A stretch of DNA of 63,863 nucleotides, the filler included, from Folioceros fuciformis (taxonomy: Eukaryota): NCBI GenBank assembly GCA_049999805.1. It is 10 parts of 10 records of this genome, joined end to end, with 100 filler letters (N's around TTAATTAATTAA, not from the genome) between each part and the next. Parts side by side here need not be neighbours in the genome. Positions count along the whole stretch, not along the records: positions 25,130 to 46,479 come from JBNGIO010002103.1; 9 more parts are not named here. One strand, written 5' to 3'. Below are positions 1-63,863 of this stretch, in pieces (within the stretch, counting starts at the first letter, position 1; each line of letters starts with the position of its first letter). The position numbers and the translations under genes were made by a program. Below the pieces are notes generated by a model. The model searched no databases and was not told where the DNA came from. It saw only the letters and a program-made list of their open reading frames with translations.

Positions 1-701
1 GAGAAGGGATGTTCAATGGAATCATGCTTGTCTTGGGAGGGTAGGTTTCTTTGGAATTTTTGTTGAGAATGAGGTTTTCTTCATTTCTAGCTTCTCAAGT
101 TGCTAGGATTGGATCTAGCTCCTATCAAGATTGCGTAGAATGTGGTTTGTTGATATGGAAACTTTTCTCAAGTTCGAGTTCTAGTGGTACAACTTCCTTT
201 AGTTCAAAATGATCAACTTCCTTTCTTATTATCACATGCCTGCCCACATGCCTTGAGAACCTTGAAGGTCTTGCATGTGATCCCACATAGAATGCTATAC
301 GCAACTTGCATGAATTCTATTTTAACGTTAAATATATATTACATTTATTTTACTTTTATACAATTTTATCTCTATATTATATAATATTATATAAATATAT
401 AACATAAAATATTATATATAATATACAATTTTATATAAATATTTAGAATAAAAATATAAAATATGAAATCTAATTATGTATAATTTTTCTAGAAACTTAT
501 TCCAGATGACATCATTTAGTTAGTGCAAACAATGACTTTAAAAATGCCCTTGAATCAGGGGCCTCATAACCTGGCTGCGGGATGGAACATCACGGACCAA
601 ATCTTGTATTTTTTTGTTATCCGAAAGGGACGAAGTAACGCAACCGAGGAACAGCAAGCAACACTGAAGCTGCAAAGCTCGCCCTGTGGCCGAGGGCAAC
701 C

Positions 702-1855
702 ATGGCGGGTGTGGCGCTGCAGTCCAGCGCCTGCTGCTATGGCGCTGGCCTGTGCTCCTCCTCCTCCTCGCCCTCCTCCTCTGCTTCCTCCTCCGCATCC
801 TCTTTTTTCGCGGGCCAGAAAATGCAGGTCTTCTCGATGCGAAAGAGGGTGGCGTTTGTACCCGCGGGTCTTAACTCCGTGCGGGCCTCCACCGCGCAAG
901 CTCCAGCGGACAGGACTCCGGCGCATCCGTCTGCTCTCTCGGGCGCCTCTCCGCACAGAGCCGGGGCCTTCATTCCCGCGCAGCACCGCTGGATGTACGA
1001 GGGCATTGAGAAGCTGGGACCTGTGAGCTGGCTGCAGCCCCTTGGCTTCGTGCTGCTGTCTCTGCCTGTGTGCTCGTCTGTGGCTTGCCTGAGGTTGAGG
1101 TTGTGATTCCCTCGCAGGATGTGTGGAACAAGACCTGGTACCCCAAGGCCGCAGACCATCTGAATGTGGAGAAGAAGTGGTACATCGTGGACGCCACCGA
1201 CAAGAGACTAGGGAGGCTTGCATCTACCATCGCCATCCACATTCGCGGCAAGGACATGCCCACCTACACTCCCAATGTGGACATGGGGGCTTACGTCATC
1301 GTGGTAGGTTGTTCGCATTCCTGCTTCTGGTTGGACTGAGGTGCGGAGCAGGTAGAGAAACCCGCCGCTTGTAACCTGCAGCTGTTCGGGATTTCCGCTG
1401 CACAGACATGCATTGTTGATCAGGGTACGCAGGAAAGGACAGTCATTGCTTCCTGACAGAGGGTTTTGTGGAGAACAGATCAACGCAGAGAAAGTTGGTA
1501 TCACTGGGAAGAAGAGAACGCAGAAGCTTTACCGGCGGCATTCCGGAAGGCCAGGAGGTATGAAGGAGGAGACTTTTGACCACCTGCAACAAAGAATTCC
1601 AGAACGCATTGTGGAGCATGCTGTGAGGGGCATGCTTCCCAAGGGAAGGGTACGTGTTGTGGCATGTCCGAATTGGCTGCAAGGAATTGGTTTGAGTGCA
1701 GAACAGTTCTAACCCTTGGTTCGGTGTGCCTGCAGCTCGGAAGGCGGTTGTTCACGCACCTCAAAGTGTATAAAGGAGCAGAGCATCCTCACGTGGCGCA
1801 GAAACCTGAGGAGCTTCCCATTCACGACAAGAGAATTAATCTGACTTCTGACTAG
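702..1855 (+). CDS. RPL13: Nuclear-encoded chloroplast 50S ribosomal protein L13 (uL13c), 4 exons: 702-1022, 1118-1303, 1479-1649, 1736-1855
   Basis: Ser/Ala-rich transit peptide, then L13 motifs [85 protein letters not shown]. All three introns are GT-AG and phase-compatible. Confidence 0.95.
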
Positions 1856-2441
1856 CATCACATGTAGTCTTCTGGCTGTGCTCACCTCCGTCCTGGCCTA
1901 TGACATTACAGTGAATGGGTGCCTCGTTCTGCACAGAGTGACCATCTGCCCTAATGTTCAAGGCTGAAATTTGCGACCGACGTTGTTTCACACCCGATTC
2001 AAACGGGTGATCCACACCCGATTAGTCACAAGGCAAGCCAGCCAATTCCCCAACTGAGTTCGCTTCAGAGCGTTCTCATGGAAAGAACAATTTCCATCAG
2101 CCAAACACCTGCACCCGCTCGTCCACAAGATACCGTGGCGGAAACAAACTCTGGTGGGAGGTGAATGAAGGGCAGACGGTGTTATGTTCTGAGATTCTGT
2201 CAAGCAGGAATTTCTCCTAACTCTGGCTCGTGTTCCTTAACCCACCAGGACTCATGGACCAACTGCAAGCTGCTTTGTTGCCATCTACACGACACCGGAT
2301 CCACAAAACCCTAGCTGAAACCTCTAAATCTGCGTGGTAACGAGTGCCAGGGCAAGCAGCGTCCTTGCCACTCCCATGACACAAGATCTACATCACTTGA
2401 GTCTGAAGAAATAGCAGTCTGGGGGAACAAGAGGATGGTCG

Positions 2442-2790
2442 TCAGTGATGGTCTTCGCTTTTGCTTTGCGCCTTGCCTTTCGCTTTCTCAGCTGCTTGCC
2501 GTTCTCTTTCCTTGTTGATTGCATTGATGCGCAAATACTGCACTCCGAATCCACATCCACGTCAATCGCCACAAGTTTTCCTTACGACAGACATCAAACT
2601 TGAATGCCTCCCCGATCCCCTCCCGGAGCTTGAAATAAACCTCTTTGCGATGATGCAGGCACTCGAAGTAGTCCTCCCGCAACAGTGTGCACTCCGAAGG
2701 CCAGTCGCAGCGAGACATACAGTCGCTGAAGTCCATCCACAGGTTGAAGCAGCGCCCCTTTCCACCGTGCAGGCCGAACCCTGACGCCAT
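2442..2790 (-). CDS. NDUFS5: Mitochondrial complex I subunit NDUFS5-like (twin CX9C), 2 exons: 2790-2641, 2537-2442
   Basis: MASGFGLHGGKGRCFNLWMDFSDCMSRC...CTLLREDYFECLHHRKE matches the plant NDUFS5 pattern. A GT-AG intron joins it in frame to YLRINAINKERERQ...EDHH*. Confidence 0.9.
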
Positions 2791-3284
2791 AGCTCCGATC
2801 GCAACGACCCTGAATTTTCCGGTGAATACTTCCTTTCCCTTCGCCTTTCTTTGCCGTAAAGGGTGCTGAAGAGACGGAACAACTTATCTCCCTGCTTATG
2901 CTCGCGGATAGAACTTATCACTTTATATGTCAAAACCTTGCGCCGTCTTGTATGTTTTAGAGTAAGGAGTTTTATTAAGTAGAGATGGAACACCTGGTAG
3001 GCATCGGGTAACCAGATTCCTGATGTGAGTGATGTTGCACTCGTTGCGTTAGGCATGCTTACTTGTATAAGCTCATGCCCACTACTGTTGCTAATATGCC
3101 ATTCATGGGCCAATAACACGGTTTAACCTGTGGCCTTTGAGCCCCTAATCTTGCTCAAAAGGTGGGTCAGGATGTTGATGTTCGTCAGACTGGAGGCAAA
3201 GCTGTACAATACAAACTAGAAGAATTTGCAAACCCGGAGATGGATGTGGCTGAGGTGTAGTACGAGTTAGTGATGACTACTGCC

Positions 3285-4479
3285 TTAAGAACCGACTTTA
3301 CCTATGATTTTCCGTTTGTAGGAACGGTCCTCTGTTGTGAGCGGGGTGCTTCGGGTGTAGAAAAACCTCTTGTAATTGGGTGCTTCGGAAGTGGCTTTCA
3401 GCTTGGAAAGCCGCTCTTCGATTATCTCGTGGTTCAGATCCTGAGTGTCATCCTCTCCGTCGATTTGCTTTTGCAGCTCCTTTTGGAACTCCTCTTCCTC
3501 ATCTTCCTGAAGCATAGAGCAAGGACAGATTCAACTGGGAAAGTGAGAAGGGGAACCCTACGAGCTGGAATGAGGAACCACCTTGATGGATTGCGTACCA
3601 TCATCTTCATCTGGTCGATAAACCAGGGTGGAAGAGACTCAGGTAACGTGACCAGGTCTTCGTCGAATAGCTCCATGAACTGCTCGTTGGCATACCGAGC
3701 TTTACTACCCGCATACCGCCTGTACTGGTCACACAATCACTCATTTGAGTCCATGGAGACTAGACGGCAGAACCCACATCAGCATGCCACAAATGTCACA
3801 GTCCTTCACCTCCTCCAGAAGGGATGTCAAGTTCCATTTCTGCAGCCTGCGAAGGCAGCCCACGACTGTCCCTGTCACATGGACCCCTGTCCTGCACAAA
3901 GCAAAATTCCGTTTAAGCTACCGAGTTCAAGCAGTGGGCTGAACCGAACCTGAATCAAGTCATGAAACGGGTTGCACAGCCCCCGAGGTGCAGGAGTGAG
4001 AGTAGGAAACTAACTGGCACATGATCATGATCGGATGAGTATTCACGTCCAGCACCACCTCCAATCCATCCTTGATGAGGTCCTCGCTGATGGGCTTCCA
4101 CGTTACTGTAGGTTTCTCAAATTTGCAGCCCATGTGCAGCTGCAAACAGAGCAAGCAGTCATCCAATGAACCAAAATTTTTAGTTTCAGCACACCCTTCC
4201 TTCATCACTTCCAGACAGGAGAACAGCTCAGACGCAGGAGGGTAAGGAACGCACAAACGTTATTCCATTGTCTCGGAGGTAATCTGTCAAGTAGGGTTGA
4301 GGAGGATCCGGGGACAGATACACCACAGTGCGCAGATGGAGATGCAGGAGGAAAGGGAGGTTGTGTGGTGCCAGTACGTTGGATCGGTAGACCCCGGGCT
4401 CCACTATGCCATAAGCATCGGGCACGCTCATATGCACCAGCAGCGAAGTGCCCGCCATAGCCCTCCTTCCGCTATCCAT
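3285..4479 (-). CDS. Siw14/PFA-DSP family atypical tyrosine-phosphatase-like protein, Oca4-like pseudophosphatase; 5 exons: 4479-4255, 4139-4015, 3891-3810, 3724-3599, 3506-3285
   Basis: Spliced product has VPDAYGIVEPGVYRS, LRTVVYLSPD, WKPISEDLIKDGLEVVLD, MCQTGVHVTGTVVGCLRRLQKWNLTSLLEEYRRYAGSKARYANEQFMELFD, which are Y_phosphatase2-family motifs. Introns are GT-AG and in phase. Start Met is 4479 or 4458. Confidence 0.85.
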
Positions 4480-5109
4480 CGCAGCCAACCCGGGACTCCC
4501 AGGAGGATGCCATCTCAAGCATGAACCTTGCAAGCTTTTTCCTTCTCGTAAAGGAGACTGACTGTCCAAACAGGTCGGCGGGTCCGTAACGGGGACGCCG
4601 TTATGGCATATTATGTATACGGCCTATTGCGGACATCTACCGAGACGAGATCATCTGCACATCAAGGACTCCCATTGCATCCATCGTCACCCAAATCCGA
4701 GGGCGCTGACGCGATCAAGAGATCTGATCTATCAAGATGATCACGGAACTCGCACTGGGGCCCCGCAGATGATGCCCATCGTCGGGATGCGGGATCGAGG
4801 TTGCGTGTCGTACTGTGCTTATGTCCCCTGCCTGCTGTGTGTACCGGGGGTATGGGATGTTTCCCTCAGCAAGGCGTACGATGCTCTGGTTGGACGGAGC
4901 TCTCTCTGTGCTGTGAAGGGTTTGCGACGAGATCCAACGTCCGGGAGATCCGAACTGCAGAGCATGTTGCCTGGAGAGGTGTCCCATGGTTTGCCCTAGA
5001 GAGGTCACCTGGCTTTGCCCTGTATTTTGCTCCCCCTGTAGGATGTGTTTGTGGAAAGTGCTTCAGCTGGAGGAAGCTCTGGATTCGGGAGGGAAGAGTT
5101 TGCCCGCAG

Positions 5110-6045
5110 ATGTCTGAGAGTGGTGTGAGGAAAGGCCGCAACATGGCAGAAGTGAAGGCTGGTACAGCTCCTCTTTGGAGGACCCTAGTAGGAAAGGTTT
5201 CGTCCAGTTTGCGCCGCATGATGCTGCAGATTTTGTCAGCTGGCCCGATTCCCAGGCACGTAGCCATAATCATGGACGGTAATAGAAGGTTTGCGGACAG
5301 AGCTCAGATGGATAGAACAAGCGGGCATCTGTTCGGGTATGACCGGTTGATCGAGACGCTGGAAAACTGCTTCGAGCTTGGAGTGAAGTACTTGACAGTG
5401 TATGCCTTCAGCATAGACAATTTTAAGCGGTCGCCGGAGGAAGTAGCTGCTCTGATGGATCTTATGCAGGAGAAGCTGGAGATGCTGGCGGAGAAAGAAC
5501 GTTTGCTGGAGGAGTACGGTGTGAAAGTGCAGGTTTGCGGCGATTTATCTTTGTTACCTGAACGGGTGGTCAGGGCAGCTGAGAGGGCTATGGCTGCTAC
5601 AAGACACAACGAATCGGCGGTGTTTAACATCTGTGTGGCTTACACATCTTCTCATGAGATGGTTGAGGCCATTCAGCAGATCAGGGATGGGGTCCTCGCC
5701 ATATCGATGGAGGAGTTCGGGAGAAATGTTACCTTGAGCTCGCAGAAGGTTAGGGATATCAACATGAGACCTGCCAAAAATCTGAAGGTGAGTGACATCT
5801 TGGATGGGATCACGGAGACGGATATTGATCAGCATTTGTACACAAGGGGCTGTCCTGCTCCTGACTTGTTAATTCGAACATCCGGGGAGACTCGCTTGAG
5901 CAACTTCCTCATGTGGCAGAGCTGTTTTTCTCAGTTAGCTTTCTGTAGAGTGCTGTGGCCCCAATTTTCGTTACGGCACCTGTTTTGGATACTTTTGGAC
6001 TGGCAAATTGCTCAGCCTGCTCTCCAAGCTCAACAATCCTCGTAA
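5110..6045 (+). CDS. cis-prenyltransferase / dehydrodolichyl diphosphate synthase (single coding exon)
   Basis: IPRHVAIIMDGNRRFA, LTVYAFSIDNFKRSPEEV, NICVAYTS, PDLLIRTSGETRLSNFLMWQS, FCRVLWPQFS cover the conserved CPT regions. First ATGs are at 5110 and 5143; the ORF-track start at 4801 is TTG. Confidence 0.92.
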   Translation: MSESGVRKGRNMAEVKAGTAPLWRTLVGKVSSSLRRMMLQILSAGPIPRHVAIIMDGNRRFADRAQMDRTSGHLFGYDRLIETLENCFELGVKYLTVYAFSIDNFKRSPEEVAALMDLMQEKLEMLAEKERLLEEYGVKVQVCGDLSLLPERVVRAAERAMAATRHNESAVFNICVAYTSSHEMVEAIQQIRDGVLAISMEEFGRNVTLSSQKVRDINMRPAKNLKVSDILDGITETDIDQHLYTRGCPAPDLLIRTSGETRLSNFLMWQSCFSQLAFCRVLWPQFSLRHLFWILLDWQIAQPALQAQQSS

Positions 6046-8366
6046 GGCGTTGGCTCGTCTATGTTACAGATTAGATAGCATGGGAAATGTAGATGGGAAG
6101 TTAAGAGTTGTTGAATCCGCAACATCAAAGGGGAAAAGTGTTTTCTGGGGTGAAAGCTCGGCATTCTTTGCCACCTCTAACATTAGTGTCCTTTTTCATG
6201 GTAATCTTGTATTTTTGTGAAGGGAGAGCCTGAACGTAGCTCATGACGGTATGGTGCTGCCAAGCCGTGAATGATCAGTGCACGACAGTGATCAAGATAT
6301 CCTCGTGTCCTGTATTTACGAAGCCAGCAGGTGTTCAGGTTCTTCTCAAGCCACCATCTTCCATTTGTGTCGGGAGACGAGGTAAGTGCCAAGAATTTTT
6401 CTTCCTCCCTTCGTACCTCTCTCGTGAGGTGGGCATGTTCACACAGGAACTTGAAGGGCATGGAGGAGAGAATTTGCTGGTGGCCTGTAGGCAGATTGCG
6501 GAAATAGAACTTAGGCCATACTCGGTGACAGTCTGTTCAAAAGAGATTGGCAGTTGTGCGGGCTCCATGTGTGGAACGCTGAGGGCCAGGTTTCTCTATG
6601 TATCACTGTGGAAACCGGCATGACGGAAATTTAACTTGTGACAAGTTCCAACGGTAACACCGCTGCCGCCTTTCCTCAGGCCTCATGTGGACCTGGCCTG
6701 TGCAGTCCTAGAGCATCTTTCGAAAGTCTTTCCGACATAATATTCATCAGCTGGCTGCCATGGCATTATCGCCAGATGGAAGATCGTGCCAGCCAGTGCA
6801 TTCACCCACTGGCAAAGTGGACATGTGGAGGACGGTGAGGAGTGAAACATCGGCTATCTCTATGTCTTCAGACTCATAAAGGCGGCCAGATTCATGAAGA
6901 AGGCGGCTGAGAAGATATCATTGCCGTCGGGAGGATGTGACTGCGAGAAGGTGAGACAGGCACGACGGCCCATAAAATATCCCACATGGCATTGAGGGCA
7001 GCAGGGTTGGTTCATGGCCTGCAATACCAGCAATTCCTGCCGCCCTGCTGCCACATAGTCATTGCATCTACCTGATTGCACGACCTGAATTGTGTCTCAT
7101 ATGTGTTACGGTAGTGGGCCGGGCCAGGCCGGGGCACACCCATTGAGTGGCGTCCTGGTGGCACGCTCCCACATCCCTTCAGCTTTTGTTGCAAGGATGG
7201 ACGAGCCCCTTGTCCCTTCTCAACCCTTTCAAGGCTTGAAGCTCTCCAACGTGAGATTCAGATCCGTCCTGCGGATATGTTGTCAATCCTTGTTCCCGAG
7301 TTTCATGATACCGCTGGTGTGGGTACTTGTGCAGCTCGGATCATCGTACATACTTCGACCGCAAAGCCGGCATACTCGCTACAAGATCCTTTCCTTCCCT
7401 GGCGATGTTGGTGACGAGAGGCGTGGGACATCCCATCATCCTTTGGTGGGTGCAGACTACCACACGAGTTTAATATATGTACAGTACATCCATTGTAACT
7501 CGACGTGGCCTGCAATTTTATACTCCAGGCCAATCCGAACCTGATATACCGCCGCTTCCACGGATCCGGGACATGAAGGGGCGTGAGTTCATCGGCCAGT
7601 TGGCAGCTTGCGCATTGACTTGGTAGCACAACACTCTGGCCGTAGCTGTCGGGCCTGGATGTAGGCCCGTTTCACATGGCCGATGCTATTTGTAGTTCCA
7701 CAATGGATCAAGCATGGGACCAAGTCTGCGCCCTGGAGCAACTACATTCCGCATCTACGAGAATTAGGTACCATCCGTTTGAACGTTTGTCCACCGTTTG
7801 CAGTTCGAGGCTGAAGACTGGTTCTCATTTTCTTAGTGATGAATTATGGGCAAGGAGTCCACAAGCAAGACGAGGTGTCAAGCAAAGTGACTTGGCAACG
7901 TCACCAGCCACCGTAGCTCCCGCCGGGCATGGTATAAGCAGGGAAAGATGCAAGAATGCCCCGATGTTCATGCAAACAGAAATCTGAGACTCCGTGTAGC
8001 AGCGCAGATTGCATCAAGAACCAGTGGCCCAAACCAAACCCTCTTGACCTAAACCTGTTCCGATCTCCCAGCGCACCAGCCCGTTGAGGAGAGCCCAGAG
8101 GAGAGCAGGCCGCGAGCAGAGCAGAGCAGACAGCCCGGCGCTCGGGCAATTGGTGTGGAGTTCTGGAAGTGGAGAATGCTCATCTGCTCTGTTATTCCTC
8201 GTCTCAAGCTGCAGGGACAGGATGTCGGAGGAGAGGGAGACGCCAGGGGAGGAGAGCGCAAGCTCCTACAAGACATACCGCCCCTCCCTCGTCGATCCCT
8301 TCCCACCGTTCCCGCTCCTCTCCCTCCACGGCATTCAAGCCAGCAGCTTCCCGGGGCCTCCGCCCC

Positions 8367-8466
8367 NNNNNNNNNNNNNNNNNNNNNNNNNNNNNNNNNN
8401 NNNNNNNNNNTTAATTAATTAANNNNNNNNNNNNNNNNNNNNNNNNNNNNNNNNNNNNNNNNNNNN
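8367..8466. other. Artificial contig spacer N44-TTAATTAATTAA-N44 (stops in all six frames); identical spacers at 16834-16933, 25030-25129, 46480-46579, 48360-48459, 49491-49590, 53066-53165, 60683-60782, 62649-62748
   Basis: The same 100-nt N-flanked linker occurs nine times. Confidence 0.97.
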
Positions 8467-11400
8467 AACCTGCCTTGCATATTGTTGCTCCTTAGCACCT
8501 GGCGTTTCCACAACAGAATGCCAAACTCACTGTCAATGCTCTCACTACTTGAGGATTCATATTCCTCATTTCCAGTTTTGCTGCTTTCTACTCTCCCCCT
8601 GAATGACATATCCGGGTCAGTGGTCTTCGGTTTACCATTCCGCAATCTTCCAGACCATGGATTCACTGTTGGTGATCCACCATTGATCACATCCTCACTC
8701 TTTGCTGGAGTACTCTTAACAATACTCTCCCCTGTGGGTTCGTCATAGGGTAGTGCAACTGAGTTGCTATACCAGGAGGCTAACTCATCAAATACCACAT
8801 CCCTGCTTATCAGATCTCATGTGTGGATGGCACATAACACTTATATGCCTTCCTATTTCGTGCATACCCCAGAAAAACACTCTTCACTGCTTTAGGATCC
8901 AGCTTCCTATGCTTCTCATCAGGTACATGCACATATGCAATGCACCCAAACACTTTCAAGTGCCTAATATCCGGCTTATAGCCATACAGTCTCTCAATTG
9001 GTGTAGCATTATGAATTCTTGCCGTGGGAGTTCGATTCAGTACATACACTGCTGTCATCACTGCTTTTGCCCAATAATCATTAGGTAAGCACTTCTCATT
9101 CAGCATTGCCCTTGCTGTTTCCATGACTACCCTGTTCTTCCTCTCTGCAACACCATTATGTTGTGGTGTGTATCTGCAAGTCAACTGTCTTTGTATACCA
9201 TGATCTGCAAGATACCTGTCAAACTCATTTGAGACATATTCTCCCCCTCCATCTGACCTTAAACAAGAGATGGAGCAGCTGAATCATTTTCAGCATGCTT
9301 TTTGAAGTCCTTGAAAGACTGGAACACTTCATCCTTATGCTTCAGTATGTACAGCCACGTGTACCTGCTGAAATCATCAATGAAGGAGACATAGTAGTGG
9401 GCTCCTTCAAACGATGCATTCTGTGAAGGACCCCATACATCAGAGTGTATCAATTGCAAAGGCCTCGAGTTGTTCTGCACGTGTCGCACAAATGGAAACC
9501 TTGACTGTTTTCCAAATTGACATGCAGAACACACATGACCAAGATCAGCATACTTGAACTTGGGCAATCCTTCCACCACGCTTTTATGTTGCATAGATTT
9601 CAGCTTCTCTATGTTCACATGCCCAATCCTCTTACGCCATATTTCAACATCACGTATGGCACCTGCATCATTTGCAAACATTGCTGCATTTAGCTCTGGA
9701 ATGGATGCATCCAGAGTGAACATCCGTCCATTCCTACTACCTTTAGCAATCAGTTTGTGCCCTCTGTCATATTCTTCAATAAAGCATCCATCTTTATTGA
9801 CTTGAACCTGCAGATTTTGTTCAGCCATCTGTCCAACAGACAACAGGTTCTTCGTAATGGTTGGAACATGCAACACATCTTGCAGACTCTTCTGCTGACC
9901 ATTCGGTATCCTAAGAGGAACAATTCCTCTGTGCTTTATGTCATGTTGTGTGTCATCTCTTGTACACACATGACCATGGGGACCTGCATCCATCTTGTTA
10001 AACCACTCGCCATGCGGAGTCATGTGGTTTGATGCTCCTGAATCAATGTACCATCTCTCATCATTCTGCCCATCCTATTCAGAGAGATGTTGCATGGCAA
10101 ACAACCTATCCTGGTCATTTCTAGCATTACTAGAGGAGGCATGGTTCTCATGCTACCTTCCTTTTCCTCTCATGTCTGCTTGCTGCTTATAGCAGTCCTT
10201 AGCGATATGACCAACCTTACCACAGTAGTAACACTCCTTGTCTCTATTGGAATGGTCATGAGGTTGAAAAAAACCATCTCTTCCTCTTGTGGCTCTACCT
10301 GCGCCTCTAAAACTTCCAGATTCTCTCTGGCCTTGCGCATTTCCTCCACGCCAATTGTCTTGCTGATTCTGCGTGTTCCGAGCATCACCCAGTCCTCGGA
10401 ATGAACCACGACCTCTGTGGCCTCTCCCACGCTGGTTAGAAAACAAAACAGTATCTCTCCCTAGAGATATACCTGAACCTGTGTTCAGACCAAGCTTAAC
10501 TTCCTCATGCAGCAACAAAGCAACCAATTCATCCTAACTTGGGAACTCAACTCTCACAGAGATTGATGTGTCAAAGGACTTGTACTCCTTGCTAAGTCCG
10601 TTCAGAGTAACTACAACCATGTCGTCTTCCGTCACACTTGCACCGATTGTAGCAAGCTGATCAGCTATGGTCTTCACCTCTGTTGTATACACGAGTATGG
10701 ATTTGCTACCTCGTGACAAGTTGTTGAACTGCTGCTTCAACTGGATTTTCCTAGCATGTGTGACATTTCCATAGTTCCTCATGAGTATGTCCCATGCATC
10801 CTTTAGAGACTCACATCCCGTGATCTGTATGACCATAGCATTTGAAATGCTTAAGGAGAGCCAGTGTAACACTTTACATGCTCTCTCAGTCCAATGCTTG
10901 TGAGCAGTCTTTTGCTCCTGTGATGGAGTACGATCCATCTCTGGTTCACTCTCATCACCTGTGCAAAGGTCCCAATAGCTTCTACCTACAAGAAGTTCTT
11001 CATCCTGAACTTCCACAAAGCAAAATTCTTGTTATCCAACTTCTCTCCCGCGACCTGAGAGATATTGTCTGATCTCTACACATTAGCCATGATTCAGGCT
11101 CCTTTACGCACCAACACTTGTCCTGCAACTCCCTGCACTGCTGTAGAGCTCCAGCACTCCACAAGCCTCAATCAAATCTCAACAATTCCTGAATGTGCAG
11201 CTGACTCTTCGCTAAGCAAAAACAGCCTTTGCTCAAGCTTTCAAAAAAAAAACAAAAAAAACAAAACACTGTTTGCCAAGTTCAAGCCTTCCTCCTCGCA
11301 AATCCTGGGCCTGCTGTGGCTTCCACAGCCTGGTTGCCTCCAGTAGTTGCTGCTCCCCCCCTCTTGCGCCTCTCGCGCGCTCTTGCGGCTGTTGCGGCTT

Positions 11401-11799
11401 CCTACGCCGCCTACACTGCTGCGCCTCCTGCGCCTCTTAATGGCTTGCGTTGCCAGCCATCTTCACGCTCACGGCCATAGCCTCAAACCCCCGCCATAGC
11501 CACCGGTGCCACTAGCACTCTCTCTGGCTCTTATACCATGTTGAAATTGCACCACATGCCAAGAAGGACTCCACAGCTCTTTACTTATGGTGCACAGGAT
11601 GCTACATATATAGCCTTCAGGCGGGGCATCCCTCGATAAGGTAAGCCTTAGTCTCGAGGGTGCAATATCCTAGTATATCCTTATATATCCTGATAACACT
11701 TAGGTGATAGATAACTATGAGTTCAATATGGGATAATCTACACTATCCTAAGTGTTGTATGCTCTTAATAACAATTCAGTTAGAGCTTGATTTCTAACA
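8467..11799 (-). mobile_element. Ty1/copia LTR retrotransposon (family A), 5' part: LTR, PBS, gag, protease, GAG-pre-integrase, integrase; frameshifts and stops; RT lost in the gap
   Basis: gag (EKLDNKNF..WKFRMKNFL), zinc knuckle CYYCGKVGHIAKDC, protease WYIDSGASNHMT, integrase LIHSDVWGP..FIDDFSRYTW..YTPQHNGVAERKNR, KLDPKAVKSVFLGY. PBS TGGTATAAGAGC at 11538-11527. Confidence 0.93.
11539..11799 (-). repeat. 5' LTR of copia family A (TGTTAGA...TTCAACA), directly followed by a Met-tRNA PBS
   Basis: TG...CA termini, TATA-like CTATATAT, CA end abutting the PBS. The distal boundary could alternatively be 11773. Confidence 0.75.
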
Positions 11800-13756
11800 G
11801 ATTTTTGAGCGGGAAGTCCGTTGCTCCACCCTCATTTCGGTTGAGGGATTTGAGGCCATTCTTGGAAAGTCTTGCTACCTGATTTCGAAGATATTGTCCT
11901 CGATTGCTCACATGCCACTGTGAGCCTGGATGAACACCAACGTTGTCACCACTGGGTCTGGTCTCACAAAGAAATTTCCCAAATTCTCTCCTTTCCCTAC
12001 GTGCTGTTGGTCATGGCAGTGGCTTATGATCAGTTCCTAATGGATTTTGGTCCTGCATCTGCGTCTCGAACCCCGTTGGTGACGTTCAACACTCGTTCTT
12101 GCCAATCTCTCCAGTCCAGGTTACTAGTATGCTACCCTCCAACAATGTACACATCGCTTTAGGACCTGGCTGATGACCCACAACGAGACCTCGTCCTCAT
12201 CACACTCGGCGTTTGGCTTCAAAGTAGTGTCACCGCTATTGCAACTTCCGCTACTACTAGTGGGAGCAACACACCACGAATTATTGTACGTGGCGCCCAA
12301 CTGACCAAGCTACCCGCCTGGCTCGGCCCGGCCTAGACTCGACTCGACTAATCTAACCTCACTTAGCGCAGCCCAGCCTTGGTCACAACACCACGGGAGA
12401 CAACATCTAATGCAAAATTGCACTCGCCATTGCGCTCCTTGCCTGCCACCTTCAACTTCATCCGTTCCCCGAGGTCCGGCTCCACGACAAGGCTGGCCTG
12501 CCTCAAACCCCAGCACCGATGCACACCCATCCTAGATACGTCTCGTAAGCTTGCCCGCCGACTGGCCATAGCCTGGGCTAGAGGATCCCGACTCGCATGG
12601 GGGCTGCATGCCAAACCTTGGCCAAGCTTGGTCACAAGCTCCCTAGCCGAGTGCATCTTTTTGCTCCCTTCAATCCATTGCGTGCCCTTGCTAACCTTTG
12701 AGATAGATCCCAGGTCTTGATTCTCCACAACCCTTACACAACACTCAGCCAGGCATCCTTCCAGCCTGAATTCCACTGCCAAGAGCCCCTGGCTCCTTTT
12801 GGTTGCAGCATCTTGGCTACCAGCGGTTTCAACTTCTCCAGCCATTCGTCCGTCACCACAAGTTTCTTCTGCTGCTCAATCTAATCTGTCAAGTTCCCTG
12901 AGAAGTTGTTGCACAATAGGGAGAGCGTCTGCAGACCCACAAGGTTGGCGATGTGTGGCCCCAACGGGCCCGCGAGGCCTAGGCCATTGAGGCACAACTC
13001 TTACACCATCATGGAGCCCATGTTGCACATTGGTCCACCCGCGTAGTGTGTCGTCCATTTGGTTTCAAGAGTTGAGCTCTGAGGTGTTTGTGAGGCCAAC
13101 CCAGCTGAAATACATCGACTTCAAGCTGGATCAGGTACAGTGAGCACTAATCAAGGACCTAGCCAAGCAAGCCGCCATATGCACCTGGAACGCTATTGTA
13201 ATCAAGACAACTTCCGCTTCGCAATGTCGCAACACAAGTAGCTCAGGCCTCAACGTGCGATCATCAGACAGGAGCCATGATAGCGATGCATCCAACACTC
13301 TTGTCGATCCACACAACCTGTACGGTCCTCGTGATTGGTCCTTGTAGACGATCGTAGGTATTGGAACCCCTCCTCTAAGTAGTCGAACAATAGGATCTCA
13401 GTAGATTTTTTTTTGTTTTGATTAATAGAGTGATTGAATACGGCCTGGGCGGTTCCTTTTATACCCAAGGGTCTCCTTGGCTTATGGCAGTTCACTCTTT
13501 GGCATGGTTTTAGTTACCAATAACTGGTCCTTCGGTCTTGACAATTGCAAAGGGTGGGACTCCCTTGGACAGCGGCAGGATTATTTTTTGTTACAATAAC
13601 TCGTCCTTGGCTCATGGCCTATAAGGATGGACTGTGTAGGAAGTTCCTTGGCCCTTGGTGGGTTGGAATAATCAAAAGCCTAATCTTGTTTCTCTAGCCT
13701 TGTTGCCTAGCCACTCCAGATTTGCCAAATCTTATTTCACCGGAGTTTTGTGGATC

Positions 13757-13900
13757 GCCAAATCAAGTTGTTTGTCAACCTTCACTTCTACCGAAGTTCT
13801 GTCGACTGCCAAATCAAGTTGTTTGCCAGCCTTCACTTCTACCAAAGTTTTGTGAACCACCAGATCAAGTTGTTTGCCAACCTTCGCTTCTATCAGAGTA
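13757..13900. repeat. Tandem repeat, 51-bp unit x ~3
   Basis: GCCAAATCAAGTTGTTTGTCAACCTTCACTTCTACCGAAGTTCTGTCGACT repeated with substitutions. Confidence 0.85.
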
Positions 13901-14162
13901 TCACTTTAAACTCAACTACGAGACTGATCCGGTGTTACAACGAACCTAGCCCACAAGACCGCTCCTACTTGGTTGCCATGCCGTACCTCTCCAATACTTT
14001 TTGGACAAGAAAACTTGGTTTTGGACAAGACAATATGGAACTTAGTATCACTTCAAATTTTAGTCCGAACAAATTTTAGGTCCATAATTTTTTGGGTTTA
14101 ACATGTACTAAACGAGCTCTGTGGAATTAGTACATACTATGTTTTCTTAACAATTATACGTC

Positions 14163-14800
14163 ATGTACGTGGTGAGAAGAATCTTACAAAATGTGAAGTT
14201 GCTCAATGATCTTGGAATTGCTTTAAACAAGAAAGTGAAGGTATACTGTGATAACATGAGTAGAATCATGTTGGCTACTAATCTAGTGTTTCATGCTTGT
14301 TCGAAATACATTGACGTACATTATCATTTCATCAAACAAATTGTGCTCACTAAGAAGATTGATCTACAACATGTGAAGACTTGAACATCAAGTAGTAGAC
14401 ATCTTTACTAAATCACTTGGTAGAGATAAGTTCCTTCATTTTCGTGGACTACTTAGAGTATTAAAAATAATCACTTGGCAGAGATAAGTTTCTTCATTTT
14501 CGTGAACTACTTGAAGTATTAAAAATAATTTGAGCTTGAGAGGCTGTGTTAGAAAGCAAGCTCCCTAGTAAGGTTATATGTGCATTAGTATATCTAGATG
14601 CATATCTAGTTAGTACAAGAATACATTTCGAGTTAATGTCTATTCTTATCAAGGAATGACCATGCATGAAGTCTACATATGTAAGTATGGGCTACCTATT
14701 CTAATGTATGGTCTTGAAGGTACTCAACGTACTCGATCAAAGTTTATCTAGGAGATGAGAGTTTCTAACGAGGAGTTGTTCTAAAAAAGCTAGAACAACC
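14163..14800 (+). mobile_element. Degenerate copia RNase H end, PPT-like tract and start of a 3' LTR
   Basis: VYCDNMS..LATNLVFHACSKYIDVHYHFIKQ...VDIFTKSL, then TTGAGAGGCTG|TGTTAGAAAGCAAGCTC at ~14537-14563. The right boundary is approximate. Confidence 0.75.
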
Positions 14801-16157
14801 CTAATTTCCATTGCTCCACCAAATCCTCGATCGCTTGGAGCTACATAGTGAAGTTGGGGTAGGAGCATATTTGAATATTGTCCTCATTGATCCTCCACAG
14901 ATTGCCTACCTCGAGAAATTATCCGAGTGCCACTTGCACAAAGGAGTAGTAAACAGAGAAGATGGAGGAAGAAAAAGTGGTACTATGACCTCTAGAGGGC
15001 CACGAGGATGCGAAGAGGTATGGGCACAAGTTAGAACCGCAAGAAGCATCTTCTCTCGCAGAACTAGAAGTTGAGAAGGTGTGGTGGCAAAAACGAAGAA
15101 GGCAAAGGCGGTCGAAGTGGCGGAGGAAGAAAGTGGTGCAGGAGTAATCTCCAACATACCATAGCGTAAAACGCTTACGCCACTAAGTTGTCCAGCATTT
15201 CAACCATCATGTGACGATTACACTTGCCTTCCTGACATCGTCAATACTAGTAAGGGTTCGATTGAGAGCCACCTCAGTGATCTCAGTAGTTAGCGTATCC
15301 GTATCAATTCGTCTTACATGTTCTCATTTCCAAAAATGAGCCCTAGTCCAAAACTAGGGGTGAAATCAAGACGGAAAACGTAAAAGCTAAAAACACTTGC
15401 TCGACCAAAGCTCCATTGAGCCTCGAAGTCCGAGTCCAATTATTCATTGCGTCTACAAAAACCAATGTGGCAACGTGAAGGAGAGCTACCAAGCTTACTC
15501 TGCTATAATCTGAGTGGTAAATGGAGGATAAGATGTTACACAATTACTTTCCACATACACTCCAGAACTCCAATTGCTCTCCAACTCCCAGATTCACTTC
15601 TCTTTGCCTCTCTCATGGTCTTTCTCTTCAACCCTCTTGTTGCTAATAGATTGATCCTTCTCCACCCTCAGAAATTCTTCACTTTAGCACTGGTGCAATA
15701 GCATCATCTCGAGTTCTAGAGATCTTCGTGCAAGCCTTGGAAACTAGTGGAGGCAAACATTATAGTTTACAACTACATCAACTATGCCTCGTGGCTAGAG
15801 GTGGCTGACAACTTGGTAGATAAGTAGAGGTTTGAGATCACAATTACTTAACCATCTTCTTCATTCTGACGGTGTAAGAGTTTGCACGCAATGTGTTGCC
15901 ATGCACATAGATCAAAATGCGCTCAAAATCACCTCATAATAATATTATCGCAATGCATTGTCCAAATTGTCAAATAAATCTGACACTCTAGACTATCCAA
16001 ATGCTAGGAGAAGTCTAAAACTGGTTGGAGGAAGTAGGAGCATTAATCTTGGCACTCAGCAAGATAAGAGAGTGCTAGTATCGATTGGTTAACTCGAGTT
16101 AGGGTTAAAAACAATAATCCTAAAAATGCGAAATGACAAAAGACCTACCTATAATTG

Positions 16158-16306
16158 GCGCAGGAGAAGCCACTTGATATGCACTTGTTGGTGTTCTAAA
16201 GATTGCTGGCGCAAAGGAAATTACTTGACATGCACTTGTTGGTGTTTTAAAGATTGCTAGTGCAGAAGAAGCCGCTTAATATGCACTTGTTGTTGTTCTT
16301 AAGACC
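16158..16306. repeat. Tandem repeat, 51-bp unit x ~3
   Basis: Core ATGCACTTGTTGGTGTTCTAAAGATTGCT recurs three times at 51-bp spacing. Confidence 0.8.
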
Positions 16307-16933
16307 ACATTGATTGCATTAACCAAACTTAATCCTTAAACCCTAAACCTTGTTCTATTTATATGGAAACAATTTATGTTGAGTTGTGTTAAGTATAGTT
16401 TTTATTGCTATAGTATTTTTCTCATGAAGATGTCCCATAGTAAGTGAGCATAGTTTATCTCTTTGTATTTTTTAGAATACTATTTATGTAAAGGAGGATG
16501 TTCATGGTTTCTTCCCAAGGCTTCTCAAATTGGGGTAACCTCTTTGTCTATTACAATGATGTTTGCTTAGGCTTGGCTAGCCAAAGGGTCTTTCCACGCT
16601 TCCAACTATGGGGTGCGTCTTCAAAGACTTATAACCCATCTTACTCTTTGCCTTGTGGATGTGCAACACATTGGCATACAAAATACTGTTCATTACATTA
16701 TATTCATATAAGGAGTGTCTTTGTTATTTGCTCAACATTGTTCCCCTTGGGAAGAACCTTATGTGGGTGTCATGCTGTTGCTGTACGGGAAACAGAGCAC
16801 CTAAGACTCTATGACTGGATACTGACTAGAGCANNNNNNNNNNNNNNNNNNNNNNNNNNNNNNNNNNNNNNNNNNNNTTAATTAATTAANNNNNNNNNNN
16901 NNNNNNNNNNNNNNNNNNNNNNNNNNNNNNNNN

Positions 16934-17170
16934 AACCCATAACCTGCAAATGGGTATTTAAGCATAAATTAGATGCTAGCGGCAATATAGCAAGTTACAA
17001 AGCAAGGCTTTGTGCACATGGATTCACACAAATACCTGGTTTGGATTTTCAAGAGACTTTCTCTCTAGTGGTACGCTCTCAGTCAATTCGTCTTATGCTC
17101 GCCTTAGCTGCTGAGCATGATCTAGAGCTGCAGCAGATGGATGTGAAGACAACTTTCTTACAGGGAATTC
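16934..17170 (+). mobile_element. Copia reverse-transcriptase N-terminal fragment
   Basis: PITCKWVFKHK..YKARLCAHGFTQIPGLDFQETFS..ALAAEHDLELQQMDVKTTFLQG. Confidence 0.88.
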
Positions 17171-17747
17171 TTCCACCTCATTCCACGTAGAGGGCTATGT
17201 GCTGTCCAAGCTGGAGGCCTTGAGGAGGAGGAGGAAGGAGACCTTGCAGGCCTATGTGGAGAGCTTCCACAGCCTGCGGGATCGCTGTGGACCTCATTCA
17301 GACTTACAAGCCATTAGGTGGTTCGCTGGAGGCTTAGGATCGAGGATGGGGGGCCATGTGAAATTGTTTCGCAGAAAAAGATGTGGACAGGGCTATAAGG
17401 GCAGCCCTCAATTATGAGGAGTCTCATCCGTGGGGCAAAGGGAGATCCAAGAAGGAGAAGGAGAAGGAGAGAGTGAGGGAGAAGGACAAAAAAGAAGAAC
17501 AGGCCTAGGAAGGGGAAGAAGAAGAGATGTTGAAATTTCGGCAGGAGGAAGAGAGGAGATGGCACAGTCCAGGTGATTAGAATTTCGTTGAGCTTCATCC
17601 ACTTGTCTGTGTGTGTGTGGGCTGACCTGTACAGGTGCTAACCCTCCCTAACTGTCCATTGTAGGTACTTGACCAGGAAGGCAGGCGAGGATCAGCAACA
17701 TCACAAATCTGAGACTCGAGGCCTCACCCGTAAGTTCCTCTTCATCC
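17171..17747 (+). mobile_element. Ty3/gypsy-type gag fragment (probable N-terminal part of the element that continues at 22626)
   Basis: KLEALRRRRKETLQAYVESFHSLRDRC..AIRWFAGGL resembles retrotransposon gag, followed by a K/E-rich tract and Ser codons. Confidence 0.6.
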
Positions 17748-20700
17748 TGTTATGGCTTGGGCCTGAAATATGGCTGATAATCAATAAGCCCTAGGCCTTC
17801 CATGTGTTTTTGGTGCTTATCCTTAGGCAAGGCCTTCGTTAAGATGTCTGCTGTGTTATTACAGGCACTTGATTAATAGGCAAACGTGGTCAGGATGTGC
17901 AGAGTCCACGTAGCCTTCTGGCTGCTCCATGTACAATTCCTCTTCGAGGATCCCATGAAGGAAAGCCGTGCAAACATCCATCTGCTGTAACTCAAGGTCA
18001 TATTCTGCTGCAAGGGCCAAAATAATTTGGATAGATTGAGCACGCACAACGGGGGAGAAGGTTTCCTGGTAATCTAAACCTGCAACTTGGGTGAACCCCC
18101 TGGCGCACAACCTTGCTTTGTAGCGAGCAATACGTCCTTGTGCATTAAGTTTGTGTTTAAATACCCACTTAGAAGTGATTGCCTTTCATTTTGCAGGTCT
18201 GGGTACTAAACGCCATGTACCATTTTTCATCAAGCTGTTGTACTCGTCATCGACAGCAAACTTCCATTTCTCTTTGTCTGGTCCAGTAAGCGCTTTTGTA
18301 AGAGAAGTCGGCTCTGGAGGGACGTTTGGAGGTGCAGAAACTGCTGAAGCAGCATGTCGTCTGAAATCAATGCTTGCATATGGTGGTTCCCTCCATTCAG
18401 AAGGCGGAGGTCTATGTCTGGAGGAACGGCGAGGGCCTGCATCCTCAGGATCTTCTAGTGCTGGTACAACAGCAGCAGGGTTTGGCTAAGGAGGCTCATC
18501 GTCCTCAGAAGATATGAAATCCAACACCTGTTCATCAGCACGATTTCCAAGATCTAAATCAACATCTAAATTTCCAGCATCCTGTTCATCTTGATCAAGG
18601 CCTAACATATCAATGTCTGCTGCAGGTGCAAGAGGATCCGACTGATCATTATTATCACCACCAGCAGCAGGGCCTGGAATAACAGGAGGTAATCCTGGAT
18701 TAGCAGGAGCAGGTCCTAGAATGACAGGAGCTGGTCCTGGAATGCCTGCAGGCGGATTAGGTAAGTTTCCATCAGCGTCCATAGGATACGAAGATAAGGG
18801 ATTCGCTATGTCCTCGAGAAAAGCATCTTCATAGTCATCAAGCTGCTCAAAAGGATCAGAAGGTTCGTCTCTCAAGGGAGCAGATTGCAAGGGCTCTAAG
18901 AAGGTAACACTGCTCGCAAGGACAGGTTGCCTGGAAATGGGGTCAATTAACTTGTATGACTTCACTGTTTCGCTGTAACCTACGAATATAAGGCGTTTTG
19001 AACGATTGTCTAACTTCCGTCTTTTGTCCTCATGTATGTAAGCATAGGCCTTGGAGCCAAAAATCCTAAGATGAAGGAGGCTAGGCTTACGCTTCCAGAA
19101 CAACTCGAATGGTGTTGTGTTGGGGACAATGGAAGTACTCGGCAATCTGTTCAGTATGTATGTTGAGGTGACAACTGCCTCTGCCCAATAAGGGGATGGG
19201 AGGCCCGACCATAGCAACATGGCTCGGGTCATACTCATAAAGGTCTGGTTCTTCCTTTCTGCAACGCCATTTTTCTGCTGCATATAAGGTACGATTAGCT
19301 GGTGAATAATTCCTTGAGTAGAGAAGAGGGTTGCAAAGGACTGATTCACGAATTCTGTCCCATTGTTAGATCCAAACATCTTAAGGAGGCAGCCTGTTTG
19401 GCGCTGCACCGTGATCAGCCACTCTTGAAAGATAGGGAAAGTCTCATTTTTCCTCTTCATAGGGAATGTCCAGGTGTACCTTGTATAGTCATCTGTAATG
19501 GTGAAATAATAGTCTACCCCTCCAAGTGAGGAAACCTGAAGGCGGCCATATATGTCAGCATGCACCAGTTCCAAGGGTTGAGAGGATTTGTGAGCGGGAC
19601 CTGTCAGGAAAGGTTGCTCCTTCTGTTTAGCAAGGGCACAAGTTTCACATAGGGGAAGCTCCTTTAGGTGGACAGGTAGAGGCTCACGATAGCAATCACT
19701 AGTACTAAGGGATGCTAACGACTTGCGATTTAGATGTCCAAGCCGTGCATGCCAGAGAATAGATTGCTGTTTGGCTGAAAGGTTTCCTGCACTTGTAGAG
19801 TTAGCTTGCTGCTGTTTTGCTGCAGCAAGACAGGTAAAGTCCAGCCTGTAGAGATCATGCTCAGGTAGAGCCTTAAACACGCATACAGAGGGTGAGTCCT
19901 TTCGAGAGAAGCAACAAGAGCCATCCTGGGCTGTTAGCTGAAAACTCTGTAGCTTAAGCAGTCTACTTAAGGAGAGGAGGTTCTTAGCCATACTAGGAAC
20001 ATATAAGACCTCTGTCAGGATTAAAGTAGACCCATCACTCAGCCTGAAGGTGCAGGAGCCTTGTCCTAAGATTTGCAGACTAGTGGTATTACGCTCATCA
20101 CCTAAGTACACTTTGTCTATAGTAGATGAAGGAGTAAGGGATGTGAAGAGGGACTCATCCCGACATATGTGGGCTGTGGCCCTAGAATCCAGGTACCAGG
20201 CTGCTGCATCCCCTGTTAAGGTAGACAAACAGACTGTTAGGATTTTGACCACTGGTTTGTTGGAATCTGCAGGTTTGTCTCTGACAACAGCGCTGGCAGT
20301 AGAATGGGAAGGCTTGCGAGGCTCCCCGGCCTTCTTTTTCCTACAGTCATTCGCCCAATGACCAGGTTTGCCGCACCAATTGCAATTACCAGTGCGTTTT
20401 ATAGAAGGGCCTGCCTCATGGCGTTGGCCTTCATTTTTGTTTCCCTGGTTGGAATTCTGTATCTGCGTTTTATTTTTTTGTGCCCCTCGTCCTCGGAAGG
20501 CTGTCAGCACTCTGTCAGCTTTGGCTTTTCTAGACCCTGACATGAGCCTGCTTTGCTCTTCCTGAAAGAGTGCACCAATCACCTCGTCTAAGGTGATTTG
20601 AATCTCTCTCCCAGCAGCACCGGCAGCCAAAGCCTGTCGGATGGGGACATTATGGGCAGATACGAAATTTTGAAAACTGGGTGGCAGGCTGGTGAGCAAT

Positions 20701-22625
20701 TGAGCTATCACGTCCACCTCGTCCATCACAGTACCAAGTGAGGTAAGTTGACCTCGAAGGTGTCTAAGCTTGCTGGTGTGAGCAAGAACTTTGTCTCCTT
20801 CTCACATTTTCAATCCATAGAACTCCATACGCAATGTGCATAGTGTGAGGACGTTATTAATCTTGTACTGGCTTTCCAATTGTGACCAGATCTCGCTGGC
20901 TTTGGTGAGGAACTCAATCTGAGGGATAAGGTCCTCAGTCAGGTCAGAAACAAGGAGAGCGATGCCAACACTGTTGGAATGTGACCATTTGTCTTTATCT
21001 GCCTGGGGAGCAGTAGGAACTGGTTCAGGGATAGAACCATCGACAATGCCCCAGACTCCTCGAGCCAACAACGTCGACTTCATCTGCACTCTCCACACCT
21101 CGTACTTCTGGCCATTGAATCTGTCTTTTTCCTTGAGTTTAGATGTAAAAACAGGATTGTATGGGCCAGGAGGGACAGGAGGTGGAGAAGAGGGCGGAGG
21201 AGGAGGTGGTGGGGGAGGATTGATGTTAGACATGCTGGGTTGACCTAGGTTCAAGGTTTGAGCAGCAAAAGTCAACTCACTAAAAAGGTTAGAAAGTGAT
21301 TCTGCTAAATCATCCAGCAGCCAATCGTCCATACATAATTGGCTAACAGGTGTCTCTGCATGTGCAGGGATGCAGCTACAGGATGAAGGGAAAGGGCACT
21401 AAAGGAGATCTCGAAACAACATGCTCATTGCCAAACGTCAGAATGAACGGGTATGTTCAAAAAACCCTAATCTTGAAAATGCCCTTTCACGTGAACTATT
21501 TTATTCACGCAAAAAACCTAACGACTTACATCCGATTTTTCAGGAGTGGGAAGCAGGGTAGGCAGGTACAATCCCATTGCTAGCTGCACCATGGAGATGG
21601 GTTCAGGCGTGCTGGAGCGCTACAATTTCTGGGTGAGCAGATCCAATCGATCACTAATGTATGCAATTTCAACAGAAAGCTTGTCAATTCTGGTTATGAC
21701 CCTGTTGATACTGAACATGTCATCACCAGCTTGCGTGCAAATCATGTGAATAAGCTGATCATGTCGATTATCAATGCGCCAGGCCAGGAAATCACGGTCA
21801 GATTCCACACCACTGCCCAAATTTTGCGCAGTCCTTTCTTGCTGTAAACCCTGAAAAGAAGTAGTTTGATTTGCTTCCCTGTTCTGTGCAGATCCTCTAC
21901 GACCACGCCTACGAGAAGGCATTATGGTGTAGGTCCGTTAGAATTAAGGGTTTGAATCATGTTTTAGAAAAAAAAACATTTGTAAATAGGCTGATTCTGT
22001 CGTGCAAGGAAAAAGAGAGGGATTTTAACAAAATTCAGCCAGCATAGGAAATTGCTGGTGAGTCCTGTGAAGTCCCTGCTGCTTTTCCTGTTTTTGATCA
22101 GAAAATGAGGCCATATAAAATTCTGAATTTAGAATTTCATTTCTTCTTCCTGCTTGGCAGCGGAAGCACATAGGATGGTAGTCTTAGATCAAGACTCGTG
22201 TTTGCTCGCCTATTTAGCCGCATAGAGGCTACCCTATCAACACGGTCAAAAGATCCCTTGATTGTATAAATATACCAATCACCTAAACAAACTAATACAT
22301 CAATAGCCTCAATCCATAAATGATGGATCAGGTCTGATAAACTCCAGGATCGACCGAGGTACCGGTATAAAATATCCTGGTCATGGGGATCAGGAGCCAT
22401 AGTACTTTAAACCATGCTCTGATACCATGTTTGGGATGTGAGAGCAGGAGAAGAGAGCATAAAGCAATTGTTGAATATGAGAATAATACAAAAAGAGTTT
22501 AATAAAGTATATATGAGCCTATACTAGGCTAGGCACTCTTTCATCTAGACAACCCTAATATAAATAGCCTAAACATAATTAACCTAGGGGGATTAACCCG
22601 AAGCGAGTCAGGTTAACCTCGAACA
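17748..22625 (-). mobile_element. Ty1/copia element (family B) with long 5' leader, gag-PR-IN, internally deleted RT/RNase H and no recognisable 3' LTR
   Basis: PBS TGGTATCAGAGC at 22427-22416. gag FNGQKYEVWRVQMK, knuckle CNWCGKPGHWANDC, protease WYLDSRATAHIC, HARLGHLN, LVHADIYG, KNGVAERKNQ, RT YKARLCARGFTQVAGLDYQETFSPV, RNase H tail ADILTKALP. Confidence 0.9.
22428..22625 (-). repeat. 5' LTR of copia family B
   Basis: CA end abuts the PBS. TGTT start at 22625 (alternative TGTTT start at 22575). Contains TATATA. Confidence 0.65.
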
Positions 22626-25029
22626 TCTTCCTCGGATGAAGATTTCTCCGAGGAGAGCGATTCTTCAGAAGAATCAGCAGCAGAGACCTCTTCATCTTCA
22701 GCAGGGGACAGCCTAGAGGAGGAGTCCTCGGAGGACGAGGCTGTCAAGAAAAGACTGAAGAAGAAGGAGCAAGAGGTGGTTAGGCGGAAGAAGGAAGCAA
22801 GGAAGGCAAAGGATCTAGCTAAGGCCAAGCAAGAGGTGGCAAGTGCCAAGAGGGAGGTGGAGCAGGTCAAGAAAGAGGGTGAGGCTACAGCCAAGAAAGT
22901 GGAGCAGCAGGAGTCCAAGATGGAGGAGATGATGAGCAAGTTTGAGAAGTTTCTCCTCCATGCTATCAAGGAACATGAGAGAAGGAGGGCTGCAACTAGT
23001 GGCAGGGCTGACTTGTTTTGCTCCATTTGTGGTGAGCAAGGCCACACCAAGACCCATTGTCAAGGGGCCAAGGTGCATTTGCTGGCCTGTGAAGGGGAAG
23101 AAGAGTGGTCGGTGGAGGACTCCTACCAAATTCAGGAGTTTTCCCAAGGGCAGCAATATTCCAAGACAACCCATCCTTCCATTCTTCGAAATCCTATGGG
23201 CACGGGTAGTCGTAGCAACCAGGTGGGGAGAGTTGCTGGTCAAGCAACGGGGGTTGTCCAATGCTATAATTGTCGAGGATTTGGACACTATGCCAACAAT
23301 TGTCCATCAGCAACTAGGCAGGCCAATGGAGACTACGATAGGTTGTGCCAGGACTGCAAACAGCGGGGGCACGTGGCGGGCAGCGTGCTTTGTCAGAACC
23401 CTAGGAAGAGCGTGAGGATTGCTCAACCAGCGGTGACAGGGGTGCTGCAAGCAGCACCTCAAGGGGCTGCAACAGCCATGCATGTGGAGGACGCCCTCAT
23501 GGCTGTTTGGGAGGAGGCCGAGGCCAAGGTGCTTAAGGGGCTAGAAGGGTTGGACAGCATTAAGAAGGGTTACTATGGGGAGGCTGCAGCCATGGCGGTA
23601 TGTACCCGCAGTGGGAAGAGAAGGGGAAGGCAGTGGGGTGCCAAGAAGAAGGGGAAGGAAGTGGAATTTGCTATAGGATCGGAGGAGGAGAAGGCACCCC
23701 AAATGTGGAGGAATCATGTCGGGAGAAAGGAGACCAGGAAGGACAGACCCCCAAGGAGGAAAAATCAAGGGCTGGAGAGGGAGTAGCCCCAGCAAAGGGG
23801 GGAAACCTGGAATTTCCTCCAGATGTGAGGGGAGAGGTACTAGACATGATCCAGGAGGAGCTGGATAGGGCAGCAAAGGAGTCAGCACCCGTGGCTGCAA
23901 GTCTGCCACCTAGGGAGGTGGCAGCGGTGACCAAAGGCACCAATGGGGCGGTCCAAAAGCCATTTGATTTGGCTGGAGCCATCATGGACCAGCAATTTGC
24001 TGTTACCTTTGGTCAGCTCCTGAAGGATAACCCTAAATATCGACAGCAGGTCCGGAAGGCATTGCAGGAGGCCCAACCCAAGAGAAGGAAGAGGCTACCT
24101 AAATCAGGGCCAAGGTTGTCGGCTCCCATGGTCAACATGGTGTCCATGGTGGACCAGGGACCGGCTGAACTGCAAGTGGAAATTGCAGGCTGTGTGATTA
24201 AGAGGGTGCCGCTGGATACAGGTTCAGGGGTGAATATTATGACGGAGGATACCGCCAAGAAACTCGGATTGGAGATCGAGCACACAACCAAGGTCTTGAG
24301 GTTGGCCGATATGTCTAGAATGCAGCCAGTGGGGGAGCTGAGAGGGGTAACCACGACCATAGGGACCATTCCCTACCTTCTCGATTTTGTGGTCATTCAA
24401 CACAAGGCACCAAGCTACGACATCTTGCTGGGCAGGACTTGGCTGTATGGATCGAGGTGCAGGCTGTCATGGGGAAGGAAGGAGGTGGCTTTCAAACCAC
24501 CTGAATGGAACCCCAAGACAAAGGAGGGTAGGATTTGTTTGAGCTGGAGCCGGGATGTCTACCTCAGTGAGACCCCAACGGACACGGAGGGGTACACGTG
24601 GGGGACACAACTGATTTGGAGGAGGGGGAAGGGGAAGATAAATTCCCTTTTTCCCACATATCATGGACAGATGAAGGAGGACTACCGAAGGGATATTCCT
24701 TATACCCTGAACCGGGTCGAGTGTTTTGGGATCACCTTGGACTGCAACATGGTAGGGGCTGAAGCAGCAAACGTGGAAGGACAGGCTACTGGAGTTGCTG
24801 AAGGGAAGGGCCAGGAAAAAGCCTCCCATGCCAAGAGGGGTGTGAAGGAAGATGAGATGAGGGAAGGGGGCTGTGACCCAAGGTCTAAAGGGCTTGCTGG
24901 TGAGGATACAGAGGTCACTAGATTCACCTTCGAAGACCTATTCAGGGAATGGGGAATGAGGGAGGAAGATCCCCAAGAGCCGGAAGAAGGGTTTGGAGTT
25001 AGCTCTGCACCCGTGCAGCGTGAATGGGT
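22626..25029 (+). mobile_element. Ty3/gypsy gag C-terminus (three zinc knuckles) and aspartic protease; truncated by the gap
   Basis: CSICGEQGHTKTHC, CYNCRGFGHYANNC, CQDCKQRGH. Overlapping ORF 23600-25029 has VTFGQLL and protease VPLDTGSGVNIM...LRLAD...YDILLGRTWL. Confidence 0.85.
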
Positions 25030-25329
25030 NNNNNNNNNNNNNNNNNNNNNNNNNNNNNNNNNNNNNNNNNNNNTTAATTAATTAANNNNNNNNNNNNNNN
25101 NNNNNNNNNNNNNNNNNNNNNNNNNNNNNCTAATAACCAAACCAACTATTTCCTGGTCAATTAGCCTAATTAGGCGCAAAATAAAAATAAAAAAAATGAC
25201 CAGAAAATAAAGGAAAATGAGGGAAAATAAGTAGAAAAATAAAACCAAACCATACCGCTATTAACCCTTTTTCAACCAAAACAAACCACTACCCCAAACT
25301 TTGGAGGTTCTTAATTGGCCCGGCCTTTT

Positions 25330-27450
25330 GGTTCCTATCTTCGGACATTTGCGTGCTAGAACTAGGAATCGCAGAGTCCCCTGCCTTCCCCTTCGCCTTA
25401 GCTCTTTTCTTCGTACCTGCACTAGCGATACTCACCTATTCCGACAATTCGCAATTCTTCCACATTCCAAAAATCATGTCAACGTTATCCCAGGGAACTC
25501 CATTGCATCTTGCCACTTTGTAAGGAAGTGTCTGCATGTCAACCATTTTTTGTACCCAGTCCGTGTCGTGGTGATCGCCCCCTTCATCTGTCATCCCTAA
25601 CAACTTATAGAGGTTGAACTTCCATTTCATAGGGGGCTTCTCATCCGCGGAGAATGAGTCCAAGCAAATATGTCGAGCTCATCAAAACATACTTAACCTG
25701 CTCGATGAACCCCATTCTTTTCCTCTTGTCCACATAAACATTATGGTCCACATCTAGTACCCTCATTTCCTCTTCTGTAAGGCTAGCATAGACGTGGTCT
25801 TTCATCCATTTATACTCATCCTTAACAGGAAACATTTAATGCAGTTTCTGCATAGCTGCAAAAGAATGGTTCCCACCAAGCACACCCATACGATAATTTT
25901 GAGCAGTAATCTTCTCCGAAGAGACGTCCTCCTTCTTTGCCGCCTGCTTAGGGTCTATCATACACAGAAGAGGTAAGATACCTTCCTTCACAAATCCCAC
26001 TTGCATCTGTCTCACCAAACATTTCATCCAAGCTTCATCAACTTCTCTTATCTGAGCATCACATGTTATGAAAGAGGCCAGATGTAAAATGTCCACATGT
26101 AAATCAAAAGTTGTTGACCGATTCCTCTTTGCATGCACTTTCTTCCTTATAGCATTCAAGTGGTCCTCATCCTGTCCCAGCCTCTCCAGCCTTTTTGAGT
26201 CGGTTTCCACTACTCAAGTAGGCTCTTACTCAACAATCTATACAGTTCTCCCTTTCTTCTTCATCTTTTGTACTTGTAGATAGGGCTAACCATTTCCTTT
26301 TCTTCTGTGGAGATGTTGCTACAAGACAAGGTCAACAGTGTCTAGGTGAACTTCTGCGCTGGGTTAAAAGCTGTTGCTATGCACCAAAGGCATCCAACAA
26401 AACACACTGAGCAAATGCCTGGCGACTACTGAAAGCTATTACCAGAGGTCTTGTGTCATTGCTTCGCTGGGGAAGCAGACAACTTCAGCTGTCGCGCAAT
26501 TGGTGCGCTGGTCTATCTGCGCACCTGCTTGACTCTCTTTCGGGGAGGTGTAATCTCCATAGGGTAATCTGGGGCCTCATCTTCCTCCGCACTTGAATTG
26601 CGCCTAGCCTCCACAACTTTGTTGAGACTATCCTCAACCAATGAGTACTTCTCCATCTCCTTTCCTTCTTCCTCGCTATATACTGGTACGTCAGGGGCTT
26701 CGTCTTCAAAAAGCTCTGGTTGCATGCACAACATTTCCTGCCTCCCGATACCTAACCCTCCTTCATAGAAAACTGATGGCGCAAACTTCGCTCGTAAGGA
26801 TTGCTGTTGGCGATCTCCTACACGCTTAGCCACAAGCACCATGTTCTTCAGCAGTACGTCTTCCACACACCGCATTACAGTTCTACGAATTGCTCACCAC
26901 CCAATGTGTCGAACAAGTCATGATAGATTAGGTTTCCATGCAAATTACGAACCAAAATAATCAAACACAAATGAAATCAGTTGCTTACATCCACAATATT
27001 TTGGCACTCTTTAAGTGCCGTTTTTAACCACGTGGGTTTGCATCGCCTCAAAATGGCCTTCGCCACATTGACCACAACGAGAATATGTGTGTTGTAGCTA
27101 TAGCCGTCCGAGATGTGACTGGGTGGGTGTTTTGTTAAGATGAAATTCACATTTGTTTCGTCATCCACACCATCCACAGACACACACAAAATCCAACCGG
27201 CTCTGGCTACCTTATTGTCCTCTGGGCCTTGAAACCCATTTACCCATAAAGCAACTAGATGAACCCAAGGCAAAATGAAATCCTCTAGCTCGTCTTCGAC
27301 AACCAAAAACCACTCTTTGTTAGTATAATATCTCTTAGCGAGTGTGTCTTCCAACTTCTTCAACCTCAATCGCTCCATAAAGTCGTAGGCATTTGGAATG
27401 TTGTAATTCTAGCAGCCTCCCGTACTGCCACCCTGTGTCACATTTAGAGC
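25330..27450 (-). pseudogene. Disrupted gene encoding a ParB/Srx-like domain protein (probable transposon cargo)
   Basis: QIREVDEAWMKCLVRQMQVG...ILPLLCMID...YRMGVLGGNHSFAAMQKLH*MFP...HVYASLTEEEMRVL..DHN..MGFIEQ follows the ParB-like pattern R.(V/I)D...L...M / P(L/I)(L/V) / GG(N/Q)H..A / N. In-frame stops and frameshifts. Upstream pieces at 26513-26875 and 26977-27378 are on the same strand. Boundaries approximate. Confidence 0.6.
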
Positions 27451-29306
27451 CAAATGGTTAATAGGTACTCCGCTAGCTTTGGAATTTGATGCCTTGACGC
27501 TGCAAGTAGAGTTGTCCTTTCTCCCAAAAGCAAGTAGCGAATTAGGAGACACATCTTCGCAGATGAGCATTGGCAGACATTGTCCCTCTTTGTCACTATA
27601 ATGGCCAAATGATGCACAAGCAGCTGCTTTTGGCGCCTGTCTTTGCTTCCTTACACACGGAGAAGGCAGAACCGCTTGGACATCCATATGTGCATGAAGT
27701 TGTTTATTGTTCTGACGTCCCGTTGCCATTTCAAAAGTTCAATAAAGTAGAATGAGAAACACTGTTCACCACAACATAGCAGCAGAGACGATGATAATGT
27801 GCCAGCCGCAAAGTAAGAGGAAGATAGCCGAAATTCCAAATCTTGTTCCCAAAATAGTATGTGGAATTCGGACATGGCTCACTACATTAATAGCTTGATC
27901 AAGCTTGGATAAGCTTGCGATTCTTGATCAAGAGCTATTTCTAAATTAGTTCAAACATTCATAATCCACTGTCCATATGCTTCTCCATATGCAAGGCACA
28001 GAATTTCCGTTAATGTTGAACTATTAGAAGCAGTTTCTTCAAGAAGAGCAAGGCGAACGACGATCATTGTATATAATGGCCGACTCACCAATGTCGCCGA
28101 CGCTTAGGGAGTAGTCTCCATCGAACGACTAGAGCACTGGAGGTAAATTTCAGAGATTGTTGCGCTATGCTCAGTAGTTTTCAAGGTCATGTACACAACT
28201 GAAAGCTATGAGTATGATTCTGATATTGTGAATAGGTGTTGTGTTGTGCCGCTAAACATCGCACTCATGCATGATTCATTAGTTAACAATACTCACACCA
28301 CACCATATTACACACACCTTAAACACTGCATGATGGTGCTACAGCTCTATTAAGAGTGAAGCATTTGCTTCCTTCAATCTCCACAAAATCTCCTCCACCT
28401 GCATCCACACGTCTCAGAGCTGTAACTTGGCTTCTCAAATCCTCGATCGGGTCACATGATCTTGCACACTGCACACACGCACATCTCAACCGAATTTCCA
28501 ATAAGAGAATGCTCCCTCAAGAGAAAGCCTATTCCCAAAAAGCAAGACAATACAAGCTTACAACTACAGCGGACACTGTTGAGCTAGGCTTTTATGCCTG
28601 CTACTTGAGACCTGCTGCAGCCACATCCACACATCTAGTTGTGCGTCTATTTAGTTGACTTTATATTATATTATATTTTCTAATCATTTTCACTAAATAG
28701 TTATTAATTATCACTAATGCCATTCATTGGCATCACTTAATTATTAACTAATTACTATTTGCATGCATCTAAGCGACAGCAGACAATCATGCTTGACATA
28801 GGAGATAGAAGGTCACCGTTTTTACTAAATCTTCTAGATGAAGTGCATACGTACTTAAGCCCTTCTCCTGGGAGAACTTCAATTGGAGTTGCCCTTTGGA
28901 AAACGACTCCTTTTCGACTCGGGGACAACGAATTCATCTTAGCATGAGACATTGTTGGAGCAGGATTTGGGGTTTTAGCAACCACTGGTTAGTGTAGAGA
29001 AAATGTTTCCATGTTGCAAGTAGAGGAGGATATGGTTGACTGTGAAGACAGTCATTCTAGAAGTCAGAAGTGTATGAATTTCGGAAAAGAACCAAGTCAG
29101 TGGAGGAGCTTCAATCTAAAACTTGTTTCAGAATCTTTCATCGAAACACCAAATAACCATCGCTGAGGTCGGAAAAAAAAACTGTCAACAATTCCTGAGA
29201 CTAAGTGTTCTAATTTGCGCATTATCGCGAATTATGTTGTGGAAAACAATGTTTGTGGACACTTGGTAAACCTGGTTTTAGAGAATTGTAGTATCGTTTT
29301 CTGTAG

Positions 29307-31825
29307 ATGTGCAGAACAGAGCAAGAAATGTTTTTGCAAATACATTTCGATGTCGAGAAGACTAATAATGCACGACCTATAGCTGATCCATTTGTAATTG
29401 GGTTAGTTAAAATTAAATGCTGCAGAGACAATTTTAGAAGAATTTTTTGCATTGGTGCTAACACATATGTGGCAGTGAAACATCAGGCTTTGGGGAACAT
29501 TGTTTGGTTCGGGGCCATCTGCGTTGATAAGCGGAGACCAGGTTACGCTGAGGCGACGTGCATATGGATGGATAAGTTGTTTCTTCTTATTGCAGAACGA
29601 ATGCCAATGTTGAGGTTTACCATCTTCCAGACTCGAATACAAAGGAGGAAATTTTCATTGAGTACAAACGGCAAATGATGAGAGCCGAGCAGTACAGCAT
29701 TTCGTACTCTTATTTCTATCAATTGTGATCTTCATACTTTCCTAAAGTGCAAATTCCAAAAAACAATAGATTTTCTTTGAGTACTACTTGCGATTACCTG
29801 AAAAGGAACATTCCCTCCAAGTTTGATGAACAAAAGCAAGTTACATCATGTCTTTCAGTTTTCTAGACAACAAATGCTTGACAGTTTTATTTTCATAAAA
29901 ATGACAACTAAGTGCAAAAGTCATTGGAGTTTGCCAATCTACCTACGCACTCTAGCTACAGCATGTTAACGTTTGCTGGTAAACCGGCGAACTCATGTTA
30001 CAGCATGGAACAGTCTGACAGCCTTTCAGATTGAGTTACTTTTCAATTGTTTCGTGTGATCACTCAATGCCTAAAAATTGGCATTCGTTATGGATAGAGG
30101 GGTTCGAAGCACACTTACGAGTACATTGTCAAAGATTGAAGGCCGAACATGAAAAGAGTATGAAGCATCCAGTGAAGTGCTATGGCAATCCAGGAAAATA
30201 TATTGGGTTGTCCATTGGTGGATTAACATAAAACTCAAGTTCCTCATTTTGTGTGCCTTCCGAAAGATTTGGCAAACATTGATCTTATTGATGTACATGT
30301 TGTGGGATGCATGGTGTACAATAGTACTATGGTGTAGGAGCTTTTCATAGAATATGGTAATATCAGGAACGATGCGAACCTGACGATTTCAATTATCTAG
30401 CATGCGATACATGCGTACACAGGACTTCTTCGAGAGGTTTCGTATTTGTAGTTGGACAACACGGCAAGGGAAAATAAAAACACGTTGATATTTTCCTATC
30501 TCAATATGTTAGTGGAGAAAGGAATCTTCAAGAAGGTGAAGATGGGGTTTCTGTTAGTGGACCACACTCACGACCAGGTGGACCAAATGTTTTCTTGGTT
30601 TTCTACTGCTGTGGGTTGAAAAGAAGCTTTGACTCTACCTGCACTCATTGCTGTTATGCAGATCGCTTATACACCAACCTCAGTTGTGCGTGAAGTGAAG
30701 GAGGTGCTTCACTTTCGGCGATTTATGTGGCCTATACCTTACGGGAAAGTTGGTTATTAGACTGTATTCGCTGTTCAGCCGTTGCACAACATTTCTTTCC
30801 AACATCAGTTCAAGATCACAAGAGAGAGCCGAGTAGGTCATGGCTTAATAACAGTGATGAGTGGAAAGTAGTATTGCATAGATCAATATTGGTCACCGGA
30901 TGAGGGTATCGGGTTACTGAAGCATATTCTGGACAAAGAAATAAAAACAACCCCATTTATGCATCTACAATCAAGGAGCAAAAAACAAAAGATTGTTGCG
31001 GACAACGTGCCTACATACGATTTAGCACAAATCAGGTCAAAGTTGGATCTTAATTTGACACAACACTTGGGACTAGGCGAGAACTTATGGTGGGATAGGG
31101 TTTGGGCAGAGCAAGAGGCTATTGTGCAAACAATAAACTTTGGTATGGAGATGGACCTCCATTGCTCGTGGCGATGGTATCATCGAGAAGACGTAGAATT
31201 AGTGAACACACCGGTAACTGTTGCAAACGAATTTGTCGTTGAGAATCCACGTATCCGTGAAGTTCCGAGAAGAGACATGTATGTTGGTGCATATTGGAGG
31301 GAGCCGTAACTCTAGGACAATCGAGAAAGTTTGAATGGGGACATCACATAAATAGAAGCATGCCATATGATTGATGTCCTATGCAAGACAAACAAAGACA
31401 ACGGGCCTTTTTGGATAGCTAGAGTTTTAGAGGTTGATGTCCACTGCAAAAACCCATATGTCAAAGTGCACTCATGGGTCACCAAATGTTCAAATGCTTT
31501 TAAAGGTTGTTACCAAGAAGAGATGATTTTACCTCATCAAGATCCACCTAAAGAGTTGCGAAGTGGTCGCAGACGAAGGCCGACCAAAAGACTTTGCAAT
31601 CATATCGATACGTTATCCATCGAAGACACTTTCATTCTAGCATATGGTTTTGACTTGACACGACAAAAACAGCTTCGTTCTCGCACACGGAACCTTATTC
31701 ACAAAAACGTGTACGTGTTGAAATGCGACCAAGGAAGCATTCCGCCTAAAATTGACGAAGCCGAGTTGGATGTTCAAACCAAAAGTATTTTGAGAAAAGA
31801 TAGAAGATCACTCAGTGCGAACTGA
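29307..31825 (+). pseudogene. Decayed DNA transposase of the LDN...ENKN / GHTH.D.DQ type (Sola-like, DUF7869-type by recollection) with a C-terminal beta-barrel-like domain
   Basis: Across frameshifts: WMDKLF..AERMP, YHLPDSNTKEEIFIEY, ISYSYFYQL*SSYFPKVQIPKNNRFS..TC, PGKYIGLSIGGLT (degenerate IDGMD), NDANLTI, L*LDNTARENKNTLIFSYLNMLVEKGIFKKVKMGFLLVDHTHDQVDQMFS (~30450-30600), NISFQHQFKI, then PFWIARVLEV..VKVHSW..ILAYGFDLT. Confidence 0.8.
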
Positions 31826-33149
31826 TGTACAGTTCAGTTGTTAATACGAAAGTTCTTAGCATAGGAATATGTTTTGTGGTATATCGGTGCATAGATCATG
31901 AGCTTGCATCGGTAGACCAGCGCACTGTTGTGGCTCCCTGCGTCGGAATAAAGGTAAAAATACGATTGACTTGATTTGCTATGAACGAAATGAAGTGGAA
32001 AACAAACAAACAAGACACTCAGTATCGAACATGAAATCAGACAAAAAATTAACGTTGTAATACCCACATGATTTCTAATTTTAGTCAAGAATTTGGATAG
32101 AAGTATACCCGCAAATCCACATATATTGATAAATAGCATGATAGATTTGGTATTACACAAGGCATTTTCATGCATGTTTACGCATTGTTGAAAATAAAAA
32201 CACGAAAATGTAGATACATGACACAAATTTTGAACAAGAAAATCTGGCGAAGTCCAAAAAGACGGAATGTGATCGTTTTGGTTAGACCTTGTTCAAAGAT
32301 GGGATGGACATGAGGTGCTCACCTGAATAGCTCACAGCACAACAGCAGATTAGAATGTCTTAAATCTCGTACAAAACCTGCATCACCAGCCGAGTAGGCA
32401 GGACTGAGGCTGGGTTTACTCTAGGGTGGTCATGACCACCTTGTCAGGAAATGGGGAGGCAGGATTGGGTGGTGCATGTAAAGCCCTTATACACTGTGCG
32501 GTCAAGGTAGCTTCTCTCACTTCTGAAACTTGTCAGTAAGGTGCGGGTAGCTACTAGCACACCCTAACACACCCAACATAAAAAAACTTCGATGCAATTA
32601 TATACTGACCCGTTGCATATTTAACAATGTTATTACGGTCAATGATTTACTAGGCACAGTACGTTTCAATACCCGTTTCATTTTATTACTTCAGCAGCCC
32701 ACGAAACATACTTCTTCCTCAGACCAACTTCATGCACTTCATTTTGGTTAAGCAAGTTTCCCGCTCGTCTTCCACAAAGCTCTGTTCTGCACTTGGTTTG
32801 CTTAACCAAGAAAGACATGGATCCCTTTATTCGTCAGCCTTGTGAAACAATGTTGTCCTACGTAAGTGGTGGTTTCAGCAGTCCAGATGAGTGGCAAGTG
32901 AGTGGCCTGTCACAAGGCTCACAAGTCAATAGCTTTTCACCGACGACCAGTTTTTCTTTGTCACCTTTCACAATGCCCATCCTTGGGGCGTTTATCATTA
33001 GTAATACCTTGCCACCAGCTGGTATGCAGGGTTTGGCAGCAGGCCCTTCCTTGTAGGTACATCCAACACCTCAACCTGCAACTCATCTCCCCCAAGATGA
33101 AGACTGTGTGCAAATCTCTCCAGTGCCCACCAAATGACGAAGGCGTGCT

Positions 33150-33649
33150 GTGAAGAAAGAGCAATTCATGAAGACAGAGGAATTTTCAGCTGGTGGCAAG
33201 AAAGGAGATGCATGGAAAGAGCATCATGTGATAAACCTCATTCTTGTAAGAGGTGGGATGGAGGCCGAATTTGACAAAACTCCAAAACAAGGTTGGCCTT
33301 TTGCTACAATTCAAGAGTTAGTAGCAGCAAATTCCAGTTCTTGTTTAACAATTTTTCTATCCCTCCATGGTTTGACATTGTTGATCTTTATATGCATAAT
33401 CGTGCTCACGTTGTGTGTGAGGCGCATGCTTTTTCACACAAGAGGTCAAGTGTGGACAGTTCTACACTAAGTGGAGCTAGTAATGACGACATCGTTAAAA
33501 AGAGAAAGACCTCTTAAGAAAGTTCAAGTCATGCTATCAGCTTGTTGAGCTCCATGTCCAAGAAACTAGAAGCCCTTGAAGAGAAGAAAGTAGCACTATT
33601 GGAAACTTTAGTTGCCTCTCTAGCCACAAGTTTCAAGAAACAATCTTAG
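33150..33649 (+). pseudogene. Remnant of the Myb/SANT (trihelix) partner ORF of a PIF/Harbinger element
   Basis: WKEHHVINLILVRGGMEAEFDKTPKQG and a C-terminal short coiled coil (KKLEALEEKKVALLETLVASL). Convergent with the Harbinger transposase, as expected for this superfamily. Confidence 0.5.
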
Positions 33650-33675
33650 TTTATATTTGAATTTAGAGTTTGACT

Positions 33676-34360
33676 GCAACTTTCAGGGTTAGTAGCGGCT
33701 GCTAGAGGCATGTTCTATCAGAACTAAGACCACCATCGTGTAGAGATTGTAAAGCTCTGTACGTGCGTGTATAAATCAGGATTTCTTAGGGTCCAAACTT
33801 CACCTGATTTGCACTCAAAGTTTGACTCTCATTTTATATAAACAAAGTCTCACAGCAACTTTGAGTGCTCATAGCAACTGCTAAACACATGTTCCATAAA
33901 AACTAAGACCACCGTAGTGTTTAGCTTGCAAAGGCCTACACGTGGGTATATAAATTATGATTTCTTAAGGTCTAAAAGGAAACTGATTTATCATCAAAGT
34001 TTGTCTTTTATTTTCAATACACAAAGTCATGTTGCAACTTTCAACGTTCGTAGCAACTGCTAAACGCATGTTCTATAAAAACTAAGACATCATCGTGTAG
34101 AGCTTGCAAAGCCCTACACGTGGGTATACAAAACATGATTTCTAAGAGTCCACACGTCAAGATTTGCCATCAAATCTTGCCTTTTATTTTTAATGGGCAA
34201 AGTCTGGCTGCATCTTTGAATGTTCATAGCAACTACTGGAGTCATGCTTTGTAAGATCCAAGTCCATCATCGCATAGAGCATGTAAAGGCCTACGCATGG
34301 GTATATAAATCATGCATTGTAAGAGTCTACATGTGAACTGAAATTCACTTCAAAGAGTTC
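33676..34360. repeat. Diverged tandem array, ~179-bp unit x ~3.8
   Basis: Unit starts GCAACTTT/GCATCTTT at 33676, 33855, 34034, 34210. Shared blocks TAGCAACTGCTA, AACTAAGAC, CCTACACGTGGGTATA, CAAAGTC. Confidence 0.85.
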
Positions 34361-34505
34361 CCTCCTCATCATGAGACTTTACCTCCATATCCTCCCAAGA
34401 AACTAACTTCACATTTTTCTGGCTTCTGGTTTCGTAGAGGACCCTGGCTAGGTTATGGATTCCCTTTACTCCAGCTTGATATCCCGACAAATCCAATGCT
34501 ACTAG

Positions 34506-35744
34506 CTATTGCCTTCCATCAGGATCTACAACCTTATGTCCATTTCCCACGCTAGGTCGCACTCCATTTAGCTCATACAGGGTTTCTCGAGCTACTCTTG
34601 TTGCTTCTTCATCGCCACCATCGACATCATGAACACATGAGTACGCTGCCTTATCCAACCAATCTTGATGAAAAGCATCCTTATGGATAATGCACATGTT
34701 GTATAGAATCAAGTAGGCGTGAACAATAGCAGGGATGTTTTGGAGCTCCATGTCCAATCTTTTTAGTAAGCATCTCCACTTGGCTTTTAAAATTCCAAAT
34801 ACTCTTTCCACAGCCATCCTAGTGGAACTTTGTTCAAAGTTCCAATGCTCCTACACTAGTGTTAGACCATCCTTTGATCCTCTATAAGGCATCAACGTAT
34901 AGAGCCTGGGCCAATAGCCTGCATGTCCTACAAGACAATAGGGTCCTAGCTTGCCTACAACACAATTTTGTCCAAGTTCAGATCTAGTGAATAGATTCCA
35001 ATCATTCAAACTACCTGCCCATCCGAAGTCATAATCCCACACTAAGCAATTTGCAGTCACTGTTAATAGAAGAAGTTAAGAATAGAAACCTTTCTTGTTA
35101 TAGTAGTCACCCTTGTTTTTGCAAGATCCAATAATGGGAATATGACTCCCGTCTATAGCTTCAATCACATACGGAATCCCTTGCAGTTCACGAAACTCAG
35201 ATGCATACTCAACCATTTTGCTCTTTGTAGGCCACATGATATATGTATCATGGAACTTACAAACAAGTGCTCTACAAAACTCCAAAGTAGCCTTACCAAC
35301 TGTAGATGTGCTATATCCATAACAGTCGGCAAGTATCTTGAGAGTGTCTCCAGTTGCTAGCTCCTCAAGTATCTTGAGAGTGTCTCCAGTTGCTAGCTCC
35401 TCAGTGCCATGGCAATTCTGGCATCCAAGGAATGGCTTTCCGGAATGTGGTGTCTTTTTTGTGGGCCAATTTCAGCACACAAATATTGGAAAGTGGCTTT
35501 GCTCACTCGACAACGCTGCCCGAACATTTAATCTGTGTAAGACCCAAGAAGGGATTGATTTGTGAAACCATGGTTTCGATTCACACACCATGTTGACCGT
35601 TGTTTTCTTTGTCTCCCACTAGACTCCAACAATTCTTGATGCAAAGCCACTGCTGCAGTAGATATGAATGTCCGTAGGAAGATGAACAAATCTCGAGAGC
35701 ACACAACACACTCAGAGCTAATAAAATCTTCTCTCTACAGCCAT
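34506..35744 (-). pseudogene. PIF/Harbinger (HARBI1-like, DDE_Tnp_4) transposase, disrupted
   Basis: RVSKATFQYLC, LATGD..YGYSTSTV, IPYVIEAIDGSHIPI, YYNKKGFYS, GWAGSLND, LVGHAGY, STRMAVERVFGILKAKWRCL, LYNMC. Multiple stops and a 36-bp internal duplication at ~35330-35401. Confidence 0.9.
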
Positions 35745-35747
35745 TTT

Positions 35748-36190
35748 ACAGCGTTGCCAATTCTGTGTCCTCATGGCTATCCAAGTCCATCACTGTAGGA
35801 ATTTGGAGAGCCATCTCACTGTCCTCCCCTTCCGTGTAGAAGCCTTCTCGACGCCCATTCTGCAGCGTTGCCAATTCCATGTCCTTGCAGCTATCCACGT
35901 CCATCACTGCAAGAATTTGGAGAGCCATCTCAGGCTCCTCCCCTTCCATGTAGGAGCCTTATGGACGCCCATTTTTAGCGTTGCCAATTCCATGTTCTTG
36001 CAGCTATCCACATCCATCACTGCAGGAATTTGGAGAGCCATGCAGCTATCCACATCCATCACGGCAGGAATTTGGAGAGCCATGCAGCTATCCACATCCA
36101 TCACGGCAGGAATTTGGAGAGCCATGCAGCTATCCACATCCATCACTGCAGGAATTTGGAGAGCCATCTCATGCTCCTCCCCTTCCACGT
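35748..36190. repeat. Nested tandem repeat: ~114-bp unit x3, with a 42-bp sub-unit amplified x4 in the third copy
   Basis: GCGTTGCCAATT at 35751, 35865, 35978. GCAGCTATCCACATCCATCACTGCAGGAATTTGGAGAGCCAT at 36000, 36042, 36084, 36126. Confidence 0.9.
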
Positions 36191-36757
36191 AGGAGCTTTC
36201 TCTACGTTGTGGCCTCAACCCTAAATTGGTTACGAAATTATAACAAGTTGTTAACATAAAGAGGTGCTGCAAAGACAAGATGTAAATACCTCTCCATGAA
36301 CCGTGATGCCGGGAACGGGATGTCAGAAAATAGAGTTCGACCGGTCAAGTGTACAACCACGTACAACCACGTCTATGTCACCATGTGTCAGGGTCATAAC
36401 CGGCCGGTGGGTGAGCAGTGCTTCGTGGCACCGACGGCCCGGTCATAGTGTAAAACCCGGCCTGAAATGTAGCTTGGCTTTCTGACACTGTAGAGACTCG
36501 TAGGCCATCGGATCGTTGGTCGGATAGCCAACCATTATTTCTGGGGGTTGCGTGAAAACTGCTGCTCTCTCGAGCTGAGCGAGCAAAACACAACGCCTGA
36601 ACAACAGACAAACTTTTTCCTTTCACATGCTAGTGACAGTCTCCGGATTGTGCGAGACAGTCGCCGCATTGGGCGAGACATCCTAGAATCTTCCCTGTCA
36701 CTTAGAATCTACGTCGTCGACATCGAAGACTCTGAAGTTTACAGAATACGTACCTTG

Positions 36758-39700
36758 TTACATTATAGCTGCGCAACGATGGCACTCGACTTTGCTCAAA
36801 TCTTCGTGGCATTTATGTTCTTGGATATGACCACAGGGAAGCCTGCTCTCTACCTGCTCGAGGCAGGTATCAAGGCACGGCTGACCACACATTCTCGGGC
36901 AGCTGTGGCCGCAGATGAGCTGCTTTGGGCACCGCTCTTCGCACAGAAGTTGGTCCAAGTGTTCTGAGCATGCTGCCTCTTTTCTGTGGCGACATACAGA
37001 GAGGGTCCTTGTCATTGGAACACGACATGGGGGGCAAGCTGCTCCCTTGTGGCAAGTGGCCTTGCACCTATGCTGGCAGGCTGCATGTTTCTTGCAGCAT
37101 CTCTTACGACATACAATCTGATCATGACCACCAGGATGGCACCGTCGAGGGCAAACATGGCCACATCCTATCCGGTAGGTGCAGGGCCTGCCACAACCCC
37201 CATCCCTTACCTGAGCATAATCTAGTGCACGTGCCACCCTGGTCACCTTCCATGGGTGATTCTGGCAACGCAGGGACAAATGAGAACCGACGAGACCTTT
37301 TTGGGAGAATCTTCGTACCACTGTCCTCCAGATTTCACTTTTTTCAGACAGGAGCGCTGCATTTCCGAACAAATAGAGTCCCAATCGAGCTCTGGAAATG
37401 GCAACGCATACTCTGTTAGATAGATTGAGGAACCCTATCTTGCCACGGCCTTTTTTATCCTCCAGGTGGTTGCTGCGGACCAAAGAAAGAAGAATTATGT
37501 TGCTCTCCTTTCCCTGAAAATCATCAACGGTAATGACTCTGGGAAGTCGTTTGGAGGCTTCCCTCTGCTCTTCTTGCTCTCCAATAGACGCATCAAGGCC
37601 TGGTGCAACAATCCTTGCTGGCAACGTAGCTTCAACACGGGGATTCAGAAGACTTTTAATCTCGTGCACCTACAAATGCAGACACGTTTAAAAGCATCAG
37701 GCAAATGTTGCTAGATCCCATGGGGCCATATGCTCCAAGGATTTGAGATAAGCACATGAGTCTCTTACCTGACCCGTATACATACACAAAATCGTGATGT
37801 CTGAAGCAGAGTATGTACCCTGGTTGAGCAGATACAGACAAAACTCCACAACAATCCTGGCTTCTCCTTTATTCACCTTGGAGCATGTTCCGGTTTCTCC
37901 GTTGGAGCTCTCCTCTCCTTTGTGATTGAGAAAGAAAACGTTCTCTGTCACACCTTGAACATCTGGATACATTCTCACATTGCGATGGTCCTTGAGATGA
38001 GGATAGAGGGGTTTCAAGAGCCTTGAGATACAAGGTCTCATTCGTCTTTGAACATTCAAAGATTTGTACTCTACTCCGCTCTTGACAAGCCTTTCGAACA
38101 TGGATACATCAAGCTTTTTTTTATCTGCCAACCTGTGGACTGCGACATGTGGTCGTAGTTGTTCATGGTCACCTATTAGGATGACATGCCTTGTATGAGG
38201 GCTCACACTTGCAAGTATGTGACTTTCCAGGACCTCAGCAGCTTCCTCGACTATCACTATCTCCGACTTCAGTGACAACAGCACGTCATGGTATCGGGCA
38301 GCCGCAGTGGTGGTCATGCCCACCACGTTTGCTCGTCGCAGAAGGGATAATTGGATTTCTTTCTCCACTTCCAGGCTGTTGCTACACGCCTCTTCATAAT
38401 CCTTGGCAAGTTTGTCGATATGTTCCTTAGCATCGTTCTTTATGGCTCTCAGCCAAAGTTTGTGCAACCGCACTCGATATGCCTGGGGCAGTGCCCATAC
38501 ATCTGTGACATGGATGAAGGAATCCAGATCCAGTTGTTGGAGTTCTTCCTCAGTCAGTACAGTATCTTGCTGTTGCAGTATGTTGCCTTGTGAGCCATCT
38601 TGAGTTTGCTCGTCTTCTACTTGCTGGAGAGTTACTTCATGATCCGATTCGTTTTCCGGCTGCAGTATAAGTTGTGCAATAGTATTCAATTCAAGCGTTT
38701 CCTGCCTGTCCTCATCCTCATCCAGTAATTCGTATCTAAATTCTGATGTGATCGATTCTACATCGGCTGAATCCATTCCCTGGAGGATTGCTTCATCATC
38801 ACGTGTATCCACGTCAAACTTGTCATATTCGTTTTGGCGTATCAAGCCAGTTACCTTTGTTTGGTCATTCACGACTACCGTTTCGTTTCTCCTGCTGGCC
38901 TGTAGGAAATCCCTAGGTGCTCCAGACAGCCAGATCTGCACGATGTGAATGTCATCAAGCCATCCTCTATCCTTGCAATCCAATAATGACGCTATATGTT
39001 GTGGGGCAGCAACTTCCTGTAGTGCGGTCCGATCAACAAGCATCTGCGAAAGGAAACTACTCATCAGTACAACTCACACACAGGACGTACAGCAAAGCAA
39101 AAGAGAACTATTGATAGGCATAGCTCAGGAAGAGGCCGAACAGCACTGAAAACTTGCACCTTCAATAGCGAGGCGTATTTCCCATCGTTAACGATCCGAC
39201 TTCGAGCTGCTGACCTTGCGGCCCATGCCTCCTGAGAAGCCCGACGATGGCTACAGTGAATGCTCTTGGATTGACGTTGTTCATGTACAAGTGCAGCCAA
39301 AGTCTTCGACTTCAGAACTTCACATTTGCTTTGCCCTCCCAAGCGAATTAAGTTGTTCTCAAACTCATGGATGCCCATGAGAAACTGGTCAATGGCGTGA
39401 TTGGTGTAGGACACCACCAGAATAGGTCCACGGACATCGTCTTCGCGGACACTGCTTTCCGACTGGGCTGTGGCATGGCCAGTGAGACTACTTCTCTGTT
39501 CCATTATAGAATTGCTCTGTTTCTTCAGATTCTGTAGCAGAATCCTGACAAGCAACAACCCAACAAACGTCTTACCTGTCCCAGGGGGGCCTTGAATGAT
39601 GGCTAGCTCCTTCGTGAGGCCGTGCTTCAGAGCCTCTCGCTGGCTTTGATCTAGAGCACAGGCCTTCCACTCAGGCCAAGTTGATAATATGTCGAAGGAA

Positions 39701-41474
39701 TCCCTTCCAAGTTCTGTCATCAACTCAGGGAAGGCCGATGAAAAACAGAACTCCCCGTTCTTGGGCCTGGTTGCTAGGTAGCTTGGTGGCCGTACCTTGC
39801 GCTCTAAATCAATTAAGTGCTTGGTGAAAACTAGCTGCCCGCACATCTCCTCCCGCTGCAAACTTTTGAGAACATGCGCGTATGGTTCAAAGTAGGCAGA
39901 ACTTGACTCCACCATTACGAAGCGCTGGCTTGGTTCGAACCAATGGCAACAAGCTGATTCGCGAAGCTTTGACGTGGTGTCCTGAAGGAGGCGGACGTTC
40001 ACTATTCCTTTGGAAAGATCATCCAGCGAACGCCCCGCCACTACACCCCAGAAATGAGTTGCAAATTTGTCCTCAGAGAAACAGAGTAAGGAGCCAAACA
40101 TCAACCGTTTGTCTAAGTCCCTCCTTATCCGTCTCCCGTCAGCAACCTGAAAGTGAACCTGACGAGAAAGAGCACCAACGTGGAAGCGTTGGAAATGTTT
40201 CATCGTTGAAAGAGACAAGAAAAGCAACAACAACAATCTAGACTATGTTGAGATGCAGCTGCACATCGTACTTCATACTATGCGACGATGAGGAGCATCA
40301 ATATCCTACCTCATACTGTATGCCTTCTCGACCGAATCTTAAGCCAGGCTGAACGTGAACATCCACGTAAAGGTTCAGGTGCTGAGTAGTGTCACCTGCG
40401 CGTTCTGCGTGATGATTCTTTAACTCCTTTATGCCTTGTCTAAAAGAATCGATATAATCCTCCCGCAGGAGCTTGTAATGTGTCTGGAGGTACTCCAAAA
40501 CCGAGGTATAGCGTCTTCCGATCCTATTGATGGGTAGACGTTTGAAAGCATTGCCTACTTCCATTTCATATGTGGTGGGCAGAATTGGAATCGCCCAGAA
40601 CGTATCTTCCTACATGAGATGAGATGAGATGAGGGAGAGCAAGCTTTTAAGGGATGAATCAGCAGCATAAAATGTACAGTCGACTCAGCTATCAAAAAGA
40701 AAAGGAAAGGCTGCGCACTTGCTACCTTGGGGAACTTGTTTGAACTTGAAACTGCTCTCGAACGCTTCAACTTTGCCCTCTGCTCCAACAACCGTTTCAC
40801 ATCTGCTTCGAGAGCATTCATCTGGGGATCTCGCGTTGCGACATTTCCAACAATCTCATTCATTCTCACCAGCTTTTCAACCTCGGTGGTGATAGTATCA
40901 AGAGGAACTTCCTTCCAACCATCTGATGTCCGGCTCAGTATCTCCTCCACAAGTTGGACACACGCGTGCAATTGTCTCGGCATCCGATTGCACAAGCCTT
41001 GAATGTAAGCTTGAAACTGCGGCATAAACGGCGATCCTAGCAAAATCTCATACATCCGATTTGTCTTGTGTCTCATCATGGAGCTCCGGATCTCCTCTTT
41101 CGTCAAGAGCTCCACAATCCTTGTGACCACAGCTTCCGTCAGATATGTTCTTCCAACCAAACTCACTAGATTCCTGAACCCGGAACTTCCTTCCCCGCCC
41201 AACACTTCGATGTTGGTGGCGGCTGCATGCTCTATGTGCTTCTGAAGCCAGTTGAGCACCTGGGTCAAAGACATGGATGAAACATCTTCAACTAGTTCTG
41301 CAAGCCATACCCTTTCATCAACATTGGTCTACACAGACGCAAGTAAAAATTGACAAGAGCAACGCAGATTGACAAGAGAGATGAAAAATGTTTAAAACAT
41401 TAAAAAAAAACCAAAAACAGACTGCAACTGCAACTGCAGCTCACCATGTGCATCCTGATGCGATGCACCTCCAT
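36758..41474 (-). CDS. ZNFX1: ZNFX1-like (NFX1-type zinc finger) UPF1-family SF1 helicase; exons approx 41474-41445 (tentative), 41328-40726, 40609-40310, 40147-39160, 39043-37770, 37669-36758
   Basis: IPILPT..YLQTHYKLLREDY, KRLMFGSLLCFSED, MVESSSAYFEPYAHVL, LDQSQ..LAIIQGPPGTGKT, YTNHAIDQF, VVGMTTTAAA, IVEEAAEVLESH, LIGDHEQLRP, SMFERL, QRRMRP, TVDDFQGKE, NRVCVAISRAR, then CQNHP..GGC and repeated CGH.C...CH NF-X1 fingers. GT-AG introns. The start codon is uncertain. Confidence 0.88.
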
Positions 41475-42737
41475 CGTTCAGGACATGGGGGTACATACAA
41501 CATGCACCGAATCTGCATGTCCCGAGTTGGAAATACTTGCAAGGCCCACTTCTCTTGGACTCCATGGTTGTTCTCCCACTTCAGGACAGTACCAGAACTC
41601 GGGGGCAAGTAGAGAGAAGCAGCCGCGGCGTAAGAGACTCCTCACTACTTCAACACTTTTCAATCAGAGGAGAGGAGGCCGCAGTAATGTGTAAGCGATT
41701 ATGCTGCCAGATGGTCGAAGATCAGTAGAACCTCCAGCCGAGGCGGATACGAATCAAGAGTTACCATCACGACTCCATCGATGTTGTTGTCCAAGCCGGG
41801 CACGCTTACACGCAGAGACACGGGGGCCGCGGTAAGATACGTATAAGTCGGGATGTTGCCATACGGTCCAAGCGGACTGAAGCCTCCAGAAGTGAGCGCC
41901 TAACACGAGTCTGTAGGGACCATAACGACGTCACCACAAGCTTGGCACGCTCGGGCGGAGAGATGGCGGATGGACGCTAAACCAGAAGCACGGAACAACT
42001 TCTCCCCCACTAATAGGCACAGACTTCAAAAGTCCGTTTGTAGTAAGGTCTTGTTGGCACGGTAGGAAGGACAGAGTATGTTCATGCAAGGGAATGGCCG
42101 GAATACCAAGCGCGTAAGTCGTGCTTGTGACTGCTTGGTTATTTACGACAAGCAGTTCGGTTTACGGTATGCACATCGCATCCCTTGGTTTGCCAGCCTC
42201 GGTTCCCTGGGAATGGCAAGTTGGACTTCCGTGGTTTGGGAGAGAAAAGGAACGTGCGGCATGTCAGCAAATCCCTCATCAACCACGGGGCGGCGATGGT
42301 AATTTCCCACGGCGCGCTCCAACGGTGACTCATTTTTTTTTTTGGACCGTACAGGTGGGATGTCGTTGGTTTTGGCGCTGGCGTTGGCCATTTCCATTTG
42401 TACAGTTCGTCTGACACCGGAACGGCTCAGGCATGGGGAAGACAAGGTTGTCACTATTCTGGCACCGACACCTGGGACAGTGGTGGAAGATTGCATGCAC
42501 GAGATTCCACGGCTTTTGTAGAAAAGGATTTTTCCTCGGGCTTCACGACGTGCCAACGGCACGCAACTTGTGGAAAGGGGATTGATTTGTTTTTGTAAGA
42601 CAGAAGCATCTTGTAGTGGCAAACGTGCGACTCCGCATTTCAACGGGCATGCAAAACACCTAACTGGCTCGCTGGAGAGGCGACACCTGCTGGACCGGTA
42701 GAAAAGTGGCATCTATTCCCTTCGTGAGTTTGCTGTT

Positions 42738-42935
42738 GCTGATGCTTGTTCCTCTCGTTGGATTGTAAAGGGTGTGGAGTAAACTATTGCAGCCGAGCTT
42801 TATGGCAAGACTCGGTCTGTAGTGCGTTGATGTTACGGGTGCTCGTGCTTGTGTCTCTCGGTGGATTGTCAAGGGCGTGGTCTAAACTATTGCAGTCAAG
42901 GTTTATGGCAAGACTCGGCCTGCCGTCCGTAGATA
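42738..42935. repeat. Two-copy direct repeat, ~103-bp period
   Basis: AAACTATTGCAG...TTTATGGCAAGACTCGG at 42781 and 42884. Confidence 0.75.
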
Positions 42936-43426
42936 GGCGATTGATAGTTTCGGTTTCCTCCCGCATCCCGCATTCTCCATCGATTCCCTTGATGTCCAAT
43001 GCGAGTATTGCAGACTGGGTGTGGAGTGGAATGGCTGCTTCAGGGGATGATCTCACCCTTGATCTTTGGAAGGAGGCTGTCGAGTGCATCCCTTGAGCTC
43101 GGGTAAGTGTTTGGATCGCACTTTTTCCAAGCTTTGCTATCTTTCCCGTGGCAATCTCGCACAATTGCCAGGGGCAATTTTCCTCTTTTTCAGTGACAAT
43201 CTCGCTCACTTTGCAGTGGCAATCTTGCTAACTTTCCAGTGGCAGACTCGCTCACCAAGTTGCCGCATGATTCTTGAATCTCCCCGCAGTTTCCCTCCCG
43301 GCAGTTTGATGGGGTTGCTCATCCTTCTCCCTGCTCCGCCATTACTTGAATCGTTTGGAGAAGCGCCGTAGAAGACGCTGCCGTCAATGCTCTCATCCTC
43401 GAGTCCTGAGAGTGGCTCATTTCATA

Positions 43427-44953
43427 ATGGTATGGGTAATGATGCAGAAAGCGGGGACAGGAGTAAGTCGGAATGGCTGTTCTCTGGGGTGTACGCCGCA
43501 TTGGAGGAACTGCTTCATCTTTGCTTTCACAGCTGTACTCGTGGTCTCGGCTTTCATCGCGATAGCACATACCAGCAAAGCCGTGATCGTTTACAGCCAG
43601 CTGCAGCAAAGCCAGGCTGAGAATTCGCCCCACGATTTGCGGAGTGCCTTCGAGACGTCGTCATCCGTCTGCAAGGGAGAACCGAAGATTTATGTGTATG
43701 ACAACCTGCCAGCTGACTTCAACTCAGATTTACTAGTGCCATTCTGCAAGGGCGAGGTAGACGTCTTTGCGTACTGGTGCGAAGCCCTTTGTAACGGAGG
43801 GCTCGGAAAACAGATCAGCGTCCAGGAACATCCAACTTGGGAAGATCTGGCCCGCGATCAGAATATAGAGTCGCTTGCCAGGCTGAAGCAGAATGCAGAT
43901 CTTTACGAAAGCCTATGGATGAGCTCGCAGGATCTTGTTCCACACCAGGCCTGGTTTCATACGGAGCAGATCTCGTTGGAGCTGCTCTTCCACGAGAGGA
44001 TGAAAGTGTATCCATGCCAGACCAAGGACCCCGAGCACGCGAACCTCTTCTACATCCCCTTCTACTCCACTCTGGATGTCTCGCGGCATCTCTTCAGCAA
44101 GATACAGTTGCGAGATCGCCTCTTCCAAAGGCTCATCGGCTGGCTCATGGCGCAAGAGCCCTGGCTCCGGTACCCGCACAAGCATATGTTCGTCCTCGGC
44201 CGCATAGTGTGGGATTTCGCCAGGATGGAAGACCAAGACTCTTGGGGCAACTCTTTCCTTCGCCAGCCGGAGCTTCACAACACCCTCAAGGTTCTCATCG
44301 AGCAGAGCATGGACGACCTAGGCCAGATGGCGGTGCCCTACCCCACGGCCTTCCATCCCGCGTCAGACTCGGAACTCCAGGAATGGCAAGCGACAGTGGA
44401 GGCTTCCGTGCGAGATTCCCTGGTATCCTTCATCGGCGGCCGACGAGACGCCGTCTCCAACACGGGCAAGCTCCGAGACATGATCTTTTCCCAGTGCCAG
44501 TCCCATCCAGAGTGCACCTTGCTGGATTGCGGGGATTTCAACTGCATCCGCCACCACCAGTACCTGCTCAGCCTCGCGCTACGGTCTGTCTTCTGCCTGC
44601 AACCGGAGGGAGACAGTCCCACTCGCCGCGCCATCTTCGACTCCTTACTGGCTGGATGCATTCCGGTATTCTTCACCCGGAAGAGCGCCTACCGCCAATA
44701 CCTGTGGCACCTGCCTGCTAACTCCAGCAGCTGGTCGGTGTTCATTCCGGAGCAGCAAGTAAGGGATGGCTTGAACCTGGTGCACGTGCTGGCCCGAATC
44801 CCAATTCAGCAGGTGCGCGCCATGCAACGTGCTGTTGTCGACATCCTTCCCAACATAGTGTACTCCATGTCAGGCCACGACTTCCACCGAACCTTCAGTG
44901 ATGCGTTTGACGTGACGGTCCGGCGCGCGTTCCAAGTCTTCAAACAAGAGTAA
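43427..44953 (+). CDS. Glycosyltransferase family 47 (exostosin), xyloglucan galactosyltransferase MUR3/KATAMARI1-like clade, single exon
   Basis: N-terminal TM anchor, KIYVYDNLPADFNSDL, EQISLELLFHERM, FYIPFY, HMFVLGRIVWDF, AVPYPTAFHP, SVFCLQPEGDSPTRRAIFDSLLAGCIPVFF, DAFDV. First in-frame ATG at 43427. Confidence 0.92.
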   Translation: MVWVMMQKAGTGVSRNGCSLGCTPHWRNCFIFAFTAVLVVSAFIAIAHTSKAVIVYSQLQQSQAENSPHDLRSAFETSSSVCKGEPKIYVYDNLPADFNSDLLVPFCKGEVDVFAYWCEALCNGGLGKQISVQEHPTWEDLARDQNIESLARLKQNADLYESLWMSSQDLVPHQAWFHTEQISLELLFHERMKVYPCQTKDPEHANLFYIPFYSTLDVSRHLFSKIQLRDRLFQRLIGWLMAQEPWLRYPHKHMFVLGRIVWDFARMEDQDSWGNSFLRQPELHNTLKVLIEQSMDDLGQMAVPYPTAFHPASDSELQEWQATVEASVRDSLVSFIGGRRDAVSNTGKLRDMIFSQCQSHPECTLLDCGDFNCIRHHQYLLSLALRSVFCLQPEGDSPTRRAIFDSLLAGCIPVFFTRKSAYRQYLWHLPANSSSWSVFIPEQQVRDGLNLVHVLARIPIQQVRAMQRAVVDILPNIVYSMSGHDFHRTFSDAFDVTVRRAFQVFKQE

Positions 44954-46579
44954 TGGGTGCCTCAGAAGCTGACAACACATGCTTGCGAGAGGAGGTACAC
45001 CACAGTTTTGTTCTTCTTTATCTCAACGGGCAGGAGGATCGTTCTATATTTTCCTTCTATTTCTCAATTTGGAGAAATGATCGTTCTATATTTTTCTTAA
45101 CACTCAACCTTGTAGATATTCCAGCTATCCAGAATCGCAACAAGATGTTCAGGTTTGGTTTCCGATTCTGTGATGGATAGAAATTTGAGCTTAAGCAATC
45201 GAAGAGAATGTCCTTCAATAGGAAAAGGCTCCTCGAGTACCGTGAACTTCCGTAGGAGATGCATCACTGGCGACTGAATGCTCGAATCGAGTCATAGCCA
45301 GAGTAGGGGCAGATGCTTCGCAAGTTACAGATGGATCAACTTGCTTCTCAACTTACAGAGGGATCAACTTGATTCCCAACTCCTAGAAGTAGTTAGATGC
45401 AGCGGCGTCTGAGACAAAACCCAGAACGGCTTGCTCTTCCCTACGTACACTGAAACAGACGTGTCTGTCCTTGGGATACCAGGCAGATCACCATGGAACA
45501 TACAAAGAAGTTGAAACCTTTGGTTGAAACAGCTCGGCAACTGGGTGCTGACTGCATCCCTAAGATCTTTAGCTAGCCAGAAAGGCAGATAGACCGTGGA
45601 CATGCTAGCCTTCAGAACAATGGATTGTCTGTTACCAGTCAGAGAGCCTGAAGGTCTCCAAGAACAAGGCCATACATAATCAAAGCTGCAAAGCCAGGAG
45701 AAGAAAAATTACATTGTCGTCGTACTAGCTGGGGTCAAGCAACCTACACCCTTCGCTGGCCATAATGGGAATCTGGAATATCAAAATCTCAGCATCAAAA
45801 AACTCATCTCATGCAAAAAAGCAGGAGGGGAATGACAGGAGGAATTACTGAGAAGCACGGGATGCTTTCTGTAAATGAAATGCACCTGATCCTCCACCGG
45901 AATGTCAGTGAGAACAAAGTAATTCTTCATGTCCAATTGAACTCAAAGTTGGACACAGTGCAGCATCTACCTCACTTTCCACTGTTGTACAAGCAATCCA
46001 TGGCTGTTCTCTAGCATGCCAACATTTCCACAAACCCCATTTCTCAAGCTTCCAATTTGCCCAAAAATCAATCGAGTGAGCAGATGCAGCAAAACGCCTC
46101 CTGCGAGAAGAGGAGAGCATTAGGAGCGAAGACCTCAGACACTTCTCGAGTACTGAGCGTCTTGCGCTGCATTTGTGAAGCAAGTGGGAGGGCCCATATG
46201 TGCCCAGATATACCACTAGCAGCTCACCAAAATGTTCAAAGTTCCAAACGTTTGAAAGCGTCTTCGCAAACTTTGAAAGCCCCTTCAGTTATGCTAGCTG
46301 GTACGAAATAGTCGGCAGTACAAACCCTGATTTCCAAGCCGCCATCGTGTCATCAACGTCGAATCGTAGATTTCATTCTATGTCCTGGGTGTTGTACTCC
46401 AATCATCTTTTGGTCCTTGACCGTCCTCCTCCCGATTCACAAAGAAGCATATGCCTGACCATCGCACCAGGGGCGTGAGNNNNNNNNNNNNNNNNNNNNN
46501 NNNNNNNNNNNNNNNNNNNNNNNTTAATTAATTAANNNNNNNNNNNNNNNNNNNNNNNNNNNNNNNNNNNNNNNNNNNN

Positions 46580-48359
46580 GGGACTTGGTGGCACAACAAG
46601 CAAGAGAAGGCAACTGACCTGAGGTGTAGGACAAGTGTTGGTGCGTAAAGAAGCCTGAATCATGGCTAACGTGCAGGGATCAGACAATATCTCTCAGGTT
46701 GTGGGAGAGAAGTTGGATAACAAGAATTTTGCTTTATGGAAGTTCAGGATGAAGAACTTCTTGGTAGGTAGAGGCTATTGGGACCTCTTCACAAGTGATG
46801 AGAGTGAACCGGAGATGGATCGTACTCCATCACTGGAGCAAAAGACTGCTCACAAGCATTGGGCTGAGAGAGCATGTAAAGTGTTACACTGGCTCTCCTT
46901 AAGTATTTCAAATGCTATGGTCATACAGATCACGGGATGTGAGTCTCCGAAAGATGCATGGGACATACTCATGAGGAACTATGGGAATGTCACACATGCT
47001 AGGAAAATCCAGTTGAAGCAGCAGTTCAACAATTTGTCACGAGGTAGCAGATCCATACTCGTGTATACAACAGAGGTGAAGACGATAGCTGATCAGCTTG
47101 CTACAATCGGTGCAAGTGTGACGGAAGATGACATGGTTGCAGTTACTCTGAACGAACTTGGCAAGGAATACAAGTCCTTTGACACATCAATCTCTGTGAG
47201 AGCTGAGTCCCCAAGTTGGGATGAATTGGTTGCTTTGTTGCTGCATGAGGAAGTTAAGCTTGGTCTGAACACAGGTTCACGTATGTCTCAAGGGAGAGAC
47301 ATTGTTTTGTTTTCTGACCAGCGTGGGAGAGGCCACAGAGGTCGTGGTTCATTCCAAGGACGGGGTGATGCTCGAAACACGCAGAATCAGCAAGACAATT
47401 GGCGTGGAAGAAATGCGCAAGGCCAGAGAGGATCTGGAAGTTTTAGAGGCGTAGGTAGAGCCACAAGAGGAAGAGATGGTTCTTTTCAATCTCATGACCA
47501 TTCCAATAGAGACAAGGAGTGTTACTACTGTGGAAAGGTTGGTCATATTGCTAAGGACTGCTATAAGCAGCAAACAGACATGAGAGGAAAAGGAAGGCAG
47601 CATGGGAACTATGCCTCCTCTAGTAATACTGGAAATGACCAGGATAGGTTGTTTGCCATGCAAAATCTCTCTGAACAGGATGGGCAAAATGATGAGAGAT
47701 AGTACATTGATTCAGGAGCATCAAACCACATGACTCCCATGGCGAGTGGTTTAACAAGATGGATGCAGGTCCCCATGGTCATGTGTGTACAGGAGATGAC
47801 ACACAACATGACATAAAGCACAGAGGAATTGTTCCTCTTAGGATGCCGAATGGTTAGCCAAGGGTTTGCAAGATGTATTGCATGTTCCAACCATTACGAA
47901 GAACCTATTGTCTGTTGGACAGATGGCTGAACAAAATCTGCAGGTTCGATTCAATAAAGATGGATGCTTTATTGAAGAATATGGCAAATGGCGCAAACTG
48001 ATTGCTAAAGGTAGTAGGAATGGACGGATGTTCACTCTGGATGCATCCATTCCAAAGCTAAATGCAGCAATGTTTACAAATGATGCAGGTGCCATATGTG
48101 ATGTTGAAATATGGTATAAGAGGATTGGGCATGTGAGCATAGAGAAGCTGAAATCTATGCAACAGAAAAGCGTGGTGGAAAGATTGCCCAAGTTCAAGTA
48201 TGCTGATCCTGGTCATGTGTGTTCTGCATGTCAATTTGGAAAACAATCAAGGTTTCCATTTGTGCAAACGTGCAGAACAGCTCGAGACCTTTGCAATTGA
48301 TACACTTTGATGTATGGGGTCCTTCACATAATGCATCGTTTGGAGGAGCCCACTACTAT
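46580..48359 (+). mobile_element. Second copy of copia family A (gag 46662-47702, protease, GAG-pre-integrase); nonsense and frameshift mutations
   Basis: Near-identical to the reverse complement of ~9390-11130. TGG->TAG at the protease W(YIDSGAS). Confidence 0.93.
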
Positions 48360-48459
48360 NNNNNNNNNNNNNNNNNNNNNNNNNNNNNNNNNNNNNNNNN
48401 NNNTTAATTAATTAANNNNNNNNNNNNNNNNNNNNNNNNNNNNNNNNNNNNNNNNNNNN

Positions 48460-49490
48460 AGACTGAAGATGAGAGGCAAGGATGAAGCTCTCGTTGAAAC
48501 TCACACTTCTAGCTAGGGTAAGTTGCCTTGTATGTGGGCTTTACAGCTTATAACCCTTTGTCTGTTCAGAGTACCCAACCAAAATATGTTTTGTAGCTCG
48601 ATTGTTCATCTTACCACGCTTCTCCGCTGGTGTGTATGCATAGGCTGCCGCGCCAAAGATGCGTAGATGGCTAATCCTGGGCCTGTGCCCCGTCCATCGC
48701 TCAAAGGGTGTGTAGCTGAAGAGTGGCTTTGCAGGCAGCCTGTTCTGAATATAATTAACAGCAGCTATACCTTCTGCCCAGTATCCTCTTGTAAGTCCTG
48801 CTGATGAAAGAGTAGCTCTACAACGTTCTTGCAAAGTGTGATTGTATCTCTCAGCATATGAGTTTTGCGCAAGATGGTAGAGTACCGTGAGTTGGTGAAG
48901 AATACCCTTCTGTCGACAATATGATTGGAAATCCTCGCTGAGGTATTCTTTCGCATTGTCACTTCTTAGCTTCTTAAGAATGCAGCCAGTTTGAGTCTCT
49001 GCTAGTTGTACGTAGTCGAGAAACTTATCATAAGTCTGACTACGATTATGTAGAAAGTAAATGTGGTTGTAATGGCTCCATTCATCAAGGAACAACAGAA
49101 AAAAAATTGCCCCACCAAACGATGCCGTTGACGTCGGGCCACAAATGTCAAGTATGCACCACATCTAACAGCCCAGTAGCCTTGGTAGGTTCAGGATCAT
49201 TGTATGGCTTTTGTGCCATCTTCCCAACTTGGCAGTCTTCACAGAAAAGGTGATCATTCAGTTTAAAAGAAATTGGATCCTTATACAATTCTGGTTTGCT
49301 AACAACTTGACGTATGTATGTTATGCTAGGGTGGCAGAGACGATGATGCCAAAGAGTAGTCTTGTCCACATCACTCTTGGCATCAGTCACTAGCCCATGC
49401 GCATAATTGGCTGTACTCTCAAAATGATAAAGGTCATTGTAAGTGATTCCTTCTCCCAGTACGACTGAATGATCATGTATAGAGGTTACT
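48460..49490 (-). mobile_element. Copia GAG-pre-integrase + integrase fragment (different family)
   Basis: LWHHRLCHPS..CEDCQVGK, DICGP, FLDEWSHY, LRSDNAKEY, QNSYAERYNHTL, LRIFGAAAY, LVGYSEQTKGYKL. Confidence 0.9.
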
Positions 49491-49590
49491 NNNNNNNNNN
49501 NNNNNNNNNNNNNNNNNNNNNNNNNNNNNNNNNNTTAATTAATTAANNNNNNNNNNNNNNNNNNNNNNNNNNNNNNNNNNNNNNNNNNNN

Positions 49591-50550
49591 AGGCGGGAGG
49601 CCACTTCCCTGTGATCCAAAAGGCCACCCTTGGAACGACAAAGGCACCACCTAGGAAGAAAGAAAAACAATGTCCATGCTGACTCGTCCCATGGGTCCGG
49701 AGCAAGGTGCTCCAATGGGCTTGTATGCGAGACAAATATCGTCATGCAAACACCTAGGGAGACATTAAAATAGACGTGGCCCCGCAAGACGGGTCTCATT
49801 AAGGGCCAGAAGATGGGGAGCCTACGCCTGCAACCACAACCAAGATTCCTGCAAGGGAGCAAGGGGCCCACTCAGAGAAGTTGAAGGAGTAGCAACAATG
49901 GAAGAAGCACCCCTGACCTGTAGCTCCCAAAGGGTCCAATCAAAGTCCTTGTGTGCTTTAACCAAGTGACACCTGACCCCCATCACCCCTTTGAACAAAT
50001 TATTGCATATGAGACATGGGGTATCCTTAGTTGGTGTGGAAGAATGAGGTGCCATAAGTGAACAAAATAGAATATCGTAGAGAGACCAACAGTAAACACC
50101 CTACCAGCTCCAACCTGCCTGCATAATTCCGGCTTCCAGCCCCAAATACCAAAACGTAGGAATACGATGGAACCAAACCTCTCCGAAAATCTCTAGGCCA
50201 ATTAGAAATTTTGAATCCCAGAAGAAATCATAACACAAAGAAAAGAACAACAAGGACGAAAGATCCACAAAACCCAACTCCACCCAGACCGGAGGGTTGC
50301 AAACTGGAGTGCAACAAACCCCCAGGGTCTGCCAAACCTTGCCTCGCTGACAAGCCCAAACTGGCCCCACAAGGAGCCTAGCCCCAAAGAGGGCCACCGG
50401 GCGCCCACAAACCACAGGGGTCTGCAGGGCCTTACAACACCCGCCCCTACGGCCATAGGCCTCTATGGCCGCGGGCTCCTACAACCCCGCCATAACTTGT
50501 TCCCGCTCCTCGCCGTAACCTGCTCCCGCTCCTCTCCCTATTCTTCCTGA
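49591..50550 (-). mobile_element. 5' end of a non-LTR retrotransposon with N-terminal C2H2 finger (CRE/R2-like), disrupted; truncated by the gap
   Basis: ATG at 50055; CLICNNLFKGVMGVRCHLVKAH (C-x2-C-x12-H-x4-H); downstream AWTLFFFLPRWCL..SKGG resembles the pre-RT motif of CRE-like elements; GC-rich leader. No RT is visible. Confidence 0.5.
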
Positions 50551-50632
50551 ATAGACCCTTTGTGTTGCCAACGCAAGTAAAACCTGCTACACTTGGGTTT
50601 GGAATTACTTCTCAACTCATTAATGAGCTAAG

Positions 50633-50968
50633 AGACCCTATGATTACATCATGCAAACTCCATGAGCTGGGTCAGCAAAGAACGTTTGCCATCAAGAAGA
50701 TGATTGATGCCAAGGCATCAGAAGTTTAGAGTGGTGCCAATGAGCCATCCAAGTTCAGTCTTGGAGAATGGTTTAGACCCTATGATCACATCATGCAACT
50801 CCATGACCTGGGTCAGCTAAGAATGTTTGCCGTCAGGAAGATGACTGATGCCAAGGCATCAGGAGTTTACCGTGGTACCAAGGAGCCATCCAAGTTCACC
50901 CTTGGAGATTCGGTTATAGTTTAGTGTGGTGCCAAGAAGCCATCCAAGTTCAACCCTGGAGATTAGGT
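50633..50968. repeat. Tandem repeat, ~142-bp unit x2 plus a partial third copy
   Basis: AGACCCTATGAT at 50633 and 50775. GCCATCCAAGTTCA...TGGAGA occurs three times. Confidence 0.8.
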
Positions 50969-51747
50969 TCTCAAGCTCAACATGTGAAGATACCTTAAGT
51001 GTGAGCTGTCATGACTTAGAAAGTCTGTTAGAGTTTTGCATCTGTGAGAACTTTCTGTGCAGGTCGCAAATGCAAGAGCTTGGGACAAATACGCTGGCAT
51101 AAAGGATAAATCCCTTACATTTTGACTACAGAGATAGTTGGCAGGCAAAAGTTTTCGCGAAGGAACGATTGAAGAGTAGGGTTTTTGATGAATAACTTTG
51201 CAAACAGTTGATAACGGTTTAGCAATGACCATTCAGGTGGTTAGTAACGGTATGTTGTAGGCATATAGGGACGAAGAAAGAACGATCGAACATTCTTTTG
51301 ATAGTTCGCTTAGAATGCTTGATGAGCGGTGGCGCACTGAGTGTTTTTCAATATGTGATAGAACTAAGAAGCTTGTAGCGAACTGAACAATTGAATCAAA
51401 GGTTCAGTGTTGTCAATCAGCGTTTGTACACATTAGTGAACAGGAAAGCGTTGCAATGGCATAGCACAGAGCATCATCAAATCGATATCTTAAAACGTGT
51501 TACTATGAAAGGAATATGTTTGAACATGGATCAAAAGATGGCCTTGTTGAAGTTTGAGGTGCTTTAGAAAAGTTTGGGAGTCTGACTTCGAAGAGGGTTT
51601 GGAGATCAAGAAGACCATAGAAATTCAGATGAGAGCCAGTGAGGCGGAATTTCGAAAAAGTTAGTAGGGAACAAAAGTGGCTAAGGTCACAACGTAGGAG
51701 TGAGCTATGGGCGGCGTTTTTTTTAAAGGATCGCTACAGAAGCTACA

Positions 51748-53065
51748 TGGTGAAGGAGGAGAGGAGGAGGCAAGGAGGAGAAGAGAAAGAGAGGTCACAC
51801 TCTCACAATGAGTCTCAATATGCAAGGGACCTCAAGGGGGTATTTATACCCTCTAGAAGAGCTCCCTAGGAAGCTTCACAGGAAGCGCATAGGAAGCTGC
51901 GCAAGAAGCTTCCTACAGATTAGCTTAAGCTAATCTAAAATAATGATACTTAACTAGACACTAATCTAGACTAAACACATTAGTCTAAGCACATAGGGCT
52001 TTATTAACCCTATAACCTCCCACTTAAAGGCCAATTTACCTTCATAGGAGAATGGTCTACCTCATACCCATAAGTGTCTGAGCTTGTGTGAATTGCTCTG
52101 AAGTGAGCCCCTTGGTAAGAATATCTGCACGGTTCTGACTATTGTGAACTTTGACAAGCTGTACCCTCTTGTCTTCCAACACCTCTCGAGTGAAGTGATA
52201 CTTCACTTCCACATGTTTGGTCTTCATATGAAACACTGGATTCTTCGCCAACTAGATAACACTCTAGCTATCACAATGTAACACTGGCAGCTCAACCTTG
52301 ATCCCCAAATCTCCCACTAAACGAGCAAGCCACATGGCTTCCTTGCACGCCTCAGTTGCTAAAACATACTCGCCCTCCGTGGTAGATAGCGTTATGCACG
52401 ATTGCAAACGAGATCGCCATGAGACTGACCCTCTAGTGCACATGAAGACATATCCTGATGTGGACCTCCTTTTGTCCATATCCTCTGCATAATCAGCATC
52501 CGTATATCCCACGACAGATGCATCTTCACTACCAAAACATAAGCACAAAGCTTTCGTACCATTCAAGTACCTCATAACTCCTTTCATTGCCTCCCAATGC
52601 TTCCTGCCAGGGTTTGACATAAACCTGCTAACCACTCCCACTACAAAAGCAATGTCAGGACGTGTAGCAATCATTGCATACATCAAACTCCCTACAGCTG
52701 ATGAGTATGGAACCTTCTCCATTTCAGGTTTGTCCTCCGTAGAGCTTGGGCAATCCTTGCTTGAAAGTTTCACATATGGAGGGAACGAAGTACTCAATAC
52801 CTTCCCCTTCTCCATATTGAAACGATGAAGCACCTTGTTAATGTATTCAGTCTGAGACAAGTAAAGCAAACGCTTCTAGCTGTCTCAATGAATACGCATG
52901 CCAAGAATATGGCTTGCCTCTCCCAAGTCTATCATGTCAAAGCGAGCATTCAACTTTGACTTCAACGCTGAAATCTCATCACTGTTAGTCCCAGCAATTA
53001 GCATATCATCCACATAGAGGACCAGAATGAGCAAGCTTCCATCCTTAGCTTGCTTCGTATAGAGG
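51748..53065 (-). mobile_element. Copia RT C-terminus, RNase H, PPT and probable 3' LTR
   Basis: LVLYVDDMLI, LSQTEYINKVL, PYSSAVGSLMYAM..TRPDI, GYTDADYA..RRSTSGY, LSTTEGEY, CDS..AKNPVFH..TKHVEVKYHF, ADILTK. PPT AAGTGGGAGG at ~52025-52016. LTR boundaries approximate. Confidence 0.9.
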
Positions 53066-53973
53066 NNNNNNNNNNNNNNNNNNNNNNNNNNNNNNNNNNN
53101 NNNNNNNNNTTAATTAATTAANNNNNNNNNNNNNNNNNNNNNNNNNNNNNNNNNNNNNNNNNNNNTGCTCACCCACAAGGCCTAGCTAGCTTCCCAGCTA
53201 GTTGTGTATCGCCTTTCCTCCCGCCTCATCCCTCTTCTCGGATTTCTTTCTGCATTCTTTTTTTCTTTTTTGGGTTTTTTCCCCTCCTCGTTGCCCTTCT
53301 TTCGGCGACGACGCGCTGGCCAAACCAGACCTCCTTCAGGCGCGGCAAGGGTTTCAATGCGTGCAAGAGGCGACGACGTGAGAACCATGAGACGTTTCCC
53401 GCACCGGTTTGGTTTCCTTTCACGCTCACGAAACCAGCCGTCTGGACGGACCTAATCCTCTTTCAATTCCTCTCCAATAAATGATGTACACTTGAGACTC
53501 GAGAGGGTTGTAGGGGGTTGAAGTGTGGCACGGGAGTGGTAGCGGTTCCTTGCTGTCACCGAGCGCACCAAAATGCAGAGGATTAGCCATGGCTGGATTA
53601 CTCTACGCCCAGCCCCTGTTTCCAACATTTTAGTGTGGCGTCAAGCATGCGTCCACAAGATCCATGCTCTTGGGAAGACGGAGAATGTTGAGAGGGACGA
53701 TGGAATGCACAACAAGGCAGCAATAGAGTGCATGCAGCTGGCTTAAGCCAGTTTGAAGGCTGCTACTTTCTTGCCAAGGCTCACAAGAGTGCGACCACGC
53801 TGGGACAGGGCCTTCACGTGGCAGAGCAGTGAAGTGCCACATGCTGATTTTGTGATGTAAGATGGTTGCTAGGAGGGGCAGGCTAGCTAGCTGTGGGTGC
53901 AGTGCATGCCTGAGTGGCTCACCTGATTTCCAAGGCAAGAAACCGGAACTGTGGTTTGCGTCGGGGCCTGGGG

Positions 53974-56900
53974 CTACGCAGGCGCTTGCACATTGGAACT
54001 CTTGAATGATTCCAACTGCAGCAGACGAGCCCGGATCTGGTACCACGCTCCTCGCTGCTGGTCCAGCTGTTGTTTGATCTTCTCGCACTGCTGGTCCACC
54101 TTCTGCAGCAATAAGGGCCTCTCCTGCTGTTGCGGGACCGTCGTGTCGGTTGCTTGGTTCGGATCGGCGTTCTCTGCCGAGCGGATTGGTGCGCGCTCAG
54201 CCTGGTGGTCGTTCTCCGACTCGGACCCGCGTATGCTGTGCAGGGCTCGTAATTCTTGTGCTTCCTGTTCTTTGCGGAAGAGGAGAGTCTCCAGCTCCTG
54301 CCGGTGCTGCTGCTCGGCAACTTGCCGGCTCATGAGCTTCGACAATTCTTGTTCGTTCAGCCCTAGCACTTCTTGCTGAAGCAGCCTCTCGTCTATTTCC
54401 TCCTTCAACCTGACCTGGAGATTGGAGATCCTTTGCTGTAGGTCCTGGGACTTCGGCGACTTCAGGGACGGCCTGGGGCTGTGCAGGGCCAGCCTCACCT
54501 CGTCCTCCTCCTTCTCCTTCGCCATTTCCTTCAGATTAGCGATCCATTGTTGGACATCCTCTGAGGGCGGGTCTTTCTCACCCCTTGCACCAAGAACTTC
54601 GTGCACTTTGAAGATACTTCCTCGCTCGATTGCGCCTCCACACCTGTAGATCACCTGTAGAGATCATTCGTTCAAGAGCCGGGGCCGGGGCCCTAGCCCT
54701 CTGGCGCAGCCAACAAGTGCTTGTGCAACTGCATTTGCAACTGCTAGCACTGAGGTATCTGCGAAATCGATGTACCTGTCTGATCAGTAGGTCAAGCTTG
54801 GCCTCTGCCTTCGTCCTTCGATTCTCCTCATCCTGAAGTCTTCTGAGCAGAAGATTCTCAGGGGTCTCCCCTGGCACTTGTGCGAATCCCGCACTCTCTG
54901 GTCTCTCCTCCGCATCATCCTCTACTTGCTCGCGCCAAGAGGACCACTCGTCGATTTCCCTAGCCAGCTGCTCTTCGAGCTGAGGTCGCAGGGCCTCCTC
55001 CGGACGAGGGCCGACTTGCTCAAGCTGCTTGTTACTTCCTCCCACCTGCTCCTGATCCCTTCTCGGGTCGTCCATCAGCAGCTGTTGTTCAAGAGCTTTC
55101 CGTAGTGCCTTCTGTTGCTCCAAATCCTTCTGCAGCAACTGTATTTTCTGATCCTTCTCCAAGAGCATCTTCTCACGAGCTAGGGTTTCCTGAGCCCGAT
55201 CCTCATAGTAGCCCAGATGCGCCTCCAGTGCTTTTCTCTCACCTTCGTACTGGGACACCGTAACTTTGTACTCTTCCAGCAATGACTCGTAGGCAACGAT
55301 ATCCCTTTGTTGCCTGCTTAGCCTGTCGTGCCCCTCCTCGTATGCTATCTTTTGCTCAGCTAACTTCCTTTGGTCCTCTTTGTGGTCAATCTTCAACTCT
55401 TGCAACTTGTCTAACATTTGGTCTTGGCCTTTCACCTCTTCTTCCAGCCTCCTCCGCTCTAGCTCAAGAATGTCAACTTGCTGCTCTTGCTCTTGCAATT
55501 TTTTCTTGTGGGAGTCTCGGATGCTTTGGAGCTCTAGCAATTTGACTGTATCAGCCTGACACACAACTTTTAGCTTCTCTACGCAAGTTTCTAGCTCTTT
55601 TTGTTTTGCCGCCACATTTTGCTGATCTACAGTAGAAGTTGCTAGCCGGCTCATCAACACCTGTAGCTCTTTCTGTTGCTCTTCAAGTTTTCTCTCATTG
55701 GCGTCACGGATATAACCCAGCTCTTCGAACTGCCTTGCATCTGCCGCATTCTTTTCTTTCAATACGCGGAGCTCCTCCCAAAGAGATCCCGCAACTTTCT
55801 CCTGCACTGCTAAGGAATAGCTGCTTTTCTCCTCTGCGGCTACCAAGGCAGCCGTCATTGACTCAAGTTGTTTCTCCTGCTCTCGCAGCTTCGCTTCATC
55901 TGCATCAAGCAAGGCTTTGAGGTCCTCCAGCGTCCTTTTGTCTTTCTCCTGGGCGGTCTTCAGTTCCTCGTATGCTGCTTGTTGCGTTTGAAGCCTTCTC
56001 TCGCTTGCGTCACGTTCGTTCTTCAAATCTTCCAGCTTTCTTTCGTTCTCAGCAAGTTTATGCTTCAGTTGTTCTGCGTAATTATCAGCAGCTTGTTGTT
56101 GAGCTGCAAGACTCTTCCTCACCTGTGCTTCTGCAGCAGCTAGCTTCTGGGTCAAGGAGTCCAGAACTTGTTGCTGCATCAGAATTCGCTGTTGACTCTC
56201 ATCAGCTAATGTCTTCAATTCTAACAATTTGCGACGATCTTCATCATGCAAACTAGTCAGCTGTTGATGCAGAGAAGTTTGCTCTTCCATCTTCCCTTGG
56301 TTGGCATCAAGTTCACGTCTGAACTCCTCTGTTCTCCTCTCTTCAGCTTCACGTGCCCTCCGCAGCTCATTCTGGTACGCAGAAATAGCCTTCTGCTCCT
56401 CGTCAAGCCTCCTGGCACAATCCTCCTCAGCAATTTGTATTTTCTTTTTGAACAAGTCAATCTCGCTCTCTTGAGTTCTCATCTTCCTCTCGTAAGTCTC
56501 ACACAACACCCTGTGCTCTTCTACTCTTCGTTCGCACGCAACTTGCGAGCTTTTTAAAGTTTTGATCTCTGCTGCTTGCTCCTGCAGCGTTTTTTCATGT
56601 TCATCCCGTTCATCCCTGAGCTGGTTTAACAGCCCAACATCCACATCACGCTTGCTCGTCAGTTCCCACTCATAGGCCCTCACCACGTCGAGATGTGCTT
56701 GGCGGGTCAGCAAAGCTTCTTCCTCGGCTGTTGATAGCTTATGTTTCAATATATCCAGTTCTCCCAAGAGTTCATCAATTTTGGCTTCGCTTGCATCTCG
56801 ATTCCTCTTCAAGGCATCGCACTCTCCCAGGCTTTTGTCCCTCAAGTCCGTCAAGTCCTGGACTTTCTGCTGCAACTCTTGCGCTTTCCGTTCACTGGAA

Positions 56901-57703
56901 AGATTGGAAAGTTCTTCACACAACTTATCCTCCAACCTTTTTGCATTTTCTTCTCTGATAATCCCCTGCTGTTCCTTGTACGCGTCAAGCAGCTGTTCTT
57001 GAGCCTCCAGACTCGTCGCGACCTTCTTTTCAGCCGCTTTTAGCTTGTTGGATGTAGACTCGAGCTCTGCTTCCTTTGCAGCGAGATCTTTGCAGAGGCA
57101 CTGAAATGCTCTCTTCAGGTTCTCGAGGAGCTCTTTGCTCGACGCATACACTACTTTTATTTCGGCAACCGTCTGTTCGTTCTCTACCAACTTCTTTTCA
57201 TGGAGATCGTGCTCTCTCTTCGCCTCTTCCAGGTTTCTCTCGTCTTGCTCTCGCACGCTTTGCAGTTCTTGTCTACAGGCTTCAAAAGCTTGGCGTTGAG
57301 CGGCCAGGTTTTTCTCGCTTTCTTGTTCCAGGGATGCTAGCTTGCGCTTGAGGGCATCAATCAACGCTTGCTGCTCTTGCAACTTCCTGTCCCTGGCATC
57401 AGGTTCTCTCAAGTTTAGGATGCCCTGAAATCCAACCTGGTCTGCTTGCGTTTCGACACTCCCGAGGTTTTGAAGGTCAGCAAGCTGGTTCTGCATCTCT
57501 CGCAACCTCTTATCCTTGGCGTCTCGTTCGGATTTCAGCTCTAATAATTCTTGAACGTTTGCATCACGCTGGATTTTCAACTCCCTGAGTTCGGTATTTT
57601 GCTGTTCTAAGATCTGATTGTGTGCTCCAAACTCGCTGTCGAGTTCCCTCCGTTTTCTCCGTGCATCGCCTGGCACTGAATCTACATCAGCTCCCGCCAT
57701 CAT
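53974..57703 (-). CDS. Large coiled-coil protein of unknown function (~1200 aa), 2 exons: 57703-54776, 54654-53974
   Basis: 2.9-kb uninterrupted E/K/Q/R/L-rich exon with heptad character. GT donor after LLIRQ and a CAG acceptor in phase with the 226-aa ORF. Confidence 0.8.
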
Positions 57704-59449
57704 TCTTAGTCACTGATTTTGCATCCTTCCTTCTTGCATGAATTTGCGTCCTTCGCCAAGCGGGCTAAGCGCTTTCAACTGCGCAGTTCGTCGCACCAAC
57801 CACTCATCGGCTCTCTTTCACCCGTCCTTTTGACATTACCTAGCTGCTGTGCTACATGCACTAGCACCGAGAGAAGTCCACACACTCCACGAACTGAGAG
57901 CTCTTCCCGAAGGCTGACAGCGAACAATTGCTCCCAACTGAATTGGCGAAGAGCTCCTATGTTCCCTTCCACTCCAGCATTGGGAATCTGCAATCGTCGG
58001 GGAATCAAGTCGATCAGGTAATTTTCCCCAAGTTCAGTGATGAGGCTCGTTTTTCCGACCCAGTCACAAAAATAGTTGAGAGCCCCGTGCAGGGCCGCTT
58101 GTCTGCAGCGCGGCCTGATTTGGATTGCTCATAATCCAGAGGCCGATAAACCTTCACGCACTCCAGTCGTCAGTCTTGTCTCATCGTCACGACTCTTGGG
58201 ACGGCAGGACTAATTTGCGGGCAGATGTCACTGCCGTTCCTGTTCAGATGGCATTCTTGACGTCAGTTATTACACTCCTCCACAGCATTTTGGCGGCCAC
58301 CACAGAGGAGCCCTGCATCCACGCTGCTCATCCGGCGACATGGAAGAGGCAAGGTAACCTCAACGGTTGCGCCTCTGGTTGGCGCTGTTGCGTCTTCTCT
58401 TTCTTTTTGCTGATTTGCTGGTTTGGCCAACAAATTCCACAGAAGAAACTATGCAGATTCTCCGGCCCAAGTGGATTTTGCTTCCTCGCGTGCCGGGCTA
58501 TGCAAGTCCACTCCAGATCACGCATCGTTCTGCAGGAGGCAAGGCTTCAAATCTAATGCTGGACAGCTGACATTTCCTGCGTAGGAAACAGATTTTTATG
58601 TCCCGTCTCTGTGGATTCGAAAGGCTATGTTTTCCCTCTGCACGGTTTCCTAGGAAGTATGACTTCAGGCGAAAGGGCACAGGATGGAAGAACACACAAA
58701 GTTGAGCATCATAACGCCCGTTGGGCTGCGTTCTTAGTTTCTCTGACTTGTAGACATTTCTCTTGTCAGCTAAGCTTTTACTGCTTGCTCTTGGGGTCTT
58801 AGGGTGATTAGCTTCTTGATGCTGATTACCCAGTTGATTAGTGACGGAGTATTCAAAGCTAGCAACGACAAACTGCGTGTTGCGTCATGCTGACAGTCGT
58901 TCCTCGGCAGTTGAAACTGATGCAGATGCCAAAGCTTTTAGATATTCAGTACCAGGGGTCTTGAAAGATTCAAAGTCTTATGTCAATCTAATGGGATTGG
59001 GCAATTGTGGATTATCATATGCCGTGGCGCCTGTTGGTGCTCAGAGTAGCGGTATGCTTCCGTTCATCTTCAACTCCCACTTGTGCTCCTGCTGCATGTC
59101 ATGCACTTAAATGTTGGACAAACGGTAGTCTCAAATGACGCTGTGTGAAGCCTTAGGGGAGAGAACTCATCATATGTTCACCATGATTTTAACGGAAAAA
59201 TAGATCAGGGTCAAGGACGGTCAGTGTGTGTATGCTGCAATTCCTAACAAACGCAAAGTAGACAACTGGGCACCTGGTGGCGTTCTAGTTCTTGCCCTTA
59301 TGGAACTCGTGGCCCCCATATTGCAGGAATCAAACAACTTTAGGTGTGTGGGTAGCAATATCCGCAGGCATTGAACCTTTTATCCCCGTTTATGAATTTT
59401 GAAGGCACCGATACGATGTAAGTGGGGCAATGTTCATTGATGAAAATTT

Positions 59450-60682
59450 TGTTAGAGATTCAATTATCTACTACTTACTCTAGTATATTAGGATATTACA
59501 CCCTCGAGTCTAGGGCTTACCTTCTCGATAGTTGCCCGGCCTAAAGGCTATATATGTAGCACACTGTACACCATATTGCCTTGTACGGTTGAGTCCATCT
59601 AACCCAGTGGTGCTATTGCGTGTGTCACCCATCACCCATAGCCTCTGCTTGTGTCTACTAACTGTGTTGATCCTATGCGTTGCCCAGGCAATGTTATGTC
59701 TGAGTTGTTTCTTTCATGGTATCAGAGCAAGAACACTAATCGGGAGACTTGATAAGAGAGGACGGAGTTGTGATGGTGATGGGCTTAGTAACCACCGCGG
59801 CCTTGAGGACGCAGGTGTTTGATGGAACGGAGTTCCATGTATGGAAAAGAGACCTCAAGGGTACAGCTCTCCTATATACAAATCGCTCTACGGCAGTCTA
59901 GTTGAAGGTCGGAGAACCAAACAAGGGCACGAAGTACATTTGGAATCTTCTCGACAAGAAATATGGCCAGAAGGGAGTAAGTGAAGTATTTCACTTATTT
60001 TGTCGTGTGACAACATTGAAGTATTCAGACGGAGACGATTTGCGAAAGCACATCAACACCTTTCACGAACTGTTTACAGTGCTAGCATTAGCTAACGAGC
60101 GCTTTGCTATCCAAGAGGACATACAGAAGATGTTTCTATACCGTTCTATGCCCGAAGCTTGGTCAGGATTCATAGATTTCCTAATAGCCCAAGACTCTCT
60201 CGCATGGGAGGTCACCTCTAAGATGTTGGCGAACGAGACTCGCCAATCGGACGCAATGGCGGGATCTTCAACTGGTCCGGAGCATGCGATGTTCACCAAG
60301 GGGAAGGGGCGGAACAACCGGAACAAGGATAAGCAGGGGGAGTCCTTGCAGGGATAAAAGGACAAGAGAATAGTGAAGAGGGGACAGTGCTGGAAATGCG
60401 TCAAGTATGGTCATTATGAGAAGGATTGCAAGGATCAAAAGACCGCACATCTCACGGAGGATGAGAGTAAAGGTGAGGCTGCAGAGGCAACGTTCGCAGA
60501 AGAAGTATCGCACGCGTGCTACAGTACACAAGCAAAACGATACCTGACGATAGATTCTGCATGTACATCCTTTATGGTAAAGGATAAGGAGCTCCTTCAA
60601 GACTACAGGAGGGAGAAGACAGTGGTGCGCTTAGGGAACGATAGCGCGATAGGCGTCGAGGGTGTGGGGGATAGGCGTCGAG
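59450..60682 (+). mobile_element. Copia element (family C), 5' LTR 59450-59716, PBS 59717-59728, disrupted gag, start of protease
   Basis: TGTTAGAG...TTTCA|TGGTATCAGAGC; FDGTEFHVWK, IWNLLDKKY, LYRSMPEAWSGF, knuckle CWKCVKYGHYEKDC, IDSACTSFM, VRLGND. Confidence 0.88.
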
Positions 60683-60782
60683 NNNNNNNNNNNNNNNNNN
60701 NNNNNNNNNNNNNNNNNNNNNNNNNNTTAATTAATTAANNNNNNNNNNNNNNNNNNNNNNNNNNNNNNNNNNNNNNNNNNNN

Positions 60783-61999
60783 CAAATGCACTGTGCACAC
60801 CTTCAAGAACTACACGAAGCTTGAGAGTGTTGGCACTGATGATTACTTTAGCCGCTTTGACTACAAGGCATCGACAGGAGAGTTCAACCCGGATAGGGTT
60901 GCTGTGTATGTCTCTTCTCAATCGGCCATGTTTGCCTGAAGTCATATTTTTGAGCTTGATTATGCCTCGGTTCGTCGTGCTTCTGTTTGGCAGACCTGCG
61001 TGCTTGGGCGTGACGTGACCCCGCTCTGTCTGTGCAACTGATAATGTGGTTCGACCTTGCGAGACGCAGATATTGTAAATGCGAAATGCCCTACAATCCT
61101 GATGATCTTATGGTGCAGTGCGAAGCGTGTAAGGACTGGTATGTACCCTTTTACATTGGTTGTGGTCGGAGTTCTATGCTTAAAAGTTCTACACTTTTGA
61201 AGAGGTGGTGGTGGACTTACTGAAATGTGTGCACTGCACTGGACGCTACGCCTCTATCCTGATACACTTGTCCTCCTCGTACGTGCAGGTTCCATCCTAC
61301 ATGCATGAAAATAACGACAGAGCAGGTGAAAAAAATGGAGCATTTCCTCTGTCCTGACTGCGAGGCGCAAGTTGCTGATAAGAAGGGTAAAACCTTAAAC
61401 AAGGCGTCACCTCCTCCTGATACCCCTAAGGTATTCTTGGTTTCTTGACTTGGGTTAGCAGTTGAATGTCTGGCAGCTGCTTGCCTATTCGTTTCACGAT
61501 GAGTGGCTGCTTGGAAGTCCAATGTATGGTTGTGGGATGGAGATTGAGTCAAGGTGGATGGAGTTTTAGCTTCTTGTCGCTGACCTCAATTAGGGCTGAC
61601 ATGTCTGTACAGACAAGCTGGGCTTGAGAAAATTTTGTCCGCATCTGTTGTTGTGTGGTGGGGAACAAAATTGTGAGGTACACTGATACTAACTTTGTTC
61701 TAAGGATTTTAGGTTCACGGCCGGCCTACTTGTGACACACTCATTTATGTAATTATACTAGACTCAGACCGTTGTGGTCTAAGCTTTTGTGTTTCCATTA
61801 AATCATACTTGAATGCATTGTTCGCAAATTGATGCTGCTTGGAGTCATATCAGGAATAGAGTTGCTGAGACAGGATGGTGATTTCCAGTGTTCATGGCTG
61901 TCTTCCTTTCCCAGTTGAAGACTACGTTGACGAGTCTTGTCCTAACCTCGTTGGTATTTCGCGTGACCGCAGTCAGAAGCCAAGCGACGTAAGAGGTGA
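60783..61999 (+). CDS. EBS: EBS/SHL-like BAH-PHD chromatin reader, 3' part (exons 60783-60905, 61070-61138, 61289-61430, 61973-61999); the 5' part lies in the gap
   Basis: [94 protein letters not shown] introns in phase. EBS versus SHL orthology is not resolved. Confidence 0.92.
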
Positions 62000-62748
62000 C
62001 CGAGAAAAGATCGGACGTGTGCCAGCATGATGATGACGGAGAAAGTGATTTATCTAGCAAGCGAAGGCTTCCCGCACGCGTTTTGTGCAACCTTATAGTT
62101 TGAGCTGTGACATGGAAAGTGTTCATGGATACAACGGCATTGATGGGCTTTGGAGCAGGGCGAGAATTTGTGAAGTGATGTTCCGACTGAGTCGGGCGCT
62201 TGATGTTTCTGGCTTCAGACCTACAGCGGGGATTTTGGGGAAGCTCCCTGGTGGTATGGGTGTGGCTCTAAGAAACGTTTTCCGAACCCGGCTCATTCTC
62301 TGTACTCTTATTATTTGTGGTAATAGGGATCGTCACTTCAAAGAAGTGGTGAATCTGTTCAGGTGCTCAAGAGTCGTCTGCTTCCGGGCTCTAGTCAGCA
62401 TTAGCGAGCGAGACAATTACGCAGATTTTCCCAACGTAGTTCCTTTTTGACACTAGCAATTTCAGTAGATGATTAGTCTATAGCTAGCTAGGCTCATGGA
62501 TGATGGGTACGTACTAAGGTGAAAGCACAGCTGGCATGGCCCCGTACAGAGCTAGGTACACAGCTTGGATAGTCAAATTGACTTGTAAAAAGTCTAAGTC
62601 CTGGGAACCTGGGAACCTCATGTTTTAGGAGTAATTATTTTCCTTTTGNNNNNNNNNNNNNNNNNNNNNNNNNNNNNNNNNNNNNNNNNNNNTTAATTAA
62701 TTAANNNNNNNNNNNNNNNNNNNNNNNNNNNNNNNNNNNNNNNNNNNN

Positions 62749-63863
62749 GTTGCATTCCGTTCAAGTACTACAGGGGGTTTTTCATGCTCCCCCTCAATGT
62801 AGTCCCAATAACCCTTTCCCATAAGAAAGTTTGTAAAACGAAACTTCCAGGCATGGAAGTTGTTTTTGTCCAGCTTCTCCTGTACGATCTGGTTAATACT
62901 GTCACTGGCCATTCTTGCCACCACTCAAGGTTGACACTCAATCCTTTCTTGAGTACTCACACCTGATAAATGTCTGAAAGAACCAGACTGCTTCTGACTG
63001 GAGTTTTACTCACAAGACCTTAAGTCTCTTCTTCCTAAGAGCAATCTGGTGCGGAATCACGCTGCCTTGCGTGAACCAGATTGTCTCATGCTCCGTGTCC
63101 TTACAGACTCTTGACTGTCTGCCCACAAAGCTCCCGTGAGATTTCCTGTCAATTCCTTCCCTGCTGCCAAGCTAGGGTTAGCACACTTTCTTGCAGCTGC
63201 TGAGGCTATTGCAGCTGTTGCCTCCACTTGTCAGCCCTTCCACAGAGCTCTGGGGATCAACAGCTAGTCCAGTAAGCTGACAGGGCCTTGTCGCCCTTCT
63301 CCTCACTTCCTGCACACACCGATATGAGAGTTAGCTGCCGGGACGCTTGCTGCCGATCTCCCTCCAAGCTGCTCCAACTTCTCGTAGCTGCTCTAGCTTC
63401 TGGTGTGCACTCTTGCTGCCTCTTGCAGCACCTCCTACGTCGATCTTGCACCGCCTGCACCGGGCTCTGATACCATGTCAATAGAATCGACTCCAGTCTA
63501 CGTGCAAGTGTAGGAGAGGAGAGGAGAGAAGAGAGGGTGGTATTGGTGATCACAACCATGAAAACAATACACATCACCACTGTCTTACTATGGAGGTCCG
63601 AGGTCTCCATTTAAGTAGTACATTTAGGGCTACACAACTTCCAGGTTCAATATGGGATAATCTACACTATCCTAAGTTCACTAATAACTAGAACTAGTCT
63701 AGTATGAACCCAACTGGGATAACTAACACCACATGAGTTTAGCTCATATAGAGCTCGATAACTCAACACCCTAGACACTTGGTCTGGCCACCGATTCGCC
63801 CAAAGTACCATGGCCCAAGGAGACTTTGGGTATAAATACCTCGGTTTTATCCTCAACCCAAGC
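62749..63863 (-). mobile_element. Copia element (family D, gag related to family A): LTR from 63476, PBS 63475-63464, leader, gag start at 62912
   Basis: TGACA|TGGTATCAGAGC on the minus strand; MASDSINQIVQEKLDKNNFHAWKFRFTNFLMGKGYWDYIEG. The LTR distal end was not determined. Confidence 0.85.

Follow-up and report, generated by a model that had tools for sequence, protein, structure and literature searches.

A ParB-like pseudogene beside a decayed DUF7869 transposase in Folioceros fuciformis: a probable fossil of a two-gene DNA transposon

The stretch of Folioceros fuciformis DNA analysed here (63,863 nucleotides, hereafter the window) is a chain of contigs, with linkers between them that read N44-TTAATTAATTAA-N44. 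A single contig, at 25130-46479, holds both a plus-strand transposase pseudogene (29235-31822) and a minus-strand ParB-like pseudogene (25418-26213), the features of which are collected in Table 1. The head-to-head arrangement on one contig proposed in the original prediction is thus borne out, and so is the spacer of about 1.9 kb, which extends from 27408 to 29307 between the long open reading frames, or to 29235 if counted to the start of the transposase homology. Five of the six motifs quoted in that prediction are found exactly as written; the sixth, given as HLP..TK, is present as well, and its actual reading is HLPDSNTK with a gap of three residues instead of two.

Table 1. Positions of genes, motifs and repeats at the locus, numbered along the window
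Feature	Position	Strand	Evidence
Very high-copy repeat, left edge of the contig	25130-25310	.	depth, contig joins
ParB-like gene, segment after the domain, shifted frame	25418-25678	-	tblastn
WDNVDMIFGMW, in the shifted-frame segment	25460-25492		
ParB/Srx-fold domain and following helices	25641-26213	-	phmmer, AF2 model, Foldseek, VIA-align
HN of the ParB-like gene	25722-25745		
In-frame TAA of the ParB-like gene	25836-25838		
VLGGNHSFAA of the ParB-like gene	25854-25883	-	
REVDEAWMKCLVRQM	26004-26048	-	
Two open stretches upstream of the ParB-like gene: 26977-27408 (143 aa) and 26513-26893 (126 aa, acidic)	26513-27408	-	ORF list
Divergent intergenic spacer with a separate repeat of about 40-fold depth at about 27798-28798	27409-29234	.	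depth, contig joins
Transposase, N-terminal half, three frames	29235-30231	+	tblastn with fern and other DUF7869 proteins
FPKVQIPKNNRFS, in the N-terminal half of the transposase	29738-29776	+	
IGGLT-stop, at the place of the family motif IDGMDQ	30211-30228		
Transposase core (DUF7869; LDNTARENKN, VDHTHDQVDQMFS) and C-terminal region, one frame, 10 stops	30224-31822	+	translation P0001, Pfam
LDNTARENKN, in the transposase core	30452-30481	+	
FLLVDHTHDQVDQMFS	30548-30595	+	
PFWIARV, in the C-terminal beta-barrel of the transposase	31406-31426		
Repeated DNA right of the transposase	31823-36468	.	depth, contig joins, Pfam, tandem repeats
179-bp tandem repeats, in the probable nested insertion	33709-34314		
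Harbinger transposase fragment (DDE_Tnp_4, E 1.7e-9), in the probable nested insertion	34506-35471	-	
114- and 42-bp tandem repeats	35741-36167		

The plus-strand gene matches the Pfam family DUF7869 (PF25273) over profile positions 1-177 of 192, scoring 139.4 bits where the cut-off is 26 (E 1.4e-40), and shares 33-34% identity over about 505 amino acids with the proteins P0050, P0051 and P0068. Upstream of the core, tblastn recovers DUF7869 homology in three blocks at 29235-29606 (frame 2), 29582-29839 (frame 1) and 30064-30225 (frame 0), the frame changing at about 29600, between 29840 and 30060, and at 30220; this N-terminal half also carries a CCGKQC motif at 29235 in addition to HLPDSNTK. 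The family is marked by the motifs IDGMDQ, LDNTxRENKN and GHTH[D/E]xIDQ, with invariant acidic columns in IDGMD, LDN and HTH[D/E]xID. The D, G, M and D of the first motif are kept in 23-24 of 24 relatives, and this invariant Asp motif is lost in the window copy, which reads IGGLT-stop instead. Altogether the pseudogene contains 10 in-frame stops and at least three frame changes. Half of these stops (5/10) fall at positions where the relatives mostly have Gln or Arg and would represent C>T changes, a decay that, as read here, is typical of a silenced repeat.

The original prediction further expected an RNase H-fold transposase. In the AF2 model of the protein (pLDDT 77), residues 2-152 weakly match (Z 4.6-5.6) the cores of Mos1, Metnase, Sleeping Beauty, TnsB and retroviral integrase; every chain stays below 8, the noise guide of the tool, and a Foldseek search with the whole model did not list Mos1/integrase-type cores. 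The gene is identified as a decayed DDE-type transposase by its DUF7869 match, whereas the match to the expected fold is weak (Z at most 5.6). Its C-terminal beta-barrel bears a weak likeness to BAH/Tudor readers, residues 365-489 of the model matching BAH at Z 5.8. Hosts of DUF7869 include bryophytes, ferns, sea urchins and amphioxus. DUF7869 probably corresponds to what Repbase calls Sola1, an equation made by analogy from the Ectocarpus element Sola1-1_Ec32, the moss best match of that element and the host range.

A phmmer search with the ParB-like piece, run against 1.84 billion proteins, returned 32 at E <= 1e-3, with 1.9e-20 as the best value. Judged by this value and by the E of the DUF7869 match, a chance match is ruled out for either gene. 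The named relatives are all eukaryotic and comprise 16 gene models in Chara braunii and four in the fern Adiantum, with further members in a nemertean and a hemichordate. The closest, P0012, is 45% identical over the core in tblastn, and residues 77-153 of P0012/P0170 correspond to 25651-25418 in a reading frame other than that of the domain (E 9e-21 for this alignment and the domain match together). The gene is interrupted by one in-frame TAA and by a frameshift near 25680, so that both genes are decayed, as had been described. The two open stretches upstream may be 5' exons of the ParB-like gene, to which junctions compatible with GT..AG, picked by eye, would join them; they gave no Pfam match and no tblastn match from 19 family proteins, and 26980-27408 gave no Atlas match.

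While no Pfam ParBc model matched the domain at E <= 10, no PHROG or NCBIfam ParB model matched it, and a profile built from 21 family members found none of the PDB sequences at E <= 10, its predicted structure is that of a ParB/Srx domain, as the original prediction had anticipated. The AF2 model (pLDDT 86.4, pTM 0.80) retrieved in Foldseek a list of rows that are all ParB, Noc, PadC, Srx, KorB, pNOB8 ParB-N, SerK/SbnI or Atu1540-type, with the best row at E 1.0e-3 (prob 1.00) and 0 rows at E <= 0.001. With VIA-align, 25 of 143 chains scored Z >= 8, led by the CTP-bound ParB 7bnr_A (Z 10.2, rmsd 2.1 A, 95 residues aligned). We thus assign the minus-strand gene to the ParB/Srx fold from its modelled structure, the sequence models being without match. 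The family signature is GGxH(S/T/C)xxA, with G113 and H116 invariant in family alignment A1 and no conserved Arg at this place; in the window copy the GGxH lies within VLGGNHSFAA, and the HN at 25722-25745 is likewise invariant in the family. Canonical ParB carries an arginine-rich nucleotide-binding box, GERRxRA, after the Gly. Since the signature of the family differs from this box, with the positions equated by eye, CTP binding by its members is doubtful.

The original prediction had also placed a DNA methyltransferase downstream of the ParB-like domain and held that the reading frame was cut off before it. Such an enzyme is found in the relatives: a beta-class N6/N4 DNA methylase domain (PF01555) is present in 9/46 of those scanned (4/32 and 5/14), the phage DNA-methyltransferase PHROGs 67/498 match 4/5 full-length relatives, and P0012 is collinear with residues 183-477 of the ParB-methylase P0023 as far as the end of P0012's own contig. 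At the locus, homology to the family ends near 25418, a very high-copy repeat begins by 25310 and the contig edge follows at 25130. This repeat reaches a summed contig depth of about 26,000 in X1, where single-copy DNA has about 10, and beyond 25310, 25-27 contigs continue with differing sequence; it replaces the 3' part of the gene and is no part of the gene itself. The methylase part is absent here because the gene is cut about 270 codons in by this unrelated repeat and by the end of the contig.

Since fusions of ParB and methylase are typical of phages and plasmids, we considered whether the ParB-like gene is left over from an integrated virus or from bacterial DNA. The methylase part of the relatives does match the phage PHROGs and CcrM-type bacterial models, the latter far below their cut-offs; against this stand the exclusively eukaryotic named relatives, the lack of any PHROG, NCBIfam or Pfam ParB match to the domain by sequence, the absence of virus-like genes nearby and two scans of viral contigs without a match, and we regard this origin as extremely improbable.

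Both genes are repeated in the genome, as expected of transposon genes. In the organism's own runs, the ParB-like gene has a depth of 31-67, the 5' half of the transposase 56-62 and its 3' half 126-216, compared with about 10 in single-copy DNA; these values are summed contig depths and not copy numbers. They also bear on whether the ParB-like gene might be a decayed or domesticated host gene and no passenger of a transposon. Its relatives are annotated as ordinary hypothetical proteins in Chara, fern, nemertean and hemichordate, but the gene is present in several copies both here, at 3-7 times the depth of single-copy DNA, and in Chara, with its 16 models. It has been disrupted by a stop codon, a frameshift and an inserted repeat and belongs to a family with a patchy, transposon-like host range, which makes a host gene a very unlikely explanation.

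The spacer contains a repeat of its own, the bins at 27798-29131 having depths of 432 and 408 in X1 against 56-62 on either side, and beyond 28798, 14 contigs continue with differing sequence. To the right of the transposase, contig joins (32449>35622, 32535>36198 and 32933>35814) mark a probable nested insertion at about 32450-35621. Depth remains at 36-136 up to 36468 and then falls to 9-13; exact single-copy contigs begin at 36376/36380, which places the border between repeated and single-copy DNA at about 36376-36468. The right end of the element would accordingly be sought somewhere between 31.8 and 36.47 kb, and its left end must lie beyond the contig. A search for termini over 25130-35000 gave 16 inverted-repeat pairs of at most 33 nt, none at plausible ends. 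The whole window contains neither a second copy of the element nor any sequence resembling a methylase, so the locus itself shows neither the methylase nor that the element is one unit.

We consider it likely that both genes belong to one element, which would have had a shared pair of termini, and favor with some reserve the reading that the locus is the truncated fossil of a cut-and-paste DNA transposon with two genes, one of them a ParB-methylase accessory gene. Since at least three other repeat families are nested in the region, a chance neighborhood is possible, in which a dead DUF7869 transposon and a ParB-methylase fragment of another mobile element came to lie side by side. The first 11 kb of the contig are a pile of repeats (a repeat of about 2600-fold, one of about 40-fold, the Harbinger fragment and tandem arrays), and the depths of the two genes differ in part, those of the ParB-like gene lying below those of the 3' half of the transposase. 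Among the 120 of 213 matches listed, moreover, the DUF7869 models of Chara (at least two) and Adiantum (at least one) share no scaffold with the ParB-methylase models, and in red algae accessory genes bearing ParB or PF01555 are reported to shift between transposon superfamilies (bioRxiv 10.1101/2025.02.11.637652). Against such a coincidence speaks that the spacer is short without the nested 40-fold repeat, that an identical divergent arrangement is described for a Sola1 element in a published report (PMC12477816), and that the same pair of families probably occurs together on one contig of a distant lineage. The ParB-methylase P0023 and the DUF7869 protein P0127, which is 27% identical to the window transposase over 412 amino acids (E 1e-38), are each recorded on a single JGI contig of 8915 nt, and the nearest named relatives of both are Chara proteins. 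That this is one and the same contig is probable, the agreement being one of lengths; agreement by chance amounts to roughly 1-2% when JGI short contigs only are counted, and about 0.3 coincidences are expected over all short-contig pairs. On balance we hold chance neighbors to be unlikely, though they are the alternative that deserves the most attention.

For an intact element of the favored two-gene kind we propose the following mechanism. Gene 1, on the plus strand, would encode a DDE/D transposase of the DUF7869 family, probably Sola1 of Repbase, that binds the inverted ends of the element, excises it and re-inserts it. Gene 2 would be read in the opposite direction from a spacer of about 0.8-1.8 kb common to both genes, and its predicted product begins with a ParB/Srx-fold domain, continues through a helical middle and ends in a beta-class amino-methyltransferase (PF01555; 6mA or 4mC). 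This accessory protein most likely would use its ParB-type module to bind the DNA of the element that encodes it and would methylate that DNA, which may mark or protect the element or tune its activity. The window copy itself is dead, and neither of its genes is functional.

Transposons with a DNA-modifying enzyme of their own are rare and bear on how elements escape from or exploit host silencing. The ParB-like family occurs widely, and in multiple copies, within the plant lineage (Chara, ferns and the F. fuciformis genome), reaches some animals, and stands beside DUF7869 in at least two lineages, one of them via the probable 8915-nt contig; the pairing thereby suggests a name and a function for what Pfam lists as a domain of unknown function. 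A more far-reaching idea is that the fusion of ParB and amino-methyltransferase, far from being a chance passenger now and then, has since ancient times been inherited together with the transposase as the second gene of DUF7869/Sola1 transposons in very distant eukaryotes and that the superfamily writes a 6mA/4mC self-mark which counters silencing. We put this forward tentatively and think it could well be wrong; if true, it would span brown algae, charophytes, ferns, other streptophytes and perhaps marine invertebrates, and would mean that genomes of the plant lineage have a source of non-5mC DNA methylation that has been overlooked. The Chara and fern gene models are intact candidates in which 6mA/4mC activity and binding sites could be studied.

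The closest known counterpart is Sola1-1_Ec32, a Sola1 DNA transposon of giant size in the brown alga Ectocarpus, which Dinatale, Craig et al. (Genome Biol 2025, PMC12477816) describe as 21.5 kb long with 282-bp imperfect TIRs, AACCG..CGGTT termini and a 4-bp duplication, and in which a 1104-aa ParB-like and DNA-methyltransferase gene, an accessory gene called 'intriguing' there, lies on the strand opposite the transposase. The locus resembles it in the ParB-like gene opposite a transposase, a likeness drawn from the description and not from a comparison of sequences; Sola1-1_Ec32 is complete, whereas the window copy lacks the left end and the methylase and both of its genes are dead. Since the best BLAST match of Sola1-1_Ec32 is a moss Sola1, a Sola1 lineage exists in streptophytes. 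The original prediction of an under-described architecture has been overtaken by this 2025 report, and since the pairing is already on record for the brown-alga transposon, we take the locus, by analogy, as a fossil example of a recently recognized kind and not as a new kind.

Further parallels come from three sources. In red algae, the Plavaka-associated genes PAG2 and PAG3 (Petroll et al. 2025, bioRxiv 10.1101/2025.02.11.637652) likewise equip giant DNA transposons with a PF01555 methylase and an N-terminal domain of the ParB type; their products are proposed to bind and modify the DNA of their own element, and tandem repeat arrays adjoin the ParB gene. There, however, the domains reside on separate proteins (methylase with SET, ParB with 2OG oxygenase) and are carried by EnSpm/Plavaka, Mutator, Zisupton or Fanzor, whereas the family described here is a ParB-methylase fusion partnered with a DUF7869 transposase. 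Iyer, Zhang and Aravind (2016, PMC4738411) described ParB-domain proteins of bacteria and phages that are linked or fused to amino-methyltransferases, as well as phage ParB-terminase loci. They share the combination of a ParB-type module with an N6A/N4C methylase, as reflected in the matches of the relatives to PHROGs 67 and 498, but the eukaryotic family has diverged so far that no ParB sequence model of Pfam, PHROG or NCBIfam recognizes it. Finally, the N4CMT of bdelloid rotifers (Rodriguez et al. 2022, PMC8885841) is a nuclear beta-class PF01555 methylase that descends from bacteria and places marks on transposons; like the methylase of the present family, it is a eukaryotic member of this class. 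As a host gene present in a single copy and fused to a chromodomain, N4CMT acts against transposons, while the family at this locus is multi-copy, ParB-fused and apparently carried by transposons.

The stretch is composed of ten contigs chained at nine places by six-frame-stop linkers of the form N44-TTAATTAATTAA-N44, so that features lying across a linker are not genomic neighbours. Both genes of interest, a transposase pseudogene and a ParB/Srx-like pseudogene, lie wholly within the contig at 25130-46479, where they face each other head-to-head at a distance of 1.8-1.9 kb, as the original prediction had it. In the neighbouring contig, an open frame at 23564-25029 encodes a retrotransposon gag-type aspartyl protease (Asp_protease_2, E 3.4e-5) that is unrelated to this finding. 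Further to the right, a contig of a sequencing run guessed to be RNA spans the GT47 gene at a depth of 79. It leaves out 43102-43288, a segment bounded by GT..AG and thus a likely intron lying 5' of the GT47 coding exon.

Features of the two-gene locus and its surroundings, in window positions
Feature	Position	Strand	Remarks
Linkers	8367-8466, 16834-16933, 25030-25129, 46480-46579, 48360-48459, 49491-49590, 53066-53165, 60683-60782, 62649-62748
A/T-rich repeat	25130-25310		Summed contig depth ~26,000 vs ~10 for single-copy sequence; many contigs diverge at 25310
ParB/Srx-like pseudogene	25418-26213	minus
~40-fold-depth repeat	27798-28798		Lies in the intergenic spacer
DUF7869 transposase pseudogene	29235-31822	plus
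179-bp x 3.4 tandem array	33709-34314		Within the 32450-35621 block
Harbinger (PIF/Harbinger, DDE_Tnp_4) transposase fragment	34506-35471	minus	Right of the two genes, same contig
Tandem arrays, 114-bp and 42-bp units	35741-36167		Just inside the repeated/single-copy border (~36376-36468)
ZNFX1-type helicase gene	36758-41328	minus	Single-copy; ZNFX1 domain, AAA_11/AAA_12 helicase, NFX1-type Cys-rich fingers; several long open exons
GT47 exostosin-family glycosyltransferase gene	43310-44953	plus	Right of the two genes, same contig

The ParB/Srx-like gene is decayed, as had been noticed, by a single in-frame TAA (25836-25838) and a frameshift; it is otherwise open over 191 codons and resumes past the frameshift at 25651-25418. 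Nothing in Pfam, PHROGs or NCBIfam was recognised in it, and a PDB sequence search with the profile of the ParB-like family returned 0 matches. Searched exhaustively with phmmer, 1.84 billion representatives yielded 32 relatives at E <= 1e-3, four of them at E <= 1e-10 (best 1.9e-20), among which a GGxH motif is invariant and an HN motif near-invariant. The AlphaFold model obtained from the family alignment is confident (pLDDT 86.4, pTM 0.80), and every Foldseek row listed for it is a ParB/Srx-fold protein, namely ParB, Noc, PadC, sulfiredoxin, KorB, pNOB8 ParB-N, the serine kinase SerK/SbnI and Atu1540 (best E 1.0e-3 at probability 1.00, no row below 0.001). A second structural aligner superposed 95 residues onto CTP-bound Myxococcus ParB with Z 10.2 and an rmsd of 2.1 A, and 25 of 143 chains reached Z >= 8. 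The Foldseek rows listed and this alignment confirm the fold that had been predicted. An ORF upstream of the gene (26980-27408) gave no usable match in the ESM Atlas. The CTP-binding box of partition ParB proteins carries arginines. Since the family signature here reads GGxH(S/T/C) and is devoid of these arginines, a CTP-clamp mechanism appears doubtful for this family.

A DNA methyltransferase had been suspected downstream of the ParB module, and it is indeed present in relatives of the gene, which extend into a beta-class amino-methyltransferase. PF01555 was detected in 4 of the 32 relatives and in 5 of 14 further family proteins, many of the relatives without it being fragments, and the phage DNA-methyltransferase PHROGs 67/498 match four of the five full-length relatives. 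The closest relative, P0012, shares 45% identity over the core and runs collinearly with the ParB-methylase P0023 over residues 183-477 of the latter, as far as the end of P0012's own contig. The gene in the window is cut off before this effector, again in line with the prediction: homology ends at 25418, repeat sequence occupies the positions from 25310 leftwards and the contig ends at 25129. Since methylase-like sequence was found nowhere else in the window either, the methylase would be assigned, by way of the relatives, only to the ancestor of this copy; it is not seen at the locus.

The transposase is decayed as well, which had also been predicted, by changes of reading frame and ten stop codons. 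Five of the six motifs originally quoted for the locus occur exactly as written, while the sixth was one spacer residue off and actually reads HLPDSNTK. Homology to intact relatives runs in one frame over 29235-29606, in a second over 29582-29839 and in a third over 30064-30225, and returns to the second frame at 30218 through ~31750, with all ten stops in the last stretch (30224-31822) alone. Read through these stops, this stretch matches Pfam DUF7869 with an E-value of 1.4e-40. As a word-index query the decayed sequence gave one match among 3328 candidates; we used the intact relative P0050 instead, and of its 5188 candidates 213 proteins scored E <= 0.001. Among the 120 matches listed, a liverwort accounts for many of the named ones; the other named hosts are two ferns, Ginkgo, Chara braunii, sea urchins, amphioxus and a clam. 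IDGMDQ, LDNTxRENKN and GHTH[D/E]xIDQ are invariant across the family; the window copy has IGGLT followed by a stop in place of IDGMDQ, and an Asp precedes HTH where 24 of 24 relatives have Gly. Five of the ten stops fall in columns that are mostly Gln or Arg among the relatives. These C-to-T changes would be expected where a repeat is methylated and silenced, which may be how they arose.

An RNase H fold had been expected for this protein. Residues 2-152 of its AlphaFold model (pLDDT 77) do align to the catalytic cores of Mos1, Metnase, Sleeping Beauty, TnsB and retroviral integrases, but only at Z 4.6-5.6, and none of 48,161 chains reached Z 8; hence, we regard the RNase H fold of the modelled core as likely rather than demonstrated. 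Foldseek with the whole model returned no transposase and only weak BAH-domain rows, a PDB profile search with the transposase family gave only matches at E 1.1-3.4 (the EBS BAH domain and a designed binder), and the ESM Atlas searched with P0050 gave DUF7869 or unnamed clusters only. The term 'DUF7869' is absent from the literature searched. Repbase 'Sola' is a likely candidate identity for this Pfam family. DUF7869 transposases, including the dead copy, additionally possess a C-terminal beta-barrel with the conserved motif PFWIAKV...V.WY (31352-31700; residues ~365-489 of P0001, the translation of 30224-31822 through its stops). Its likeness to BAH/Tudor/chromo histone-mark readers is weak (Z 5.0-5.8; a profile search of the PDB matched EBS at E 1.1), and it may be a chromatin-targeting module.

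The surroundings of the two genes are a nest of other repeats, which would suit genes that had become neighbours by chance, a reading that we hold to be rather unlikely. The ~40-fold repeat within the spacer showed no TIR/TSD structure (27600-29000) and no recognised coding potential. In other genomic copies ~32449 is joined directly to 35622, and 32933 to 35814, which makes the ~3-kb block 32450-35621, with the Harbinger fragment in it, a probable nested insertion. Chance proximity is also favoured by the lack of termini, as none of 16 short inverted pairs was convincing, and by the comparison of 25130-34500 with the whole window, where a tandem array within the segment was all that matched and a second copy did not turn up. 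Ends of the AACCG/CGGTT type near 36.38-36.47 kb were not convincing by eye. Few DUF7869 models are listed for Chara and Adiantum, and none of the ParB-methylase models listed lies on their scaffolds; this non-adjacency is uninformative because transposon genes often remain unannotated and only 120 of the 213 matches were listed. As a separate observation, run X3 of the source organism departs from 25130-45129 almost solely by C>T (622) and G>A (742), among 1673 differences. This resembles a library converted by bisulfite or by enzyme, which could reveal whether the fossil element is cytosine-methylated.

We consider it fairly probable that both genes constitute a single two-gene element, as originally proposed. 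Both behave as repeats in the sequencing runs of the organism itself, the summed contig depth, which is not a copy number, being 31-67 over the ParB/Srx-like gene, 56-62 across the transposase's 5' half (higher, 126-216, over its 3' half) and ~10 from 36469 onwards. The ParB-methylase family is likewise multi-copy, with 16 gene models in Chara braunii and 4 in Adiantum, and also occurs in a nemertean and a hemichordate. Moreover, P0023 and the DUF7869 protein P0127, both with Chara proteins as their nearest named relatives, are each recorded on a single 8915-nt JGI contig, a putative linkage that rests on equal contig sizes and would arise by chance in ~1-2% among JGI contigs (rough estimate). 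A precedent with the accessory gene opposite the transposase is Sola1-1_Ec32 of Ectocarpus (PMC12477816). Locus searches of metagenome contigs (with a 5-protein alignment and with P0023 alone) gave no confirmed locus, and those of viral contigs with P0127 and P0023 gave none. Run X4, guessed to be RNA, contained nothing over 25797-27797 or 29132-31799, which is no evidence either way on expression.

An intact element would be mobilised by its DDE/D transposase, while the divergent accessory protein would bind DNA, probably that of its own element, via the ParB-type module and its PF01555 domain would lay down 6mA or 4mC. The same working is proposed by the authors of the brown-alga (PMC12477816) and red-alga (bioRxiv 10.1101/2025.02.11.637652) studies for their own elements. 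The architecture, originally called under-described, is of a kind already known: a 2025 publication describes it in brown algae, and it had been noted before that in green and red algae; for streptophytes, our literature search, which covered few subscription journals, gave only the brown- and red-alga studies. The present locus makes a modest addition: a fossil copy in a genome with streptophyte best matches, evidence for a wide spread of the fused ParB-methylase family among Chara and ferns, and a likely candidate identity for DUF7869. Sola1-1_Ec32 is described in PMC12477816 as a 21.5-kb element with a 1104-aa ParB-like and DNA-methyltransferase gene opposite a transposase whose nearest relative is moss Sola1. 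In the giant Plavaka elements of red algae, one accessory gene encodes a PF01555 methylase and another a ParB-domain protein (bioRxiv 10.1101/2025.02.11.637652). Tandem arrays adjoin the ParB gene in the red-algal elements; the 114- and 42-bp arrays at 35741-36167 may or may not be part of the element here. ParB and methylase reside on separate proteins in the Plavaka elements, whereas in the family of the window copy they are fused.
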